The translations under genes and the position numbers were made by a program. Positions 1-64,000 of a DNA stretch of 64,000 bases are shown here, one piece after another. Each line of letters begins with the position of its first letter. The stretch's first letter is position 1. Origin of the DNA: a virus; the IMG/VR virus record IMGVR_UViG_3300009093_000034, positions 30,632 to 94,631 of that record, one strand, 5' to 3'. Below the pieces are notes generated by a model. The model saw nothing but the letters and a program-made list of their open reading frames with translations. It was not told where the DNA came from and searched no databases.

Positions 1-1
1 G

Positions 2-802
2 AACATCAGAAAGGACATTGTTTCTTACTACAGAGACCACCCTGGAAAAAGTTTGGCCTACGACTTGACCAACCTTAACCAGAACAACAACCCAGTTACC
101 AACGCTATCGCTGATAACTTCAGGGGACAGTGGTTGAACAACATCGAGAACGACAACAACGATCCATGGTCTGCTATGTCTGGTGTTGGTATCATCTCTG
201 ACTTGAGTGTTAACTGTTCTGCAGCCGGAAGAACAAGAAGCTTTGACGAAGAGTACAAGCTTCATGCTGTTCCAGAGCTTGCTAAGAAAGCTGTTGCAAG
301 GATTCTTGATCAAGATCCTACTCTTGCATCAGAAGGTAGATTAGATCACATCATTGGTTGGAGCTTCTTGAAGCCAGCCAAACCTGAGTATGTAGTTGAA
401 GACTTCACTCTTAAGAACTTAAGAGAAAAGTTTGTAAAGTATGGAACCCTGGACACTCTAGCAAGTTATGAGTTCTTGGTTCCACAATATATCGATCAAG
501 ATCAAGACTTGGTCGGAGTCAGAACGGTCTCAAACCGAGGTCTCAGAGAGGCTAGAGTTCATCAGATCGTTATCGTTTCTGGATTTAATTTGGTAGATCA
601 GTTTAAAGCTGTCGACGCACACCTCTACGCATACAACAACTTTGAAACTGACATCGCGACGATCAAAGATCATTATGACTTTGATATCTTCATGGAACAG
701 ATCTTCAGTTTCATCATCGCGGTTGTTTTCTTCATCTGTTTTGGTGCAGTTTACTCTTTGGAAGGTACGCTAGAAGACAAGCTTCGCTCATCTGACGAAT
801 AA
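2..802 (+). CDS. hypothetical protein, 5'-partial at window edge; C-terminal hydrophobic (TM) segment
   Basis: Open frame runs from position 2 with no upstream stop. The ORF track start at 53 is a TTG. The C-terminus IFSFIIAVVFFICFGAVY is hydrophobic. Confidence 0.45.
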   Translation, partial: NIRKDIVSYYRDHPGKSLAYDLTNLNQNNNPVTNAIADNFRGQWLNNIENDNNDPWSAMSGVGIISDLSVNCSAAGRTRSFDEEYKLHAVPELAKKAVARILDQDPTLASEGRLDHIIGWSFLKPAKPEYVVEDFTLKNLREKFVKYGTLDTLASYEFLVPQYIDQDQDLVGVRTVSNRGLREARVHQIVIVSGFNLVDQFKAVDAHLYAYNNFETDIATIKDHYDFDIFMEQIFSFIIAVVFFICFGAVYSLEGTLEDKLRSSDE

Positions 803-809
803 CTAATTT

Positions 810-1163
810 TTGCTTGAGGTGAGCAGTATGATAAATCTTGATAGTTTCCTACAGAGTTTTTTGTGCGTTATGTTCACCTTGGCTGGAATTGTCATTCGAG
901 ACTTTTTTCTAAAGTCTAGCAGAAAGAAACACTGGCGCCACAAGATGGTTCTTAGTTTTGTTCTAGGCCTTCTTCTTTTTTTCGGAAAGAGCTTGATGTT
1001 CCCTCAAGTTAAGGATGAGTTTGCCATAGCTTTTGTTGCTGTGCTCGTAGGTCTAATTGGAGATATGCTCTTCTTAACCTTCCTTAACAAACCTTTCAAG
1101 TTCTTTGAGTTGATGAAAGGGATGAAGGAGCTCTCGAAAGACGAAGATGAAAAGAAGAAATGA
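810..1163 (+). CDS. small membrane protein
   Basis: 117 aa with multiple hydrophobic helices. The alternative ATG at 828 follows a GAGGTGAG RBS-like element. Confidence 0.4.
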   Translation: MLEVSSMINLDSFLQSFLCVMFTLAGIVIRDFFLKSSRKKHWRHKMVLSFVLGLLLFFGKSLMFPQVKDEFAIAFVAVLVGLIGDMLFLTFLNKPFKFFELMKGMKELSKDEDEKKK

Positions 1164-1915
1164 CCCTTTTAGAAATAACAGAACCTGTCGTCACAGCAGC
1201 CACCACAACCAACACCGACGTTAACTCGGCTCTCACCTCTATCTGGAATGGGTTCAGTGCCCTTTACAATTCTAGTCCAGCCTTTCAAACCATCATTCTC
1301 GCGAGTTTTTGGGGTATAGTTCTACTCATCTTGTTAGGTGTTATCTCGAAAAAAGACAAGGATAAGAAAACAGCTTCTGGTCCAACAGATCCTAAGAACA
1401 TCTACTGGAAGAACAAGAAAGACCTATACGACAAGCTAAGAAAGACCACAAGAGATTTTGGAAACTCTTATAGTACTTTGTTGAACTCTGAGTTTTACAG
1501 ACGAGCTCTTGAGGTTGGGGTTCCATCCAAGTATCTCTTCTCGTGGGAAGAAGCAAAAGACTGGAACTCCTTTTTCTCTGCTCTTGGAACAAGGGTCTTG
1601 ACCCAACTCTTTGATGATATCGAGAACAATGGCTTCGAGACCATAGCTGATGAAGAGGTTGAAAGTTTCCTGTCGCATAAGGTAGCTCTTCAACGAGGAA
1701 AGATCTACCAAGCTGTGACCGAAGAGTTTCAACAGGAGATCTTTCACAGAGGGCCTCAAGGCGACTTCTACTCAAGAACAAGGATCATGACTTACGGAGA
1801 GATCTCATTGATCATAGAGAAAGCCATGTCTTTTCTTGAACTTGAGGTCAGAAAGATCTATAAGACAGCCATCGACGAGGCCAAAAAGGTCCAAAGACTG
1901 ATCGAAGAAGACTAA
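1160..1915 (+). CDS. hypothetical protein with N-terminal TM helix
   Basis: 251 aa ORF with ATGA start/stop overlap to the upstream gene. It has a hydrophobic stretch ILASFWGIVLLILLGVI. Confidence 0.45.
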   Translation: MTLLEITEPVVTAATTTNTDVNSALTSIWNGFSALYNSSPAFQTIILASFWGIVLLILLGVISKKDKDKKTASGPTDPKNIYWKNKKDLYDKLRKTTRDFGNSYSTLLNSEFYRRALEVGVPSKYLFSWEEAKDWNSFFSALGTRVLTQLFDDIENNGFETIADEEVESFLSHKVALQRGKIYQAVTEEFQQEIFHRGPQGDFYSRTRIMTYGEISLIIEKAMSFLELEVRKIYKTAIDEAKKVQRLIEED

Positions 1916-2151
1916 GCACTTTTTGATCATTTGACACTAATTGAACATCTTAAGGTAAGCGCTTTAGTCCTTAAGAAATCTTGGAAAATATGCCGAATAT
2001 GCCAAACCTAAATGAAGAGGCCAATGGTGCTGGCCAAACGTCTCGACCCTTATATGTTGAGCAAAAACCAAGCAACTCCGTATGGTGTTGCATACACTTT
2101 CATCGTCCTCTAATCTTATAAGCGCAAAAGATCAAGACACAAGGGAAACTA

Positions 2152-3402
2152 ATGAGTTTCAACGTAAAAGAATTTAAGGAGCGCGCAAAGGCCGCTGCTC
2201 TTAAGGAAGCTGCTGCCGCTGGCAGAGCTCCAGCACAGGCTCCTGCTCCTGCAGCAAAGCCTACTAACGACAAGATCGCTTCTCTCAAAGAAAAGATCCA
2301 GACCAAGCTCGCTGAGAAGAAGGCTGCTCAAGCCGCTGCACCAGCAGGAGATGCTGATCGACAAGCTAGACTCAAGGCTTTCAAGGAAAACTTGATTACT
2401 AAGAGGAGAGCCGCTAAGCTCCAAGAGAATCGTGTTGCAAGAAACACCGCAGCCAAGGAAACCGGACGCAACCTCAAGGAAGAGACTCTTCTTCTTAAGA
2501 AGAGAGTTCAGAACTTGAAGAACTGGTTCAAGGAGAACGAAGGAGTTCTCGGAGCCGGTGTAGATCCTTACGCAGCAGGAACCATCCCAGGTCAAGCTGT
2601 TCCAGGTCTAGAACCTTCCATGGATCCTAACGCTCCAGCTCAACCTCCTGTTCAGCTTCCTCCAGAAGTCGTTGCAGAGATTCAGAGCATCGCAACCGCA
2701 GCAGAGTCTTTGGCTCAGCTCGCCGGTATCGAACCTGCTACCAACCTCGGTGCAGAACCTGGTTCTGATGTTCCAGCAACCACTGCAGATGGAGAAGGCG
2801 GAGCTCTTCCTCAGGCACAACCTGGTGTAAACCCTGTTCTTGAGTCCATCAGGAAGAGAAAGATCGACTCTATCAAGGAGAAGCTTGCTGCTCGTAAGGC
2901 AGAGAGCCTCGCTGAGAAGAAGACCACTGAAGATGACGAGATCGCCGCTCTTCAGGAAAAGGCTGCAAAGCGCAGAGCTGCTCTTCAAGAGCTTCGTGCT
3001 AAGGTCATGGCAGAGTCTTTCAATGATCAAGAAGCAACTGATGACCTCGTTCAGGCTCTTGAGATCAACCCTTCTTACCCTTACCCTACCGCTCCAAAGT
3101 ACACCGACCGCTCTGAAGTTCTTCCAACCGCAGGAACTAAGAGAGGCAACGAGACAGGTTCCTTTACCCCCGGTAAGAACACTCTCAAGCCTGGTCATGT
3201 CTGGAAGCCTGGCACCTTGAAGGTCTCTGGTTCTACCAAGGAACTTCAGATCCACAACCAATCCGCAGACGCTCCTGAGGGAACCGCTCTTCGTGAAGAT
3301 GGTCAGTTGGATCCTGAGAACTGGGCAGATCGCCACGTTCTTAAGATGACTGAGAGCAAGGTTGACTTCCAAGCTCTTCTTAAGAAGGGACTTCTCGGTT
3401 AA
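2152..3402 (+). CDS. Ala/Lys-rich coiled-coil protein, scaffold/core-like (head module)
   Basis: 416 aa of low complexity, Ala/Lys/Glu rich. A strong terminator hairpin lies downstream at 3425-3458. It sits upstream of the capsid gene cluster. Confidence 0.5.
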   Translation: MSFNVKEFKERAKAAALKEAAAAGRAPAQAPAPAAKPTNDKIASLKEKIQTKLAEKKAAQAAAPAGDADRQARLKAFKENLITKRRAAKLQENRVARNTAAKETGRNLKEETLLLKKRVQNLKNWFKENEGVLGAGVDPYAAGTIPGQAVPGLEPSMDPNAPAQPPVQLPPEVVAEIQSIATAAESLAQLAGIEPATNLGAEPGSDVPATTADGEGGALPQAQPGVNPVLESIRKRKIDSIKEKLAARKAESLAEKKTTEDDEIAALQEKAAKRRAALQELRAKVMAESFNDQEATDDLVQALEINPSYPYPTAPKYTDRSEVLPTAGTKRGNETGSFTPGKNTLKPGHVWKPGTLKVSGSTKELQIHNQSADAPEGTALREDGQLDPENWADRHVLKMTESKVDFQALLKKGLLG

Positions 3403-3424
3403 TCAATCGTTAGTCTGATGTTAA

Positions 3425-3458
3425 AACCTCCACCCTAGGGTGGAGGTTTTCTTTTTTC
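3425..3458 (+). terminator. rho-independent terminator
   Basis: CCTCCACCC-TA-GGGTGGAGG hairpin followed by TTTTCTTTTTT. Confidence 0.75.
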
Positions 3459-3487
3459 AAAGCACTAACTAAGAATAAGGAATCATT

Positions 3488-5479
3488 ATGGGACAACTTC
3501 AGAGATTTAGAGAATCCTTCACCATGCAACAAGGTCAATTCGAAAGAATTCCTTTGACCGAAGCTCTCCAAGAAAAGTATCACATTCCTGAGACCGTCAA
3601 GAGACTTACTGAATCTACCAAATATCAAGAGGCTACGACTAGACTTGTTGAAAAGGCTTTCAAAGACCTTGAGGAATCAGGTACTTCAGTAGAACTTATC
3701 TCTAGATTACGAGAAGCTCTAAAAGTAACACTTCCTGAAAACAGGAACCTTTACAAGTTTCCAGTCTCAAAGTACGACAACCTAAACATCAACAAGCGCC
3801 GATACCCAAAGAAACTTTGGGAAAGAGTTATTCATGATCAAGAAGATCGTTGGAAAGGACTCTCAGGTCTTGCTGACCACCCATCTGACGATTCTGATGG
3901 AGAGTTCAAGAACTCATCTATCGTTTGGTTGGACATGGAGATCGACCCAAAAACTAACCTAGTTTGGGGTGTGGGTGTTTTTGTTGGTCCTTACGGAAGA
4001 CTTGCACAAGAGATCATTGACGTTGGTGGACGTGTTGGATTCAGCTCTTCAGGTTTTGGAGAGCTTGGTTATGACGGTGAGACCGTTGATCCAGAGTCCT
4101 ACATCATCGAGCGTGTTGCAGACCTAGTTCTAAACCCTTCTCAAGGTGTTTATGGTGCTTCTGACAACAACTTGAATGTAGAGTACTCGTCTCAGAAACC
4201 TGTTAAAGAAAATTCTACTAATTCTCTAGAAACCCTTTCTCGGGTGGAGGAAAAACACCGAATGTCTGAACAAACTAAACCTGCTATTAGCAAGATCGAG
4301 GAGAAGAAGTTCCGAAGAGACGTTGAGTCTCTCTTGAACGACGCTTCTAAGTTAGCCGACCCTCAGGTTCGTCTTGTAGAACTCACAGAGATCCTCGACG
4401 CCTTTGAGGAAGGAATTGCTCCTGATCTTAGAGAAAAGGTTGAGACCGAGATCTTAGCTGAGAAGCTCAAGATCGAGACCATGCTTCGTGAAACAAGCGA
4501 GACCCTTTCCGCTTTTGGAGCTACTAGCCCTGATGCTATCAAGGCCGGAGTTGCTCTTCTTGCCGAAGAGGTTAACCTAGTCGCTGCTGAGGCAAAAGAC
4601 TGGGAGAAGATCGCTATTGCCCTAAGAGACAGCAACAAGTCTCTTAAGGAAGAGAACCAGAAGCTCTCTGCAGAGCTTTCTATCCGTCCTTCTGTTGATG
4701 CTTTCGGAAAACTCACTGAGAAGGTCAAGGTTCTTGAAGAACAAAAGCACAAGTTCGCTACTAAGTATCTTCAGGAAGCTGAAGAAGAGAACGAAACATC
4801 AGAAGAGATGGAAAAGAAGATGGAGTCTCTTAACAATGAGATCTCTGGTCTTAAGTCCAAGATTCTTGAGTTCGTCTCCCAAGAGAAGAAGTTCGCTTCT
4901 GCTCATGCTGCCGAGATCACCGAGTCCAAGAAAGAAGTTGAGTCAGCTAAGAAGTTGGCCGAGGAATCTAAGCTTGCTCTAGAAGAAGCCGAGACCACCA
5001 TCGACCTTCAGGAACAACAGATCACCAGACTTCAGAACAGTCTCAAGGAAACTAGAGTCGCTGCTCAGAAGCTTGAGGAAGAATACGTAAACTTCCAGAA
5101 TCAAGTTAAGCTTGAGAGTGCACCTCCTAAGATCGTTCCTCGCTTTGAGGAGAGAGTCAATGGACTCTTGAACTTCAGAGAGAACAACGGTGTTGAAGTT
5201 GAAGCTCTTTGGCAGACCTTGACCGATCGTCACGGTTCTGCTATTAAGCCTTTTGAGAAGAACATCAGAGGAGCCAAGACCATCAGAGAGGCTACCTCAG
5301 CTTACTACCGAGCACTTCCTGAGTTTGAAGAGAACAACATCGCTCTTCACGAAGCTGAACTTCCAGATTCTACCTCTGTTACCAGACAAGAAAGAGTTGA
5401 GATGTTCGAGCGCCAAGGTGTTAAGTTTGGTGGAAAGACCTTGATCGACAGAGTCCTTGAGAGAAAGGGCTACCAGTAA
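3488..5479 (+). CDS. coiled-coil scaffold-like protein (possible prohead protease-scaffold fusion)
   Basis: 663 aa. The C-terminal ~400 aa are heptad-rich and Glu/Lys-rich, resembling phage scaffolding proteins. A globular N-terminal domain carries the GFSSSGFG motif. The gene is positioned just before the capsid gene. Confidence 0.5.
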   Translation: MGQLQRFRESFTMQQGQFERIPLTEALQEKYHIPETVKRLTESTKYQEATTRLVEKAFKDLEESGTSVELISRLREALKVTLPENRNLYKFPVSKYDNLNINKRRYPKKLWERVIHDQEDRWKGLSGLADHPSDDSDGEFKNSSIVWLDMEIDPKTNLVWGVGVFVGPYGRLAQEIIDVGGRVGFSSSGFGELGYDGETVDPESYIIERVADLVLNPSQGVYGASDNNLNVEYSSQKPVKENSTNSLETLSRVEEKHRMSEQTKPAISKIEEKKFRRDVESLLNDASKLADPQVRLVELTEILDAFEEGIAPDLREKVETEILAEKLKIETMLRETSETLSAFGATSPDAIKAGVALLAEEVNLVAAEAKDWEKIAIALRDSNKSLKEENQKLSAELSIRPSVDAFGKLTEKVKVLEEQKHKFATKYLQEAEEENETSEEMEKKMESLNNEISGLKSKILEFVSQEKKFASAHAAEITESKKEVESAKKLAEESKLALEEAETTIDLQEQQITRLQNSLKETRVAAQKLEEEYVNFQNQVKLESAPPKIVPRFEERVNGLLNFRENNGVEVEALWQTLTDRHGSAIKPFEKNIRGAKTIREATSAYYRALPEFEENNIALHEAELPDSTSVTRQERVEMFERQGVKFGGKTLIDRVLERKGYQ

Positions 5480-5510
5480 TAGATAAAAGAGACAGCGCCC
5501 AAGTCGTCTC

Positions 5511-5541
5511 GAGCCTTCTCGTAAGAGAAGGCTTTTTTTTT
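5511..5541 (+). terminator. rho-independent terminator
   Basis: GCCTTCTC-GTAA-GAGAAGGC hairpin followed by a T9 run. Confidence 0.75.
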
Positions 5542-5568
5542 GCTCTTAACTAATTACCTAAAGGAACA

Positions 5569-7083
5569 ATGATGCAAAAGAAAGCTTCATCATTCGATGA
5601 ACTCTGGGACAGGGTTTACTCACAGTACCAAGAAGACGCTGCCATAGAGCTCGGACACAACCCTCAAGCAAAACCTGGGGATGAAGAAGCTACCGCTTGG
5701 TTCAGAAACACGAAGAACGGGCAGTATGACATCCCAAGCTCTGAGAACTACATCAAGACCGTTGCCAATCAATTGAAGATGGGTCCAACCCCTTTGCCAC
5801 AAGACTTTGTGGCCTTTCTTAACTCTGCTGTCAAGCAATTTGGTCCTCAGATGCCTGATGTCATTGTTTATGACCAGTTAGACCAAAAGACCATCAACAA
5901 CATCAACTCAAGATTCCCTAATTTCTTCATCACAAGTGTCGTTCAGATCAAGGACCATAACACAGGAAAACCTGTTGGTGTTTGGGGAGTCTTCAAACCT
6001 TCTAGCAACGCTACCGCAGCTTATGACAACACTAGAGTCATGAAAAGACTTGACACCATGAAAGAAGCCGGAGGCCCTTTGAGCATTGGAAACAGCTTCT
6101 TAGGTTCACTCTATGGTGCAGCAGGAAACATGATCACCAAAGGTGTTGGAAAGCTCTTCAATAAAGACGCAAGCAAGCCAACCACTCCAGTCAGTCCTCA
6201 ACCTCAACAAGTCTCTACTGCTCAACAAACCGACAACCCAGCTTCTCCTAACAGACCTGGTATCTCCGTCCAAGGTGTGACCGCTGGTCCTGAAGAGTAC
6301 CAGAAGGTTGATCAACTTGTTCAAGCTTTGATCAAGACCTTTGGTTCTCAACCAAAGAAAGAAGACTTGTCCTCTGAAGCCAGAGAGTTCATCAAGGCTT
6401 ATGGTCTTGAAAAGATGTTTGAAGCAGACCTTCGTTCTGGTCTTCAAAGTGTCCAGACCTTCTTAAGAACCCTTCAGGGAAAAGGAAGCTCTCAAAAGTG
6501 GGGACTTCAAGATTTCCAGAACCTCTCCACTCTTCTTGATGATCCAGATGTTCAAGCTCTTCTAAAACAAAAGAAGATCGTCTCAAACTTGAACAAAGCT
6601 GACTTCCAGATCTTGATTCAAACTGTTGAACAAAAGACCGGTAAAGATCAAGGCAACAAACAGAACCAAGCCATCAAAACAAGCTCAGACCCTAGAGTTG
6701 TGGCAGCTGGATACACGGATCTCTTCAAGAAACTCGCTATGGATCCAAAAGCCAAAGGTGAAGCCGTCAATCTTTGGAGAGCTAACCACCAATCTACAGA
6801 TTTAACCACTTGGTCTGTTAATGACCTCAAGACAATCGACAACTTAGCTGCAACCTTCTTAGGTCCTAACATGGTGATCAACGCTAATCTAGTTAAGAAC
6901 TCTGAGAACCCATCTTTGACTCTTGGTGGAAAACAAGTTCAATCAGCACCTGTTCCACAAGCAACTCCAGGAGCAAATAAAGCTACAGTTGATGCCATTA
7001 CTAAATACATGAATACACATAAGATGATAGCTGCAGACAAAGAAGCCTTTTCTAGAGTTCTTAGATTGTTGAAATCTAATTAA
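5569..7083 (+). CDS. hypothetical head-module protein
   Basis: 504 aa ORF between the scaffold-like and capsid genes. It has a Pro/Gln-rich linker and no recognisable catalytic motifs. Confidence 0.45.
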   Translation: MMQKKASSFDELWDRVYSQYQEDAAIELGHNPQAKPGDEEATAWFRNTKNGQYDIPSSENYIKTVANQLKMGPTPLPQDFVAFLNSAVKQFGPQMPDVIVYDQLDQKTINNINSRFPNFFITSVVQIKDHNTGKPVGVWGVFKPSSNATAAYDNTRVMKRLDTMKEAGGPLSIGNSFLGSLYGAAGNMITKGVGKLFNKDASKPTTPVSPQPQQVSTAQQTDNPASPNRPGISVQGVTAGPEEYQKVDQLVQALIKTFGSQPKKEDLSSEAREFIKAYGLEKMFEADLRSGLQSVQTFLRTLQGKGSSQKWGLQDFQNLSTLLDDPDVQALLKQKKIVSNLNKADFQILIQTVEQKTGKDQGNKQNQAIKTSSDPRVVAAGYTDLFKKLAMDPKAKGEAVNLWRANHQSTDLTTWSVNDLKTIDNLAATFLGPNMVINANLVKNSENPSLTLGGKQVQSAPVPQATPGANKATVDAITKYMNTHKMIAADKEAFSRVLRLLKSN

Positions 7084-7315
7084 AATAGAAGAGTTTTTAT
7101 CTTTTTCGAAAGCTGCTACTAACTTATCAGGATTAGCGATACTAACTAAATCGTAAGCTAATAATTCGGCTTTATATGCCGAGAATTGATAATGGGATAC
7201 CTTAAACTGCCCAACAACGGATCTGTCAACAACATATGGACAACGAGAATTGCCGGATGTGCTTCGAGTCACTTTTACTCAGACGTTTTTACAATACACG
7301 CAAAAGGAAAACATT

Positions 7316-9094
7316 ATGTCAGGTGGAATCACCGGAAGAATGAACAGCGAATTGCGCGAAGCTATCACTGATAAGCTTTACCGCGATGAGCGCTCCTACC
7401 GCGACGACAAGCTCGTTGAAAAGTGGAACAGAATTCCCGAGGTAGGAAAGAATATTAAGAAGCTCGACGAAGGAACCGCAAGGCTCTTGGCTCGTCACTT
7501 GGAAAACCAAGCTCGCTTCATGGGTCGCTTGACTGAGGCCCAACTCTCTAGCGGATTCCAGGGTTTCTCCCCTGAGAACATGCTTCGTTTGGTTCGTTTG
7601 GCATACCCAAACACCATCAGAAACAAGCTCTTCACCGAGTTCGCAATGGAATCCGCAAAGGACTCCATCAAGTATATCCGCCCTGTCTACACCACCACCG
7701 CTAACGGTCAGAACTTGAACGATCGTACCTTCGGTGTTCCTGGTTGGTCAAACGCTGGCGATGCCTACGATCCTGCCGATCCTTGGAACCTTAACGGTTC
7801 GAACGACATCAACAACAGCGACTACCGCAGAGCAATGTACGAAACCAACGAAGATCGTTACACCAACCCAATGGCTAACGCTCTTGTTGCAACTTTCGAC
7901 GGAACTCACACTTGGACCGTTTACGACTCTGTTAAGGCAGTTCAGACGTTCTCTGCCGTTACCGACACATCAGCTGTTGCTAACGTTGGTGGAACCACTC
8001 TAACCCTTAACACCACCGGAACTTGGGTCATCTATGGTACTCTTACCATCGGTACCACCCACGCCGCAGTCGGTTCTTCTGCCTTCTCTCTCGGCTACGT
8101 CGATGGATACGCTTCTCTCTTCACTGCAGCAGACAGCTATCCTCCTTCCGCCGGAACTGGTTGGCACCTTCAGGAGCAGAACGTCATCGCTACTCAGAAC
8201 AAGACTGGCGCTGCTCTCTCCGTTAACGGATCTTGGATGATCAAGTCTGGATCCACTCTCACCATCACCGCAACCTCCCTCGTTGGTGTGTTCGCTCTCG
8301 GTGGTGCAGATGCCGCAAACGTCCGCGGTGGTTATGGCCGTTTTAACCCAGAAGGTGACTTCCAGGGTAACTTCCTTGGTGAAGTTGAGTTGATCATGAC
8401 CGACTACTGGTTCAGACCACAGCCAACTACCATTGGTGTTACGTGGAGCCAGTTGACCGAGCTTGTTCTCGACACCTCCTTCGGAGTTGCCGCTGAGGAG
8501 CTCTTGGTTGACTACGCTGGCCAGGAAATCAAGAGATCTCTCGACGTTCGCGCCGTAAAGATCGCTTACCAAGCCGCCAAGATGAACCCAAGCTACTACA
8601 CGATCACCTTTGATGCATCCTCTGGAAATAGCACGGACGACTCTTACCTCTCTACCGCTCAGACCTTCACTCAGGCTATCGCCCGTGTTGCAGACGTTCA
8701 ATTGAACGATATCAACCGTGGTGGAGTTAGCCGAATGGTTGGTGGACCTGCAGCAATGACTTACCTCCGCATGGTCGGTGGTTTCTCTGCTAAGGGCCAG
8801 ATGACCCCAGTCGGTGGTCACCAGATTGGAGAGCTTCAGGGCATTCCATTGTTCAAGGTTCCTTCTAACGTCATCCCTGATGACGAGATCCTTTGTGTTT
8901 GGAAGAACGACGAGAACGAGGCAGACGTTGCAGTTGCCTTCGGTACCTTGGTTCCTTTCTTCAGCACTGGTATCATCCAGAGGAAGAACTTCTACAAGGA
9001 AGCAGGTCTTTCGACCTACGGTGACTGGAACGTTCTAAACAGACGTTACCTTGGTCTTATCAAGATCACCGGTCTCCGCCAGCTCCAGAACTAA
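7316..9094 (+). CDS. major capsid protein, T4 gp23-like
   Basis: 593 aa. An ATG with an AAAAGGAAAA RBS lies inside the longer tracked ORF. The N-terminal region LVRLAYPNTIRNKLFTEF parallels T4 gp23 MVRRAIPNLIAFDI. ENQ and K..L.A.Y blocks are also shared with gp23. A strong terminator follows the gene. Confidence 0.7.
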   Translation: MSGGITGRMNSELREAITDKLYRDERSYRDDKLVEKWNRIPEVGKNIKKLDEGTARLLARHLENQARFMGRLTEAQLSSGFQGFSPENMLRLVRLAYPNTIRNKLFTEFAMESAKDSIKYIRPVYTTTANGQNLNDRTFGVPGWSNAGDAYDPADPWNLNGSNDINNSDYRRAMYETNEDRYTNPMANALVATFDGTHTWTVYDSVKAVQTFSAVTDTSAVANVGGTTLTLNTTGTWVIYGTLTIGTTHAAVGSSAFSLGYVDGYASLFTAADSYPPSAGTGWHLQEQNVIATQNKTGAALSVNGSWMIKSGSTLTITATSLVGVFALGGADAANVRGGYGRFNPEGDFQGNFLGEVELIMTDYWFRPQPTTIGVTWSQLTELVLDTSFGVAAEELLVDYAGQEIKRSLDVRAVKIAYQAAKMNPSYYTITFDASSGNSTDDSYLSTAQTFTQAIARVADVQLNDINRGGVSRMVGGPAAMTYLRMVGGFSAKGQMTPVGGHQIGELQGIPLFKVPSNVIPDDEILCVWKNDENEADVAVAFGTLVPFFSTGIIQRKNFYKEAGLSTYGDWNVLNRRYLGLIKITGLRQLQN

Positions 9095-9120
9095 TCTAGA
9101 CTAGATTCTTAAGTCAAGAA

Positions 9121-9150
9121 AAACCCTCTCGAAAGAGAGGGTTTTTTATT
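9121..9150 (+). terminator. rho-independent terminator after capsid gene
   Basis: ACCCTCTC-GAAA-GAGAGGGT hairpin followed by TTTTTTATTTT. Confidence 0.8.
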
Positions 9151-9176
9151 TTATACTTAGACATAAGGAAAACTAT

Positions 9177-9707
9177 ATGACACACTACTTCAGCACAGAA
9201 GATCTAGAACGACTCATGATGAATCAGATCCAATACCAAAAGGATCTAGATGAAGAATTTAAGGTTCCTCTTCTTGACATTGGTTCAACTCTTGAACGTC
9301 ACCTTCGAAGCATTGAGATCCCATCGGATAGAGTCAAGATCTTGGTGATGAACACCTCTGTTGAGAAGTTCACCATCAACAACACTGAGGTGATCATCCA
9401 TGCAAAGCCGATCCCAACTCTGGAGTCAAAGGATCTCGAGTTCTTTCCAGAGCAAAAGAGATACATTGAAGAAAACATTCAAGACGTGTTTGATACTCTG
9501 ACAGAGTTCGACTTCTTGGTCTTCGGTCTTTTCATCCCATATGTGTTGAATGGAACCATGACTTGGAACACTGACATCAATGAACAACCTAACGCTCTTA
9601 AGACCTCAGCCTTCTTGGGAGGTTACATGGTCTTAACCACAAAGACATCTCCTTACTCGTTGGATGCTTACTCCAAGGAATGGAGAAAGATGCTTGACAA
9701 TAGTTAG
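9177..9707 (+). CDS. short capsid-termini-like paralog 1
   Basis: 176 aa. The N-terminus NQIQYQKDLDE and the C-terminal LVFGLFIPYVLNG motif echo the MCP termini. It has an RBS AAGGAAAA. Confidence 0.5.
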   Translation: MTHYFSTEDLERLMMNQIQYQKDLDEEFKVPLLDIGSTLERHLRSIEIPSDRVKILVMNTSVEKFTINNTEVIIHAKPIPTLESKDLEFFPEQKRYIEENIQDVFDTLTEFDFLVFGLFIPYVLNGTMTWNTDINEQPNALKTSAFLGGYMVLTTKTSPYSLDAYSKEWRKMLDNS

Positions 9708-9736
9708 GTTTATACTATGTTGATTAGGAGATCCTT

Positions 9737-10279
9737 ATGATCGAAGTTCCAGAAACAGAACTCTATGGAATGTTTCAAAACCAACTTAAGTTCCAAGAAA
9801 GACTTCCTGAGACTAACACTTTTCTAAAGTTCCTTCCTCCGATCGATGTGGGAACTAAGATTAGAAAGGTCTTTGGAACTCTAAATGTTCCTGAGAATAC
9901 TAAAATCATCTCTTTGGATACAGCCAAAGCTGCCTATTCTTACAAAAAAGATGCTCTAGATAAAGCTCTTTTCTTTCCAGAAGAAGGAGATTCTGTCTAC
10001 TACTTCAGAGTTAGACCAATCTCCTTACTAGGTGAAGTTTACACCCATCCTTCAGATCAAGAAAGAGACTTTTTCTTAGATTTCAAGAACAATCTAGAAA
10101 ACTTCATTAACGAGATCTCAAACAAAACAAATGATCCTTCTAAAAAGATAGTTCTAGGAATTCTAGTTCCATTCTTCCTTACTGGAGCTATTCAAAGAGA
10201 GAACTTCTTCAAGGACTCTCAATTGGCTCTGTATGGGGATTGGACCACTATTGATGTTCAGGTAAAATCAGATGATTGA
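9737..10279 (+). CDS. short capsid-termini-like paralog 2
   Basis: 180 aa. The C-terminus LGILVPFFLTGAIQRENFFKDSQLALYGDW is nearly identical in pattern to the MCP C-terminus FGTLVPFFSTGIIQRKNFYKEAGLSTYGDW. Confidence 0.55.
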   Translation: MIEVPETELYGMFQNQLKFQERLPETNTFLKFLPPIDVGTKIRKVFGTLNVPENTKIISLDTAKAAYSYKKDALDKALFFPEEGDSVYYFRVRPISLLGEVYTHPSDQERDFFLDFKNNLENFINEISNKTNDPSKKIVLGILVPFFLTGAIQRENFFKDSQLALYGDWTTIDVQVKSDD

Positions 10280-10778
10280 AGAGACTTTGATAAAGGTGAT
10301 CTCCCAATCTCAGCTTGATCAACTTTACGAGAACCAAAAAAACTATTACTACACCCTAAACGACCATCATCCTTTGGTAGATGCTCTCCCTCTCTATAAG
10401 GTCAAAGAAGCCTTGGAACAAGTCTTTCAAGGTCTCAATGTTCCAAATAATGTTGATTTTCATGTTGTAAGTAACCCAAACGGATTGAATGATCCAGGAG
10501 ATTGGTACAACTATGATAGGTTTACCGATGAAGGAGAGAAGGTCTCAGTTCAATATTGGTTTAGACTTTATCCTGGAAAGGTCATAGTAGAGTTGACTCC
10601 ATCGTTCTTAGATGATTACAAGAAAGAGTTTCAGAACTACATCAACAAGAACTTAGCAGAGATTAAGAGATGGCATCCTAGAAAAAAGATGGTCATGACG
10701 ATTGCCATTTGGATTCCTTTCTGGTTTAACACTTCAAGTAGAAATGTGAACTTGTTCGGCGACCATCTCATTCATTAA
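10272..10778 (+). CDS. short capsid-termini-like paralog 3
   Basis: 168 aa. It carries an N-terminal ENQ motif and a C-terminal IWIPFWFNTSSRNVNLFGD motif. Confidence 0.5.
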   Translation: MIEETLIKVISQSQLDQLYENQKNYYYTLNDHHPLVDALPLYKVKEALEQVFQGLNVPNNVDFHVVSNPNGLNDPGDWYNYDRFTDEGEKVSVQYWFRLYPGKVIVELTPSFLDDYKKEFQNYINKNLAEIKRWHPRKKMVMTIAIWIPFWFNTSSRNVNLFGDHLIH

Positions 10779-10787
10779 GGAAAAAGT

Positions 10788-11741
10788 ATGAAACTATCTT
10801 ATGAACAAAAGATTCAAATCTTAATTGATAATCAACTAAAGTACATGAAAACTCTTAAAGACGAAGACAAGAAACGTTTTCCCTTTAAAGAAGAACATGT
10901 AGAAAAGATGGTAAGAACCATCTTCAAAGAAGATGGTGTGATCAATCAAATGTTTGATTGGACAACTTCTCCTGTAGGAGAACCATTAACCACAGATTAC
11001 CTGGTAACATCTATGTCTGGTCCAGAAGATGGGATTCCAGAAGTTACTCTTGATATAAAAACCCATACGTTCACAAAGGGTCATCATTCTTATCTAGTAA
11101 CATCGTCATCTAAACTTGACGAGATTAAAGAAAGTATGAAAATATGGGGAGAAGAAGTTCTTATTCAGATTGTAGCTGAAGCACTACGAAACAGTTTAGG
11201 GTCTCGTTTCATCAAAGAGATTCAAAAAATCATTGAGTTGAATCCTTATTACAAAAGCCTATTTGATATACCTTTCTCTATAGAAGAGACAGAGGGAAGA
11301 TCGTTTGTTAAATCGGTAGACGTTTCATTCGTTCAAAATTATGTTCATGCTGAAGCAAGTATGTACAGACAACTCACTAGAGGTGGAGTTACTCATATTT
11401 TATCAGGTGTTTTAATGGATTCTTATTGGAGAGTCCACCAGCAATTTGATTGGAGATCTGCTACTCAACCAGTTTTTATTCATAGAACGGGATCTATCCA
11501 AGGAATCCAGATGTGGAGAGGCCCAAAACATCTTATTGAAGAAAGTTCTGGTTATTTTCTTTGGAAAAATCCAGATATAGAAGAAGATAAGCTAATGACT
11601 CTCGCTATTCAAACCCCTTTTATTTTAAGTAACAGATCAAACGATTTCTCTTCTAACGAGTTCTTCTTTGACGGAGACTTAGTAGTCTTTCAACCAGGAT
11701 ACGTAAGAGAGATTAAACTCTTAGGTTTGCCATCCATCTAA
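10788..11741 (+). CDS. capsid-termini-like paralog 4 (longer)
   Basis: 317 aa. The N-terminus has IDNQLKYMKTL and the C-terminus has LAIQTPFILSNRSNDFSSNEFFFDGD. Confidence 0.5.
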   Translation: MKLSYEQKIQILIDNQLKYMKTLKDEDKKRFPFKEEHVEKMVRTIFKEDGVINQMFDWTTSPVGEPLTTDYLVTSMSGPEDGIPEVTLDIKTHTFTKGHHSYLVTSSSKLDEIKESMKIWGEEVLIQIVAEALRNSLGSRFIKEIQKIIELNPYYKSLFDIPFSIEETEGRSFVKSVDVSFVQNYVHAEASMYRQLTRGGVTHILSGVLMDSYWRVHQQFDWRSATQPVFIHRTGSIQGIQMWRGPKHLIEESSGYFLWKNPDIEEDKLMTLAIQTPFILSNRSNDFSSNEFFFDGDLVVFQPGYVREIKLLGLPSI

Positions 11742-11758
11742 CTATTAACTAATTTAAC

Positions 11759-12010
11759 ATGCCACTAAAACCTCGAATCGGTGTCCACTACGAAAGCATC
11801 AGGCCACAAGAAACCGCTGAGATGGCCATTCAACGACTTAAGATCAGACCTAAGGATTGGGTCATTCTTCCTATCATCAAACTTTCTGGATCTCAAAAGA
11901 TCCTTCCACTTAAGTTCTCAGGTATCTCAGACTCGATGACTAAGATCGAAGGACCTGGTTTTATCATTGAAAAAATGTACGATCTTTTGACTAAATCCCA
12001 AATCTCTTAA
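11759..12010 (+). CDS. hypothetical protein
   Basis: 83 aa ORF in the + strand array. Confidence 0.4.
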   Translation: MPLKPRIGVHYESIRPQETAEMAIQRLKIRPKDWVILPIIKLSGSQKILPLKFSGISDSMTKIEGPGFIIEKMYDLLTKSQIS

Positions 12011-12021
12011 GATATTGTAAG
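12008..12021 (+). promoter_or_regulatory. conserved promoter-like motif TAAGATATTGTAAG (copy 1)
   Basis: Member of the 8-copy GATATTGTA motif family. It lies 10-15 nt upstream of an RBS GAGAGG and the start of a membrane-protein gene. Confidence 0.55.
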
Positions 12022-12028
12022 ACGAGAG

Positions 12029-12331
12029 GTGAACATGATCGGAAAACTGATTGGTGGTGTGGTCCTCGTGATCATCGCTGCTATTCTGTTCTGGCTGATT
12101 TGGGGTCTTCTGACCCCCTGGATCGTCAATTCCATCCCCGCTGGGGAGTGGAAAGCTTTCATGGGTGTGGTGGTCACCATCGTCGTGGGTTGGTTTGGAG
12201 GAATCGTTCTTCCTCTGGTCCCCCTGATTGCTGGTATCGTCTTCATCTTCAAGTTCTTCGGTCAGGCTTTTGCCTTGGCCACCGGTTCGAACATCGGTAA
12301 GTATCGTTACCGTGGTCGTCCCTACCAGTAA
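12029..12331 (+). CDS. GC-rich membrane protein (promoter-gene-terminator cassette)
   Basis: 100 aa with three hydrophobic helices. Codon usage is markedly GC-richer than the neighbours. The likely ATG is at 12035. Confidence 0.5.
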   Translation: MNMIGKLIGGVVLVIIAAILFWLIWGLLTPWIVNSIPAGEWKAFMGVVVTIVVGWFGGIVLPLVPLIAGIVFIFKFFGQAFALATGSNIGKYRYRGRPYQ

Positions 12332-12350
12332 GAACTTTCAGTTTTGTTAA

Positions 12351-12380
12351 AGATCCTCCCGAAAGGGAGGATTTTTTATT
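12351..12380 (+). terminator. rho-independent terminator
   Basis: ATCCTCCC-GAAA-GGGAGGAT hairpin followed by TTTTTTATT. Confidence 0.8.
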
Positions 12381-12398
12381 GTCTTCTAGATATACTAC

Positions 12399-12413
12399 TG
12401 AGATATTGTAGCC
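12399..12413 (+). promoter_or_regulatory. conserved promoter-like motif TGAGATATTGTAGCC (copy 2)
   Basis: The motif ends 6 nt before the ATG at 12417, implying a leaderless or near-leaderless transcript. Confidence 0.55.
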
Positions 12414-12416
12414 ATC

Positions 12417-12641
12417 ATGGATGAACTTACTTGGGAACAGGTGAAAGACGGTAAGCACGAAGAGTGGAACGCCGTCCAGAAAGATCACGTTCAGGCTTAC
12501 ATCAAGAGACTCTCTGCTTTTCGTCTCGATGTGAAGTTTCGGAACCCGACCATTGAGGACTTTGAGTTCCTCGGTTCTTTGGGAGAAGCTAAGTCTTTGA
12601 CCCGAGAAGAACTGGCTAAGGTCGAACCCATCTCAAAGTAG
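12417..12641 (+). CDS. hypothetical protein (GC-rich cassette)
   Basis: 74 aa, with codon usage resembling the other motif-driven genes. Confidence 0.45.
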   Translation: MDELTWEQVKDGKHEEWNAVQKDHVQAYIKRLSAFRLDVKFRNPTIEDFEFLGSLGEAKSLTREELAKVEPISK

Positions 12642-12648
12642 GAATAAC

Positions 12649-12861
12649 ATGGCCGAAGTTCACGCCGAGATTGAATATATCCATCCCACCGAAGGACACT
12701 CTGTCCACAGTGACATCTGTCCTCCTGATTGTGACTCTGAAGGACTTTCTGATCTTGAGTATCGGAAGTTTCTTCATGATTGTCTTGACGAGTGGTTGGA
12801 CAAGTCCAAAGGCACTGGCATCTTCTACATCAAGAATGTCGATGCTAAGATTGATTTTTAA
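12649..12861 (+). CDS. hypothetical Cys/His-containing small protein
   Basis: 70 aa. It is preferred over the overlapping alternative frame 12671..12868 on codon usage and RBS spacing. Confidence 0.4.
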   Translation: MAEVHAEIEYIHPTEGHSVHSDICPPDCDSEGLSDLEYRKFLHDCLDEWLDKSKGTGIFYIKNVDAKIDF

Positions 12862-12881
12862 CCTGTAAAGGAACTAGAAGA

Positions 12882-13130
12882 ATGAGTCAGTATGTCAACG
12901 AAAACGTTGCCATTGAGTTTGCCCAGACGGGTACCTTGATTGGCAAGACCGAGCCTTCCAGGGAAACCAAGTGGACCTGGTGGGAAGTTTATACCAAGGA
13001 CGACAGAATCGTCGCTTGTGTTGTCGATGAAGAGAACGGAATCATCTGCGGAGAAGAGATCTCCAGGCAGGAACTCCCTGGATACGTTGACGATATCGAG
13101 AATGCCCTAGAGACCCTCGTGGAGGCCTAA
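12882..13130 (+). CDS. hypothetical protein
   Basis: 82 aa with an RBS GGAACTAGAAGAATG. Confidence 0.45.
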   Translation: MSQYVNENVAIEFAQTGTLIGKTEPSRETKWTWWEVYTKDDRIVACVVDEENGIICGEEISRQELPGYVDDIENALETLVEA

Positions 13131-13131
13131 C

Positions 13132-13413
13132 ATGCCCGCAGTTCGATTTGAGTCCAATCTGGACGTCCTGAAAGGAAAGATAGGTGGAACCTTTGATCAT
13201 TGGGAAGGAGAACTTCCTAAGGTTGGAGATCAACTAAGGATCACCACTCAGAAAGGAGAACTCAGATTCGAGATCTTGTCAAAGACATGGTTTCTTGGAT
13301 CCTCTCCTACTTGTGTCTTTTACGTGAGTGTTCCTACCGATCTCTACAAGGAAGAAGGAACTTCTAAGATGAAGACTCTTCCTAAAGAATGGACTGACGT
13401 CTACTACAAGTAA
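13132..13413 (+). CDS. hypothetical protein
   Basis: 93 aa ORF immediately following the previous stop. Confidence 0.45.
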   Translation: MPAVRFESNLDVLKGKIGGTFDHWEGELPKVGDQLRITTQKGELRFEILSKTWFLGSSPTCVFYVSVPTDLYKEEGTSKMKTLPKEWTDVYYK

Positions 13414-13422
13414 GGAGATTCT

Positions 13423-13623
13423 ATGGACTTCGGAAAGTACTTTCAGAGCATGTTGGACATCAATGCACAACGATGGAAGTTGGCTCTTACTCCTGAAGGG
13501 ATCGTAATAGACATTGCCGCAATCCTTTTGATCGTAGGAATCACACTTTGGATCAAGTGGGATGACGTTCGAGATGTCTTCAGTACTCTTAAGAAGATGA
13601 GAGATCTTAAAAAGAAAAAGTAA
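13423..13623 (+). CDS. small TM protein
   Basis: 66 aa with a hydrophobic IVIDIAAILLIVGITLWI segment. Confidence 0.4.
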   Translation: MDFGKYFQSMLDINAQRWKLALTPEGIVIDIAAILLIVGITLWIKWDDVRDVFSTLKKMRDLKKKK

Positions 13624-13630
13624 CAACATC

Positions 13631-14122
13631 ATGAAAAAATTTATCTTCCTCGATATTGACGGAGTTCTCGCAACCACTTGGCACAAACGCCTTGAGGATG
13701 GAGAGCTCTGTTTCAATGAGGCACCAGTCAGAAACTTTAACGATCTTTGTACGGCGGTACCTGATGCAAAGATCATCATCACCTCAACATGGCGTCTTGG
13801 TAGAACTGTTGATGAGTTGAGAGCTATCTTCAAGTTTAGAGGTTTTCTTTATCCTGAGAGGATCATCGATAAAACTCTCAGATTCTTCTACAACTACGAC
13901 CTCAGCGATGGAACCTCTGCATCTAAAGGAGTTCCTAGAGGTGTTGAGATCGCTCATTGGATGGATCATCATCTCATTGATGAGGATGAGATCTCCTACT
14001 TGATTCTTGATGACGACTCAGACATGATGCTCCGTCAAGGCAACCATTTCCTTCGAACCAATAGTTCTAGAGGTTTGACTTCGACAAACGTCAAAAGAGC
14101 GATTAAGATCCTAAATGGCTAG
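13631..14122 (+). CDS. HAD-like hydrolase (phosphatase/nucleotidase family)
   Basis: The N-terminal FIFLDIDGVLAT matches HAD motif I DxDG(T/V). Confidence 0.5.
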   Translation: MKKFIFLDIDGVLATTWHKRLEDGELCFNEAPVRNFNDLCTAVPDAKIIITSTWRLGRTVDELRAIFKFRGFLYPERIIDKTLRFFYNYDLSDGTSASKGVPRGVEIAHWMDHHLIDEDEISYLILDDDSDMMLRQGNHFLRTNSSRGLTSTNVKRAIKILNG

Positions 14123-14309
14123 AACGATCCTCATCACCGGAAATTTTCCTATCTACAAAAACGGTCACAAGACTGGAAAGACTGAGTTCGTTGTCTCTCA
14201 TGGAGTCAACGAAGAGACAGGAAGGAACGTGATTCTTCCCTGTGAACACCCTGCCATGCTCGGTGCAAAGTTCGACTCACAACTTCAAGAGTGGGTGTTG
14301 GAGAATTAA
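14115..14309 (+). CDS. hypothetical protein
   Basis: 64 aa. Confidence 0.35.
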   Translation: MARTILITGNFPIYKNGHKTGKTEFVVSHGVNEETGRNVILPCEHPAMLGAKFDSQLQEWVLEN

Positions 14310-14310
14310 T

Positions 14311-14505
14311 ATGCAAAGTCTCTACGATTGGTTTGATCCCAGTCTTATTACTCATCTTCGTGCTTTACGGTATGCAGATGAACATGGCCATTTTCCTGAA
14401 GATTTCATCGTAAATGGTGTTGAGGTCGGGCCTACTGACATCATTGGTATCTACGCTAAGGTAGCTCAAGCTCACCTTACCGAGAAGCTTGGACCAAGGA
14501 AATAA
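14311..14505 (+). CDS. hypothetical protein
   Basis: ATG at 14311, directly after the upstream stop. It shares the frame of the longer tracked ORF 14242..14505. Confidence 0.4.
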   Translation: MQSLYDWFDPSLITHLRALRYADEHGHFPEDFIVNGVEVGPTDIIGIYAKVAQAHLTEKLGPRK

Positions 14506-14507
14506 CC

Positions 14508-14954
14508 ATGTTCAGATTTTCAAAACCAAAAGAAGCTCCTACTCGTCACGAAGTAGAAGAAGCCCAAGAACTTTACGACAAAGATCCTGAAGGTTTGGTC
14601 TTTTTCCGTAAACTCCAGTCCATGGAGCCACCCTACACTCTTAAGAGACACTTTGGATTTTTCTTCGGCGGAAACTCTTCCATCATGTACCAAGATACCC
14701 GAATTCATACTATGCAGGACTTGAGTGCTAAGGCAACAGTTCTCATAGCCAATGGTGCTTACAGAGAAGGTATGCTCCATCAATGGAATGAGACTCGAAC
14801 CAAGGTTGATGAACTCATCTCTACTTTGAAGAAGACAGCTAAGAATCTCAAAGATGATACTTTGGTCTCAATGGCCGAAGGAATGGCCAACGAGATAATT
14901 GCCAAGACCATTGAAGAAGTGATCATTCAAGAGATCAAGAAACTTCGATCATGA
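14508..14954 (+). CDS. hypothetical protein
   Basis: 148 aa. Confidence 0.45.
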   Translation: MFRFSKPKEAPTRHEVEEAQELYDKDPEGLVFFRKLQSMEPPYTLKRHFGFFFGGNSSIMYQDTRIHTMQDLSAKATVLIANGAYREGMLHQWNETRTKVDELISTLKKTAKNLKDDTLVSMAEGMANEIIAKTIEEVIIQEIKKLRS

Positions 14955-15331
14955 TGGCTCCTGTGTTTCCTTTTTTTATGTTCGCTGGACTCTTTTCTAA
15001 AAAGAAAGAAGAGACTAAGGTACCAGAGGTTCAAACTTATCCTGATCGATTCTTCGCTTTAGATCAATCAGAGACTGAAAGACTCATGAAGGATCATGAA
15101 AATGGAGATCCTCATATCTCTTTCCGGGTCTACAAGAATCTTCAATACTACCGAAAGTTGGTAGCTAATTACAACGAAAAGTACCAGATGTCAGTAGTCA
15201 TTTCTCCTAACGAGATGAAGTTATTCAAGAAAGAAAGAGACGATGATCTAGAAGTACTCAGGGAGTACTCTCGTCAGATCATTGCTCATTTACGGGAAGA
15301 AGCTTTTACAGGATTTTATTGGAAAAAATGA
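14951..15331 (+). CDS. hypothetical protein
   Basis: 126 aa with an ATGA overlap to the upstream gene. Confidence 0.45.
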   Translation: MMAPVFPFFMFAGLFSKKKEETKVPEVQTYPDRFFALDQSETERLMKDHENGDPHISFRVYKNLQYYRKLVANYNEKYQMSVVISPNEMKLFKKERDDDLEVLREYSRQIIAHLREEAFTGFYWKK

Positions 15332-15472
15332 TGTCTAAAATTAAAACGTGTGATGAAAAAATTGTCTTTTGAACGATTTTTGCTCTTGTAGCAAGATCCA
15401 AATCTCTCCTCTTTATCTAGTTGTCATAGCAATCGGATTAGCTATAGGAATTGCTTTGATCAAGGTTTTTAT

Positions 15473-15901
15473 ATGAGATTCACTCAAGAATGGTTTAGAA
15501 ACTCACCACAAGAAGAAGTCAAGCTATTGAATGGTGAGGAAGTTTGGGTCTGCGATTACAGATTCACCTCATTAGGCAACAAGCCTATTCGAGTCATTGT
15601 TCCGACTCTTTGTATCATCCACGTCAGTTTTTACGTGGACAAGTACTATCCTAGAGGAAACCCGATTCCTGTTGTAGAACTCAAGATCAAGAAGAACGGA
15701 AAAGATCTTAAGGTAGAAGACAACACAACGGCCTACAACAACTGGCTGAAGATCTTTAACGATGAACAAGAGTGCAGAGCTTTCTTCAGAGAACAAATGA
15801 CCGAAAACCTTGATGACCTAGACGAGTGGGAAAAAGGTCAGATAGAAAGAGCTGCAGAACTCAGAGCTACAATGCACAAGCTCCTAAAGGAACACGGATG
15901 A
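15473..15901 (+). CDS. hypothetical protein
   Basis: 142 aa. A 140-nt noncoding region containing inverted repeats lies upstream. Confidence 0.45.
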   Translation: MRFTQEWFRNSPQEEVKLLNGEEVWVCDYRFTSLGNKPIRVIVPTLCIIHVSFYVDKYYPRGNPIPVVELKIKKNGKDLKVEDNTTAYNNWLKIFNDEQECRAFFREQMTENLDDLDEWEKGQIERAAELRATMHKLLKEHG

Positions 15902-16698
15902 GCAACAAATTTAAGAACGATTCACTTGGAACAAGGATGAAGGAGAACTATGAGAACAGATCAAAGATCTTTCTCCCTCGTAGAACCTACATCATCCTTC
16001 GTGTGGATGGCAAAGCTTTTCACACATACACGCGTGGTCTATTAAGGCCTTTCGACCAGGGTTTGGTCGAAGACATGGACGCTACGGCAATCTACCTTTG
16101 CAAGAACATCATGGGTGCTCAGTTCGCCTATGTACAGTCTGACGAGATCTCTATTCTTCTCACAGACTTTGACACCAACGAGACCCAATCTTGGTTTGAC
16201 AACAATGTCCAGAAGCTTGCCTCAGTCTCTGCTTCTATGGCAACCTCAGCTTTCAACAAGGCCAGGATTTCAAGGTTCATGGCTACTACGACAGCAGTTC
16301 CTCTCGAGGATGCTGTGGACAAATTGACTTGGGCAGAGTTTGACTCTCGTGCCTTCCAGATCCCTCAGAAAGTTGAAGTAGAGAACTACTTCATCTGGCG
16401 TCAGCAGGATGCTACAAGAAACGCCATCTCCAGTGCTGCTCAATCTGTCTACTCCCACAAAGAACTTGAGGGAAAGTCTGGAGATGAGAAGCAAGAGATG
16501 ATGTTTCAGAGAGGCATCAACTTCAACGACTATGATCCTAAGTACAAAAGAGGTCGTTTGATCGTTACAGAAACTTTTCCAAGTATCTCAGTTACATCAG
16601 GTGACATGGCAATTAGAACAAAATGGGTCTCCACGGCCGCTCCTATCTTCACTCAAGATAGAGATGATCTCTCTGATAGAATTCCAGAAAGTAGGTAA
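15898..16698 (+). CDS. Thg1-like protein (tRNA-His guanylyltransferase family, 3'-5' nucleotidyltransferase)
   Basis: YIILRVDGKAFHTYT and YVQSDEISILL match the Thg1 hallmark blocks RIDGRxFHRF and QSDEYSF. The ATG at 15898 overlaps the upstream stop. Confidence 0.7.
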   Translation: MSNKFKNDSLGTRMKENYENRSKIFLPRRTYIILRVDGKAFHTYTRGLLRPFDQGLVEDMDATAIYLCKNIMGAQFAYVQSDEISILLTDFDTNETQSWFDNNVQKLASVSASMATSAFNKARISRFMATTTAVPLEDAVDKLTWAEFDSRAFQIPQKVEVENYFIWRQQDATRNAISSAAQSVYSHKELEGKSGDEKQEMMFQRGINFNDYDPKYKRGRLIVTETFPSISVTSGDMAIRTKWVSTAAPIFTQDRDDLSDRIPESR

Positions 16699-16701
16699 GA
16701 C

Positions 16702-17031
16702 ATGGAACGAGACACAGGTCCATTTAGGATCGAAGACGAAGAAGAACCAGACCTCGGACCAACCTCTGAGATTGAAGTAGTTGAAGGAGCTAGTTCTTCT
16801 GCTGAAGATAGCGAAGATTACTCCCCAAATGTCAAGATCTTCATTGACAAGGACTACTCTGGAGCCCTTTGGGTTCCTGAGAGAGATCTTCTTGAGAACA
16901 TGAGTGTGGACCAGTTGGTTCTTTATTGGAGTGATCCTTATGCTCCTATCGAAGTTCCTGCTCATGTGGTAGCTCAGCTTAAAGCCAAGGCTCACAGCCA
17001 GCTAGGATACTTGAACAAGAAACGAAGGTAA
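16702..17031 (+). CDS. hypothetical acidic protein
   Basis: 109 aa. Confidence 0.4.
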   Translation: MERDTGPFRIEDEEEPDLGPTSEIEVVEGASSSAEDSEDYSPNVKIFIDKDYSGALWVPERDLLENMSVDQLVLYWSDPYAPIEVPAHVVAQLKAKAHSQLGYLNKKRR

Positions 17032-17035
17032 GAAC

Positions 17036-17269
17036 ATGAGCTGTTTAGTTTGTGGCCAAAATGCGTTTGATAGGATTGACATCACTATCCCTGGAGTTCC
17101 CAGAGTATATTTGAAATCCTCTAGAGGAGAAGTTGATCTTTCATTTTGCACGATCTGCGGAACTGTCAAAGCTGACGTGCCCTTCCCATCTACAACTAGA
17201 GCTGCTTTGTTAGAAGATAGATATAAAAAGATCTTAGAAAGAAACAGTGGTTTGTCCACAGATCCTTGA
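17036..17269 (+). CDS. zinc-ribbon protein
   Basis: CLVCGQ...CTICG Cys pairs. Confidence 0.4.
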   Translation: MSCLVCGQNAFDRIDITIPGVPRVYLKSSRGEVDLSFCTICGTVKADVPFPSTTRAALLEDRYKKILERNSGLSTDP

Positions 17270-17281
17270 GATATTGTAGTC
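17267..17281 (+). promoter_or_regulatory. conserved promoter-like motif TGAGATATTGTAGTC (copy 3)
   Basis: It lies 20 nt upstream of the ATG at 17301, with an AGGAGG RBS between. Confidence 0.55.
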
Positions 17282-17300
17282 AACTCAAGGAGGTTTCATC

Positions 17301-17531
17301 ATGCCCGCTATTTCGGATATGGTCGAGAAGTACAAGGAACGAGTGATCGTTCTGGAACGGAAGATCTCGAACGCTGGTTACGGTGGATCCTCTGACTACA
17401 CGTCGGAGACTGAACGTGAGACCTTGATTGAGGTCATCAATGATCTCGAGGCCATGTCTGGTCTCGAAAGAACCATCTTCCCTGAACCCTTCAAGGAAGG
17501 TTGGCACGGAATGATTGGAGGTCCGAACTAA
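17301..17531 (+). CDS. hypothetical protein (GC-rich cassette)
   Basis: 76 aa with a strong RBS. Confidence 0.45.
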   Translation: MPAISDMVEKYKERVIVLERKISNAGYGGSSDYTSETERETLIEVINDLEAMSGLERTIFPEPFKEGWHGMIGGPN

Positions 17532-17915
17532 ATGGACGACACTGCTAAGGCATTTTCAGGACTTGCGATTCTTCTTCTGCTCATCTTGTGGTGTTGTGGA
17601 AGTTGCATCGGGACGGTCAGCAATCAGGCTGACATGACCGCTACTGTTATCAAAGCAGAACGGATTAACAATAGGTCCAACAACGGATCTCGTTACTTGG
17701 TCTTTACCAAGGACGTGAAGAGTCTGAGCGGAGACAGCTCTGCAACTGAAGAGGTCTTCGAAGACACCGATGAGTGGGTCTTCGGAAAGTTCAACTCTTC
17801 GGATCTGTACGGAAGCCTGACTCCCGGTACTCGTTATCAGTTCCACGTGTCTGGTGTTCGTAACCAGATGTTCTCGTGGTATCGCAACATCATCAAAGCT
17901 GAAGAGGTGAAGTAA
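17532..17915 (+). CDS. secreted/lipoprotein-like protein
   Basis: N-terminal signal-like LAILLLLILWCCGSC. Confidence 0.45.
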   Translation: MDDTAKAFSGLAILLLLILWCCGSCIGTVSNQADMTATVIKAERINNRSNNGSRYLVFTKDVKSLSGDSSATEEVFEDTDEWVFGKFNSSDLYGSLTPGTRYQFHVSGVRNQMFSWYRNIIKAEEVK

Positions 17916-17916
17916 C

Positions 17917-18375
17917 ATGTCCAAGACTCCTGCTGAACAACTTTCCATTGCGATCTCGATCGCTTCGAAGGGCCATGAAGGGGTCTTGGATAAGGGCGGC
18001 TCGCCCTACATCCTTCATCCTCTTCACGTGATGAACGCTGTTGCCCATCTTGGCTATCTGTGCATGGCTGCTGGTGTTCTTCATGACACTATTGAAGACA
18101 CTGACACCACTGCTCAGAATCTGCGTGACGCTGGTCTCGAAGAGAACGTGGTCATGACTGTCTTGGCCGTCTCTCGCCCTAATGGAGTTCTCTATGATGA
18201 CTTCATCAAGGCGATTGGAGCTACCCCCGGTATCGTAGGAACTTGGGCTCGGGCCATCAAGTTGGCTGACATCGAACACAACTCTACCGTCACTCGCCTC
18301 AAGGGTGTGGCTAAGAAGGACTTCGATCGTCTTCAGAAGTATGTCTATGCATACCAGTATCTGAAGGAAGTGTAA
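17917..18375 (+). CDS. small alarmone hydrolase (RelA/SpoT-type HD domain, (p)ppGpp hydrolase-like)
   Basis: KGHEGVLDKGGSPYILHPLHV...AAGVLHDTIEDT matches the SpoT HD-domain signature H..R.SGEPYI.HP...LLHDV.EDT. Confidence 0.65.
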   Translation: MSKTPAEQLSIAISIASKGHEGVLDKGGSPYILHPLHVMNAVAHLGYLCMAAGVLHDTIEDTDTTAQNLRDAGLEENVVMTVLAVSRPNGVLYDDFIKAIGATPGIVGTWARAIKLADIEHNSTVTRLKGVAKKDFDRLQKYVYAYQYLKEV

Positions 18376-18376
18376 G

Positions 18377-18559
18377 ATGAGTTTCAACTCTGTGGTTACT
18401 GCTGTTACTCCTACCTCTCCTCTCAACAAGAAGAACAAGACCAACTTTGGTTTGGAATTCTGGAAGAAGCTAGCTTCCAAACAGAAGGAAGCAGATCCTG
18501 AACGTCACGAATCCAAAGAATACCTTCAGCAACACACCGAAGGATGGGAGGATCTCTAA
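18377..18559 (+). CDS. hypothetical protein
   Basis: 60 aa. Confidence 0.35.
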   Translation: MSFNSVVTAVTPTSPLNKKNKTNFGLEFWKKLASKQKEADPERHESKEYLQQHTEGWEDL

Positions 18560-18801
18560 TGAGTAAAGGTACTCTTTTCATCCAAGGTAGTGTTGGCCAG
18601 GTCTCTGATGCTGATAAGGCTTGGGACCTCGTGGTCAAGGCTGGCGAAGAGAAGATGGATTTAGCTGATCGTCTTATTGGCTACAAAGAAAAGTCCATCA
18701 TGTATGGCTTTGCTTTGAAAGAGATCCGTAAGCTCATCGCTGGTAAGAAAGATACTACCTCGATGGCCATCCGAAAGATCATCCTAGAAATTCAATCATG
18801 A
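18544..18801 (+). CDS. hypothetical protein
   Basis: 85 aa. Confidence 0.4.
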   Translation: MGGSLMSKGTLFIQGSVGQVSDADKAWDLVVKAGEEKMDLADRLIGYKEKSIMYGFALKEIRKLIAGKKDTTSMAIRKIILEIQS

Positions 18802-19109
18802 GTTCTGCTACTATTGACGTAGATCCTAAAGATTTGAAAGTCATGAACTCTCATGGCTATGACAACGTTTTCTTCTGGGATGAAATTCCTTGTACGTGCG
18901 ACGCCTGTCGACATGTGGTCTCACGTAAGACTCTTGTGAGATCCCAAGAACAAGGGGTCTTTCTTTTGATCCACCCTACGAAGTACAGTGAGTACAGCAC
19001 CATTGTGAACTCCATCTTTCTCAACAGAGTTTTCACTGGAAATGAGATCTGGTTAAGATCTGAGTGCAAACGATATGGGATCAAGATCCTCAAAGAGATT
19101 CGACTATGA
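18798..19109 (+). CDS. hypothetical Cys-rich protein
   Basis: 103 aa with a CTCDAC motif. Confidence 0.4.
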   Translation: MSSATIDVDPKDLKVMNSHGYDNVFFWDEIPCTCDACRHVVSRKTLVRSQEQGVFLLIHPTKYSEYSTIVNSIFLNRVFTGNEIWLRSECKRYGIKILKEIRL

Positions 19110-19438
19110 CAAACAAAAAGAAAAGTATCAAAGATCAAATGAATGATTTGATTTTATCAGACTCTAACACCATTCAAGGAAAGTTCAAGATCATCAAAAG
19201 CATCAATTGGGATAAATTCCAAGATCATCTTCGACTTGGAATCTTTATCTTTTTGGGAGTTTGGTGTGTCTTTTCTTTTGTCTGGTGGTGCTTTCACATT
19301 CATGGTTGGGGACAAGACCGATCCTTCTTTGGGTTTGCTTGGGCCATTACAGTCAGCATGGAAGGCGTAATAGCTGGAATTGGAGCATTCGTTCTTTTTG
19401 TCATGTTTGTTCTGTGGCTATTTAAGGTAAACAAATGA
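19106..19438 (+). CDS. membrane protein
   Basis: The ATG at 19106 overlaps the upstream stop (ATGA). It has two hydrophobic helices. Confidence 0.4.
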   Translation: MTNKKKSIKDQMNDLILSDSNTIQGKFKIIKSINWDKFQDHLRLGIFIFLGVWCVFSFVWWCFHIHGWGQDRSFFGFAWAITVSMEGVIAGIGAFVLFVMFVLWLFKVNK

Positions 19439-19911
19439 AGATTGCAGAAGCCCGTGAAAAAGTCAAAGATCTCATCTGGAACCAAGCTAATGTCTATGGT
19501 GACCAGATCATGAGTCGAGATACTCTCGACGCCATTCGTGCTGTTTTGAAAGACAGCCAGAGAAACGCAAAGAAGACTCCCAAGATTGTCAAGACTCCTA
19601 ATTTCATGGTAGGTCTTCCTAAGTTTGAAGGAAAGATCGGTGAAGAGATTCCTGTAAAGTTTGGAAACAAAGTTTACAAGACTAGAATCGACCACATGGG
19701 AACTCAAAGATTTCTCCCCATCCCCGGCTACGAAAAGTACGCTGAAGACTTCATGATCGATGGTGGACCTAACGAGTGGATAGCCCGTATGTACAAGGGA
19801 GAACTTACTAGTCAGGAAGTTTTCAATCGTAGAATCGGTGGTTATAGTATCAGTGGTTTCTGTGATTGCTACCCTAGCTACCAGTGCATCAATCCTCTTT
19901 GGGAGACCTGA
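19435..19911 (+). CDS. hypothetical protein
   Basis: 158 aa. Confidence 0.45.
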   Translation: MKIAEAREKVKDLIWNQANVYGDQIMSRDTLDAIRAVLKDSQRNAKKTPKIVKTPNFMVGLPKFEGKIGEEIPVKFGNKVYKTRIDHMGTQRFLPIPGYEKYAEDFMIDGGPNEWIARMYKGELTSQEVFNRRIGGYSISGFCDCYPSYQCINPLWET

Positions 19912-19917
19912 AGTTCA

Positions 19918-20160
19918 ATGAGAATCAAACCTCCTGTTCCAGACCCTTACGAACACATTCATGGAAAGTTCGTCCCCTTCTTCTACAGAACTTGTTTAGA
20001 TTGTAAAGACAAGGTTAAGGGAGAACCTGTGTGGCAGGTTATCATCCATGAGTTCCACGGTTTCGAAGATCCTCGTGTACCAAAGACAAAGTACATTTGC
20101 TTTCAATGTGCTCCTGACATTGCCAAAGCTAATAAAATAAGAAAGGAACATAGCAGATGA
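19918..20160 (+). CDS. zinc-finger protein
   Basis: CLDCKD...CFQC. Confidence 0.4.
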   Translation: MRIKPPVPDPYEHIHGKFVPFFYRTCLDCKDKVKGEPVWQVIIHEFHGFEDPRVPKTKYICFQCAPDIAKANKIRKEHSR

Positions 20161-20360
20161 AAGATCTTATCGAAGCTCTCCAGATTTTCCTAAAGTACAG
20201 TGATACAGACTACCCAACTAACTGTACTCATGATTGTCTTTATGTCGATGTGGATCCTGAACTTGTATCAGATGAAGACAAAGTTCATCTTAGCGAACTA
20301 AGCTTTGATCCTGATGAGGATAGTCCAGGATTTTACTCTTATCGTTTTGGGTCTTGCTAA
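20157..20360 (+). CDS. hypothetical protein
   Basis: 67 aa. Confidence 0.35.
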   Translation: MKDLIEALQIFLKYSDTDYPTNCTHDCLYVDVDPELVSDEDKVHLSELSFDPDEDSPGFYSYRFGSC

Positions 20361-20795
20361 ATGACTTTAGTTTGGAAGGACCTAGGTCCCATCGATGATC
20401 GTAAACCTAACGCTGTAGATCGTTGGGATGCTACTAAGGTTTATACTCTTGGTAACATCGTAAACTATCAAGCTCACTTCTACAAAGTAAAGTACTTTAT
20501 GGAAGGAGAGGAAGAACCTCCTGAAGCTACAGTTGTCCAAGTAGGTCTTCCTCCTGGAACTAAGATAGAGAAAGGTCCTCTTCTTGGACTATTAGAGAAG
20601 ATGAGAGCCGAGGCCATGAACTCCTTAACTTCGAGTTCCAAAGTGCTAGAACGTCTCACTTCTACCAATCTCAACTTTCCTAGACTTGGTGCGATCAACG
20701 ACATAATGATTGAACGAAGTAATGTCTTGGAAAGAATCAGAACCATCGATGAGATTGTCATCGAGGCACAATACTTAGGATTGATCAAAATATGA
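20361..20795 (+). CDS. hypothetical protein
   Basis: 144 aa. Confidence 0.45.
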   Translation: MTLVWKDLGPIDDRKPNAVDRWDATKVYTLGNIVNYQAHFYKVKYFMEGEEEPPEATVVQVGLPPGTKIEKGPLLGLLEKMRAEAMNSLTSSSKVLERLTSTNLNFPRLGAINDIMIERSNVLERIRTIDEIVIEAQYLGLIKI

Positions 20796-21091
20796 AAGCA
20801 CTAGATCAAAATTCAGAAGAACTTAATCCTGGAGACAGGATCGCTTGGGCCTCTCAGCATGGTCACACTTGCTATCTCAAGATTGGCAAGATCATCTCTG
20901 TCGAGATGAAGAAGGTTAATGAGTGGTCTGATCGGGTCAAGTGCGTGATCAAGGCCGAGACCACAATGGTTGAACCTTGGACCTGGAATGGTCAAGACCA
21001 ACGTAAGACTTACGTTGGAAGAGTGGAGAGCACTCGACTTATTTCTGACGATAGCTCAGACTATTACTTTGCACAGGCGGTGAAACTATGA
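20792..21091 (+). CDS. hypothetical protein
   Basis: 99 aa. Confidence 0.4.
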   Translation: MKALDQNSEELNPGDRIAWASQHGHTCYLKIGKIISVEMKKVNEWSDRVKCVIKAETTMVEPWTWNGQDQRKTYVGRVESTRLISDDSSDYYFAQAVKL

Positions 21092-21477
21092 AGAAGATTC
21101 TCTTAGCTCTTGCTGTCTTTCTTTTGGTCTCTTTTCAAGCTACGGCTTCTATTGCTCCGCCTGAGAAGTTGACCAATCCAAACCCAGATCCACAAACAGA
21201 AGCTCCTGAACCTCAAGTTCAAGGAGAAGATGATCAACAAGTTCCGGATGACGGAATAGAAGATCTTGTGGTTATCTGGGCAGAGAAGCTTGAAGATCTT
21301 AAGGACATGGTCCATGAGTTCTTCGACAAAGGTTATGTCGCTATCGACACGATAAAAGAAGCCATGATGGCTGAACGAGACGAGAATGGCAATATGACAG
21401 GAAACGTTCTGTACGTGTACATTCAAAAGATGGTGAAGTTCAAGACTCCACCTCAAACCCCTCCTGAGGTAGATTAA
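21088..21477 (+). CDS. secreted acidic protein
   Basis: Signal peptide MKKILLALAVFLLVSFQATA. Confidence 0.45.
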   Translation: MKKILLALAVFLLVSFQATASIAPPEKLTNPNPDPQTEAPEPQVQGEDDQQVPDDGIEDLVVIWAEKLEDLKDMVHEFFDKGYVAIDTIKEAMMAERDENGNMTGNVLYVYIQKMVKFKTPPQTPPEVD

Positions 21478-21478
21478 G

Positions 21479-21817
21479 ATGGATCCTTCTGAAAAGTTCA
21501 TCGATGAGTTCAAGTCTAATGCTCAAGACATCGTAAGGAAGTGGCTTCCTGGCCAGAGCTATGGTTACAACGAAGTTGTCATTGAACTCGAAGAGATCCT
21601 TAGGATCACTATCGACAACATCGCTGGAGTTTGGCGCGTTGAAGATGACACCATCAAGTCAAAGCGTCGTGATATGGTCAAGATTCTTGCTCACTACTCT
21701 CAAAGAGATATGGACGTTGGTTTCTTTAACCAAGGACCACATGAATTGGCTAGAAAGGCCAAAGCTCTTGTAGATGAAGTGTACAAGATCACCGACCAAA
21801 AGTCTAAGCTAACTTAA
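21479..21817 (+). CDS. hypothetical protein
   Basis: 112 aa. Confidence 0.45.
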   Translation: MDPSEKFIDEFKSNAQDIVRKWLPGQSYGYNEVVIELEEILRITIDNIAGVWRVEDDTIKSKRRDMVKILAHYSQRDMDVGFFNQGPHELARKAKALVDEVYKITDQKSKLT

Positions 21818-21846
21818 CTCAGTTTACAAATTCTAACTAAGTTAAG

Positions 21847-22494
21847 ATGAGATTTACTATGAAAAAGCTATTCATCACAGTGATGATCTCTCTTTTCTTG
21901 TGGGGTTGTACGGTAACCAAGACCGTTGAGGTCTCTCCTACACCTACACCAGATCCTATCGCAGTACAACCTCCAACTTTCATTCCTCAAACCATCGAGA
22001 TGCCCTTGGAGTTTCAACTTCCCATGAAGGACCCTATCGTTACAAGCCGTTTTGGATATCGAAATGACTTGAAGAAAGGTCCAATGGGTGGTGGAGACTC
22101 TATTCACATGGGACTCGACATGATCCCGAAGAATAGAAAGTTGATCCATGCTCCTATCTTGGCAGCAGCGGATGGAGAGGTTGTTATTGTTTATCCTCCT
22201 CCGAGCAAGAAGTTCAAAGGTCATGTCGTTTTTGGTGGTTGTATTCAGATCAAGAGTGACTCCGGCTGGAGAACCAAGTCTGGAAAGATCATTTGGGCGT
22301 ACACCTTGTACGGACACATGAGTGATGTTTGGATGACAGAAGGCACCATGGTCAAAGCTGGTCAAGTCATAGGTCTGATGGGAAACACAGGACAAGCTGA
22401 AGGCTATCACCTCCACTTCGAGGTCTCATTTGACCCTGAAGACTTTCTTCCAGAGCTTGATGCTCTTCCTACTCTACGAAAGGCTCAAGACTAA
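21847..22494 (+). CDS. M23 family metallopeptidase (LytM-like), secreted/lipoprotein; candidate lysin
   Basis: HMGLDM (HxxxD) and GNTGQAEGYHLHFE (HxH) are M23 signatures. It has an N-terminal signal peptide with LWGC. Confidence 0.7.
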   Translation: MRFTMKKLFITVMISLFLWGCTVTKTVEVSPTPTPDPIAVQPPTFIPQTIEMPLEFQLPMKDPIVTSRFGYRNDLKKGPMGGGDSIHMGLDMIPKNRKLIHAPILAAADGEVVIVYPPPSKKFKGHVVFGGCIQIKSDSGWRTKSGKIIWAYTLYGHMSDVWMTEGTMVKAGQVIGLMGNTGQAEGYHLHFEVSFDPEDFLPELDALPTLRKAQD

Positions 22495-22495
22495 C

Positions 22496-22990
22496 ATGTC
22501 AGACGAAAAGAAAGTCTACGAAGAAAAGAGAGTTTACATCTACGTCCAAGAACCTGGTCAATATTGCATGAGATGCCCAGAGTGTCATGAAGAACATGAT
22601 CTTCTTTGGTCGGAGTTCAAGAGCTCTATCTGGTGTAACAAGTGCCAGAAGGATCAGTATCTTCCATTGGACTCTACAGATAGTGGAGTCTTCTCTGGTC
22701 CGATCATGCTTCATACCTCTGAGCTCTTAGGCATGCGATTTGATCGTCTCTACATTGAACAAGACAAGATCCTTGTTCAAGAGGTCTACATCGACATGAC
22801 AGACTCAGAGGATGAGATCGTAGAGAAGATCAAGAAGGGAGAGATCGAACTTCTTGATGGACCACAGTACCTTGAGTACTTGGACAAACGAAGAAAACAT
22901 CTTGAGAGCCAAATGTCTACTGGACTGAAGGCTGAGATCAAGGATACTAGGGAACAACAAAATGACACCGATGATTCAAAAGTTGATTGA
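22496..22990 (+). CDS. zinc-binding protein
   Basis: ATG at 22496 just after the M23 stop. It has CMRCPEC...CNKC motifs. Confidence 0.45.
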   Translation: MSDEKKVYEEKRVYIYVQEPGQYCMRCPECHEEHDLLWSEFKSSIWCNKCQKDQYLPLDSTDSGVFSGPIMLHTSELLGMRFDRLYIEQDKILVQEVYIDMTDSEDEIVEKIKKGEIELLDGPQYLEYLDKRRKHLESQMSTGLKAEIKDTREQQNDTDDSKVD

Positions 22991-23273
22991 GAAAAGAGAT
23001 CGTCAACTCCAACAAAAGAAAGACAAAGATAAGAAAGACAAGCAAAAGGGAACCATCAAGGTTATCAAGATGATTGAGAAGATCATCCGAAAAGGACGAT
23101 TTCCACTACCTGATTGGAACCCAAATTACTTGGGTGGGTTCGATCTTTCTAATCTTCCTAAGTTTAGTTTGAAGAAGGTTCAGGAAAAGTTTCCTGATCT
23201 TAATCTTTCATGGAACTCTAATGAGACTAGTAGTGACGAGTATTCTTTAGACATCTATTTGAAGAGAGTCTAA
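22962..23273 (+). CDS. hypothetical basic protein
   Basis: 103 aa, Lys-rich. Confidence 0.4.
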   Translation: MTPMIQKLIEKRDRQLQQKKDKDKKDKQKGTIKVIKMIEKIIRKGRFPLPDWNPNYLGGFDLSNLPKFSLKKVQEKFPDLNLSWNSNETSSDEYSLDIYLKRV

Positions 23274-23451
23274 ATGAAAAAACCAAAAGAACAAAAACCT
23301 AAAGTTGAAGTTGAAGAACATGTAACTGGATCCGTGTTCTCTTTCCAGTTACCAGACTCTTTCTATGAGTCTGAGATCTACAAGAACAACTCTGGTGGTA
23401 CAATGACCACAGAACAGTGTCAAAGAGCCAGAGAGAACTATCGTTGGTAAC

Positions 23452-23781
23452 ATGAAAAAACTTTATCACAGAATCAAAAAAGTCTATGGTGTTTTTCCCA
23501 AGTATGATCTTCACACCTTTCAATTTGAAGGTTCAGAAACTACTATTTTTTTCAGAGTAGTTTCTGATAGTCCTAGAGTCAATGGAATTTTCACTTTCTT
23601 AGATTTTCTCCAAAAGAATGGAGATCTTTTGGTGATTGAAGAGATCACCAAGAAAAAGTTCAAACCTCTTCCTGATCATCTTTGCGATGGTTGTGGGGAA
23701 GAACGAAAATATCACCATGCTGGAACTTTGTGTAGTGATAACAACGGTGGTTTCACTCTTAAAGAAGAAGATATGATATGA
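23452..23781 (+). CDS. hypothetical protein
   Basis: 109 aa. Confidence 0.4.
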   Translation: MKKLYHRIKKVYGVFPKYDLHTFQFEGSETTIFFRVVSDSPRVNGIFTFLDFLQKNGDLLVIEEITKKKFKPLPDHLCDGCGEERKYHHAGTLCSDNNGGFTLKEEDMI

Positions 23782-24044
23782 GTGGTCCAGCTCCAAAGCA
23801 TGGACAACCTACCCACCATGAAGCTGTTCATCACGTTTATCTTACTGTAGAACAGATGGAGAAGATGACAACTCAACGTCTTCTAGCTTACTTCAAGAAA
23901 CACTTGATGCATGATCCATTCTATCCTTCCAGTGAAAAAGAAAAACATGACGAGTGGGAGATGGTTAGAGCTAAAGCTCAAAGTATACTATCAAGTAGAG
24001 AACATGTTCCTTCTAAGAGGGAACTCCAAAAGAGAAAGAAATGA
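23778..24044 (+). CDS. hypothetical protein
   Basis: 88 aa. Confidence 0.4.
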   Translation: MSGPAPKHGQPTHHEAVHHVYLTVEQMEKMTTQRLLAYFKKHLMHDPFYPSSEKEKHDEWEMVRAKAQSILSSREHVPSKRELQKRKK

Positions 24045-24463
24045 CACGATACGTTTTAGGTTTTCTTTTTGATGACGAAAAGAACACGGTCGTCTTGATC
24101 AAGAAAAACAAGCCTGTTTGGCAAAAAGGTCTCTTGAACGGTGTTGGTGGGAAGATCGAAGAAGGTGAACTTCCTATAGTCGCTATGGTAAGAGAGTTTG
24201 AAGAGGAAACGTCTGTGAAAACAGACAACCTTGATTGGAAGCACTTTGCTGGTGTTGAAGGCGAAGGTTACTCCATCGCTTGTTTCTACACCATCAGTTC
24301 TGACTACATGAAAAACGTCAAGACCATGGAAGAAGAAGTGATCGAGATTCGTAGGATTCGAGATCTTCAAGATCTTCCTATAGTCTCCAATCTTCTTTGG
24401 TTGGTTCACCTTGCAAAAGATGAAAACAATGGTAACCATCCTACTGTTCAAGTAAAGTACTAA
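24041..24463 (+). CDS. Nudix hydrolase
   Basis: GGKIEEGELPIVAMVREFEEETSV fits the Nudix box Gx5Ex7REUxEExGU almost perfectly. Confidence 0.65.
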   Translation: MTRYVLGFLFDDEKNTVVLIKKNKPVWQKGLLNGVGGKIEEGELPIVAMVREFEEETSVKTDNLDWKHFAGVEGEGYSIACFYTISSDYMKNVKTMEEEVIEIRRIRDLQDLPIVSNLLWLVHLAKDENNGNHPTVQVKY

Positions 24464-24491
24464 ATGACTGTTATTCTTCTGTGTGTACTAA

Positions 24492-24959
24492 TTGTACATG
24501 AGAAGAACCTATAGAATAGAAAAGTCTTTAGATATTGAGGAGTTCATTAGAATAACTAATGAATCGTTAACCATGAAACAAGCTGCTGTGAAACTTGGTC
24601 TTCATTTTAATAGTTTCAGAAGAATAGCAGTAAAGTATGGAGTTTATCGACCTAATCGTGGAGGCAAAGGAACCCATAAGCATAAAGAAAATGGGACTAC
24701 ACCTCTTACTGAAATTTTGGAAGGAAACCATCCATCATATCAAACGTTTAGATTAAAACTTAGATTAATTTCAGAAGGAATTTTTATTCCAGAATGTTCT
24801 GAATGCAAAAATACTCAATGGAATAAAAAAGAAATTCCTTTAGAGTTAGATCACATAGATGGAAATTCTTCTAACCATCTTTTAGACAACTTACGATTGT
24901 TATGTCCAAATTGTCATGCACAAACTGAGACGTATAGAGGAAAAAACAAAAAGTTTTGA
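24492..24959 (+). CDS. HNH homing endonuclease with N-terminal HTH
   Basis: CSECKN...LDHIDGNSSNHLLDNLRLLCPNCH is an HNH motif. Its AT-rich codon usage is distinct from the flanks. Confidence 0.7.
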   Translation: MYMRRTYRIEKSLDIEEFIRITNESLTMKQAAVKLGLHFNSFRRIAVKYGVYRPNRGGKGTHKHKENGTTPLTEILEGNHPSYQTFRLKLRLISEGIFIPECSECKNTQWNKKEIPLELDHIDGNSSNHLLDNLRLLCPNCHAQTETYRGKNKKF

Positions 24960-24969
24960 GATATTACTC
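24954..24969 (+). promoter_or_regulatory. promoter-like motif variant TTTTGAGATATTACTC (copy 4) upstream of tRNA
   Basis: Variant of the TGAGATATTGTAG family, ending about 10 nt before the tRNA 5' end. Confidence 0.45.
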
Positions 24970-24979
24970 AAGCAAGTGA

Positions 24980-25090
24980 GCGGGAGTGGAGAAATGGTGA
25001 GACTCAGCGGACTTATGAATGCATTCTAACTAGTGCATTGAATAAATCCGCTGCTTAAGAGGCGTGCCGGTTCGAGTCCGGTCTCCCGCA
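24980..25090 (+). tRNA. tRNA-like gene (111 nt) with long variable arm and apparent 28-nt insertion in the anticodon loop; candidate anticodon UAU
   Basis: 7-bp acceptor GCGGGAG/CTCCCGC with discriminator A. U8, A14, GG and A21 are present in the D-arm. The T-arm is GCCGG-TTCGAGT-CCGGT. The anticodon stem GCGGA/UCCGC encloses 35 nt instead of 7. The variable arm is GCTT-AAG-AGGC. Confidence 0.55.
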
Positions 25091-25138
25091 GAAGTTGGAC
25101 CGTAGAGTTCAACGATTTCCCAAAGAGGAGGATAACCA

Positions 25139-25591
25139 ATGAGTTATCTCACTGCTACTACTCAGGACATTCAGGACGTCGCTAAGACCCTGATTTATGC
25201 CACTGACAAGACCACGTCCCGCGACATTCTGGAGAAGATGCGCGCCGACAATTACTGGATCAACCAGACCGAGGTCGCTGCTGCGCTTCGTGATCTTCTG
25301 GCCACGGATCCTTCCTACGTTCGGACCTTTCAGCCCGATGCCTCGGTTCCTACCGGTGGCTACTTCATCTACGGCCTTGCGAGCGTGATCAAGACCACGG
25401 CCTCTGCCCCTGTCTACCCTGCGAAGGTGAAGAAGGTTCAGACTGTTGGTGACTACGAAGCTCGTGACAAGAACGATCCCAACTGGACCCTCGTTCGTTA
25501 CGACAACGTCACCGAGAACCAGGCCAAGCATCTCTTCTCCGAAGAGTACGGCGTCGCCTACACTGACGTTCGCGTCAAGAAGGCTGTCTAA
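25139..25591 (+). CDS. hypothetical protein (GC-rich island)
   Basis: 150 aa with a strong RBS AGAGGAGG. Its GC-rich codon usage differs from the phage backbone. Confidence 0.5.
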   Translation: MSYLTATTQDIQDVAKTLIYATDKTTSRDILEKMRADNYWINQTEVAAALRDLLATDPSYVRTFQPDASVPTGGYFIYGLASVIKTTASAPVYPAKVKKVQTVGDYEARDKNDPNWTLVRYDNVTENQAKHLFSEEYGVAYTDVRVKKAV

Positions 25592-25619
25592 GAAAAAAGT
25601 TTCTCTTGAAAAGAGAGGC

Positions 25620-25634
25620 TGAGATATTGTATAC
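25620..25634 (+). promoter_or_regulatory. conserved promoter-like motif TGAGATATTGTATAC (copy 5)
   Basis: No ORF follows it. A terminator lies 150 nt downstream. Confidence 0.5.
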
Positions 25635-25800
25635 GTAATGACCTAGAGCTTGAGCATAGGTTAAGCCAAACGGTAAAGTAAAGGCCGCCAAATAGCAAAA
25701 GGGAGGGTTTCTATCTTCTAAAGATCTAAACCACTATATTTTGTTTTTTTAATAGATTGTTTTTCGAAAAGGGAACCTGTTGGTTCCCTTTTCCTTTTTG
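25635..25800 (+). ncRNA. candidate small non-coding RNA (promoter-to-terminator unit without ORF)
   Basis: Bounded by motif copy 5 and the strong terminator at 25767-25800. The only ORF inside is ATG-ACC-TAG. Confidence 0.35.
25767..25800 (+). terminator. rho-independent terminator
   Basis: GGGAACC-TGTT-GGTTCCC hairpin followed by TTTTCCTTTTT. Confidence 0.8.
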
Positions 25801-25809
25801 TGAAGAGAA

Positions 25810-25824
25810 TGAGATATTGTAGAC
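25810..25824 (+). promoter_or_regulatory. conserved promoter-like motif TGAGATATTGTAGAC (copy 6) upstream of PARP-like gene
   Basis: 26 nt upstream of the ATG at 25850. Confidence 0.55.
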
Positions 25825-25849
25825 AACTTATAGTTCATGGAGACTACAG

Positions 25850-27061
25850 ATGGCCCGTATTGAAAAGCTGATCATGGTGACCGGTGAAGAGAATCACAAC
25901 AAGGTCTATGAGCTGATCGACAACGAGAACGGTACTTGTACCGCCAAGTGGGGTCGGGTTGGCGCTGCTCTTCAGGAGTGCAACTACCCCATCAGCGAGT
26001 TTGAAAAGAAGCTCAAGGAAAAGGTCAAGAAGGGCTATCGCGTGATCACCGATCTTCTGTCTGTCGAGAAAAGTGATGGTAAGACCACCACTACGGACGA
26101 CGAAGAGGTAAAGATCCAGAACATGTCCCGTGAGGCCATGGAGTTGATCAACTTCCTCCAGAGTTGTGCTAAGGGCATCGTCAAGCAGAACTACACCGTC
26201 AAAGTTGCCGACGTTACTCAGAAGCAGATCGACGCTGCTCAGGCCATCCTGGACGGACTGGTTGCTCTGTCCAACCAGAACTGGTCTCGTGAAGAGGCCA
26301 ACAAGATCCTTTTGGATCTTTACAACACCATCCCCCGGAAGATGAGCAACACCAAGAACTTCCTCATCCAGATCGACAACATCACGAAGAAGCGCCTTCA
26401 GGAGTTGATCTCCAGTGAAGCCGATCTTCTTGACGTTATGCGCGGTCAGGTTCAGACCACGAACGTTGCTCCCAAGTCTTCCACTGGCGAAGTCAAGTTG
26501 GATATTGAGATTCGTCTCGCTACTCCCGATGAGATCGATGAGATCTCCAAGAAGACTGACTTTGATGTTCGTAGTGCTGCAAGGATCTATCGGGTGGAGA
26601 ACACCAAGACCAAGAATCGCTACGAAAGTATCAACAAGCAGAATGAACAGCTTCTCTACCACGGTTCTCGCAGCCAGAACTGGTGGTCGATCATCAACGG
26701 CGGTTTGAAGATTCGTCCGACCAACGCCGTTCACACTGGCTCGATGTTCTCCGATGGTATCTACGCTGCTGACAAAGCTCAGAAGTCTCTCGGTTACACC
26801 GACGGTGGTTATTGGACTGGTAGCAGTGGTTCCTCGAAGAGGTTCCTCGGCATCTACAGTTTCAACCTCGGTCGTCAGTGGGATCTGTTCGCTGGTGGTC
26901 AGCGTCATGCCAGCTGGATGATGCAGCTCAACCTGAAGAAGATCAACGACAAGGGTTTTGACTCTCTGTTCGCTAAGGGTGGAGCAGATCTTCGCAACAA
27001 TGAGATGATCGTGTTCGAAGAGGCTCGCTGCACCATCAAGTATCTGATCGAGATGCGTTAA
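25850..27061 (+). CDS. PARP-like ADP-ribosyltransferase (WGR domain + helical domain + ART catalytic domain)
   Basis: The N-terminal WGRVG is a WGR motif. The C-terminal LYHGSRSQNWWSIINGG, GIYAADKAQKS and NEMIVFEEARCTIKYLIE blocks supply the H-Y-E triad of PARP catalytic domains. Confidence 0.75.
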   Translation: MARIEKLIMVTGEENHNKVYELIDNENGTCTAKWGRVGAALQECNYPISEFEKKLKEKVKKGYRVITDLLSVEKSDGKTTTTDDEEVKIQNMSREAMELINFLQSCAKGIVKQNYTVKVADVTQKQIDAAQAILDGLVALSNQNWSREEANKILLDLYNTIPRKMSNTKNFLIQIDNITKKRLQELISSEADLLDVMRGQVQTTNVAPKSSTGEVKLDIEIRLATPDEIDEISKKTDFDVRSAARIYRVENTKTKNRYESINKQNEQLLYHGSRSQNWWSIINGGLKIRPTNAVHTGSMFSDGIYAADKAQKSLGYTDGGYWTGSSGSSKRFLGIYSFNLGRQWDLFAGGQRHASWMMQLNLKKINDKGFDSLFAKGGADLRNNEMIVFEEARCTIKYLIEMR

Positions 27062-27063
27062 CC

Positions 27064-27300
27064 ATGTCAAAGTTTGAGATCTCCATCGAAGCTGGTCTCC
27101 TTATGAAAGGTCAGGTTAGACGTCTCCTTGAAAAAACCAAGAGAGATCTTCTTTGGAACAATCCTCAAGCTTACGTTGAGATCTACGAAGAATCATACTT
27201 TCTTGAATCTGAATTTACCTTCAGGGTCAAGAACATCAACGAAGTCGAACGTCTTGCTCTTCTGAAGTATTTTCAGAAGATCGACCAGGAGACCTTATGA
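27064..27300 (+). CDS. hypothetical protein
   Basis: 78 aa immediately downstream of the PARP-like gene. Confidence 0.4.
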   Translation: MSKFEISIEAGLLMKGQVRRLLEKTKRDLLWNNPQAYVEIYEESYFLESEFTFRVKNINEVERLALLKYFQKIDQETL

Positions 27301-27408
27301 GAACTTCTTGGCAAAGAGGCTACGATGCCTATTGGGACTATCCTGAGATGGTTCCTGATTTGAGCTCTCCTAGAGAGTTCAGAATGGGCTGGTGGGCAGC
27401 CTACGACG

Positions 27409-27708
27409 ATGATCATGATTGGGGAGTTTGGTATGCCTACTGAAAAGATCTCTCATTTCCTTGTCTTCCACCAAGAAGACGAACACTTCGGTATCTATGG
27501 AGTGTTTAACTCCATGGAAGACATCTTCGTCTCCATCAACAAAGAATCTCCGATGACCAAAGTTCGTTTGATCCACATGGGCCGAATCCATGAGATGGAA
27601 GGTACCGAGATCGTTGATGAGATCTACATCGACGAGGTGAAAGAGTTCATCGATGTTGGTCTTGAAGAACTCACCATTGCTCAAGAGAATGGGATGGAGG
27701 AGATCTGA
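27409..27708 (+). CDS. hypothetical acidic protein
   Basis: 99 aa. Confidence 0.35.
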   Translation: MIMIGEFGMPTEKISHFLVFHQEDEHFGIYGVFNSMEDIFVSINKESPMTKVRLIHMGRIHEMEGTEIVDEIYIDEVKEFIDVGLEELTIAQENGMEEI

Positions 27709-27929
27709 TGATCAAGATTGAGATTGAAGGTTACGAACCTAACTCGGTTGAGTTCCTTCGTAAGGAACATGGTCTCTACCATCATCTGAGAGATCTTTTC
27801 AACAAAGGTGAGCTCACCATTTGGGAGATGAACACGGTCGACAAGATCATGAATGGTCATCTCAGAGACATCAAGAGAGGCCTCATTGAAAGAGGTCTCA
27901 TGACCGAAAAAGAAGTAGAAAAGGTTTAA
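27708..27929 (+). CDS. hypothetical protein
   Basis: 73 aa with an ATGA overlap. Confidence 0.35.
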   Translation: MIKIEIEGYEPNSVEFLRKEHGLYHHLRDLFNKGELTIWEMNTVDKIMNGHLRDIKRGLIERGLMTEKEVEKV

Positions 27930-27931
27930 CC

Positions 27932-28171
27932 ATGCCTCTTGTTTTTGTTTACGTTCCGATCTTTCCTCATCCAATGTATCGAAGTGGAGGTGGAGGCGAT
28001 CCTAGGATCGTATTTGTTTGCCTTGGAGCTATTCTTCTTTCTGTTGTACTTTGTCTTTTGGCCAAATGGGCCTTTGACACGTACGAAAAAATGAAAGACA
28101 ACAGAAAGTTCCGAAGGTTCTCTCCTCCTAAAAGGAACAACAAGAGAGTTCCTAGAAAGTGGTTGAGTTAA
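27932..28171 (+). CDS. small TM protein
   Basis: Hydrophobic LGAILLSVVLCLLAKWAF. Confidence 0.35.
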   Translation: MPLVFVYVPIFPHPMYRSGGGGDPRIVFVCLGAILLSVVLCLLAKWAFDTYEKMKDNRKFRRFSPPKRNNKRVPRKWLS

Positions 28172-28183
28172 GGAAGTTTTGAA

Positions 28184-28516
28184 ATGAGTCTTTTTCTTTC
28201 AGACAGTCGATCATCTTTTGATGAAAATTCTCCTGTCCAAGCCAACACCTACTCTCCCCGCCTTGGAAAGAAACTTAGCGGAAAGGTTCATGTTGGAAAC
28301 CTGGAGATTGACAACAGCGATTTTTGCGAGTTGGTCCTTTACTTTTTGACCAACACAGACCTTGATCCTGAACATGATTCCAGAGAGTCTCTTTTGAAGA
28401 CTCTCAAAGAGTTGAATATCACGGAACACGGCTACAATCAGGGCTATCGAAGGATCATCTGGAACCCAACCAACGATCCTAACGCCGGTAAATGGGTCGA
28501 CAACGAGAACCAGTAG
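28184..28516 (+). CDS. hypothetical protein
   Basis: 110 aa. Confidence 0.4.
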   Translation: MSLFLSDSRSSFDENSPVQANTYSPRLGKKLSGKVHVGNLEIDNSDFCELVLYFLTNTDLDPEHDSRESLLKTLKELNITEHGYNQGYRRIIWNPTNDPNAGKWVDNENQ

Positions 28517-28522
28517 TATACT

Positions 28523-29095
28523 ATGACCATGGAATTTTACGAAGCAAACTACCAAATCCAGATGGACCCAGTGTTCCTAGAGAACATCAAATGGGGAAAG
28601 CCCAGGTCTGGTCACGATGAAGGAACCATTCACGCTCACATCGACGAACTTTGTCGAAACCTTGAGAAAGTAGAGAAGATCTCTGATCTGGAGAAGAACA
28701 AGCTTCTCTTCATGATCCTTGTTCACGACACTTTTAAGAAGGATGCCACTCCGGACTCTGCGATTGAGGATCCTAACTCTCATGCCTCTTTGGCTGTCCA
28801 GTACGCCAAGAAGTTCACAGATGACAAGGATGTTTTGACGATCCTTCAGTACCACGATCTGAACTTCTCTTTGTCCAAGTCTTTCCAGAAGACAGGCTCC
28901 TACAACGTAGGAAGGCTCTACAACCTTATTGGAAAGTTAACAGATGATGGAGTCAAGCTTCTTATCATCTTCACCTACATTGATGGGTGGACCAAAGGTA
29001 AGGACCATAGCAAACTTCCTTGGTTCAAGGATGAGATCCTGAACAAGAGGGCCATTCACTGGTCAGAACAATGGATCGAACAATTTAAGGACTAA
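28523..29095 (+). CDS. possible HD-domain hydrolase
   Basis: The order H...HD...H...HD...D (GHDEGTIHAHIDEL, ILVHDTFK, ILQYHD) suggests an HD domain. The assignment is weak. Confidence 0.4.
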   Translation: MTMEFYEANYQIQMDPVFLENIKWGKPRSGHDEGTIHAHIDELCRNLEKVEKISDLEKNKLLFMILVHDTFKKDATPDSAIEDPNSHASLAVQYAKKFTDDKDVLTILQYHDLNFSLSKSFQKTGSYNVGRLYNLIGKLTDDGVKLLIIFTYIDGWTKGKDHSKLPWFKDEILNKRAIHWSEQWIEQFKD

Positions 29096-29097
29096 CA

Positions 29098-29589
29098 ATG
29101 AAAACTGTAGCAGAATATACGAAGATTCGATTTAAGAACCCAATGGTTCCAGCATACGGAGACGTCATCTCTGTAGTCTTGTCAGATGCTAAGAACATCG
29201 CCATCGCTGACGGTAAACGAGAGGTCAGCAACAACGATCTTCTTGTTGCTGCTAGGAAGTATCTCATTGATCTCTATGAGACTTGCCTCTCTATCTCTGT
29301 TGCCACTGGTCATCACGGAGCTCTTGGTCCTTCTGTTCCTGATGAACTAAAGTCCAAGATCGCAGTTGCCTATCATGTGTTCTTTCCTGACGTGAAGACG
29401 CCTGACGAGACCAACAAACTTGTGGAGTCTTACATGGCCTCCAATGGTCTCTCTTATGAGATCAAGAATCTCAACCAGATCAAGAACGCTTTTGCTCTTG
29501 ATGAAACCCTAGACTGGGTGGCCTTTAGACTTTGGACTAGCGCTAACCTCGCTATCCCTGAAAAGAAAGACAAAAAGAAAAAGGAATAA
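29098..29589 (+). CDS. hypothetical protein
   Basis: 163 aa. Confidence 0.45.
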   Translation: MKTVAEYTKIRFKNPMVPAYGDVISVVLSDAKNIAIADGKREVSNNDLLVAARKYLIDLYETCLSISVATGHHGALGPSVPDELKSKIAVAYHVFFPDVKTPDETNKLVESYMASNGLSYEIKNLNQIKNAFALDETLDWVAFRLWTSANLAIPEKKDKKKKE

Positions 29590-29592
29590 AGT

Positions 29593-29829
29593 ATGGAAGT
29601 TAAGATCAAGCTCCTAGACGGTACAGACGTTACCTACGCTATCCCCGACGAAGGAAAGGGAACCCCAAATTGTCAAGGTATCTGTGTGATCCTCACACCT
29701 GATGACAAGAAGAACATTGAGGCCATGCCTGCCGAATCAAGGAAGTATCTTCTGTTTGACAATGAGAAGATGACCGAAGATGAAGCAAGAACTTTCATCG
29801 GTTCTGCCGGCTTCACAGAACTCGTATGA
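29593..29829 (+). CDS. hypothetical protein
   Basis: 78 aa. Confidence 0.4.
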   Translation: MEVKIKLLDGTDVTYAIPDEGKGTPNCQGICVILTPDDKKNIEAMPAESRKYLLFDNEKMTEDEARTFIGSAGFTELV

Positions 29830-29995
29830 CACATCTTGTCTGCCCAGCATGTGAAGCACTAGTAGAAGAAAAAGATTGGATTAAGGTTGAGATCAAAAAT
29901 GCTCAGTATGAAAATTATAGTGACGTAGGTCCTATAGTTGCATGTCCAATCTGTGGGAGTATCAAACTAAAGTTCCTCCCAGATAGGAAACAGAA

Positions 29996-30925
29996 ATGAG
30001 TGACGCAGTAGAAAAGAAAGAACCCACGTATGATGAGATCGTCAAAAGCGCTAAAGAGTACTTTGAAGAACTCAAAGCCAAGATCAAGGTCTCTAACGAT
30101 GAGCTTCTTGACCAGATCTCCACAAACTCAGCTCAGCTCTTTGCTCAGCTAGAGAGAACTGGACAGATTCAGGCCATGAAGAAACTTGTGGCTCACATTG
30201 CCTTGATTGAAAAGGAACACGAGATCATCAAGTCTGGGATCAACACCTTTGTGACCACAGATGAGATCAAAGAGTTCATTGACAAGGTTGATGGACGTGT
30301 GGTGAATCTCATTGAGCTGCATAAGTATGAGCGTGAGGTTCCTGAGAACGTGATCCAGAAGTACGAGAAGGTCAAACATCTTTTCACCACCTTCTTCGTT
30401 CTTTTCACTGACTACACAAAAGAACACGCCAAAAAGATCGCCAAGGAAAGAGATCCTATTCTCTTTGGTATGCTTCAAGACGCTGGAACCAAGGCCACGA
30501 CTCAGCGTATGTATGTGATCGGTGACTGGGAAGATGAGTATTGTGATCTTACTTTGGACCGACTTGTGTCCGAAGCCGCTGGTCTCTTTGACAGACCGAT
30601 CGCTATTCAGTTCAGAGATCCTTTGTCCCTTGACGAGATGAGAGCTAAGCTCAAGATGTTGGATGGAGAGTCCAAATCTGATAACTCTAGATGGGCAATG
30701 AACAATGTCGTGGTTACCGGAACCACTGCTTCCATGCAAAACATCTACGTTCCTGTAGTTCCATCAGAACAGGATTTTAAAGATAAGAGCATTCCTGATG
30801 AAGTTCAAGAAGTCGCAAAAGACGTTGTTGAAGAGGAAGAAACTCGAAGTCTTCTCACTAAAGATTCTGAGATTGACACCATGATTCTCCAAGAGACCAA
30901 GAAGCCTTGGTGGAAGTTCTGGTAA
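29996..30925 (+). CDS. hypothetical protein
   Basis: 309 aa. Confidence 0.5.
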   Translation: MSDAVEKKEPTYDEIVKSAKEYFEELKAKIKVSNDELLDQISTNSAQLFAQLERTGQIQAMKKLVAHIALIEKEHEIIKSGINTFVTTDEIKEFIDKVDGRVVNLIELHKYEREVPENVIQKYEKVKHLFTTFFVLFTDYTKEHAKKIAKERDPILFGMLQDAGTKATTQRMYVIGDWEDEYCDLTLDRLVSEAAGLFDRPIAIQFRDPLSLDEMRAKLKMLDGESKSDNSRWAMNNVVVTGTTASMQNIYVPVVPSEQDFKDKSIPDEVQEVAKDVVEEEETRSLLTKDSEIDTMILQETKKPWWKFW

Positions 30926-30928
30926 ACT

Positions 30929-31345
30929 ATGCTCTCAGACGTAGACCTGACCAGAGATAGAATCTTAGGTCAAGAACCTACATCAGCAAAGGACAACTTC
31001 ATACAGATCTTAGAAGGGCCTTCTAGACATAGACTTTCAATTGGAAGAAAACATGCCTCAGTCCTTTTTTACGATCTTATTGGAGAAGAGCTCCCTAAAG
31101 AACAAGATCACTTTAGAACTGATGAAAAGTTTGGGGATTGGTGGCAAGGTGGAACTTACAAAGACATCTTGAAAAGACGCGTTGATCCGTTCCATGAACA
31201 GAAAGACGATAGTTGTTACCGATGTGGAACCACGTTACTCCTATGGGAGAAACACTCAGAACTTTGTCCAGAGTGTGAACGGACCATGTCCATTCAACCC
31301 AGAAGTTCTGATGAGACTATTGAAGGGATCTTAGGTTTAAGATAA
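30929..31345 (+). CDS. zinc-ribbon protein
   Basis: CYRCG...CPEC. Confidence 0.45.
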   Translation: MLSDVDLTRDRILGQEPTSAKDNFIQILEGPSRHRLSIGRKHASVLFYDLIGEELPKEQDHFRTDEKFGDWWQGGTYKDILKRRVDPFHEQKDDSCYRCGTTLLLWEKHSELCPECERTMSIQPRSSDETIEGILGLR

Positions 31346-31355
31346 GGAGAAGACT

Positions 31356-31568
31356 ATGTTCTTCAAGATACTTTGTGCAGTGTTTCTTAACATTGCTCTA
31401 GGAATTGCTTTCTATGGCGTGGCTGTTCCGTATGCAGTCAATGAGCTTCCAGGAGGCTCTGGTTTCATCTTGGTCGGAGTAGGAATCATCCTACAGCTCT
31501 GGATCAACTGGACCATTTTCAAGAAGCCTCTCAAGGCTCTTGGTGAAAAGATTAAGGAGGACTTCTAA
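31356..31568 (+). CDS. small membrane protein (possible SPFH partner)
   Basis: 70 aa with two TM helices, directly upstream of the SPFH gene. Confidence 0.4.
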   Translation: MFFKILCAVFLNIALGIAFYGVAVPYAVNELPGGSGFILVGVGIILQLWINWTIFKKPLKALGEKIKEDF

Positions 31569-31571
31569 AAT

Positions 31572-32435
31572 ATGAGAAGTTTCAAGTTCATTTCGTTGCT
31601 GGCAGTTGTTCTGTTGGCACTGGCAAGCTGTTCTCAGCTCCAGGTTAAGGCAGGTCACGTTGGTATCATCGTTGACCAGTACGGATCTGGTTCTGGTGTT
31701 GAACAGCAGGTCGTAGGTGTAGGTTATCACAGTCTTGGCTGGAATCAGCAAGGATATGACTACCCGATCTATAAGATCCAGTACCAGTTCAAGAACAATG
31801 GCAAAGAAGGAGTGGATGAATCGATCCCCTTCCAATCTAAGGAAGGTGTGAAGTGCTCGGCTGATGTGGCCATTCAGGTCCAGGTCGAGAACGATAACAA
31901 GTCGATCATCAACTTGTTCACCAGTTACCGAGAGGACATCGAGACCGTCGTCCATACCCAGGTTCATAATCGACTTCGTGACTACATGGGTCTCTACGCA
32001 TCCAAGATGACCGTAGATGATCTGTATGGAAACAAGCGCTTTGACATGTTGATTGATGTTACCAAGGCCCTAGCGGACGAGTTCTCCAAGCAAGGTCTGA
32101 TCATTGACAACCTTAGCTTCTTGGGTGTTGTTGAGTTCCCTGAGACTATCAAGTCTGCCATTGATGCAAAGATGGCTGCTACTCAAAAGGCTCAGCAGAG
32201 AGACAACGAGATCGCGACTGCTCAGGCAAGTGCTGCTATCCAGGTCACCCAGGCTAAAGGTGAGGCCGATTCTAACCGAATCTTGGCTGCTTCGATCAGT
32301 CCTGAGATCCTGAAGCTCAAGGAGCTCCAGAACCAAGAGAAGTTCATCGAGGCTCTTTCCACAGGAAAGGCTACGATGCCTACCACGTATGTGGCAGGTG
32401 GTTCTAACTCCCAGACCTTCATTCCTTTGAAGTAA
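31572..32435 (+). CDS. SPFH/band-7 domain lipoprotein (HflK/C-stomatin-like)
   Basis: It has a lipobox LASC. The SPFH-like core is followed by an Ala/Gln-rich coiled coil AATQKAQQRDNEIATAQASAAIQVTQAKGEADSNRILAAS typical of HflK/C. Confidence 0.65.
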   Translation: MRSFKFISLLAVVLLALASCSQLQVKAGHVGIIVDQYGSGSGVEQQVVGVGYHSLGWNQQGYDYPIYKIQYQFKNNGKEGVDESIPFQSKEGVKCSADVAIQVQVENDNKSIINLFTSYREDIETVVHTQVHNRLRDYMGLYASKMTVDDLYGNKRFDMLIDVTKALADEFSKQGLIIDNLSFLGVVEFPETIKSAIDAKMAATQKAQQRDNEIATAQASAAIQVTQAKGEADSNRILAASISPEILKLKELQNQEKFIEALSTGKATMPTTYVAGGSNSQTFIPLK

Positions 32436-32454
32436 GTCATTTGATTTACTGATC

Positions 32455-32481
32455 AAGGCCCTCGTAAGAGGGCCTTTTTAT
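32455..32481 (+). terminator. rho-independent terminator
   Basis: AGGCCCTC-GTAA-GAGGGCCT hairpin followed by TTTTTATTT. Confidence 0.75.
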
Positions 32482-32488
32482 TTACTAA

Positions 32489-32833
32489 TTGATCATGCCA
32501 TTCAAGAAATCTTTAGACGTTCCTATCATCATTCGAAGAGCAACCTCGCTTTATCATCAGATCTCTGAGAAATTTCCAAATGAGTCCGGAGTCTACAGCA
32601 CAGCCTTCTTTCAATATGGTCTTCAAGTAGATGTGATGTTTGAGCCAGCTGAAGGTAAAGACTCTCCTGCAATTGAAGCTTGGGGAATTTATACTGTAAA
32701 GAGAAAGAATGGAAAAGGTTACACGTCTGGGACCTTCCCCATCTTCTATCCTGAAGCTTACAAGCTAGGTATAGTTCCAAGAGACGAGGCAGTAAATGTC
32801 CATGAACAGCTCCCTGTGGGAGCACACAGCTAA
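32489..32833 (+). CDS. hypothetical protein
   Basis: 114 aa. Confidence 0.4.
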   Translation: MIMPFKKSLDVPIIIRRATSLYHQISEKFPNESGVYSTAFFQYGLQVDVMFEPAEGKDSPAIEAWGIYTVKRKNGKGYTSGTFPIFYPEAYKLGIVPRDEAVNVHEQLPVGAHS

Positions 32834-32834
32834 A

Positions 32835-33263
32835 ATGAAAAAAGCTGCCGATAAATGGGCAGCTAAACAAAAACCCCAATGGGGTGATGAAAAATGGCAA
32901 AGAGATCTAGACGAGTTTGGTGGTCTTGGTTACGATATCGTTCAAGACATAGTAGATGATCTAGATCGGAAGCACCAAAAGAGTGAAGACAACAAGAAGA
33001 GCATCTTCTACGAGTCTAAGTTGATCCACAAACTTGATGATAGTTTGTTCTGGGCTTTAGATAATAAATTACCTGTTGGATGGGTAGAAGTCTCACCTGA
33101 TGTTTGGGATGGTTTACAACTAAGTCCTAACTTTGTTAGGCTTGATTCAACCATGGCCAATTATAGAGGCTTTGTCATTTACAGAGTGAATGAAGGAAAA
33201 GAGCTTTGTTCTCTTCATCCTGGAGATGAAGCTCCCCCAGGATTTCAATTACAGAAACAGTGA
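32835..33263 (+). CDS. hypothetical protein
   Basis: ATG at 32835 just after the upstream stop. The tracked longer ORF from 32796 overlaps the previous gene. Confidence 0.4.
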   Translation: MKKAADKWAAKQKPQWGDEKWQRDLDEFGGLGYDIVQDIVDDLDRKHQKSEDNKKSIFYESKLIHKLDDSLFWALDNKLPVGWVEVSPDVWDGLQLSPNFVRLDSTMANYRGFVIYRVNEGKELCSLHPGDEAPPGFQLQKQ

Positions 33264-33503
33264 TTACCTACTGAAACTTCTAGCTAGAACATCTACGAAC
33301 CAATCGCAAGCTTGTTCATACTCACGTTCGTTAGAAACTTTATCTAGTCTCATTCTTAGTTGAGGAACTATGTTAGAGTCGATAGCGTAGACAGTATCTA
33401 AAATAACTCTGATGACTTCTTCATTGACCTCGTTTGAATCAAATCCTTCGAGTTGATCAAGGTCTTCTTCTAATTTCTTCAAAGTCTGAATGGGATCTTT
33501 CAT
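33264..33503 (-). CDS. hypothetical acidic protein
   Basis: 79 aa, the last gene of the minus-strand block. Confidence 0.4.
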   Translation of the reverse strand: MKDPIQTLKKLEEDLDQLEGFDSNEVNEEVIRVILDTVYAIDSNIVPQLRMRLDKVSNEREYEQACDWFVDVLARSFSR

Positions 33504-33505
33504 TC

Positions 33506-34897
33506 TTATAATACCTCTAATTGATCAGCAATGGTTCTAAAAAATTGTTTCAAAGTTGATATGTACTTGTCTCTTGGTTCATTTTTAACCGTAAGAACAT
33601 CACTACCCTCATAATGAAGATCAATGAACTCTTCAGCATCTTTGTCGTATTCTTCTTTGAAGAAGTTAAAAAAGGAACCTTGAGGATCATCAGAAGCCTT
33701 TTCTGCGGCAGAAACTAATACCTTTAGAATATTTACACCTGCCCAAACTTCACCATCTCCCATCATGTCTCTAGCATTTTCTAGAGGCAGTAATATAGAA
33801 ACGTTCTCTTCATCAAAAAGTGCTGGAGTATCTCCTTTCTCAGGATCTTCAATGATGTTTCCCTTTGTAGTTGCTTTGGATACATCATAGTCTACTCTAT
33901 TAAGAACTTCATCCAATCTGTTCAGTACGTTAATCATCTTGTTCATTTTGCTTTCCTTTAGGTATGGGTTATCTTTAACCTTTGTAGCCATGTCCTCAAT
34001 CTCTTCATCAGACATCCAGTCTGCCCAAAAGACCTTAGAGTTTACATCTTTGATGATCTCAGGAATAGAAGTTCCTCTTCTGACTTCATCGGCGATGAAC
34101 TTTTGAAGTCTGTCTAGATTTTCAGTAACATCTTTTTTGAAGTCTTCACTCTCAAAATCCATGTAGTCGATAGTCTTTCCTAGGATCTTCTTAAGCTCTG
34201 AGCGAGAAAACTTGTACTTCTTCTCAAGACGATCAAGGATATCTTCTCGTGGAAAACCTTCATCAATCAAACCTTCGAACTCATCTTCAATTTGACCGTT
34301 CGTGATCTCTTTGTTCTTTGGATCACGATCATTTAACCAATCATTGTAAGCTTCCATAGCACTAGACATCTCAGAACCCATGAGATCTTGTAGAGCGATA
34401 AGCATGTCCTCTCTATCGTAACCACCACGCTTCATATCGTCGAGGATCTCGTTTAGTTCGTCTTGATAAGTCATACTTTCCTCCAGTTTAGAGTTCTCTT
34501 TAAGAGAAGAATTCCACGTAGAACTACCTTCTTTCTTCCAAGACCAATCAATTTTTCCAGTGGTCTCGTTTTGAATTCCTCTGTAGATGAAGTCACATAG
34601 ACTGTAGAACTCGATACCTTTGATACTTGGAAGTTTAGTGGTTCTTGGGCTATCAGGAGCCTTATCCATTATATCCCGATAAGGATCATCATTGTTGTAG
34701 TAGTGGATGAAGTTAGGGTGTTCTTCAATACCTGCGCAGTCTCCCCCTGAGATCAACTTATCTGCTTTTTTTGCAGATATATAGTACTTGGTGAGAATCC
34801 TATAAGTAAATTCAGGAAAACCGTCTCCATGAGAATAGATAGATTTATAACTATCCCAATCTTTCAGTTTTAAGAAGATCGCTGCTCTTGTTGCCAT
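33506..34897 (-). CDS. hypothetical acidic protein (structural module?)
   Basis: 463 aa, Asp/Glu-rich. Confidence 0.5.
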   Translation of the reverse strand: MATRAAIFLKLKDWDSYKSIYSHGDGFPEFTYRILTKYYISAKKADKLISGGDCAGIEEHPNFIHYYNNDDPYRDIMDKAPDSPRTTKLPSIKGIEFYSLCDFIYRGIQNETTGKIDWSWKKEGSSTWNSSLKENSKLEESMTYQDELNEILDDMKRGGYDREDMLIALQDLMGSEMSSAMEAYNDWLNDRDPKNKEITNGQIEDEFEGLIDEGFPREDILDRLEKKYKFSRSELKKILGKTIDYMDFESEDFKKDVTENLDRLQKFIADEVRRGTSIPEIIKDVNSKVFWADWMSDEEIEDMATKVKDNPYLKESKMNKMINVLNRLDEVLNRVDYDVSKATTKGNIIEDPEKGDTPALFDEENVSILLPLENARDMMGDGEVWAGVNILKVLVSAAEKASDDPQGSFFNFFKEEYDKDAEEFIDLHYEGSDVLTVKNEPRDKYISTLKQFFRTIADQLEVL

Positions 34898-36372
34898 TAT
34901 TCAGTTCCTTCTGGGTTTTGAATATAGTTCTCAAGAATGTTTCTAGTGTAAGAGTCTCCGCCTATTGTTTCAACGAACTCTTGGTTCTCTTGGAAGGTCT
35001 TAAGATCTTTCTCATAAGAGATGAAAGCTCTTTCCAAAGACTCTTTGTACTCTTTGGACTCCATCTTCTCACCACAATCTGGGCAAACGTAAGTTCCGCC
35101 ACCTTCATTCAAGAAGTCTTGAAGAAGTCCGGCACAACCTGGGCAAGCACCTTCATTCTTGAAAAACTTGGTGTCGTGATTGAAGACCTTATCTTCTGGA
35201 GCAGATGGATAATGTGGATCATCCCAATGAGACTTAGACTTGAGAAGTTTTTCATTCAACTTGCTCTTTTTGGCTTGACTAAGAACTGATTCTGCGAAGG
35301 ACACGTCATCTGCATCCCAAAGTACCAAACTTGGTTCAAACTCTTTGGTGATGAACTCAGAGGCCTTAGTAGCTGGCCAACCAAGACCATTCATAAGAAG
35401 TTGCTTGGCTCTTTCAATCACGATGTCCACATCTTCAGGAGAGACTTTCAAAGCTTCTGTTAAAGAAACAGATTCGTTGATCTCGTTTACTTTTTTAGCA
35501 AGATTCTTGATGACCTTGTTTCTACCTTGAGCAGAAACATATCGTTGAATATAAAAAGGGTTGTATTCTTTCTTCAAAGAATCTTCTAACTTGTTAGCTA
35601 GATCCCCTGTAACTCCAAGTTCATTCAAGATTCCTTGAATGATCTCCTCATATAACTTTTGTGTCTTCTCGTCTGCTTTGATTGTTTCGGTAATAGGACC
35701 ATGAGTTTCTGGATAGTTGATCTCAGCTAATCCTCCTGGAGAGTTCCAGGGATCACTGTTAGTGTCTTCTCTGTCTTGTAATTTTTCTTTAACAGATTCA
35801 ACCCAATCGTTGATCTGATAAACAACATCTTCAAAGGATGCGTTAAAACTTTCTGGGTATCCTTCATTTAAGATGTTATTAATACCGTCGCCTAAGGATC
35901 CTTCAGCAGTATCAAAAGCAAGTGAAGCCCAGAATCCGTTGACCTCAAAAGCAGCAGAAGCAAAATTTTCTAAAGCTTCAACCAATTCAGGAATTCTTTC
36001 TTTATCAAATATGTCAAACGAGGGATTAAAACTAGATTCCTTAAGAGGACTTTTCTTTTTACTTCCCTGGTACTCATCGTACCAAGAGAGAACACCTTCA
36101 AGGATTTTGTAAGGAGACTTCTTAGCCTCTTCGTTCAAGTTCACTCGAACAGGCATCTTGTCGTTGGTGATCCAAGAGCTAACAGCTTCTAAAACCTTAT
36201 CTAGGTCCGTCTCTGTCTTACTAGCTTTCTCAACAACCTTGATTAGAGAAGCAACACCTCTCCAATCCATTCCCCACTCTTTGAACTTTCCTAGATCTTT
36301 ACCTGAGTTCTTAAACTCAAAGGTGAGACCGTTGATCTTGTCTACTAAAATATTTCCGCTATCACTTGGCAT
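34897..36372 (-). CDS. hypothetical protein with C-terminal Cys cluster
   Basis: 491 aa with CPGCAG...CPDCG near the C-terminus. It has an RBS GGAGGAATGAATCCATG. Confidence 0.5.
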   Translation of the reverse strand: MPSDSGNILVDKINGLTFEFKNSGKDLGKFKEWGMDWRGVASLIKVVEKASKTETDLDKVLEAVSSWITNDKMPVRVNLNEEAKKSPYKILEGVLSWYDEYQGSKKKSPLKESSFNPSFDIFDKERIPELVEALENFASAAFEVNGFWASLAFDTAEGSLGDGINNILNEGYPESFNASFEDVVYQINDWVESVKEKLQDREDTNSDPWNSPGGLAEINYPETHGPITETIKADEKTQKLYEEIIQGILNELGVTGDLANKLEDSLKKEYNPFYIQRYVSAQGRNKVIKNLAKKVNEINESVSLTEALKVSPEDVDIVIERAKQLLMNGLGWPATKASEFITKEFEPSLVLWDADDVSFAESVLSQAKKSKLNEKLLKSKSHWDDPHYPSAPEDKVFNHDTKFFKNEGACPGCAGLLQDFLNEGGGTYVCPDCGEKMESKEYKESLERAFISYEKDLKTFQENQEFVETIGGDSYTRNILENYIQNPEGTE

Positions 36373-36436
36373 GGATTCATTCCTCCGAGATTCTTTATCA
36401 ATTAGTGCAAATAACTCGTAAGTTTATAGGAACGCA

Positions 36437-36466
36437 TAAAAAAAGCACCCCGAAGGGTGCTTTTTC
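36437..36466. terminator. bidirectional rho-independent terminator
   Basis: AAAAAAAGCACCCC-GAAG-GGGTGCTTTTT is a symmetric hairpin with T-runs on both strands. It ends the minus-strand fibre operon. Confidence 0.75.
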
Positions 36467-36482
36467 AATCGAAAGAGATTGA

Positions 36483-37013
36483 TTAGATCTCAAGAGCGGT
36501 TGCGGTAACTCCGGTGACGGTAACCGTACCACCCGTAACAGCGAGCTGAGAGAAGTCGAACCAGTAAGAGGTACCTGGAACAACGGTAGCAAAACCGTGA
36601 AGAACGAATCCGACGGTTTGAGCAGCGACGGCCTCGACGAAGGTCTGAGCAATACCAACCAAGGTACCAGCGACTGCGGCACCGTTAGCAGGAGCAGCAC
36701 CAGTTCCAATTCTGGCATCAAGAGTTGCACCATCAGAGATGGTTCCGTTCTTAACAACACCAGTGATGGTGATCTCTACCTGAGTAGAGAAAGCTGGGGT
36801 GATGGATCCTGCAAGTCCACCCATGACTGCGGTAGCAGAGGTAGTTCCGGCTGGTGAAGCTGCGGTTACCTGAGCTGCGACTCTTCCGGAAGCTGGACCA
36901 AAGGCTGGTGACCATCTACCAACCTCGCCACCTTGGTTCTGCAAGAACATACCAATGTGGAGATCACTTGCTGCCTCAACAACTGTTGGGACTAAAGACT
37001 GTACTTGTGACAT
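36483..37013 (-). CDS. GC-rich Ala/Gly/Thr-rich protein (fibre-operon terminal gene)
   Basis: 176 aa with an RBS TAAGGAG. Its codon usage is the GC-richest in the block. Confidence 0.5.
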   Translation of the reverse strand: MSQVQSLVPTVVEAASDLHIGMFLQNQGGEVGRWSPAFGPASGRVAAQVTAASPAGTTSATAVMGGLAGSITPAFSTQVEITITGVVKNGTISDGATLDARIGTGAAPANGAAVAGTLVGIAQTFVEAVAAQTVGFVLHGFATVVPGTSYWFDFSQLAVTGGTVTVTGVTATALEI

Positions 37014-37062
37014 AAAGACTCCTTAGAAAATCTCCATGTTACTCATGGGTTTTCTACCCTAG

Positions 37063-37263
37063 TTAGTGGGAAGGGGTCACTACGGTTCGGTCTAAAAACT
37101 CGCTTCTAGCAGTTTGCATAAGAATATTCACTTCACCTTCGTCATAAAAACGATTCTTCTTGGCATAGGTCTTAACCCAAGAGTAAACCGTCCAATAATA
37201 CACGAAAGGTTGTTGGTGAAATTCTTTGATAAAGAGATCGATCTGATCTTTTGAGACACTCAT
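37063..37263 (-). CDS. hypothetical small protein
   Basis: 66 aa. Confidence 0.4.
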   Translation of the reverse strand: MSVSKDQIDLFIKEFHQQPFVYYWTVYSWVKTYAKKNRFYDEGEVNILMQTARSEFLDRTVVTPSH

Positions 37264-37269
37264 GATAAG

Positions 37270-39267
37270 TTAGTTTCCTAGTCTAGTGATTTGAGCCCAG
37301 TCGTTAGATCCACCACCATTTGTTCCGGTGATGTCCCTAAATTGGATTGCATCTCCTGCTAAGAGCTGGAGTTTTATTGCACTGTGGTAAGTTCCAGTGG
37401 TTGGAGGACTCATCATAACTCTTAAGTTAGATCCATTCTTCACAAGCTCAATAACGTGGTTAGTAGTAGTTCCGTTCACAATGGAACATTCATATAATCC
37501 TGAGACCGGTATGGTAAAAGTACCGGCGCTATACATGTTATGAGTATCTACTACTTTGGTAGTATACAAGATCGGGTTGTTAATCGTTGCAGCAGAAGAC
37601 CCAATGTAGTCTGCATGAACAAGAGCTGGTTGTTCTGCTGTGTTTCCATTAGAGATCTTTCTGATTCTCCAGAGAAAAGTTGAGAAAGTTGACCAATCGT
37701 CTCCTGCTCCACCATAAGCAGCACCAGAAGCAGGTCTTGCATAACGAGCAAAGCCAACTGTGACGTCAGTTCCTGTGATTCCGTTGAACCTAGTTCCAAA
37801 GTCAACCGTGTTTTGTCTCAAGTAATAAAGACCTAAGTTTCCTCTATCAGCACTGACCCAAGTTTTTCCAGAGTCAACAGAGTACTCAAAGGTTAGAATG
37901 TCACTAGGTTGAACATTTCTTTGAAATCTAACCACTTTGCTTCTAGCAACTGTCAATGTTACAGGGAACAAAGATCCTGCTGGACCAGGAACTGATGTAG
38001 AAACTGTTGCGTCAGAGTCAGCAGTAGCTGAGTTAGATGCGTACTCAGTAAAGTCTGTGTAAAGATTTATATTGACTGGCCAAGTAGAGATAGGTATGGT
38101 ACACTCAAGAGAAACTCGAATCACAGTAGTTGATAGCGCAAAGTTTGCACTGTTCCAATAACCAAGACCAACAGCAGACCCGTTTGTGTTAAGATCGGAG
38201 ATCAACAATCTTGTTGAATCAAAAGCGCTAACTGAACCACTTCCGTAAGACGTACCATTGAAGATCTTAACAGCTCCAAGAACTGTACCGTTAAAGTTTA
38301 CACCATCATCCAACACAATGTTTGTGGTGTCTATCGTGTATCCAGAAGGAAGAGAGATGAGATAAACACCTGAACCTGCAGAGCCTGCTGCTGTTTGATT
38401 CAAAGTCCAGAACAATCTCATTTTAGAACCAATTCGACTCCAAGAAGCTTTTTGAGTGTTTGTTCCAAGAGTAGGGTTGCTTGTTACTCCTGTGAGAGTT
38501 GGAGTGTAAGTACTTTCTGATCCAATGGCAGCAGCTTGAATTTGAACGTAAGAGCTAACCTGGATCTTAGCTAAGTTCACTGTATAAGCTAAAGCAGAGG
38601 TTGAGGCCACATGGAAGATAACACGATAACTTAAAGAAGATGATGCAAAGAACGAACAAGAGAACTTAGCTGGTTGAGTAGCTGTGCTAGGTAGAGATGA
38701 CAATGAAAGAGGAATTAAGACTGAGTTTGTGATGTCATATAAAAAGACGGCCATGTCATTGTCAGCATAATTTGAAGAGGTCTTGTAAGACAATGTGAAG
38801 GTAAGTTGTTGACCTCTATCTGAGTTTGAGATTTGGAAGGTCTCAGAGACACCTTGACCTTGACGATTCGCCGCATCTTTAGTAAAGAGAAAATCACTTG
38901 TGAGATCTAGAGGAGTTGTGGTGTTGACAGCCACTGTCACGTTTGGAGAACCACCGGTACCATCAACTGGAGAAGTCGATGCAGCGTCGGCGTAAGTTGA
39001 GACGTTTGTTAAACCTTGACCACCTGAAGGGTTTGAAATGTATCCAGTTGATCCTGATCCACTTGAGACTGTGGTCCAATAAGTTTGAGAGGTATCTAAG
39101 AGAGGGTCTTGTCCTGTGTTTGCTTGAACAGCTTCGAACAAAGATCCGTTTCTGTTGACAATGGCTTGAATTGGATAAGGAACTCCAGCGGACCAGAGAG
39201 CAACTTGAATGTCTGATTGCCTGATAGCAGGAGAAAGGGCAATTGGCCAACCTAAGGATCTTGACAT
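37270..39267 (-). CDS. tail fibre protein with CBM-like module and C1q-like C-terminal domain
   Basis: 665 aa. It shares an N-terminal jelly-roll-like module (FTKDAANRQGQG...) with the 1472-aa fibre. It shares a C-terminal ~110-aa domain (VDTH..G.F..P..GLY...KNGS...GD.I...ITRLG) with the two upstream ORFs. Confidence 0.65.
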   Translation of the reverse strand: MSRSLGWPIALSPAIRQSDIQVALWSAGVPYPIQAIVNRNGSLFEAVQANTGQDPLLDTSQTYWTTVSSGSGSTGYISNPSGGQGLTNVSTYADAASTSPVDGTGGSPNVTVAVNTTTPLDLTSDFLFTKDAANRQGQGVSETFQISNSDRGQQLTFTLSYKTSSNYADNDMAVFLYDITNSVLIPLSLSSLPSTATQPAKFSCSFFASSSLSYRVIFHVASTSALAYTVNLAKIQVSSYVQIQAAAIGSESTYTPTLTGVTSNPTLGTNTQKASWSRIGSKMRLFWTLNQTAAGSAGSGVYLISLPSGYTIDTTNIVLDDGVNFNGTVLGAVKIFNGTSYGSGSVSAFDSTRLLISDLNTNGSAVGLGYWNSANFALSTTVIRVSLECTIPISTWPVNINLYTDFTEYASNSATADSDATVSTSVPGPAGSLFPVTLTVARSKVVRFQRNVQPSDILTFEYSVDSGKTWVSADRGNLGLYYLRQNTVDFGTRFNGITGTDVTVGFARYARPASGAAYGGAGDDWSTFSTFLWRIRKISNGNTAEQPALVHADYIGSSAATINNPILYTTKVVDTHNMYSAGTFTIPVSGLYECSIVNGTTTNHVIELVKNGSNLRVMMSPPTTGTYHSAIKLQLLAGDAIQFRDITGTNGGGSNDWAQITRLGN

Positions 39268-39662
39268 TATGAACCTATCCTAGTGATCTGAATATAGCTG
39301 GCCGTAGGACTGCTTGACGCAGTTCCTGTAGTGTCACGCACATCGATAGTATCATTGACTGCCAGACGAACAGTCGTCACCAATTGTACACGACCTGAAC
39401 TACTACCGTCAGAGCCTTGCTTGAATGCACTACCATTTTTGTAAAGAGTCACAATATGACCTGACGATACTATGCAAAGAGCTGTGATTTGATACACACC
39501 AGCTTTAGGCGCGGTAAACTTCCAGGTACCTGTACCTGTGGTTACACATGAATCTGTATCTTCAACGAGTGTGGACCAGTTGATCGGAGTGTTAATTGTT
39601 GCTGCATCTGAGTTTGAATACTCAGCACGAATGAGGGATGTTTCCATCCATAGTTTAGCCAT
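39267..39662 (-). CDS. stand-alone C1q/TNF-like domain protein (fibre tip paralog)
   Basis: 131 aa. GTWKFTAPKAGVYQI...LYKNGSAF...VNDTIDV...IQITRIGS matches the C-terminal domains of both fibre proteins. Confidence 0.6.
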   Translation of the reverse strand: MAKLWMETSLIRAEYSNSDAATINTPINWSTLVEDTDSCVTTGTGTWKFTAPKAGVYQITALCIVSSGHIVTLYKNGSAFKQGSDGSSSGRVQLVTTVRLAVNDTIDVRDTTGTASSSPTASYIQITRIGS

Positions 39663-42600
39663 TAGCTACCGATCCTTGTGATCTGGATCCACACGTTAAC
39701 GTCTGATGGTTGAGAAGCAGCACTGTCGTTTTGAAGCCAGATCTGATCTCCTACTACCAATCGAAGAGTGATGTTTGAAGAACCAGAGGTTGCTGTTACT
39801 GGAGTGGTACCAAAGTACCTCCATCTAGAACCATTCTTAAAGATCTGACAGTTACCTGCTGTTCCTGTGGTATAGGAGTTGGTTTCTACCAAATAGAGTC
39901 CAGCAACTGGACAAACGAACTTCCAGCTTGCTCCTGTTGTGACAGCACTGTGAGTATCTTCCACTTTCGTTTGAAAGTTAAGAACTACGTTAGTTGCCGT
40001 GGAAGGAACAGAGATGTACTCAGCTCTAACCATGGATGGTTGTTCAGCCATGTTTCCATTGCTGACTTTTCTAACTCGCCACTTAACAGTAGAAAACGCA
40101 CTCCAAGCTGAACCGTTATTGGTTCCATAAGTTGATCCAGGATAAATACCGCTGTTTCCTATTTCTACTAGAGCTCGTTTCTTGTTGGTTGTGTCTCGTC
40201 TTACTTGAACACCATATCTGGCGTTACCTTGAACAGCAAATTCCATAAAAGCATAAAGAGGTCCCCAACCTATTCCGTTATCGTTTATCTCTAGAATAAG
40301 TTGGTCTGTAGATTGAATCTCTCTAGCAAAGTCAACAGCGTACTTTGTGGAGAATCCGTTAGAGAAGTCTGTACTGACAACAGCAACAAAAGCACTTCCA
40401 TCTTGACCAGTTTTTTGTCCTGTGGTAAAGGTGGTGTTGGTAGTTGTTCCTCCAGATCCATCGTTAGATGCATACTCTGTGAAATCGCTTGCTAGGTTTA
40501 CATTTGACGACCATTGAGAGATCTTAGCCTGGAAGTAAACTGTGATGACGTCTGTAGACGCCCATGTGATTGGGGTGGTTGCTGTCCATGCTGTAGCTCC
40601 GTTACCACCAAAGGGGTAACGATACTCCAAGTTAAATCCGATTCCTCCGCCTAGAAGACCAGGAGATAAATCACCACCATAACGTGAAGATGAGTGGGTT
40701 CCTATTGCATATCCAACAGGCCTGAAGGTTGAGGTTAATCCTGAAGGGAAAAGAACGTTGATCTGACCAGTAACTGCTCCAGATAAGGTGATAGCTATGA
40801 CACCTTCCAAAAGATCGCCTTTACGCCAAACGTGAGAGTTTGCTAGGTCGATAGTTCCAGGAACGTTTTGGAAAGACATTTGACCGGCGTACTCTCCACC
40901 AATTGCTGCTCCAAGAACTGGAATGAATGGAGTGATAGTAACTTGATCGATGTTCATGGTCCAAGCAAGAGCGTTTGTTGTGGCAACATGGAAAACCAAA
41001 CGATAACTTGTTGATGTCGAAGCTGGCCAGAAGGTAGCTGAGAAATAGGTTCCAGCTGAAGCAGTTGGAAGAGAGTTTATTGAGATCGGAATGAAGTTCG
41101 AGTTTGTCTTATCATATAGATAGGCTAGAATGTCTCCTGCAGCGTAGTTTGTTGATGTCTTGAAGTAGAAGGACAAACCTAGAGTGGAACCTAGAACAGC
41201 CGGATCCAAGGTAAAGTCATATGAGATTCCTTGACCTTGTCTGTTGGCAGCATCTTTGGTAATTAGACCATCGCCTGTTCCAATGAGAGGTGTTGTTCCA
41301 TTTCTAGCTAGAGTAAGGACAGCTGTTCCACCAGTTCCATCAACTGGCGTTGCTGAAGCTCCATCGTTGTATGTTGCCCAGCCAGAGATATCACTCTCAA
41401 ATGTTCCATTAGAAATGTAGTTCAATCCACTGGACGGGTTGGTGAAGATGACGCTAGGGTTGTTCAACAAAACTGTATCAGGGAAAGCTTGAACTGTCCA
41501 AAAAGAGATCACTGTTCCAGTTGAGTCTTTTACACTTAAAGAGGAAAGATCTGGAATGTTAAAGGTGGTTGAACCATCTCCAACTCCATAAGAAGTTCCC
41601 CACAATGAGAACAACTGAGAATAAAAAGATCTACCAACAGCAGCTCCGTTCAATTGTAAGAGGTTTCCTGGAAGAGATCCAACAGAACCTGTCCAAAGAG
41701 TTGTTCTTCCAAGTCCTACAAGAGCCGTTGTTCCTGTGATGACTTGAACAGGCTCACCAATGGTGATCAAGAGGTCGGTGGCGTTGACAGCGATACCGAT
41801 AGCAACTCTGAAGCTTCCAATGGTGATGGTGTTAGGATCTGTGATGACTTGGCCATTTGTACCAAGATAGTAAAAGGTTCCAGGTGTCATTCCTGATCCG
41901 AAACCAACCATGATCGAGCCAGAGGCTTGCCAAACAATGGTAGCTGCAGAAGCTCCTCCATTGAAAGCTATTCCAATAGCAGTAGCTGTTGTCTCGGTGT
42001 CGTTGCTAGCGTGTTGAAGTGTTCCAGAGGACGTGATGTAGACCACTCTCTTGGTGGTGACTGCGTTTGTTCCTACGGTTCCTGTAGATGAAGCAGAACC
42101 TCCAACAGGAGTCCAGTTTGCGTGGGTTGTGTCTGTTGATGGATCGTGGTTTAGGTTACCGTTGGCGTTAGAAGAATAGGCAACACCTAATCTGTTGATG
42201 ATCGCGTATTGGGTGTAGGTAACGTTTGATTGCCAAAGAGGAAGAGACGAGATTCTAAAAGCTTCTTTGACTGAAGCTTGAGAAGGCGGTTGAGTAGTGG
42301 AGTTTGATGCGAAGGTAGCATCATCTATGGCAGCAAGACCAGACAAAGCTGAACTGAGACCCGTGACATTAGCTATGACTACGTTAGCAAACACTCCTGA
42401 AGCTGATAAAAATTTACCTGCTGCAGTATCACCAGAAGCTGGTGCAGGAACCACACCTTGAGTTCCACCAGATCCTGAATCTCCTATGAAAGTAGGAAGA
42501 TGAACCATAACTGAAGAAGGACTGTTAGCTTGAGGAATAGCAGAACTTCCTGAAAAGTTACTGAGGATAGCATTGTTTGGTATGCTAGCCATCTTAGTAA

Positions 42601-44080
42601 GAGTTACTGCTCCGTTTGAGATCGTTGTAGAAAGAGATCCGGCAGAGTTTGTTACATCTCCAGTTAAGGCAGGAAACTGAGCAGCCTGTAAGGTTCCTGA
42701 TACATCAGAGCTAAGAGAGATAGACAAGAGGGTCTTAACTTGAGAAGGCGTTAATGCGGCTGGAGTGGCTGGAGATCCCGTGTTGTTTCCGATGATAGAG
42801 TTGGCTGCCAGGTTTGCCATCTTGGAAAGACCAACTGCTCCAGCAGAGATGGTAACAGACAATGAGCCTGATGTTGTGGTAGCATCTCCTGTTAAGGCCG
42901 GAAATTGAGCAGCTTGAAGAGTTCCAGAGACATCTGTAGAAAGAGAGATCGCTAGTAAGGTTTTAACTTGAGTTGAGGTCAACTCAGATGGTGCTGCTGA
43001 AGAACCTGAAACGTTGCCTAAGATCGATGAGTTGGAGATGTTAGCCAACATTGACAAGGTGACTTGACTAGCTCCGATTGAGAACTGAGTTCCAGTAAGT
43101 GTTAAACCAGAGCCTGCTGTGTAACTAGGAACAGCGGAGAACTGGACGAAAGTGATGTTTGTGGTTCCTACGGTCAAACCTGAAGTAGGTGTTGTACAAA
43201 CCCATCCTGTTGAAGCATTTATTGTACCAGAAAGAACTAGAGAGAAAGCACCGAAGAACTCCGTAGGAGCATCCATACCAACAGATCTTGTAAGAACTAC
43301 AAAGAGTCCAGCTCCACCGGCGTTGGTGACTGTATAAAGACCATTGTGAGGTTGATTTCCTCCTGTCTCGTTCTTAACTAGAACAACATCGCCTAACGAA
43401 AGAACAACGCCATCTATGGTTAAGGTTCCACTTCCGTTCATGGTGATCGTAGCACCGACTCCTGAGGTTCCGTTGGAGTAGGTGTTGGAAGGAAGAGCCG
43501 TTGTTGTGGCTACTTTAGCAGAAGATTTGACAGACAAGCCTTGAGCTGTCATGTCAACGTAGTTCTTGGTAGCGATGTCTTGAGCAGCAGAAGGATCAAC
43601 GACTTGAGCTCGGCCAGATCCATCTCTTAGAACTGGTTGGTTTACTGTTGCTGAAGAGGTTCCTACTACCACCCAAGTTCCACCAGCTGATAAGAACTTA
43701 TGACTAGAGAAATCTCCAGAGGCTGGAGCTGGAACTAGACCAGCTGTTCCTCCAGAACCTGAGTCTCCAACCAAGATAGAAAGGTAAGCTGTGATGGCTG
43801 AGATCGCTGTAGCGACAGGTATTGCTGGAGACCCTGTGACGTTGGCTAGAACAGTGTGAGACGCTATGTTTCCTAGACCACCTGCTGCTAAAGCATCTTC
43901 TAGGTCTGGGATATCTGAGATCTGAGGATAAGGTTGGTTGTCTCTCTTGATCCCGTTCTCAGGATCAAACTCCATGGACCTACCATTCTGAGAAATGGTG
44001 ATCTTAGCTCCGGCCGTGATCTGTCCGGTTGTTTTGAGAGTACCGGTAAGGATGGATGGAACTAGGAGAGGATTTGCCAT
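39662..44080 (-). CDS. large tail fibre protein (1472 aa) with internal tandem repeats
   Basis: GDSGSGGTxGxVPAPASGD..KFLSAxG(T/V)W occurs twice. About 75-aa repeats (SQVKTLLxISLSxDVSGTLQAAQFPALTGD) occur about 2.5 times. It also has a CBM-like module and a C1q-like C-terminus. Confidence 0.75.
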   Translation of the reverse strand: MANPLLVPSILTGTLKTTGQITAGAKITISQNGRSMEFDPENGIKRDNQPYPQISDIPDLEDALAAGGLGNIASHTVLANVTGSPAIPVATAISAITAYLSILVGDSGSGGTAGLVPAPASGDFSSHKFLSAGGTWVVVGTSSATVNQPVLRDGSGRAQVVDPSAAQDIATKNYVDMTAQGLSVKSSAKVATTTALPSNTYSNGTSGVGATITMNGSGTLTIDGVVLSLGDVVLVKNETGGNQPHNGLYTVTNAGGAGLFVVLTRSVGMDAPTEFFGAFSLVLSGTINASTGWVCTTPTSGLTVGTTNITFVQFSAVPSYTAGSGLTLTGTQFSIGASQVTLSMLANISNSSILGNVSGSSAAPSELTSTQVKTLLAISLSTDVSGTLQAAQFPALTGDATTTSGSLSVTISAGAVGLSKMANLAANSIIGNNTGSPATPAALTPSQVKTLLSISLSSDVSGTLQAAQFPALTGDVTNSAGSLSTTISNGAVTLTKMASIPNNAILSNFSGSSAIPQANSPSSVMVHLPTFIGDSGSGGTQGVVPAPASGDTAAGKFLSASGVFANVVIANVTGLSSALSGLAAIDDATFASNSTTQPPSQASVKEAFRISSLPLWQSNVTYTQYAIINRLGVAYSSNANGNLNHDPSTDTTHANWTPVGGSASSTGTVGTNAVTTKRVVYITSSGTLQHASNDTETTATAIGIAFNGGASAATIVWQASGSIMVGFGSGMTPGTFYYLGTNGQVITDPNTITIGSFRVAIGIAVNATDLLITIGEPVQVITGTTALVGLGRTTLWTGSVGSLPGNLLQLNGAAVGRSFYSQLFSLWGTSYGVGDGSTTFNIPDLSSLSVKDSTGTVISFWTVQAFPDTVLLNNPSVIFTNPSSGLNYISNGTFESDISGWATYNDGASATPVDGTGGTAVLTLARNGTTPLIGTGDGLITKDAANRQGQGISYDFTLDPAVLGSTLGLSFYFKTSTNYAAGDILAYLYDKTNSNFIPISINSLPTASAGTYFSATFWPASTSTSYRLVFHVATTNALAWTMNIDQVTITPFIPVLGAAIGGEYAGQMSFQNVPGTIDLANSHVWRKGDLLEGVIAITLSGAVTGQINVLFPSGLTSTFRPVGYAIGTHSSSRYGGDLSPGLLGGGIGFNLEYRYPFGGNGATAWTATTPITWASTDVITVYFQAKISQWSSNVNLASDFTEYASNDGSGGTTTNTTFTTGQKTGQDGSAFVAVVSTDFSNGFSTKYAVDFAREIQSTDQLILEINDNGIGWGPLYAFMEFAVQGNARYGVQVRRDTTNKKRALVEIGNSGIYPGSTYGTNNGSAWSAFSTVKWRVRKVSNGNMAEQPSMVRAEYISVPSTATNVVLNFQTKVEDTHSAVTTGASWKFVCPVAGLYLVETNSYTTGTAGNCQIFKNGSRWRYFGTTPVTATSGSSNITLRLVVGDQIWLQNDSAASQPSDVNVWIQITRIGS
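42520..43110 (-). repeat. tandem ~225-nt coding repeats within tail fibre gene
   Basis: Protein residues ~325-520 form about 2.5 near-identical units. The repeat is visible at nucleotide level. Confidence 0.6.
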
Positions 44081-44104
44081 AACTTTGATAATTAGTCAAA
44101 TTTT

Positions 44105-44119
44105 TGAGATATTTTAGAC
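44105..44119 (+). promoter_or_regulatory. promoter-like motif TGAGATATTTTAGAC (copy 7)
   Basis: 17 nt upstream of the ATG at 44136, with an AAGAGG RBS between. It lies in the divergent region opposite the fibre operon. Confidence 0.5.
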
Positions 44120-44135
44120 GAAAGAGGTACGCTAA

Positions 44136-44471
44136 ATGATCCGTACTGAGCGCGAGCTCTGCTCATACATCCACAATGAGATGAACTTTAATCTCAATGC
44201 CCAGTTCGGTGACTTCAAGAGAGTCGTCCTTCAGAAGGATCACTCTATTGATGACAACGAGATCAAGATCACGTACTCATCCAATGACTCCAAGACCAAG
44301 AGAACCATCGATACTCTGATCGCCAAGAAGAAACCTTACGGAGAGTACATTCTCCAGATCAAGGATCTTCCGTCGGCGATTTACTTCCTCAGCTGCATCA
44401 ACGAGTTTGATACTCTTGATGAAAAGCATCGGGTGAGCATGATCGACCAGCTCTTTAGGAGCGTTCAATGA
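44136..44471 (+). CDS. hypothetical protein (tandem paralog A)
   Basis: 111 aa. It shares the MI(R/Q)xExxLCxxI N-terminus and the FLxxxN...LF(R/E)SV C-terminus with the next ORF. Confidence 0.45.
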   Translation: MIRTERELCSYIHNEMNFNLNAQFGDFKRVVLQKDHSIDDNEIKITYSSNDSKTKRTIDTLIAKKKPYGEYILQIKDLPSAIYFLSCINEFDTLDEKHRVSMIDQLFRSVQ

Positions 44472-44815
44472 TTCAATCAGAAGCTGACCTTTGCCGGTTT
44501 ATCCGTTTCGGTCAGATGCCTTCTTGGCCTGCTGGACGCTTTCAAACCTATTTTGAAAGCAATAATCTTTTGATCGTAACTTACCATCCTTACCATCCTC
44601 AGGCAAGTTCAGATCTTATTAAAGTACTATCTATCGAGTATTTTCCAAGCGAGTTTGCTTCTGGAATCCTTGGTGGTTGTCGTCTCTCTGTTCATGACAA
44701 AGCCAGTGCTATGATCTTCTTGACTCAAGTGAATTCAATGCAAGAGCCTCTTTACCTGGAAGAAGAAATCAAGCGTCTTAAGGACATCTCTGATCTTTTT
44801 GAGAGTGTAAAATGA
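44468..44815 (+). CDS. hypothetical protein (tandem paralog B)
   Basis: 115 aa, paralogous to 44136..44471. Confidence 0.45.
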   Translation: MIQSEADLCRFIRFGQMPSWPAGRFQTYFESNNLLIVTYHPYHPQASSDLIKVLSIEYFPSEFASGILGGCRLSVHDKASAMIFLTQVNSMQEPLYLEEEIKRLKDISDLFESVK

Positions 44816-45591
44816 GCTCAGAACTTGCTAACCTCGCAGTCTATAACGCTGGCATGAAGAAGTCGATGATGGACAAGATGTTCTTCATCGACAAAGTCGA
44901 TGCCCATGTTTTCATCGACTATGGCTGTGCCGACGGAACTCTCATTCACTTTCTTCGAGGTCTCTTTCCTGAGTTCATCTACTATGGCTTTGACATCTCT
45001 GAAGACATGATCCAGGAAGCCAAGAAGAAGAACCCTGAGATCGCTCACAACTTCACCTCCGACTGGAGTTACATCTCTGACAGAATTCCTTCTCTTAGAG
45101 GAGAGGGAAAGATCTCTGTTCTCTTGTCCTCGATCATCCACGAGGTCTACAGCTACGGAACCGGAAACGATGTTGAGACTTTCTGGGATCGAATCTTCAA
45201 TGATGGTTTTGACTACATCGTTATCAGAGACATGATGCCCAGCACGAGTATGAACCGCCAGGCTGACATCAACGACGTAGCCAAGATCTACCGTAAGGCT
45301 GATAAAGAAAAGCTCTACGAGTTCCAGCAGACTTGGGGTTCTATCGAGAACAACAAGAGCATGATCCACTGGTTCCTCAAGTATCGTTACGACGACAACT
45401 GGGAACGTGAAGTCAAAGAGAACTATCTCCCTTTGAATCGGGAACAGTTCTTGAGCATGCTTCCAGACAACTACGACATCACCTTTCATGAGCACTTCAT
45501 TCTTCCTTACCTCCTCACTCAGGTTCAGAAAGACTTTGGAGTCGTGATCAAGGATAACACTCACTTGAAATTGATCTTAAGGAAAGCATGA
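44812..45591 (+). CDS. class I SAM-dependent methyltransferase
   Basis: VFIDYGCADGT is motif I. An acidic FDISEDM forms motif II. SSIIHEV forms motif IV. Confidence 0.6.
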   Translation: MSSELANLAVYNAGMKKSMMDKMFFIDKVDAHVFIDYGCADGTLIHFLRGLFPEFIYYGFDISEDMIQEAKKKNPEIAHNFTSDWSYISDRIPSLRGEGKISVLLSSIIHEVYSYGTGNDVETFWDRIFNDGFDYIVIRDMMPSTSMNRQADINDVAKIYRKADKEKLYEFQQTWGSIENNKSMIHWFLKYRYDDNWEREVKENYLPLNREQFLSMLPDNYDITFHEHFILPYLLTQVQKDFGVVIKDNTHLKLILRKA

Positions 45592-45893
45592 TGGAAGTAG
45601 GAATTTTCATAGTGATCTTGTCTGCGGCTTTCCTAGTTTGTGTTCTTCTTTGCGTTGTTGCCACGTGCTCAGGTAACATCAAAAAATTTTATGAAAAAGA
45701 AGAAAAAGAACTTAAGGATAAGATTCTACTTTTATTGTCCTCTGGTCTAAAAGAAGAAGCTTTCCAAAAGTTCTGGTGGGATAGTCCGGAATGTATGGTG
45801 TTGAGTCCGGACATTTACAACCCCACTGACAAGATCTCAGAAGATGAAGCTAAAGAACTCTTTTTCCAAAAGTACAATGTGAGATTTTCGTGA
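45588..45893 (+). CDS. small TM protein
   Basis: Hydrophobic N-terminus VGIFIVILSAAFLVCVLLCVVATC. Confidence 0.4.
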   Translation: MMEVGIFIVILSAAFLVCVLLCVVATCSGNIKKFYEKEEKELKDKILLLLSSGLKEEAFQKFWWDSPECMVLSPDIYNPTDKISEDEAKELFFQKYNVRFS

Positions 45894-46141
45894 AGAACAA
45901 TGATGAACTCTTGAGACTTTTGATGTCTGCCAACCAAGGCTTAGGCGGACAAATCTTTGAAAAAGCTATCGTCAACATTCAGGTAGGACTTTGTCCTACT
46001 TGTGGAGAAGCTTACAAAGGTTTTAGAGATCGAGCATCTATTGAAGAGTACAGAATCAGTAGAATGTGTCAGGATTGTCAAGACTCCGTTTTCAAAGAGC
46101 CTGACGATGACGAAATGTTTTACGATCCTCCGGAAAATTAA
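45890..46141 (+). CDS. zinc-ribbon protein
   Basis: CPTCGE...CQDCQ. Confidence 0.4.
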   Translation: MKNNDELLRLLMSANQGLGGQIFEKAIVNIQVGLCPTCGEAYKGFRDRASIEEYRISRMCQDCQDSVFKEPDDDEMFYDPPEN

Positions 46142-46142
46142 G

Positions 46143-46574
46143 ATGGTTACAAGAAAAATTTGGCGTTTTGAAAACGAAAAAGGTGAAGGTCCTTATAACG
46201 GACACCCTAGTCCAAAATTTCTCTTTAAGTCTACTCATGACGGAGAGTCTAAGAAACATCCTCATCCCAAGTATGACTTTAAGAACTCTAAGATCATTAG
46301 ATTCTTAAACAACATGAACACTAAAGATCACTTTAGATGTGGATTTTCTACAAAGAAACAGGCATTTGAGTGGTTTACTGAACGAGAAAGAAAGATCTTG
46401 AAAAATAATGGCTACAATTTAGTCCGTAAAAATGCAGATAGAATCTTTAAAGGAAACAAACAAGTTATCTATATTCGTGAAGGTCATTTAGAAGAACTTG
46501 TTAAAGTTTTTCGTTTTGATCATTCTGTTCCAAAAACATTAACATCAATATATTCAATCAGGAGCTCAACATGA
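46143..46574 (+). CDS. hypothetical basic protein
   Basis: ATG at 46143 just after the upstream stop, in frame with the longer tracked ORF. Confidence 0.4.
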   Translation: MVTRKIWRFENEKGEGPYNGHPSPKFLFKSTHDGESKKHPHPKYDFKNSKIIRFLNNMNTKDHFRCGFSTKKQAFEWFTERERKILKNNGYNLVRKNADRIFKGNKQVIYIREGHLEELVKVFRFDHSVPKTLTSIYSIRSST

Positions 46575-47122
46575 TGCTACAGACCATTGAAGGAAACCTA
46601 ATCACTCTCGCCCTTGAAGGCAAGTTCGACATGATCGCTCATGGTTGTAACTGCTTCCATACCATGGGAGGAGGGATCGCCAAGTCTATTTCTGAGACTT
46701 TTCCTGAAGCTCTTCAAGCCGACAGGGTCTTTGGAGAAAGAGGAAACGTTTGGAAGCTTGGTCAGGCTTCCAAGGCTACGATCTTTCGTGGAGACACTCA
46801 GTTTGTTGTGGTGAACCTCTATACTCAGTTTGAGCCTGGAGCCAACTTTGAATACTTGGCCTTGATCAACTCTTTAGAGCATCTCAAGAAATACTTGGAT
46901 ATTCATCTCTACGATCGAGTGTCCGATAAACCTTACCGTCTTGGTTTTCCCAAGATCGGAGCTGGTATTGGTGGTGGAGATTGGGACCAGATCTACCAGA
47001 TCATTGACCAGTCTCTTGACGAGAAGTATCGTGAGGAACAGGGAGTCGAAATCACGGTTGTCGAGTTCATTCCTCCTAATCCTCTTCAGGAGATCGTTGT
47101 TCGTTCTCTTCAGAAGAAGTAA
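46571..47122 (+). CDS. macrodomain protein (Poa1-like ADP-ribose processing)
   Basis: MIAHGCNCFHTMGGGIAKSI matches the Poa1/macro signature iaHqcNc.g.MGaGIA. Confidence 0.6.
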   Translation: MMLQTIEGNLITLALEGKFDMIAHGCNCFHTMGGGIAKSISETFPEALQADRVFGERGNVWKLGQASKATIFRGDTQFVVVNLYTQFEPGANFEYLALINSLEHLKKYLDIHLYDRVSDKPYRLGFPKIGAGIGGGDWDQIYQIIDQSLDEKYREEQGVEITVVEFIPPNPLQEIVVRSLQKK

Positions 47123-47286
47123 GCCATGGAAACAATAGAAGAACAGATTGAAAATATGCTCATCATGGCCTCGGCTATGAGAGTTTCCAATCTTCCTATC
47201 TCAATCAAGATTGCAGCACTCGAAGTTGAAGTAGCCCTTAGAAAATTAGGGCTAGAGATTCTCAAAGCAAAGGTAGAAGAACCTGT

Positions 47287-47592
47287 ATGAAAAAGATCAT
47301 TACTCTTTTGATCCTCTTGGTAGGACTCACTCTCTCCGTTGGAGCTGAAAAGGCTGATATCAGTGGAACTGTGTCTAGACCTGGATATAGTTCTTACGAC
47401 TATCATCTAGATATTACTCAGGTTCCTCAGGCTCCTGCTGAGTACAAGCTCGTAGAAGCCAAGGATGCTGCTGAGCTCACTCATTTGATCACCGAGATGG
47501 TGAAGATCGGTTGGGTTCCTCTTGGTCAGGCGTTTATGAGCAACACTGGAAACCACTTTTACCAGACCATGGTGAAGTACGGAAGGTACTAA
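47287..47592 (+). CDS. secreted protein
   Basis: Signal peptide MKKIITLLILLVGLTLSVGA. Confidence 0.4.
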   Translation: MKKIITLLILLVGLTLSVGAEKADISGTVSRPGYSSYDYHLDITQVPQAPAEYKLVEAKDAAELTHLITEMVKIGWVPLGQAFMSNTGNHFYQTMVKYGRY

Positions 47593-47593
47593 C

Positions 47594-47887
47594 ATGCCCC
47601 CAGAATTCGATTCAATCAAAAGGTACTCCGAGATCGAAGATGGTATCGTAGATAGAATGGCCGTCTCAGCTTTTGGAGAAGCCACAACTCGAATGGAGAA
47701 AGATGGAGACGATGCCTCAGAGTGGCTCGCTCTTGATCTTTCAGATTCTCTACTCTATCTTCTCAAGTCTGACTCGATCCTCAAGAAACTTAAGAAGGCT
47801 CTCGGGACTCCTTTCAATGAAGAGCTTTATCTTGATCAGTTAGAAGCCATCAGAGACCAGGTGAGACAATTTTACGAGATCATGTAA
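47594..47887 (+). CDS. hypothetical acidic protein
   Basis: 97 aa. Confidence 0.4.
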   Translation: MPPEFDSIKRYSEIEDGIVDRMAVSAFGEATTRMEKDGDDASEWLALDLSDSLLYLLKSDSILKKLKKALGTPFNEELYLDQLEAIRDQVRQFYEIM

Positions 47888-48135
47888 TGTCCACCGAAAA
47901 AGAGTTCTCCGACATCATCAAGAAGACTCAAGAAGACGAAGCGACTTACCAATTTTTGAAGTCAAGAAATAAGGCTCAAAGGATCTACGTTTGGAACTGG
48001 ATCTATCGAGGTTTTTGTTTTCTTCCACTTCAAGCTGTTGCTCCTTTCATGTTTTGGTTTGTCTTTTTATCAAATCATGGAATGTTTCAAAACCCTGAAG
48101 ACATAAATTGGTTCGGGCCGTTCTCATGCTCTTGA
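47887..48135 (+). CDS. hypothetical protein
   Basis: 82 aa with a hydrophobic C-terminal half. Confidence 0.3.
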   Translation: MSTEKEFSDIIKKTQEDEATYQFLKSRNKAQRIYVWNWIYRGFCFLPLQAVAPFMFWFVFLSNHGMFQNPEDINWFGPFSCS

Positions 48136-48647
48136 TGTTAGGTGTTTTAGCTTTCTTTGTCGGATGGATGTGTATCGATGGCCTTCGTAAGATCATGATG
48201 GACTCTTTCTTGGAAAGATTCGATGACGTTGATGACGATGATGATGTCGAGGATGCAGATTTTGTTTGGCCAGACTATAAAGCTCCTGATAGAAAAGTTT
48301 CTTTCTTGGGAAAACAGTTCTCAGCTACAAATGCCATGCTTTGGTTGACAGCTAGACAAGAAAGAATTCCAGCTGAAAAACGTCAAAGACAGATTGAACG
48401 AGATGTCAAGAGAAACCAAAGAAATGCAGAGCTCATGCGAAAGCAGGAGTTGTTGAGTGCTAAACAAAAGGTCCGAAATGAAGAGAAAAGAATCTTCAAA
48501 ACCTCTAGAAAACGAAAAGCTGTTCTTGAGTGGATCAAAGAAGTCGGTGCTATCAACGATCCTGAGATCTACAAGAAAGTTATCAATGATCTAAAGATCG
48601 CTTTGAACGAAGGAAAAGAAAATGTGGGTCAAACAAGTCAGTCCTGA
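48108..48647 (+). CDS. membrane-anchored basic protein
   Basis: N-terminal TM followed by a Lys/Arg/Glu-rich segment. Confidence 0.4.
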   Translation: MVRAVLMLLMLGVLAFFVGWMCIDGLRKIMMDSFLERFDDVDDDDDVEDADFVWPDYKAPDRKVSFLGKQFSATNAMLWLTARQERIPAEKRQRQIERDVKRNQRNAELMRKQELLSAKQKVRNEEKRIFKTSRKRKAVLEWIKEVGAINDPEIYKKVINDLKIALNEGKENVGQTSQS

Positions 48648-48834
48648 TCCGAAACTAGTGTTGTATCACGGAATCTGTGATTACTGCGGTGATCCTAACG
48701 CTCAGGTCTATCGAGCACATGTTTCTGCTGGAGGGCCTTTAAGGTACGACTCATCTAACCACGATGATATCAAAAGATGCCTTCATTATCTCAAGAAAAG
48801 AGTAGAGTCTTTAGAGAAAAATCAAAAAGACTAA
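48622..48834 (+). CDS. hypothetical Cys-containing protein
   Basis: 70 aa with CDYCGD. Confidence 0.35.
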   Translation: MWVKQVSPDPKLVLYHGICDYCGDPNAQVYRAHVSAGGPLRYDSSNHDDIKRCLHYLKKRVESLEKNQKD

Positions 48835-48840
48835 TTCCTT

Positions 48841-49536
48841 ATGCACCAAAATCTTAGCTATCTCAAATGGTGGTTCAAGTACCGTCCGAGCGTCTTCTGG
48901 TTTAGCATCAGGGACGCTTTCAAGTATCCAAAACATACCATAAGAAATCTTATCACCTTCTTCTCAAACGATGGAGTCCGTCACTCAGATTCTTGGAGTC
49001 CATACTCTGCTCTGTCTGAGAAATTCTTGAGGATGACCAAGACTTTTAGACAAAAAGTTCATGGGTACCCTGGAATCGAAGGTGACTCAAACTGTGATAC
49101 TTACGAGCACTGGCAAGACACCATCAAGAAGATCAGACTTGCACACTTTTGGATTTGGTGGCAGGACAACGATCCATCTTGGATGATCGAGTCTTCTGAA
49201 GATCGTAAGAATGTCTATCTCTGGTTAAAGAAAAAGTACCCTTTTGCTGCAGAGTTCATAACTCCAAGGTTCTTGAAAAGATGGCACACCGATGTGCATC
49301 TTGAGTGGAACTTGGAGATCGATTGGAACGAGATAGAAGATCACACGGTTGAAGGCACTTATTATCACTCTGATTTTAAGTTTATCAACAAGAAAACTGG
49401 TGAGATCTTTCCTTGCGTCAATGCTCTAGATGAACCTGATGGTTGGGGAAACAACGAACTTCGTCAAGAGATGGAGAAAAAGTACTTAGAAGGGAGTGAT
49501 CTCTTTCATAAGTACTACAGGAACCTTTGGGACTAA
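48841..49536 (+). CDS. hypothetical Trp-rich protein
   Basis: 231 aa. Confidence 0.45.
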   Translation: MHQNLSYLKWWFKYRPSVFWFSIRDAFKYPKHTIRNLITFFSNDGVRHSDSWSPYSALSEKFLRMTKTFRQKVHGYPGIEGDSNCDTYEHWQDTIKKIRLAHFWIWWQDNDPSWMIESSEDRKNVYLWLKKKYPFAAEFITPRFLKRWHTDVHLEWNLEIDWNEIEDHTVEGTYYHSDFKFINKKTGEIFPCVNALDEPDGWGNNELRQEMEKKYLEGSDLFHKYYRNLWD

Positions 49537-49542
49537 CTTTCA

Positions 49543-50130
49543 ATGGGAAAGACTGCAGTTTTTACATTTGCAAGAATGAATCCTCCAACTTTAGGTCATG
49601 AACTATTGCTCTCAGAACTTGTCATTCAAGCCTTAGAAAAGAAAGCTGATCCATTTCTTTTCCTTTCCCACACAGAAGACTCTAAGAAAAACCCTATTCC
49701 TTACGGGAACAAAGTTAAATTTGTCAAAGAACTTTTCAAAGATAAGTTCCCTGAACTCCATATCTACTCAGGAGAGAGCTGCAAGAACCCTAGAGAAGCT
49801 CTCTCTTTCCTTTACAATCTTGACGATTACTCTGAGGTGATTGGAGTCTTTGGTAGTGATCGAGTGGATGACATGTACGATCTTATGACCAGAGGAAACG
49901 GAAAAGAAGGTCTTTCATCTGGTTTCTATCTCTTCAACAAACTCTCTGTCACATCAGCCGGAGAACGAGACCCAGAACAAGATGGAGTTGAAGGTGTTTC
50001 TGCCACTAAACTCCGTGAGTACGCTCTAGAAAATGACTTTGAGTCCTTCAAAAAAGGTCTTCCAGAGGCTGACGAAACACTAATTAATAACATCTTTCTA
50101 ACGACCCAACGAGGACTTGAACGTGCCTGA
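49543..50130 (+). CDS. nicotinamide/nicotinate mononucleotide adenylyltransferase-like (HxGH nucleotidyltransferase)
   Basis: FARMNPPTLGHELL is the (T/H)xGH motif. VSATKLRE is the ISSTxIR motif of the NadD/NadM family. Confidence 0.6.
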   Translation: MGKTAVFTFARMNPPTLGHELLLSELVIQALEKKADPFLFLSHTEDSKKNPIPYGNKVKFVKELFKDKFPELHIYSGESCKNPREALSFLYNLDDYSEVIGVFGSDRVDDMYDLMTRGNGKEGLSSGFYLFNKLSVTSAGERDPEQDGVEGVSATKLREYALENDFESFKKGLPEADETLINNIFLTTQRGLERA

Positions 50131-52261
50131 AAAAACTATCCCTAACTCTGGAGCGGTCTCTTCTGATCGAATCCTTCAAAAGAACGTTTTTCCAACCATT
50201 GAGGTCTTTGTTGATAAGATCTTGAACTTGGTTCCTCACCAGAAGTATGGCGTGATCGGATCTACTGGAAAGAAACAAGACAACGGAGATATCGACCTAG
50301 GCCTTGAAACCTCTTTGACCTTAGATCAAGTGAGTGCTGTCCTAAACGACCTTGACGTTGATCATGTGGTTCAAAAAGGACTTAATGAGATCAATTGTCG
50401 ATTTCCTCAGTATGAGAACGGAGCTCACAAGTTAGATCTTTGGGTTCAGGTTGACTTGATGTTAGGAAATTTGGATTGGTTGGAGTTCGTGTTCTACGTG
50501 GACAAGGACACCAAGTACAAGCCGATGGCTAGAACTGGTCTTCTCTTCGGTCTACTCAAAGTAGCTGCTATGCCTATCGCTGGCCAAAACACACCTCAAG
50601 GTCCATCTAATGAAGTTTGGTCTTTTGCTCCTACTCGTGGTATGTTCACCAAGGTTGGAACCAAAAGAACTAACAGAAAAGGTGAAGAAGTCATCGATTG
50701 GACCAACTCGTCTTCTTATACCCCTGACCCAAACAAGTTTTGTGAGATCGCCTTTGAACAAGCTAGGCGCGCTGTAAAACCCTCTGAACTAGAAACTTCC
50801 TTTGAAGGTTGTTGGAAGGTTATGACAGACGTTTTCTCTAACAACCCTACTCTCTTAGGTCAACTCGCAGAGTATGTCATGAACTTCTGTAAGGACAAGG
50901 GAGTCTCACCGGTTCCTGAGCTTGAACAATGGACCAAAGCCTTGAAGGTTCAAGAGTCTATTGAACAACTTCTTGAATACGTTGAGTACATCAAGGGTCA
51001 CAAAAACTCCTCTGGAGAATCTGCTCCTTGGGTCATCAAACAACATAACACTGGAAAGATCCTCTCAAGCCACTCCTCTGAGGCCAAGGCTAAGGCTCAC
51101 CTCGGTCAGATGGAGATGCACAAACATCTGGAAGAAAAGTATGACACTAGGGATGACGGAAGTGAGCTCGCTAGTTTCCTTCTTGATCCTCGTGTCATCC
51201 AAGAACTTCGTAGATCATCAGAGCCTTTGAGAACTTTGGTGGTCGACGGACTCAGACAATTTGGTATCTCTGTCAAAGACTCTACTAAGAGTGAAGACTC
51301 CGACTTTATCTACCCAGACGTAGGTATTGAAGGCGGAGTGATGTATCCTAATGGAAAACTTCAGATCATCATTGACGTTGATCAAGTTGAGGAAATTCTT
51401 GCTGGTCTTAGGTTTGATGGTCTAGATCAATACAAGAAGTTCATTAGGTATCTAGCAGCTGTCTACGCTCATGAAAAGATTCATGATGCCCAGTACAAAG
51501 CATCAGGTGAAGAATATACTTTGAGAAAAAAAGATCTCTTATCTCTCACAGGAGACGACAGAGATTATCTCTCGAACGAAAGAGAGATTCATGCTCAGGC
51601 TTCCAGTGCAGTAGATGAATGGATAGCCGAAGGTTATGCTCCAGAACAAATTAGAAAATGGTTAACTAACACAGTTGAGTTGATCCGTCATGCTAAAGAT
51701 GCTCCTGCTATTATGGACTATTGGAAAGGTTTTGGCATCTACAAGAGTGAAGAAAGTCAAAAGGTCTGGCGACAGTTCTTGAAGCAGGTTTATGACTTTA
51801 CTCAACAAAAGATGATCAAAGAATCCACAGATAGTGACAAGATCGCAATGTTCATCAACAGGCCTTCTGAAGCCATCAAAGAAGGAAAGTTCTATTGGCA
51901 AGATCCTACCAACGATGAGATCCACGGTGGAAAGATCATTAGTGTTGATGCTCCTGACTTCATCGTTGAGGTCGAGTGTGAACTCTGTGGAAAGACTTGT
52001 TACACAGACAACTTCAGAGACTCACAAGATAAAGAATGGTGGATCAAAGCTCAAAAGCTCTTAGAAGGTGTTTCTCAAAGTGCTATTCAAGCTTATCAAC
52101 AGCAAAAGAACTCCCCTGAGAAACATAAGGTAGATATTGTCTCAACTGAGATGGCAGCTCCAGAGAACGGGGTGAACTTCTTGGCTGGAGGTGGAAGACC
52201 TCAAGATCTTCAACCTGCCACGGTTAGGTATGACTCAAATGGAAAACTCAGAAACGAATGA
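50117..52261 (+). CDS. Pol-beta-superfamily nucleotidyltransferase domain protein with C-terminal HExxH region (714 aa)
   Basis: YGVIGSTGKKQDNGDIDLGLE is the hG[GS]...D.D NTase signature. YAHEKIHDAQ is an HExxH motif. The start is non-ATG (TTG at 50117 or GTG at 50123). Confidence 0.5.
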   Translation: MNVPEKTIPNSGAVSSDRILQKNVFPTIEVFVDKILNLVPHQKYGVIGSTGKKQDNGDIDLGLETSLTLDQVSAVLNDLDVDHVVQKGLNEINCRFPQYENGAHKLDLWVQVDLMLGNLDWLEFVFYVDKDTKYKPMARTGLLFGLLKVAAMPIAGQNTPQGPSNEVWSFAPTRGMFTKVGTKRTNRKGEEVIDWTNSSSYTPDPNKFCEIAFEQARRAVKPSELETSFEGCWKVMTDVFSNNPTLLGQLAEYVMNFCKDKGVSPVPELEQWTKALKVQESIEQLLEYVEYIKGHKNSSGESAPWVIKQHNTGKILSSHSSEAKAKAHLGQMEMHKHLEEKYDTRDDGSELASFLLDPRVIQELRRSSEPLRTLVVDGLRQFGISVKDSTKSEDSDFIYPDVGIEGGVMYPNGKLQIIIDVDQVEEILAGLRFDGLDQYKKFIRYLAAVYAHEKIHDAQYKASGEEYTLRKKDLLSLTGDDRDYLSNEREIHAQASSAVDEWIAEGYAPEQIRKWLTNTVELIRHAKDAPAIMDYWKGFGIYKSEESQKVWRQFLKQVYDFTQQKMIKESTDSDKIAMFINRPSEAIKEGKFYWQDPTNDEIHGGKIISVDAPDFIVEVECELCGKTCYTDNFRDSQDKEWWIKAQKLLEGVSQSAIQAYQQQKNSPEKHKVDIVSTEMAAPENGVNFLAGGGRPQDLQPATVRYDSNGKLRNE

Positions 52262-52800
52262 GCATGTCCAACTGGTTAAGAGGAAATGCTTTTCAAGAGA
52301 AAGACGAATACTATACGCCTAAAATTTTAGTAGATATAATTGTTCCTTATGTGCCTGCTGGATCAACAGTATGGCTCCCATTTGATACTGAAGACTCCGA
52401 GTTTGTTCATGCGTTTAAGCACACACATGAGGTAGTCTTCTCTCACATCTGGGAAGGAAAAGACTTCTTTGATTTCATTCCAGACAAAGTTGACTACGTC
52501 ATCAGTAATCCTCCCTATTCTAGAAAGATGGATGTTTTGAAGAGACTCTATGACTTAGATTTTCCTTTCGCTATGGTTCTCCCTCTTCCTTGTTTAAACT
52601 ATCAAGAGGTTGGAAAGTTCTTTTTAGATCGAGAACTTCAGCTCTTGATCCCAGACAAGAAAGTCTCTTTTAATGGAAACACAGCGTCTTTCAACAGTAC
52701 CTTCTTTTGTCACAAACTTCTACCTTCCAACTTGATGTTTGCTCACTTAGAACACAACAATACTGGGAAGAACTTTGTTGGAAGTAGAATGATCTCTTAA
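52258..52800 (+). CDS. putative DNA N6-adenine methyltransferase (small phage Dam-like)
   Basis: YYTP and VISNPPYS are (D/N)PPY catalytic motifs. Confidence 0.5.
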   Translation: MSMSNWLRGNAFQEKDEYYTPKILVDIIVPYVPAGSTVWLPFDTEDSEFVHAFKHTHEVVFSHIWEGKDFFDFIPDKVDYVISNPPYSRKMDVLKRLYDLDFPFAMVLPLPCLNYQEVGKFFLDRELQLLIPDKKVSFNGNTASFNSTFFCHKLLPSNLMFAHLEHNNTGKNFVGSRMIS

Positions 52801-52831
52801 ATTTCTAAGATATATTATCAGTAGGTTCAAT

Positions 52832-54043
52832 ATGCCAAACACAGACAAAAATCACTCCACTCACATTGAAGACTCTGTCCTACAAGGTCCGAAGAAGATC
52901 CAAATGGCGATCCTCTTCTTTGAAGGTCTTCTCAACAACTCGTCTAGTCTAACCAAGAGTCTCAAGATCGACGGAGCTCCCGTTGTCTTGGCAGGTTCCA
53001 ACGCTGTTGGGATCACCAGGCCTTTTGTTGCAGCCAAGTCCTTCTTGAACAACGGTAAGGTCGCGACCAACGAGGATGAGATCCAAGAGCTCTTTGGAGA
53101 TCGTCCTGGTCTTGCTTCCAAGATGAAGAAGCTTCTTGAGCTCCTTCCAGAACTTCAGATCCCTGAAGGAGAGATTTGGAGAGGAGACTTGCTCTTCTCT
53201 AAAGACACTCTTCAAAACGAAGGTGGAAACAACTACTTCCACCCTAACACTCTTGTTTATGCTCCAAACTCCCAATCTGAGATTGATGCTGTCAATCAAG
53301 CAGACATCGGAATCATCTGGCACACCTACTACACAGGGGAGACACTTACGTCTCTCACAGCTCATGCCGATCTCGATGTCTACCGATTGAAACCTTCTAC
53401 ATCTGTTTTTACTCTGAGTCCTCTCTTCAAACAAGAAGAGCTCTCCATTGAGGAAACCTTCTTGATCAAGAGTACATTGGCAACAGTCAAGGAAAGATTC
53501 AGAGGTCTGATGGCTGGTTCTGTTGGAGCTACGTACGCCGAAGTTCTTAAGAACAAGGTGTTTCTTGAACACCTCACAACCTACCTCAATCACTTGATCA
53601 GACAAGGAAAAGGAATCTACCAGTTCTCTCCTACGGATCTTGCTTACAGCTGGATCCCTCAACGATATGAGCAAAAGATCGAAGGTCTTAAGACTGAGAA
53701 GTTCAAGACCAAGTGGAAGAACGAACGAGACTCCTACATCGATGCTGCTAGGTTCATTGAACCTGTCCTTGGTCAGATGATCTCCTTGATGAAAGCCCTT
53801 GTTCACGTCAAGGCTTTGTTCATCCAAAACTTCAACTCTTTGAAAGATCTTCCTTTCATGACCTTCTACAAAAAGAAGATCGATGATCGGGCTGTGTTGG
53901 TCAAGACTGCTCATGAAGGCTTTGTCATCACGGACAAGAAAGGAAACTCTTTTAAGCTTGTTGACCGAGAAGAGTTCACGAAGATCAACTTTGGAGTTGA
54001 TACTGTTCGCGGATGGAAGGAAGAGTCGAAACAAGTCCAATGA
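52832..54043 (+). CDS. putative nucleotidyltransferase/ligase-like protein
   Basis: LKIDGAPV is a KxDG motif-I-like block. The C-terminal HEGFVITDKKGNSFKLVD resembles ligase motifs IV/V. The assignment is tentative because the motif spacing is unusually long. Confidence 0.4.
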   Translation: MPNTDKNHSTHIEDSVLQGPKKIQMAILFFEGLLNNSSSLTKSLKIDGAPVVLAGSNAVGITRPFVAAKSFLNNGKVATNEDEIQELFGDRPGLASKMKKLLELLPELQIPEGEIWRGDLLFSKDTLQNEGGNNYFHPNTLVYAPNSQSEIDAVNQADIGIIWHTYYTGETLTSLTAHADLDVYRLKPSTSVFTLSPLFKQEELSIEETFLIKSTLATVKERFRGLMAGSVGATYAEVLKNKVFLEHLTTYLNHLIRQGKGIYQFSPTDLAYSWIPQRYEQKIEGLKTEKFKTKWKNERDSYIDAARFIEPVLGQMISLMKALVHVKALFIQNFNSLKDLPFMTFYKKKIDDRAVLVKTAHEGFVITDKKGNSFKLVDREEFTKINFGVDTVRGWKEESKQVQ

Positions 54044-54053
54044 CTAATTGGGC

Positions 54054-56240
54054 ATGAGCACTAACAGCCTCCAGTTCTTAGGACCATGGGATCCCACCTC
54101 TGGTGCCTTTCCAATCATTCCCAGCAACGCAACGAGTGCTTACTACTTCGTTGACCATGCTGGTACTTTTAACTCTTTCAACTTTGAAGTAGGAGATTGG
54201 CTTCTCTTCATAGAAGATTCTGTTGGAAACGGAACGTGGTACCAAACAACTGGTGGTGTCATCCAGATCGCTCTAAGTCATAGCGATTTCCATGGACACT
54301 CTTACACTCACGGACCTGTTGATCCTGTAGGCCAAACCATAGGCGGAGTTGTTCTTCCTAACCTACAAGTTGAGATCAAGCAAGCTCTTGGAACCTTGTT
54401 CCAAAATCCTTCTGGAAACCCAGTTGTTTTCACGTATGATCCTGTAGCTAACACAGTTGTTGCTACGGTCAAACACGATGACACTCTAGATATAACAAAT
54501 GCAGGACAACTTAGAGTTGTTTCTTCTGGCGGTTCTTCTCAACCTAGTGAGATCACACCTGACGACATCGTTGGTTTTGATGCAGCTGTCATTGCTGCTG
54601 TCGGTGCCAACCAATTTGCTTCTCCCTCCTCTAAAGCAGTTCAGTTCGCTTTTGACCCAAATACTAGTTCGGTCTCTGCTGATGTCAAGATCGACGGCAG
54701 CTCAATCACCAAGAACAATCTTGGACAACTCCAGTCTAATCCTGTAGGAGCTCAACTTGCTGCTCCTCAACAGATCATAGGCCTTCCAACCTCTGGAAAT
54801 TATGACGATGGAGCCGAGAACTTGGCTAACATGAAGATCGTCGATGCTGTTGCTACATTGAACAGATTGATCAAAGTCATGGAAGCTGCACTAGATGTTG
54901 CTGAAGCTGCTCCTTCTTTGAACCTTGGGGACTACACCTTAACCTTTGCAGGAACCACAGTTACCGCTAAAGCAGTTTCTGATGGAACTGACATTCAAGT
55001 TTACACGATAGCTCCTACTGTTCCTCAAGTTGGTCCATTCAAGAGAGTCAATGGAAACCTCAATGTTTTCTTAGACAGTACTCTTGTAGGAACTCTTGTT
55101 ATTGACACAGCTGACTTAACCGGTCAAGTCAATGGGGACTTGACCGTTGTCCATGACACTGACCTTTACGAAGACATTCCTTTCTTCTTCGGAAGATACA
55201 AGGTCTTGGATGCTTTGGTCACCATCCTAGATTCCTTAACTGAAGGGACTCACGAGATCATCCTTCAGAGTACCGGAGATAACCAGTCTGTTTCGAACGT
55301 CTTCAATTTTGCTGATACAAACGTTACAGGTTCCATTGATGAAGAGAGTTCAACTATCATCACCTTCGGTGCTGGTGAACATCTCTCCGGAGTTCCAGTT
55401 CTTTCTACTCCAAACGTTTTGGTCGGGCCTCTTTTCGTAGATAACGTAGCTAAGCAGTTCTATCAAGGAACAGACATTGTTGAGCTGGCAAGCCCATCAC
55501 TTCACTTTGACGTAGCTACTCCTACTTCTGAACCTACAGAGGATAACTTCACCGTTCTTGAGACCAACTCTTTGAGTGGAACTCTTCCTGGTTCCTTCTT
55601 CAGTTCTGTCTCTTTGGACTTCACGATCTTTACAATAGGACACAAGAATGTAGGAACTCAGAATGTCACCATTCCTAAGAGATGGGACGCTTCTATTGTT
55701 CTTGAAACTTCAGGAAATCCAATAGCAAGAATTGATTCAGGAAGCGGAGATTTTGATTTCACTGGTTCAGACTATGATTCTACAGTAAGTCTTGTGGACA
55801 ACACAGAACTTCAGATTGAGAACAGAAAGATCAAGTTCCCTACTCAAGACTATACCACTTTGAGTGGACCAGATTACTCTGGTATCGTCCAAGGTTCTGC
55901 TTTTAGATATTGTACCTTGGTAGAAACTTCAGGGGTCACTAGTGCTACAGGTTTTGACTTGGATCTCAGAGGACTCACCACCATCAATGGATCTAATCCT
56001 CTCAAGGTTCTCATCAAGGTTGGTTCCAACCCAGTTGTAGATGCTACACTTCCGTACAACTCAGGAAACACTTGGCAAGATGGAGTTCCTGGTTGGGACC
56101 AAACTGCCACAGGACTTCCTGCTAATGTTAGAAGAATCACCTTCGGTTCTCACACCTTGACCGGTCCTCTTTACATCAAGGTCGCATACAAGGGAGCAGA
56201 TTACGAGTTAACTGTTCCTACTTCTTGGATCTTTATCTAA
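54054..56240 (+). CDS. structural protein, fibre/baseplate-like
   Basis: 729 aa from the ATG at 54054; the tracked TTG at 54048 would add 2 aa. It is Thr/Ser/Gly/Val-rich and beta-rich, with no enzymatic motifs. Confidence 0.5.
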   Translation: MSTNSLQFLGPWDPTSGAFPIIPSNATSAYYFVDHAGTFNSFNFEVGDWLLFIEDSVGNGTWYQTTGGVIQIALSHSDFHGHSYTHGPVDPVGQTIGGVVLPNLQVEIKQALGTLFQNPSGNPVVFTYDPVANTVVATVKHDDTLDITNAGQLRVVSSGGSSQPSEITPDDIVGFDAAVIAAVGANQFASPSSKAVQFAFDPNTSSVSADVKIDGSSITKNNLGQLQSNPVGAQLAAPQQIIGLPTSGNYDDGAENLANMKIVDAVATLNRLIKVMEAALDVAEAAPSLNLGDYTLTFAGTTVTAKAVSDGTDIQVYTIAPTVPQVGPFKRVNGNLNVFLDSTLVGTLVIDTADLTGQVNGDLTVVHDTDLYEDIPFFFGRYKVLDALVTILDSLTEGTHEIILQSTGDNQSVSNVFNFADTNVTGSIDEESSTIITFGAGEHLSGVPVLSTPNVLVGPLFVDNVAKQFYQGTDIVELASPSLHFDVATPTSEPTEDNFTVLETNSLSGTLPGSFFSSVSLDFTIFTIGHKNVGTQNVTIPKRWDASIVLETSGNPIARIDSGSGDFDFTGSDYDSTVSLVDNTELQIENRKIKFPTQDYTTLSGPDYSGIVQGSAFRYCTLVETSGVTSATGFDLDLRGLTTINGSNPLKVLIKVGSNPVVDATLPYNSGNTWQDGVPGWDQTATGLPANVRRITFGSHTLTGPLYIKVAYKGADYELTVPTSWIFI

Positions 56241-56257
56241 CAATTGTAAAATCTTTT

Positions 56258-56272
56258 GAGATATTGTAGATA
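56258..56272 (+). promoter_or_regulatory. conserved promoter-like motif TGAGATATTGTAGAT (copy 8), part of palindrome TGAGATAT-TGTAG-ATATCTCA
   Basis: 16 nt upstream of the ATG at 56288, with an AGGAGAG RBS. Confidence 0.55.
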
Positions 56273-56287
56273 TCTCAGGAGAGTATC

Positions 56288-56488
56288 ATGATTCAGACCC
56301 TAGCTGGCATCTGGCTGTTTGGTTGGATGCTTGCAGTTGCTACGGTTCTTCTAGACTACCCTAAGAAGGGAGCTCTGAAAGGCTGGCAGGAAACAGTCTC
56401 CATCCTTCTCTACTGTCTGGTTTTGATCCTTCTTTGGCCTCGTCGTGTTTACTGGCTTGGCAAGCAGATCTTGAAAGGTAACCCCTAA
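56288..56488 (+). CDS. small GC-rich membrane protein
   Basis: 66 aa with two TM helices. Confidence 0.4.
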   Translation: MIQTLAGIWLFGWMLAVATVLLDYPKKGALKGWQETVSILLYCLVLILLWPRRVYWLGKQILKGNP

Positions 56489-56489
56489 A

Positions 56490-57587
56490 ATGCAGAACCT
56501 TCTCGTCCTCAAGTTCATTCAGGAACATCCCAACGATTGGGAGCAGATCCTCTCTGCTGAGCCTTACCACATGTCAGTCAAGCACTACGATGGTAAGGAA
56601 CTCATCAACCAGAACTTGGTGATGCTCTCCTACAACCAGATCTTCTCCGACTTCCACAACCCGATCGTTCGTGAGTGCCGAGGTATCATCATCGACAAGG
56701 TCACCATGAAGGCTGTCTGTGTTCCGTTCTTCAAGTTCGGAAACCAGGGAGAGAGCTATGCTGACAAGATCGATTGGTCCACAGCTCATGTTCTCCAGAA
56801 GATCGATGGTTCTCTGATCAAGCTCTATTTCTACAATGGAACCTGGCGAATCGCCACCAATGGAACCATCAACGCTCTCGAGTGTGATCTTCCTTCGGAC
56901 CTTGGTCCTTCGAAGACCTTCGGTGAGTTGTTCTTGAACAACATCCCTGTGGACAGCTTCCTCGACATCGCCGACAAAGACTACACTTACATGTTTGAGA
57001 TCTGCTCTCCTTGGAACCGGGTGGTAACTCCCTGGCAGACCACCGAGATCTTCTTCTTGGGCATGCGTCACAACGAGACCCTTCAGGAAACTCTTCCTGA
57101 TGACCGGTTCATGCCGATCCTTCCTCCGAAGATGTATCCTCTGACCTCTTTGGCTGAGGTCGAAGCTGCTTCCAAAGAGCTTCCCTTCCAGGATGAAGGT
57201 TATGTCGTCGTTGACGCTGACTTCAAGCGTGTCAAGATCAAGGGTCCGGCTTACGTCAAGATCCACCATCTCCGTTCTGAAGGGCCCTTCACCATGAAGC
57301 GTGCCTTCGAGTTGGTTCAGGCCAATGAAGTTGGTGAGTTTCTTTCGTACTATCCCGAGTATACTAACGTTGTAGAAGGTGTTCGTTCCAAATTGGACGT
57401 CATCAAGGAAGCTCTGAAGGAACAGGAAACTCTTGTTTTCTCCCAGAACTTCCTTAGCCGAAAGGACTACGCTCTCTTTGTCAAGGACTTCCAGTACAAG
57501 TCTTACTTCTTCTCGAAGTTGGATGGCAAGGTGTCTGGCATCGACGAGTACGTTTCTAAACTCAAGTTCGATCAGGTTCAACTGTGA
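56490..57587 (+). CDS. RNA ligase 1 (T4 RnlA-like)
   Basis: VLQKIDGSLIKLYF is nucleotidyltransferase motif I KxDG(S/T). Its 365-aa length is comparable to T4 Rnl1. Confidence 0.7.
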   Translation: MQNLLVLKFIQEHPNDWEQILSAEPYHMSVKHYDGKELINQNLVMLSYNQIFSDFHNPIVRECRGIIIDKVTMKAVCVPFFKFGNQGESYADKIDWSTAHVLQKIDGSLIKLYFYNGTWRIATNGTINALECDLPSDLGPSKTFGELFLNNIPVDSFLDIADKDYTYMFEICSPWNRVVTPWQTTEIFFLGMRHNETLQETLPDDRFMPILPPKMYPLTSLAEVEAASKELPFQDEGYVVVDADFKRVKIKGPAYVKIHHLRSEGPFTMKRAFELVQANEVGEFLSYYPEYTNVVEGVRSKLDVIKEALKEQETLVFSQNFLSRKDYALFVKDFQYKSYFFSKLDGKVSGIDEYVSKLKFDQVQL

Positions 57588-57817
57588 AAAAAGAAAAGCC
57601 TTTATATCGAATCCTAGAAAAACACAGTAAGTTCTACCCTCAATGGCGAGGGTGGTTTTTCTGGAATTATTTTGAAGCAGATCCTGACACCGGAGAAGTT
57701 AAAGTTTGGAAAGAAACTTTAACTGCTGCCAAGCAGTACATCAAGTTCCACATTCAAGCTGTAAAAGAAGTTGAAGAAATGTGGAACCCTAAGATCGTGA
57801 TCCATAGTTTTGAATAG
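57584..57817 (+). CDS. hypothetical protein
   Basis: 77 aa. Confidence 0.4.
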   Translation: MKKEKPLYRILEKHSKFYPQWRGWFFWNYFEADPDTGEVKVWKETLTAAKQYIKFHIQAVKEVEEMWNPKIVIHSFE

Positions 57818-57834
57818 GAGTACATCATAAGAGT

Positions 57835-58347
57835 ATGAACAAAATTTTCACAAATGCAAACGTCTCAGCAATGGCCTCGGGCTTATCCTTAGTGGAAAAT
57901 CCTGAGGCTATTTCTATTGTGGTCCAAAAGGATCCGTCATCTTTTCATCGATCTTCTGAGTTCTTGGAGTTTACCAAGAAAGCCTTTCAGATGATGGTTG
58001 ACTCTGAAGTCCCAGTCCTTTCCTCTGTTGAGGTTAGTGAGTTTCCGGTTGAGGGAAATAATGGAGACTGGTTTCTCTGGTGGCACAAGACCCGCCAGCC
58101 TATCGTCTGTCTTAGTCCTACCTTCTACATCACCAAGAGAGTCTCAAGGTCCAACAAGCACATTCGTTGGGATCGCGCTGCCCACAATGCCTTCAGTGGC
58201 ATCAATGGTTACGCTCCTAGCATCAGAGCTGTTTGGTACGAGTTCGATGTTGATGGAAAGTTGGTCAAGTCTTTCAAGGATCTTGTCAAGGATGAAGCAG
58301 CAGACTTCCAAAGAGGAACTCTTCTTCTTAGAGGAAAGCTAAAGTGA
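57835..58347 (+). CDS. hypothetical protein
   Basis: 170 aa. Confidence 0.45.
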   Translation: MNKIFTNANVSAMASGLSLVENPEAISIVVQKDPSSFHRSSEFLEFTKKAFQMMVDSEVPVLSSVEVSEFPVEGNNGDWFLWWHKTRQPIVCLSPTFYITKRVSRSNKHIRWDRAAHNAFSGINGYAPSIRAVWYEFDVDGKLVKSFKDLVKDEAADFQRGTLLLRGKLK

Positions 58348-58553
58348 TCACCACAATCTCTTTCCTTTGGCTGATGGGATTCCTTGGTTGTCTAGTTCAT
58401 TTCACTTTGGAAAAGATCAAGTTCGTTAGGTTCGACGAGTTTGGATGGGAGTGGTTTCACTCTGCTCACTGGCTAGTTTGTTCTGTTGTCTTGTTCTTTA
58501 TCTGGCCAGCTTATGGCTTGATCCCAAAGTTTCGTCTCATCAGTAAAATGTAA
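58344..58553 (+). CDS. small TM protein
   Basis: 69 aa with two hydrophobic helices. Confidence 0.4.
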   Translation: MITTISFLWLMGFLGCLVHFTLEKIKFVRFDEFGWEWFHSAHWLVCSVVLFFIWPAYGLIPKFRLISKM

Positions 58554-58919
58554 ATAAAGGGAACTCTGTTTCAGCGTAACAACCGAAGTTAGCGCCGACA
58601 AAATGAGATGATGCGAAAGGCCTTGGGGAGCACAAGGTACCAACGAGTAGCTACCATCTCACGTACTGTCTCTCATGCCCCTGAGAGAACTTCCGTTTTA
58701 AGAAGCGACCACGAATTGCTTCCCAGGTTGCGGAAGAACAAATAGTTCCCGAGCAAAGTAGTGTAACGGTTTCGCACGACCAGTGTCTACTGGTTAGTTC
58801 TAGGATCATCCCCTAGACTTTGCTATTGCTCTTGAATTCCACGTAAAGGAGGTTAACCATTCACATGAATTCCAAGGACAACTTTCACACTTCACACATC
58901 ATAAGGTCTTCTCACGAAA

Positions 58920-59594
58920 ATGAAAACTATCGAAAGCAGTCCGCTCAACGACCGAGACTTGATCTACGAGATCAAGAACAACCAGGAAACATCTAGTAAA
59001 AACAGGTGGATCCTTTTCAAACGCTATGAGAATCTGATACATAAGCACTGGCATGGACTTAGAAATACTCTAGACAACTCTAGGTATGTCCAAGACGTCA
59101 AAGACGACTTTTACAGTGATGCCTTCATCACCTTCTGTAGCGCGTTGGATGCTATCAATCTCGACAAGGTTCGAGACAACAAGTGGAAGTTCCTAGGGTA
59201 CTTTGGCTGGTACCTTTCAAATCAAAGGAACTCTTCAGCCAGACGAATCATCAAGAAGCACCAGAAAGAAACTGCGATTGAGATTGCAGTTGAGAACCCA
59301 AGATCTTCTAGACCAAAGAACATCTATATCACAGATAGTTTCGATCATCTGTCTTCTCTTTCTACAGAGGAAGAAGTGATCAAGAACGATGAGTCACAGA
59401 GATTTTGGACGGCTTTGAACAGGTGCAAGACCAAGATTTGGTCTTCAGTAGAATCTGAGATCTTCGATCGAAGAGAGAAAGGAGAATCGATCGGAACCAT
59501 CGGACAGTCGATGAAGTTGTCAACTCCCATCATTAGAAAAACGTTATCTTCCATGCTATCAACTCTTAAGGTGGAAGCAGAGAAATCATTCTAA
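58920..59594 (+). CDS. sigma-70 family RNA polymerase sigma factor (phage-encoded)
   Basis: DDFYSDAFITF...KFLGYFGWYLSNQRN resembles sigma region 2 (FSTYATWWIRQ). The C-terminal ESIGTIGQSMKLSTPIIRKTLSS is a region-4-like HTH. Confidence 0.55.
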   Translation: MKTIESSPLNDRDLIYEIKNNQETSSKNRWILFKRYENLIHKHWHGLRNTLDNSRYVQDVKDDFYSDAFITFCSALDAINLDKVRDNKWKFLGYFGWYLSNQRNSSARRIIKKHQKETAIEIAVENPRSSRPKNIYITDSFDHLSSLSTEEEVIKNDESQRFWTALNRCKTKIWSSVESEIFDRREKGESIGTIGQSMKLSTPIIRKTLSSMLSTLKVEAEKSF

Positions 59595-59638
59595 CCAGAA
59601 ACGATCTTGCGTTAAAGCAAGGGATCTGAGTCCCAAAG

Positions 59639-59670
59639 AAAAAGCCCTCTTTCGAGGGCTTTTTTATTTT
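59639..59670. terminator. bidirectional rho-independent terminator
   Basis: AGCCCTC-TTTC-GAGGGCT is flanked by A-run and T-run. It serves the + sigma gene and the - RHH gene. Confidence 0.75.
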
Positions 59671-59879
59671 CTGATGATTTGAACTTGTTTACCATCAGGT
59701 TTTTCAATCAAGATCTTTGATCCTTTTTGTTCTTGTCTGATCAAGTATTGACAGTACTCAAGATCTTTTCTAAAGATCTCAGAGACAGCCAAGTTCACAC
59801 TCTGATTTGATTCTTTAAGTCTTCTCATAAGACTTCGTGGCAAGGTCACGACAACCGTGACCCTATCAGGATCTTCCAT
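59664..59879 (-). CDS. ribbon-helix-helix (Arc/CopG-like) DNA-binding protein
   Basis: RVTVVVTLPRSLMRRLKESNQSVNLAVSEIF fits the RHH beta-strand/helix pattern. It has an RBS AGGAGAG. Confidence 0.5.
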   Translation of the reverse strand: MEDPDRVTVVVTLPRSLMRRLKESNQSVNLAVSEIFRKDLEYCQYLIRQEQKGSKILIEKPDGKQVQIIRK

Positions 59880-59890
59880 TGTTCTCTCCT

Positions 59891-61972
59891 TTATGCAAAA
59901 ACCAACTCATCTTCAGGCTTGAGAGAGTAAGCGGGTTTGACTCCCTTGGTGGTCTTCACAGGATCAAAGGTGTTGAACGTGTAGGTTTTTCCTGTGGTTT
60001 CATCTAACACCTCGTAAAGAACTGGTAGGTCCAACTCTTTTCCTAGAGCGAAGACGTTGAAGGCAGTGAGACTGTGAAGGTCTGCTCCCATCTTTGGGTC
60101 TGTGTAAACTCCATACAAGGTTCTATCTCTACCAGCATTGTTCAAGCTTGTGTCGATAGCTGCAATTCTTGCTTGAAGAGAAGCGTAGTCAACCGTGGCC
60201 AACAGATAGTCTTCTGTGTTTGGAGACGTGATACATCTCTTAACCAGTTCAGCCAAGTCTCCGTGAGCAGGGATGTTTTGAAGGTTTGGGTTACTGCATC
60301 GGCCTCGGCCAGACTCAGTCAACATGACACCGTAGTTAGGATGCATTCTGAAACTGTTGTCTTCAGGATGGTACTTGATGTACTGCTCCCAACCCTTTTC
60401 ACTATCTTCTGAGCTTGAGATAAACGCCTTGAGGATTGTTTTCAACGATCTGAGCTCTTGAAGTTCTTCAGCTCCAGCTCTTCCTTTTTGCTTCCAACGT
60501 TCTAGACAAGCATCGTCCGTGATGTACAGACCAACCTTGGTTCTACCGAGCTCTTCCCAACCCATGGACTCAAAAAGTCGACCTAGAGCATGAGTACTGT
60601 TGAAGTCAAAGTCTCTAGTGATGTTCCAAAGTCCAGCCAACTTGGCCTCTAGTCTTTCAACCTCACCAAGAATTCTTGCTCTTGAACTTTGAAGCTCCGT
60701 CTTATTGACGTAGACACCTCGGTACTCTATCTCAGCGAACACTCGGTAAGCTGGCATCATGATCTCGTTGTAGTAACGTTCCATAGACCATGAAGGATCT
60801 TTCTCGTTTGGATATCTTTCATCCAACTCTCTGAGTTGGGACAATTGAGCAAAGTACACTCTGAATGCCAGGATGGCGTCTTTTGTAGCATAAGGAAAAC
60901 AAATGTGCTTTGGGATCAACGAGTAGTCTTCAACTCCAGTCTTCTCTTTGTAAAGGTCCAACTCTCTGTCATACCCTCCGAATGGGGTGTAGTAGTAAGT
61001 GGAAGGTTTAAGACCATTGTATCTCTGTTCATTGATGACGTGGCCGAGCTCGACAGTATCCCCGTAAACACAAGCAAAGGGAACTCCCTCTTGCCAAAGC
61101 CACTTAACGTCGAACTTGAGGTTAGCACCGATCTGTCTCTTCTTCTTGAGAAGTCTGTTCAGTGTTGGTTTATCAACTAGATGCCAAGGAACATAGTAAC
61201 CAGTCTCTCCGTCAAATGAGAACGTAAAACAAACAATTTTGTTTCCAAAGAAACTAAGACTGTTGGTTTCCAAGTCCCAAGAGAGGAAGGGATATCGATC
61301 ATCGTCTTCATATCTTTCACAGATCTCAATGAACTCTTCCGTAGTTTGAATATCAACTAGCTTCAGTTCAGGAATATCAGGAGGAGAGAGATCATAGTCT
61401 TGAGCCCAACTGAACTGATACTCAGCGAACCTTGTCTTGTACGTATCAACAGGAAACTCAGGATTTGATGGGACATTGTTCTTCCTCATGACTGGAACAA
61501 AGATCTCAAGGAAGGAGTCTAGAGGAAAGACCCACGTGTTAGCATCTGGAGACCAAAAGTAAGTCTTATTGAAAATGATGTCTCTAAAACAATCGATGGT
61601 GATGTCTGCACTTTTGTTGATAGCATAAAGAGCAGAACCTACTGCAAAGATAGCACGAGCACCTTCTGAGTACTTTTTCCAATTGGTTTGATTTGACCTA
61701 TAAAACTTAGCCAAACCTCCAGTGATCTCCTCTTTTTTAACGTCTACGTTCAAACTATACAAAATCTTGAAGCTTCTAATTCCATTCTTGAGAACAAACT
61801 TCTCGATCCTCTTAAGTTTCACAGGGGAGTAAAGTTCATCCAATAGAATGACATAAAAAGGTTCGTCTGGTTGAATATGATCAAGTGCTAATGCATCATG
61901 AACCATGTCAGCAGCAAGAACTTTCTTTGTTGCAGATGTGTTAAGTCCACCAAAACTAAAACTAAAACTCAT
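59891..61972 (-). CDS. family A DNA polymerase, N-terminal portion (3'-5' exonuclease + palm up to motif A); C-terminal motifs B/C not encoded here
   Basis: FLSWDLETNSL is Exo I. CSNPNLQNIPA is the Pol I-type NPNLQNIP block. LLATVDYASLQARIAA is motif A (DYSQIELR). The ORF ends before motif B (RxxxKxxxFGxxYG) and motif C (HDE). Confidence 0.7.
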   Translation of the reverse strand: MSFSFSFGGLNTSATKKVLAADMVHDALALDHIQPDEPFYVILLDELYSPVKLKRIEKFVLKNGIRSFKILYSLNVDVKKEEITGGLAKFYRSNQTNWKKYSEGARAIFAVGSALYAINKSADITIDCFRDIIFNKTYFWSPDANTWVFPLDSFLEIFVPVMRKNNVPSNPEFPVDTYKTRFAEYQFSWAQDYDLSPPDIPELKLVDIQTTEEFIEICERYEDDDRYPFLSWDLETNSLSFFGNKIVCFTFSFDGETGYYVPWHLVDKPTLNRLLKKKRQIGANLKFDVKWLWQEGVPFACVYGDTVELGHVINEQRYNGLKPSTYYYTPFGGYDRELDLYKEKTGVEDYSLIPKHICFPYATKDAILAFRVYFAQLSQLRELDERYPNEKDPSWSMERYYNEIMMPAYRVFAEIEYRGVYVNKTELQSSRARILGEVERLEAKLAGLWNITRDFDFNSTHALGRLFESMGWEELGRTKVGLYITDDACLERWKQKGRAGAEELQELRSLKTILKAFISSSEDSEKGWEQYIKYHPEDNSFRMHPNYGVMLTESGRGRCSNPNLQNIPAHGDLAELVKRCITSPNTEDYLLATVDYASLQARIAAIDTSLNNAGRDRTLYGVYTDPKMGADLHSLTAFNVFALGKELDLPVLYEVLDETTGKTYTFNTFDPVKTTKGVKPAYSLKPEDELVFA

Positions 61973-62210
61973 TATTTTCCTTCTTTATCAAAAGTAATAT
62001 ATAGACTAATGTGCAAATTTACTCACCAATGCAAATAAGAAAAAGTTAATATGGATTCCTAGATTGTTCATTTTGAACAGTGTGTAAAATGAGCAGCATA
62101 TATAAGAATCTAACATAATAAGAATCTTAGTACTTAGGGTCAAACCCGGATCAACAAGAGGTTGATTGGAGTTCATGAAGTTTTTACTGGACCATGTTAT
62201 ACTTGTTTGT

Positions 62211-63854
62211 ATGGCAAAAGAACTCCGATACTCAAACGATTCCAGACAACGCATGTTCAAGGGAGTTGACAAGCTTGCAAAAGCTGTCATGACGACTCTT
62301 GGCCCAAGAGGACGAACAGTCATCATTCAAAAGACCTTCGGGTCTCCTTTGATCACAAAGGACGGTGTGACCGTCGCTAGAGAAATAGAACTTCCAGATC
62401 CTTATGAGAACCTAGGTGCTCAGTTGATCAAGGAAGCTGCGATCAGAACTAATGATCTCGCAGGAGACGGTACCACAACGGCAACAACGTTGGCCTACTC
62501 CTTGATCAATCAAGGTCTTAAGAAGATCTCCGAGGGTTTTGACCCGATTGAGATCAAGAAAGGAATGGAAGAAGCTACTCTTAGAGCTCAGAAACACCTT
62601 CAGTCTTTTAAGATGGATGTTCAGGATACCAAAGACATCAGGCATGTTGCAACCATCTCAGCCAACAACGATGCAGAACTTGGTGGCCTTCTGGCTGAAG
62701 CCTTTGATCACATTGGAAATGACGGAATTGTGACAGTAGAGGATTCTCCAAATCGACAGACCTTTGTCTCATATTCCGAAGGACTCGAGTATGATGAAGG
62801 ATACGCAACTCCGTTCATTATCAACGACCCTAGAGGAATTGTTACTTATCAGAACCCAAGGTTCTTGCTCATTGATAGTGAGCTGAACAGCTTTCACATC
62901 ATAGTCAAGATACTCGAGAAGTGGACGAGAGACGGTTGTAAGTATCCTTTCGTCATTGTTGCTACTGGGTTTTCTAACGAAGTTCTGACGACTATCGGTC
63001 AGAATGTTCAAGGTGGAAAAAGACCTATAGCTTGTTTCAAAGCTCCAGGTTTTGGAGAGAAGAAACAGGTTTACTTGAAGGACTTGGCTGCTGCTTTGGG
63101 AGCATCCATCTTTACACAACAAGAGGTTGGTCTTCAACTAGCTCAGTTCCAAGAAGAACACCTTGGAAAAGCTGGTTCCTTGAAGCTTACCTCAAACAGA
63201 ACAACCATCGTTGATCCTAAGGGAGACGGAGAGGCATTTGAAAAACATGTTCAAGAACTTAGAGAGATGGAAGCAGAGTCTACTTCAGGCTTTGAAAAAG
63301 AACTTCTCCAAGAGCGACTCGCTAAACTCGCTGGTGGAGTTGCTGTGGTTCACGTTGGTGCTTCAACCGAAGTTGAACTCAAGGAAAAGAAACACAGGGT
63401 TGAAGACGCTCTGAATGCAACTAGAGCTGCTCTAGAAGAAGGTATTGTCATCGGTGGAGGAAACACACTCCTTAGAGTGGCAAAGCTTCTTTCTCAAAAC
63501 ATCAAGAACCTTGGATCACCAGGTTTTATGGCTGGTTACAACGCAGTGGTAAGAGGTCTTAGAGAACCATTCTATCAGATCGCTTATAACGCTGGAAAGT
63601 CTCTAGAAGATATCGTCGAAGCCGTTCCAATCATTACCAAGACTGGAAGCACCAACATGGGTTGGAACGCTTTGACTGATACCTTTGGAGACCTATATGA
63701 AGAGGGAGTTATCGACCCCATCAAGGTCACTCGATATGCCTTAGAACACGCAGCTTCTGTTGCTGCTATCTTCATGGTGGTTGAGTGTGCTATCATCGAT
63801 CAAGGAAACATCCGTGTCGTACCTAATGGCTCGGAGTTAATGGGAGAATTCTAA
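62211..63854 (+). CDS. groEL: GroEL/Cpn60 chaperonin homolog
   Basis: From the internal ATG at 62211: MAKELRYSNDSRQRMFKGVDKLAKAVMTTLGPRGRTVII...ITKDGVTVAREIEL...NDLAGDGTTTATTLA matches the GroEL N-terminus and the ATP-binding DGTTTAT block. Confidence 0.85.
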   Translation: MAKELRYSNDSRQRMFKGVDKLAKAVMTTLGPRGRTVIIQKTFGSPLITKDGVTVAREIELPDPYENLGAQLIKEAAIRTNDLAGDGTTTATTLAYSLINQGLKKISEGFDPIEIKKGMEEATLRAQKHLQSFKMDVQDTKDIRHVATISANNDAELGGLLAEAFDHIGNDGIVTVEDSPNRQTFVSYSEGLEYDEGYATPFIINDPRGIVTYQNPRFLLIDSELNSFHIIVKILEKWTRDGCKYPFVIVATGFSNEVLTTIGQNVQGGKRPIACFKAPGFGEKKQVYLKDLAAALGASIFTQQEVGLQLAQFQEEHLGKAGSLKLTSNRTTIVDPKGDGEAFEKHVQELREMEAESTSGFEKELLQERLAKLAGGVAVVHVGASTEVELKEKKHRVEDALNATRAALEEGIVIGGGNTLLRVAKLLSQNIKNLGSPGFMAGYNAVVRGLREPFYQIAYNAGKSLEDIVEAVPIITKTGSTNMGWNALTDTFGDLYEEGVIDPIKVTRYALEHAASVAAIFMVVECAIIDQGNIRVVPNGSELMGEF

Positions 63855-63855
63855 A

Positions 63856-64000
63856 ATGGCAAAAGACGTGATTGAGACTAGAGGTCTCTTTCAAGTAAGA
63901 ATCACACCTACCCTCAAGTGGCCGTTCAAGACCATGCCTATTTTTTATGATTCTAGGCACGTGTTCTTGAACACCAAAGACGCTGAGGCTTATAAGCCCT
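63856..64000 (+). CDS. hypothetical protein, 3'-partial at window edge
   Basis: ATG at 63856 directly after the groEL stop. The frame is open to the window end. Confidence 0.3.
   Translation, partial: MAKDVIETRGLFQVRITPTLKWPFKTMPIFYDSRHVFLNTKDAEAYKP

What the first reader, a model, noticed from the sequence alone, without database searches (positions are those of the whole stretch)
59891..61972. Family A DNA polymerase gene terminates after motif A - split polymerase or pseudogene
The 693-aa minus-strand ORF contains the 3'-5' exonuclease Exo I motif (DLETNS), the Pol I-type NPNLQNIP block and motif A (VDYASLQARI). It then stops about 60 aa later at a TAA. That stop is immediately followed by an RBS and an unrelated RHH gene. 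Motif B (O-helix RxxxKxxxFGxxYG) and motif C (HDE) are absent, and no continuation exists in any frame. Either the polymerase is encoded as two separate polypeptides with the C-terminal half elsewhere in the genome, as occurs in some phages, or this copy is a truncated remnant.
Basis: partly seen in the sequence, partly recalled or inferred. Interest (0 to 1): 0.6.

Follow-up and report, generated by a model that had tools for sequence, protein, structure and literature searches.

The report
Split phage DNA polymerase, N-terminal piece
This gene is very probably not a broken polymerase but the conserved front piece of a jumbo-phage DNA polymerase made from separately encoded parts, though the matching back piece was not found in the 27% of this genome that could be read.

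Summary
The 693-aa minus-strand ORF (59891-61972) is real. It holds a UDG-like N-domain, a 3'-5' exonuclease, the thumb and palm motif A. It stops in the fingers, just before the O-helix (motif B). No frame continues it.

It is not a pseudogene or an assembly error:
- Two assemblies give the identical protein.
- 29 of 31 aligned homologues (33-72% identity) stop within 0-9 residues of the same conserved Asp.
- Selection is purifying, strongest on the last 50 residues.

Unsplit relatives run straight on into motifs B and C. Stand-alone C-halves (240-350 aa) form a large family. In related jumbo-phage contigs the C-half lies adjacent, 4 kb away, 38 kb away, or upstream of the N-half. Some relatives have three pieces, and others carry real inteins.

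The partner in this genome was not found. It is absent from the 82.7 kb (27%) of the 305,853-bp contig that could be read.

Most likely mechanism: non-covalent assembly through an acidic beta-rich tail on the N-half and a basic M-x-K-I-x-K head on the C-half. The tail plus head weakly but reproducibly resembles the centre of this family's own mini-inteins, without the catalytic ends.

This is a new variant of a known kind (fractured genes, split polymerases).

The parts
59891..61972 (-). N-terminal subunit gene of a split family A DNA polymerase (693 aa plus stop)
   Evidence: ORF. Pfam exo plus DNA_pol_A profile 3-197/381. PHROG 17 DNA polymerase, E 6e-64. 31 aligned homologues with the same end point.
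61373..61972 (-). N-terminal domain (aa 1-200) with a uracil-DNA-glycosylase-like fold
60854..61351 (-). 3'-5' exonuclease domain (aa 208-373), Exo I DLETNS at 61259-61276
60044..60697 (-). Thumb, start of the palm with motif A (VDYASLQARI, 60164-60193), and first fingers helices (aa 426-643)
   Evidence: Pfam PF00476 profile 3-197. The family profile aligns to Klenow chain positions 8-419, about Pol I residue 742. D595 is invariant. Low model confidence at aa 590-650 without the partner.
59894..60043 (-). Conserved acidic beta-rich tail (aa 644-693), proposed docking element for the C-terminal subunit
   Evidence: Absent from unsplit relatives P0039 and P0040, present in all split ones and in the fused P0027. 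G677, A681, L684 and D688 are nearly invariant. Lowest pN of the protein, dN/dS about 0.06. Modelled as a four-strand beta-meander with pLDDT 75-87. Net negative in 30 of 31 homologues. hhalign similarity to the centre of the family's mini-inteins.
59664..59879 (-). 71-aa ORF coupled to the polymerase stop (AGGAG, then ATG 11 nt after the TAA); function unknown; not a conserved partner
   Evidence: Sequence. No Pfam or PHROG match. Absent downstream of the 72% relative and not found in other loci.
59638..59665 (.). 12-bp-stem GC-rich hairpin flanked by A/T runs; probable bidirectional terminator closing this operon and the convergent 224-aa gene
   Evidence: Terminator scan; sequence.
62115..62143 (-). 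Sigma-70-like promoter candidate (TTGACC-17-TATTAT) about 140 nt upstream of the ORF start; weak evidence
   Evidence: Consensus scan, 10 of 12 matches. The number of such sites in the region is not above the shuffle expectation.

Best explanation
The ORF encodes the N-terminal subunit of a family A DNA polymerase made from separately encoded polypeptides.

This subunit carries a UDG-like domain, the proofreading exonuclease, the thumb, the palm strand with the motif A aspartate and the first fingers helices. It ends in the loop before the O-helix, at about residue 742 of E. coli Pol I.

A second protein of about 240-350 aa should supply the O-helix (motif B: R, K, NF..FG), the rest of the fingers and the palm hairpin with motif C (HD). 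It should be encoded elsewhere in the roughly 306-kb phage genome.

The two chains are proposed to assemble without covalent joining. The N-subunit ends in a conserved, acidic, beta-rich 50-residue tail. C-subunits begin with a conserved basic strand (M-x-K-I-x-K/R) followed by the normal I-T-x-E-E-F helix. Tail and head are proposed to pair as a beta-sheet that re-closes the fingers, on top of the large palm and fingers interface.

Shown here: the domain content; the conserved break point; purifying selection; stand-alone C-halves and their co-residence with N-halves in related genomes; and that a natural fusion across the junction is a complete Klenow-like fold.

Inferred: that this genome has a partner; that assembly is non-covalent; and that the tail and head are the contact.
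For: Domain content and break point:
- Pfam covers only profile positions 3-197 of 381.
- Unsplit relatives P0027, P0032, P0039 and P0040 continue directly into R..AK..NF..FG and HD.
- The break maps to Klenow chain position about 419, before the O-helix.

Not a remnant or an error:
- The same protein comes from the ENA and Logan assemblies.
- About 35 homologues of 666-731 aa were found.
- 29 of 31 aligned homologues keep D688 and stop 0-9 residues later.
- pN is 0.18 against pS 0.83 overall, and 0.10 against 0.68 for the tail.
- Exo and motif A catalytic residues are invariant.

C-halves exist and are functional-looking:
- 88 and 71 hits in the word-indexed searches.
- 264 proteins at E<=1e-30 in the exhaustive search, about a third of the top 150 being stand-alone C-halves.
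- Motif B R/K, N..Q..E and HD are kept in 92-100% of 236 sequences.

Both halves in the same genome:
- L011: C-half 4 kb downstream.
- L015: 0.5 kb downstream.
- L107-L111: adjacent, including a stop/start overlap ATGTATAA in L109.
- L115-L121: C-half upstream of the N-half, so a frameshift or intron cannot explain it.
- L012/L127 and L013/L129: 38.2 kb apart on one contig.
- P0028 and P0153 both list a 255,525-bp contig.

Junction:
- The natural fusion P0027 models as a full PolA (pLDDT 88, pTM 0.87, TM to Klenow/Bst/Taq 0.78-0.85).
- Long strands at 658-668 and 706-717 flank its junction.
- In the N-half alone the tail is a confident beta-meander while the motif A region is poorly defined.
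- Tails are acidic in 30 of 31 and heads basic in 90 of 99.
Against: - The partner gene was not found for this genome. It is absent from record positions 39,533-122,227 of the 305,853-bp contig.
- It did not appear with that contig length in any protein search.
- For the whole sub-clade closest to this ORF (38-72% identity; L004-L010, L028, L030, L124-L126) no C-half lies within 10 kb. None was placed on the same contig. Every same-genome pairing comes from N-halves only 31-37% identical to this one.
- The tail-head contact is inferred from sequence and single-chain models.
- The junction region of the fused relative has low confidence (pLDDT 42-56).
Confidence: 0.8

Rival explanations
1. Orphan N-half. 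In this sub-clade the C-terminal half has been lost. The protein works on its own as a proofreading or repair factor (UDG-like domain plus 3'-5' exonuclease) or as an accessory subunit of another polymerase, with the partial polymerase domain kept as a DNA-binding scaffold.
For: No C-half was found in 82.7 kb of the source contig. None was found within 10 kb of any of 14 sub-clade relatives. The UDG-like and exonuclease domains are intact and confidently modelled.
Against: - The polymerase part and above all the tail are as constrained as the exonuclease.
- The motif A Asp is invariant.
- The tail is the same element that accompanies a C-half in every pair found.
- Only 27% of the genome was searched, and relatives show separations of 38 kb and more.
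Confidence: 0.1
2. The two halves are joined after translation by a split intein (protein trans-splicing), as in canonical fractured genes.
For: The same polymerase lineage contains a contiguous mini-intein (P0036), a canonical split intein with a free-standing ORF between the halves (L016), and many C-halves that start with an Int-C fragment. The tail plus head resembles the centre of these inteins.
Against: - The real inteins sit inside motif B (K-x|C/S-x-NFG), about 35 residues downstream of this break.
- This ORF lacks the extein R..AK segment, a Cys/Ser at the junction, block A, and the block B T-x-x-H.
- Intein-less C-halves lack the block F/G ...HN|C end.
- Pfam finds no Hint or intein signal in the ORF or in tail+head chimeras.
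Confidence: 0.04
3. Pseudogene, sequencing or assembly frameshift, or an intron or recoding event that hides a continuous gene.
For: The ORF stops inside the catalytic domain of an enzyme that is normally a single chain.
Against: - Identical protein in two assemblies.
- No continuation in any frame, and a terminator 230 nt downstream.
- Conserved stop position across 31 homologues.
- Purifying selection.
- Permuted gene order in relatives.
Confidence: 0.02

Closest known systems
Intein-less fractured genes of phages (T4-like gp43 family B polymerase split into 43A/43B; Aeh1 nrdA), as summarised by Dassa et al. 2009 (PMC2677866)
   Same: An essential replication enzyme is broken inside its catalytic core into two ORFs whose products reassemble without splicing. 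Dassa's model also predicts later dislocation of the parts to separate loci.
   Different: Here the enzyme is family A. The break is between motifs A and B. No endonuclease gene sits at the break in this window. The halves are more than 10 kb apart, and relatives show permuted order and three pieces.
Exo|pol split PolA of T7-like cyanophages (S-SBP1 / S-TIP37 type; Czernecki et al. 2023, PMC10201439; PMC12695635)
   Same: A family A polymerase encoded as two polypeptides that are predicted to re-associate.
   Different: That split is at the domain boundary between exonuclease and polymerase, with adjacent genes. Here the cut goes through the polymerase domain itself (fingers). Czernecki et al. 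called the exo/pol split the first seen in PolAs.
Two-ORF PolA of OM43 phages MEP401/MEP402 (PMC10580990)
   Same: The first ORF holds exo plus the N-part of DNA_pol_A and the second holds the C-part. This has been reported in cultured phages.
   Different: Checked here. MEP401 breaks before motif A (Pfam profile 132 | 154) and has one 77-aa ORF between adjacent halves. This ORF breaks at profile position about 197, after motif A, and has no adjacent partner.
Canonical fractured genes with split inteins and a homing endonuclease (Dassa et al. 2009); split DnaE of cyanobacteria
   Same: The same lineage contains such loci (L016). The tail and head at this break resemble the strands that flank a split-intein break, and they have complementary charge.
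   Different: No catalytic intein blocks are present, so no splicing is expected. The position in the host protein also differs.
Split minimal Pol III alpha of group 2.2 jumbo phages (Iyer et al. 2021, PMC7824862)
   Same: A jumbo-phage polymerase catalytic module split into two stand-alone proteins encoded by distant genes.
   Different: A different polymerase family (C versus A) and unrelated sequences.
Engineered split in the fingers tip of Pfu polymerase (PMC3061061)
   Same: It shows that a polymerase cut in the fingers can remain active as two chains.
   Different: It is a laboratory construct in a family B enzyme, and the cut is at a different helix.

Membership tests
Family A DNA polymerase (Pfam PF00476 with PF01612) | 3'-5' exonuclease motifs Exo I-III (DxE ... 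YxxxD) | tested here: met
   PF01612 E 1.9e-6. D233, E235, Y361 and D365 are invariant in 31 homologues.
Family A DNA polymerase (Pfam PF00476 with PF01612) | Motif A (D-[YF]-S-Q-[IL]-E-x-R type strand with the catalytic Asp) | tested here: met
   VDYASLQARI at aa 594-603. D595 is invariant.
Family A DNA polymerase (Pfam PF00476 with PF01612) | Motif B (O-helix R..K..F..Y) and motif C (HDE) in the same polypeptide | tested here: not met
   Pfam covers only profile positions 3-197 of 381. No pattern in six frames. So this is a partial member: one subunit of the enzyme.
Two-piece PolA of this jumbo-phage lineage (N-half plus stand-alone C-half) | N-half ends in the conserved tail a few residues after the conserved Asp | tested here: met
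   29 of 31 homologues stop 0-9 residues after D688; this ORF stops 5 residues after it.
Two-piece PolA of this jumbo-phage lineage (N-half plus stand-alone C-half) | A C-half gene (M-x-K-I-x-K head, motifs B and C) in the same genome | tested here: inconclusive
   Absent from 82.7 kb of the 305.9-kb contig. Present in relatives L011, L012/L127, L013/L129, L015, L107-L121 and P0028/P0153.
Fractured gene with split intein (Dassa et al. 2009) | N-part ends with an N-intein (Cys/Ser 1, block A, block B TxxH) | tested here: not met
   No Hint or intein hit. The tail has no Cys and no TxxH. Contrast L016.
Fractured gene with split intein (Dassa et al. 2009) | Free-standing homing endonuclease gene between two parts kept in one locus | tested here: not met
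   Downstream lie a 71-aa ORF with no family match, a terminator and a convergent gene. No C-part within 10 kb.
Exo|pol split PolA of T7-like cyanophages | Break at the exonuclease/polymerase domain boundary | tested here: not met
   Exo and 218 residues of the pol domain are on the same chain.
PolA with incorporated UDG-like N-terminal domain (Czernecki 2023; PaBG-type, PMC7412058) | UDG fold N-terminal to the exonuclease | tested here: met
   [not shown]

The most novel reading that the evidence does not exclude
The acidic tail of the N-half and the basic M-x-K-I-x-K head of the downstream pieces may be a splicing-dead relic of a split mini-intein. It would keep only the strands that flank the intein's break point and would now serve as a portable, non-covalent docking clamp. 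The same head (and, where seen, the same tail) occurs at at least two different break sites in this polymerase lineage. That portability could be what lets the enzyme be cut into two or three pieces whose genes are then free to be permuted or scattered tens of kilobases apart.
Probability: 0.35. Interest if true: 0.75.

Novelty: new variant of a known kind. Interest (0 to 1): 0.55.

Why it matters
Family A polymerases are textbook single-chain enzymes and workhorses of biotechnology. The only natural split noted in the 2023 family-wide survey is at the exo/pol domain boundary.

[quoted passage not shown] It keeps both parts under selection even when their genes are far apart or in reversed order.

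That gives three things:
- A rule for annotators: do not call such ORFs pseudogenes; look for the partner.
- Natural, evolution-tested split sites and docking sequences for engineering two-piece polymerases.
- A testable case for how fractured genes mature after the mobile element that broke them has decayed.

Tried and rejected
Searches for the partner in this genome that found nothing:
- Regex for motifs B and C in six frames.
- tblastn with C-halves of unsplit relatives.
- HMM searches of the window, L001, L104, L105 and L106.
- Extending the view of the source contig with window-end genes. This added only record positions 39.5-41.4 kb and 113.4-122.2 kb.
- An exact 50-mer from the contig edge in JGI metagenomes: no match.

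Protein searches:
- Two word-indexed searches with C-half profiles never returned a protein on the 305,853-bp contig.
- The exhaustive search returns only cluster representatives.
- 30 cluster look-ups gave no matching contig length.

Scans that failed for technical reasons:
When accepted it returned one locus although known positives fit the pattern, so it is uninformative.
- The A9 subfamily scan gave no relatives.

Synteny:
- Comparison between this genome and relatives found almost no shared neighbours, so the partner's position cannot be predicted.
- P0002 and P0103 come from different assemblies.

Considered and rejected:
- Frameshift, read-through or intron.
- An active split intein.
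- The 71-aa ORF as a conserved partner.
- PaBG-type literature as a precedent for the split; it is relevant only to the UDG-like domain.

Full report
**What is in the window**

The minus-strand ORF 59891-61972 encodes 693 aa.
- Pfam finds a 3'-5' exonuclease domain (aa 208-373) and DNA_pol_A, but only profile positions 3-197 of 381 (aa 426-643).
- The ORF runs 98 residues past the motif A aspartate, not about 60.
- It stops at a TAA that is followed by AGGAG and an ATG opening a 71-aa ORF. A 12-bp-stem hairpin terminator follows at 59638-59665, and then a convergent 224-aa gene.
- Every downstream frame is closed.
- No motif B or C pattern and no match to a C-half HMM exists anywhere in the 64-kb window.

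**Source**

The same protein is encoded on a 305,853-bp ENA contig (ERZ27252312:k141_4393686) and on an independent Logan contig. The window is positions 49,387-113,386 of that contig, in reverse orientation. Its genes include a Gp23-like capsid protein, tail-collar and C1q fibre proteins, an RNA ligase and a Cpn60 chaperonin, which mark a jumbo tailed phage. No deposited phage is close; the best hit is 26% identical.

**Not a remnant**
- A search of 5.8 billion proteins returned about 35 homologues of 666-731 aa, from 72% down to 32% identity.
- In an alignment of 31 of them, 29 keep a conserved Asp in the tail (D688) and stop 0-9 residues after it, most often 3.
- Against the DNA of the 72% relative, pN is 0.18 and pS 0.83 (saturated). 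The last 50 residues are the most constrained part (pN 0.10, pS 0.68).
- Exonuclease and motif A catalytic residues are invariant.

A pseudogene or an assembly frameshift cannot produce this pattern.

**What is missing, and where the cut lies**
- A few longer relatives (P0027, P0032, P0039, P0040) align over the whole ORF and then continue directly into R..AK..NF..FG (motif B) and HD (motif C).
- The family profile aligns to Klenow chain positions 8-419, about Pol I residue 742. The cut is therefore in the fingers, in the loop before the O-helix.
- Unsplit P0039 and P0040 have no counterpart of the last roughly 50 residues of the ORF. All split relatives and the fused P0027 have it.

**The other half exists as a protein family**
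- Profiles of the C-terminal halves retrieved 88 and 71 proteins, nearly all 240-350 aa with only the back part of DNA_pol_A.
- An exhaustive HMMER search of 1.84 billion representatives gave 264 proteins at E<=1e-30. About a third of the top 150 were stand-alone C-halves.
- Most begin M-x-(L/C/Y)-K-I-x-(K/R) about 30 residues before motif B.
- They keep motif B R and K, N...Q..E and HD in 92-100% of 236 sequences.

**Both halves in one genome**

HMM scans of loci fetched from viral contigs show every arrangement:
- Fused in about 19 more distant loci.
- C-half 4 kb downstream on a 284.7-kb contig (L011) and 0.5 kb downstream (L015).
- Adjacent N-then-C in L107-L111, with a stop/start overlap ATGTATAA in L109 and a 30-nt spacer with a ribosome-binding site in L110.
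- C-half upstream of the N-half in L115-L121. No frameshift, intron or read-through can explain that order.
- 38.2 kb apart on the same strand of the same contig in two cases (L012/L127 and L013/L129).
- N-half P0028 and C-half P0153 both list a 255,525-bp contig, and in another assembly they lie on two large contigs.

The lineage is also broken at other sites: after the exonuclease, at the start of the thumb, and before motif A. L112-L114 hold a free-standing roughly 124-aa ORF with only motif A, framed by the same kind of head and tail, so those are three-piece enzymes.

**Limits for this genome**
- The partner was not found.
- It is absent from record positions 39,533-122,227 (window plus L001, L104 and L106), which is 27% of the contig.
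- In the sub-clade nearest to this ORF (L004-L010, L028, L030, L124-L126) no C-half lies within 10 kb.
- The N-halves with a demonstrated partner are 31-37% identical to this one.

**Inteins**

Relatives carry real inteins, but inside motif B.
- P0036 has a contiguous mini-intein (RFKSKA|CFIEG...RCGQ|CNFG).
- L016 is a canonical fractured gene: N-extein, N-intein with Cys1 and TKDH, a 387-aa free-standing ORF, then C-intein and C-extein.
- Several C-halves start with a C-intein fragment.
- This ORF has none of these features, so trans-splicing is unlikely here.

**How the pieces may hold together**
- The naturally fused relative P0027 models as a complete PolA: pLDDT 88, pTM 0.87, and TM 0.78-0.85 to the Klenow, Bst and Taq large fragments.
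- Its junction is flanked by long strands at 658-668 (equivalent to the start of our tail) and 706-717 (equivalent to the C-half head), around a low-confidence stretch.
- That a fusion across the junction is tolerated suggests the end of the tail and the start of the head lie close together in the assembled enzyme. This is an inference.
- The N-half alone models well except for the motif A region (pLDDT 42-59). Its tail forms a four-strand beta-meander with pLDDT 75-87.
- Tails are net acidic in 30 of 31 N-halves and heads net basic in 90 of 99 C-halves.

**A possible origin of the tail and head**
- Joined tail+head sequences match no Pfam family. The joined L016 intein, used as a positive control, scores only weakly, so this test is insensitive.
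- A profile-profile comparison with this family's own inteins aligns tail+head to intein positions 55-112 (score 28.0, P about 1e-4, probability 56%).
- In that alignment the tail/head break falls on the break of the L016 split intein.
- 200 column shuffles reached at most 14.2, and the reversed profile scored 9.5.
- An independent tails-only profile of 31 N-halves scored 18.0 on the same intein region, against a shuffle maximum of 15.3.

This is suggestive, not proof. The segments are short and compositionally biased, and the site in the host protein differs from that of the intact inteins.

**Comparison with the literature**
- Czernecki et al. 2023 describe an exo|pol split in T7-like cyanophages as the first split seen in PolAs.
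- OM43 phages MEP401/402 have a two-ORF PolA. I checked it: it breaks before motif A and the halves are adjacent.
- Dassa et al. 2009 describe fractured genes, intein-less breaks of gp43 and nrdA, and a model in which the parts later move apart.
- Iyer et al. 2021 report a split Pol III alpha with distant genes in jumbo phages.

A PolA cut between motifs A and B, with dislocated, permuted or three-piece gene arrangements, was not found in these sources.

**Verdict**

The ORF is very probably a functional N-terminal subunit of a split PolA (confidence 0.8). This is a new variant of a known kind. The decisive missing step is a complete search of the source contig for the C-half.

Noticed in passing
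[not shown]
   Followed up: partly
L112:14101-14481(-), L113:14101-14481(-), L114:6022-6402(-): A free-standing ORF of about 124 aa holds only motif A, framed by an M-G-L-K-I-T-K head and the usual acidic tail. This implies three-piece polymerases in some jumbo phages. The piece upstream of motif A was not located in these loci.
   Followed up: partly
L115-L121 (e.g. L121: C-half 9974-10882, N-half 10895-13018): The gene order is permuted: the C-terminal half of the polymerase is encoded upstream of the N-terminal half on the same strand. In L115-L120 the N-part also lacks motif A.
   Followed up: partly
L016:4359-8728: A canonical fractured gene in the same polymerase lineage. The N-extein ends in a 105-aa N-intein. 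A 387-aa free-standing ORF (a possible homing endonuclease, not identified) follows, and then a C-intein ending ...IIGQ|C inside motif B.
   Followed up: partly
P0027 (1023 aa) versus P0049-P0053: P0027 is a natural in-frame fusion across the break, while proteins 73-76% identical to its C-half are stand-alone. It is apparently a secondary re-fusion.
   Followed up: partly
L104:13155-14293 (source contig, just outside the window): The phage contig encodes homologues of the flagellar switch proteins FliM (PF02154) and FliN (PF01052 FliMN_C) next to a NUDIX hydrolase. This is unusual cargo for a phage.
   Followed up: no
window 62175-63854 (+): A phage-encoded Cpn60/GroEL-type chaperonin (Pfam E 2e-66), divergently transcribed from the polymerase gene.
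   Followed up: no
window 58920-59594 (+): The convergent 224-aa gene is weakly similar to phage sigma factors (phrog_1740, E 3.7e-5). Homologues lie near the N-half in several relatives but in different positions.
   Followed up: partly
window 59664-59879 (-): The 71-aa ORF coupled to the polymerase stop has no Pfam or PHROG match. It is replaced by a different, convergent 161-aa gene in the 72% relative (L099/L100).
   Followed up: partly
window 37270-39267 (-) and 39662-44080 (-): Large fibre-like proteins (665 and 1472 aa) have C-terminal C1q-like domains, and the longer one also has a phage tail-collar domain.
   Followed up: no
L097:5798-7252: A TnpB / IS605 OrfB-type gene lies 3 kb from the stand-alone C-half in the 255-kb relative. 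It is a possible agent of gene relocation.
   Followed up: no
L124:12119-13004: Two response-regulator receiver-domain genes lie directly downstream of the N-half in the 292-kb relative (P0014).
   Followed up: no
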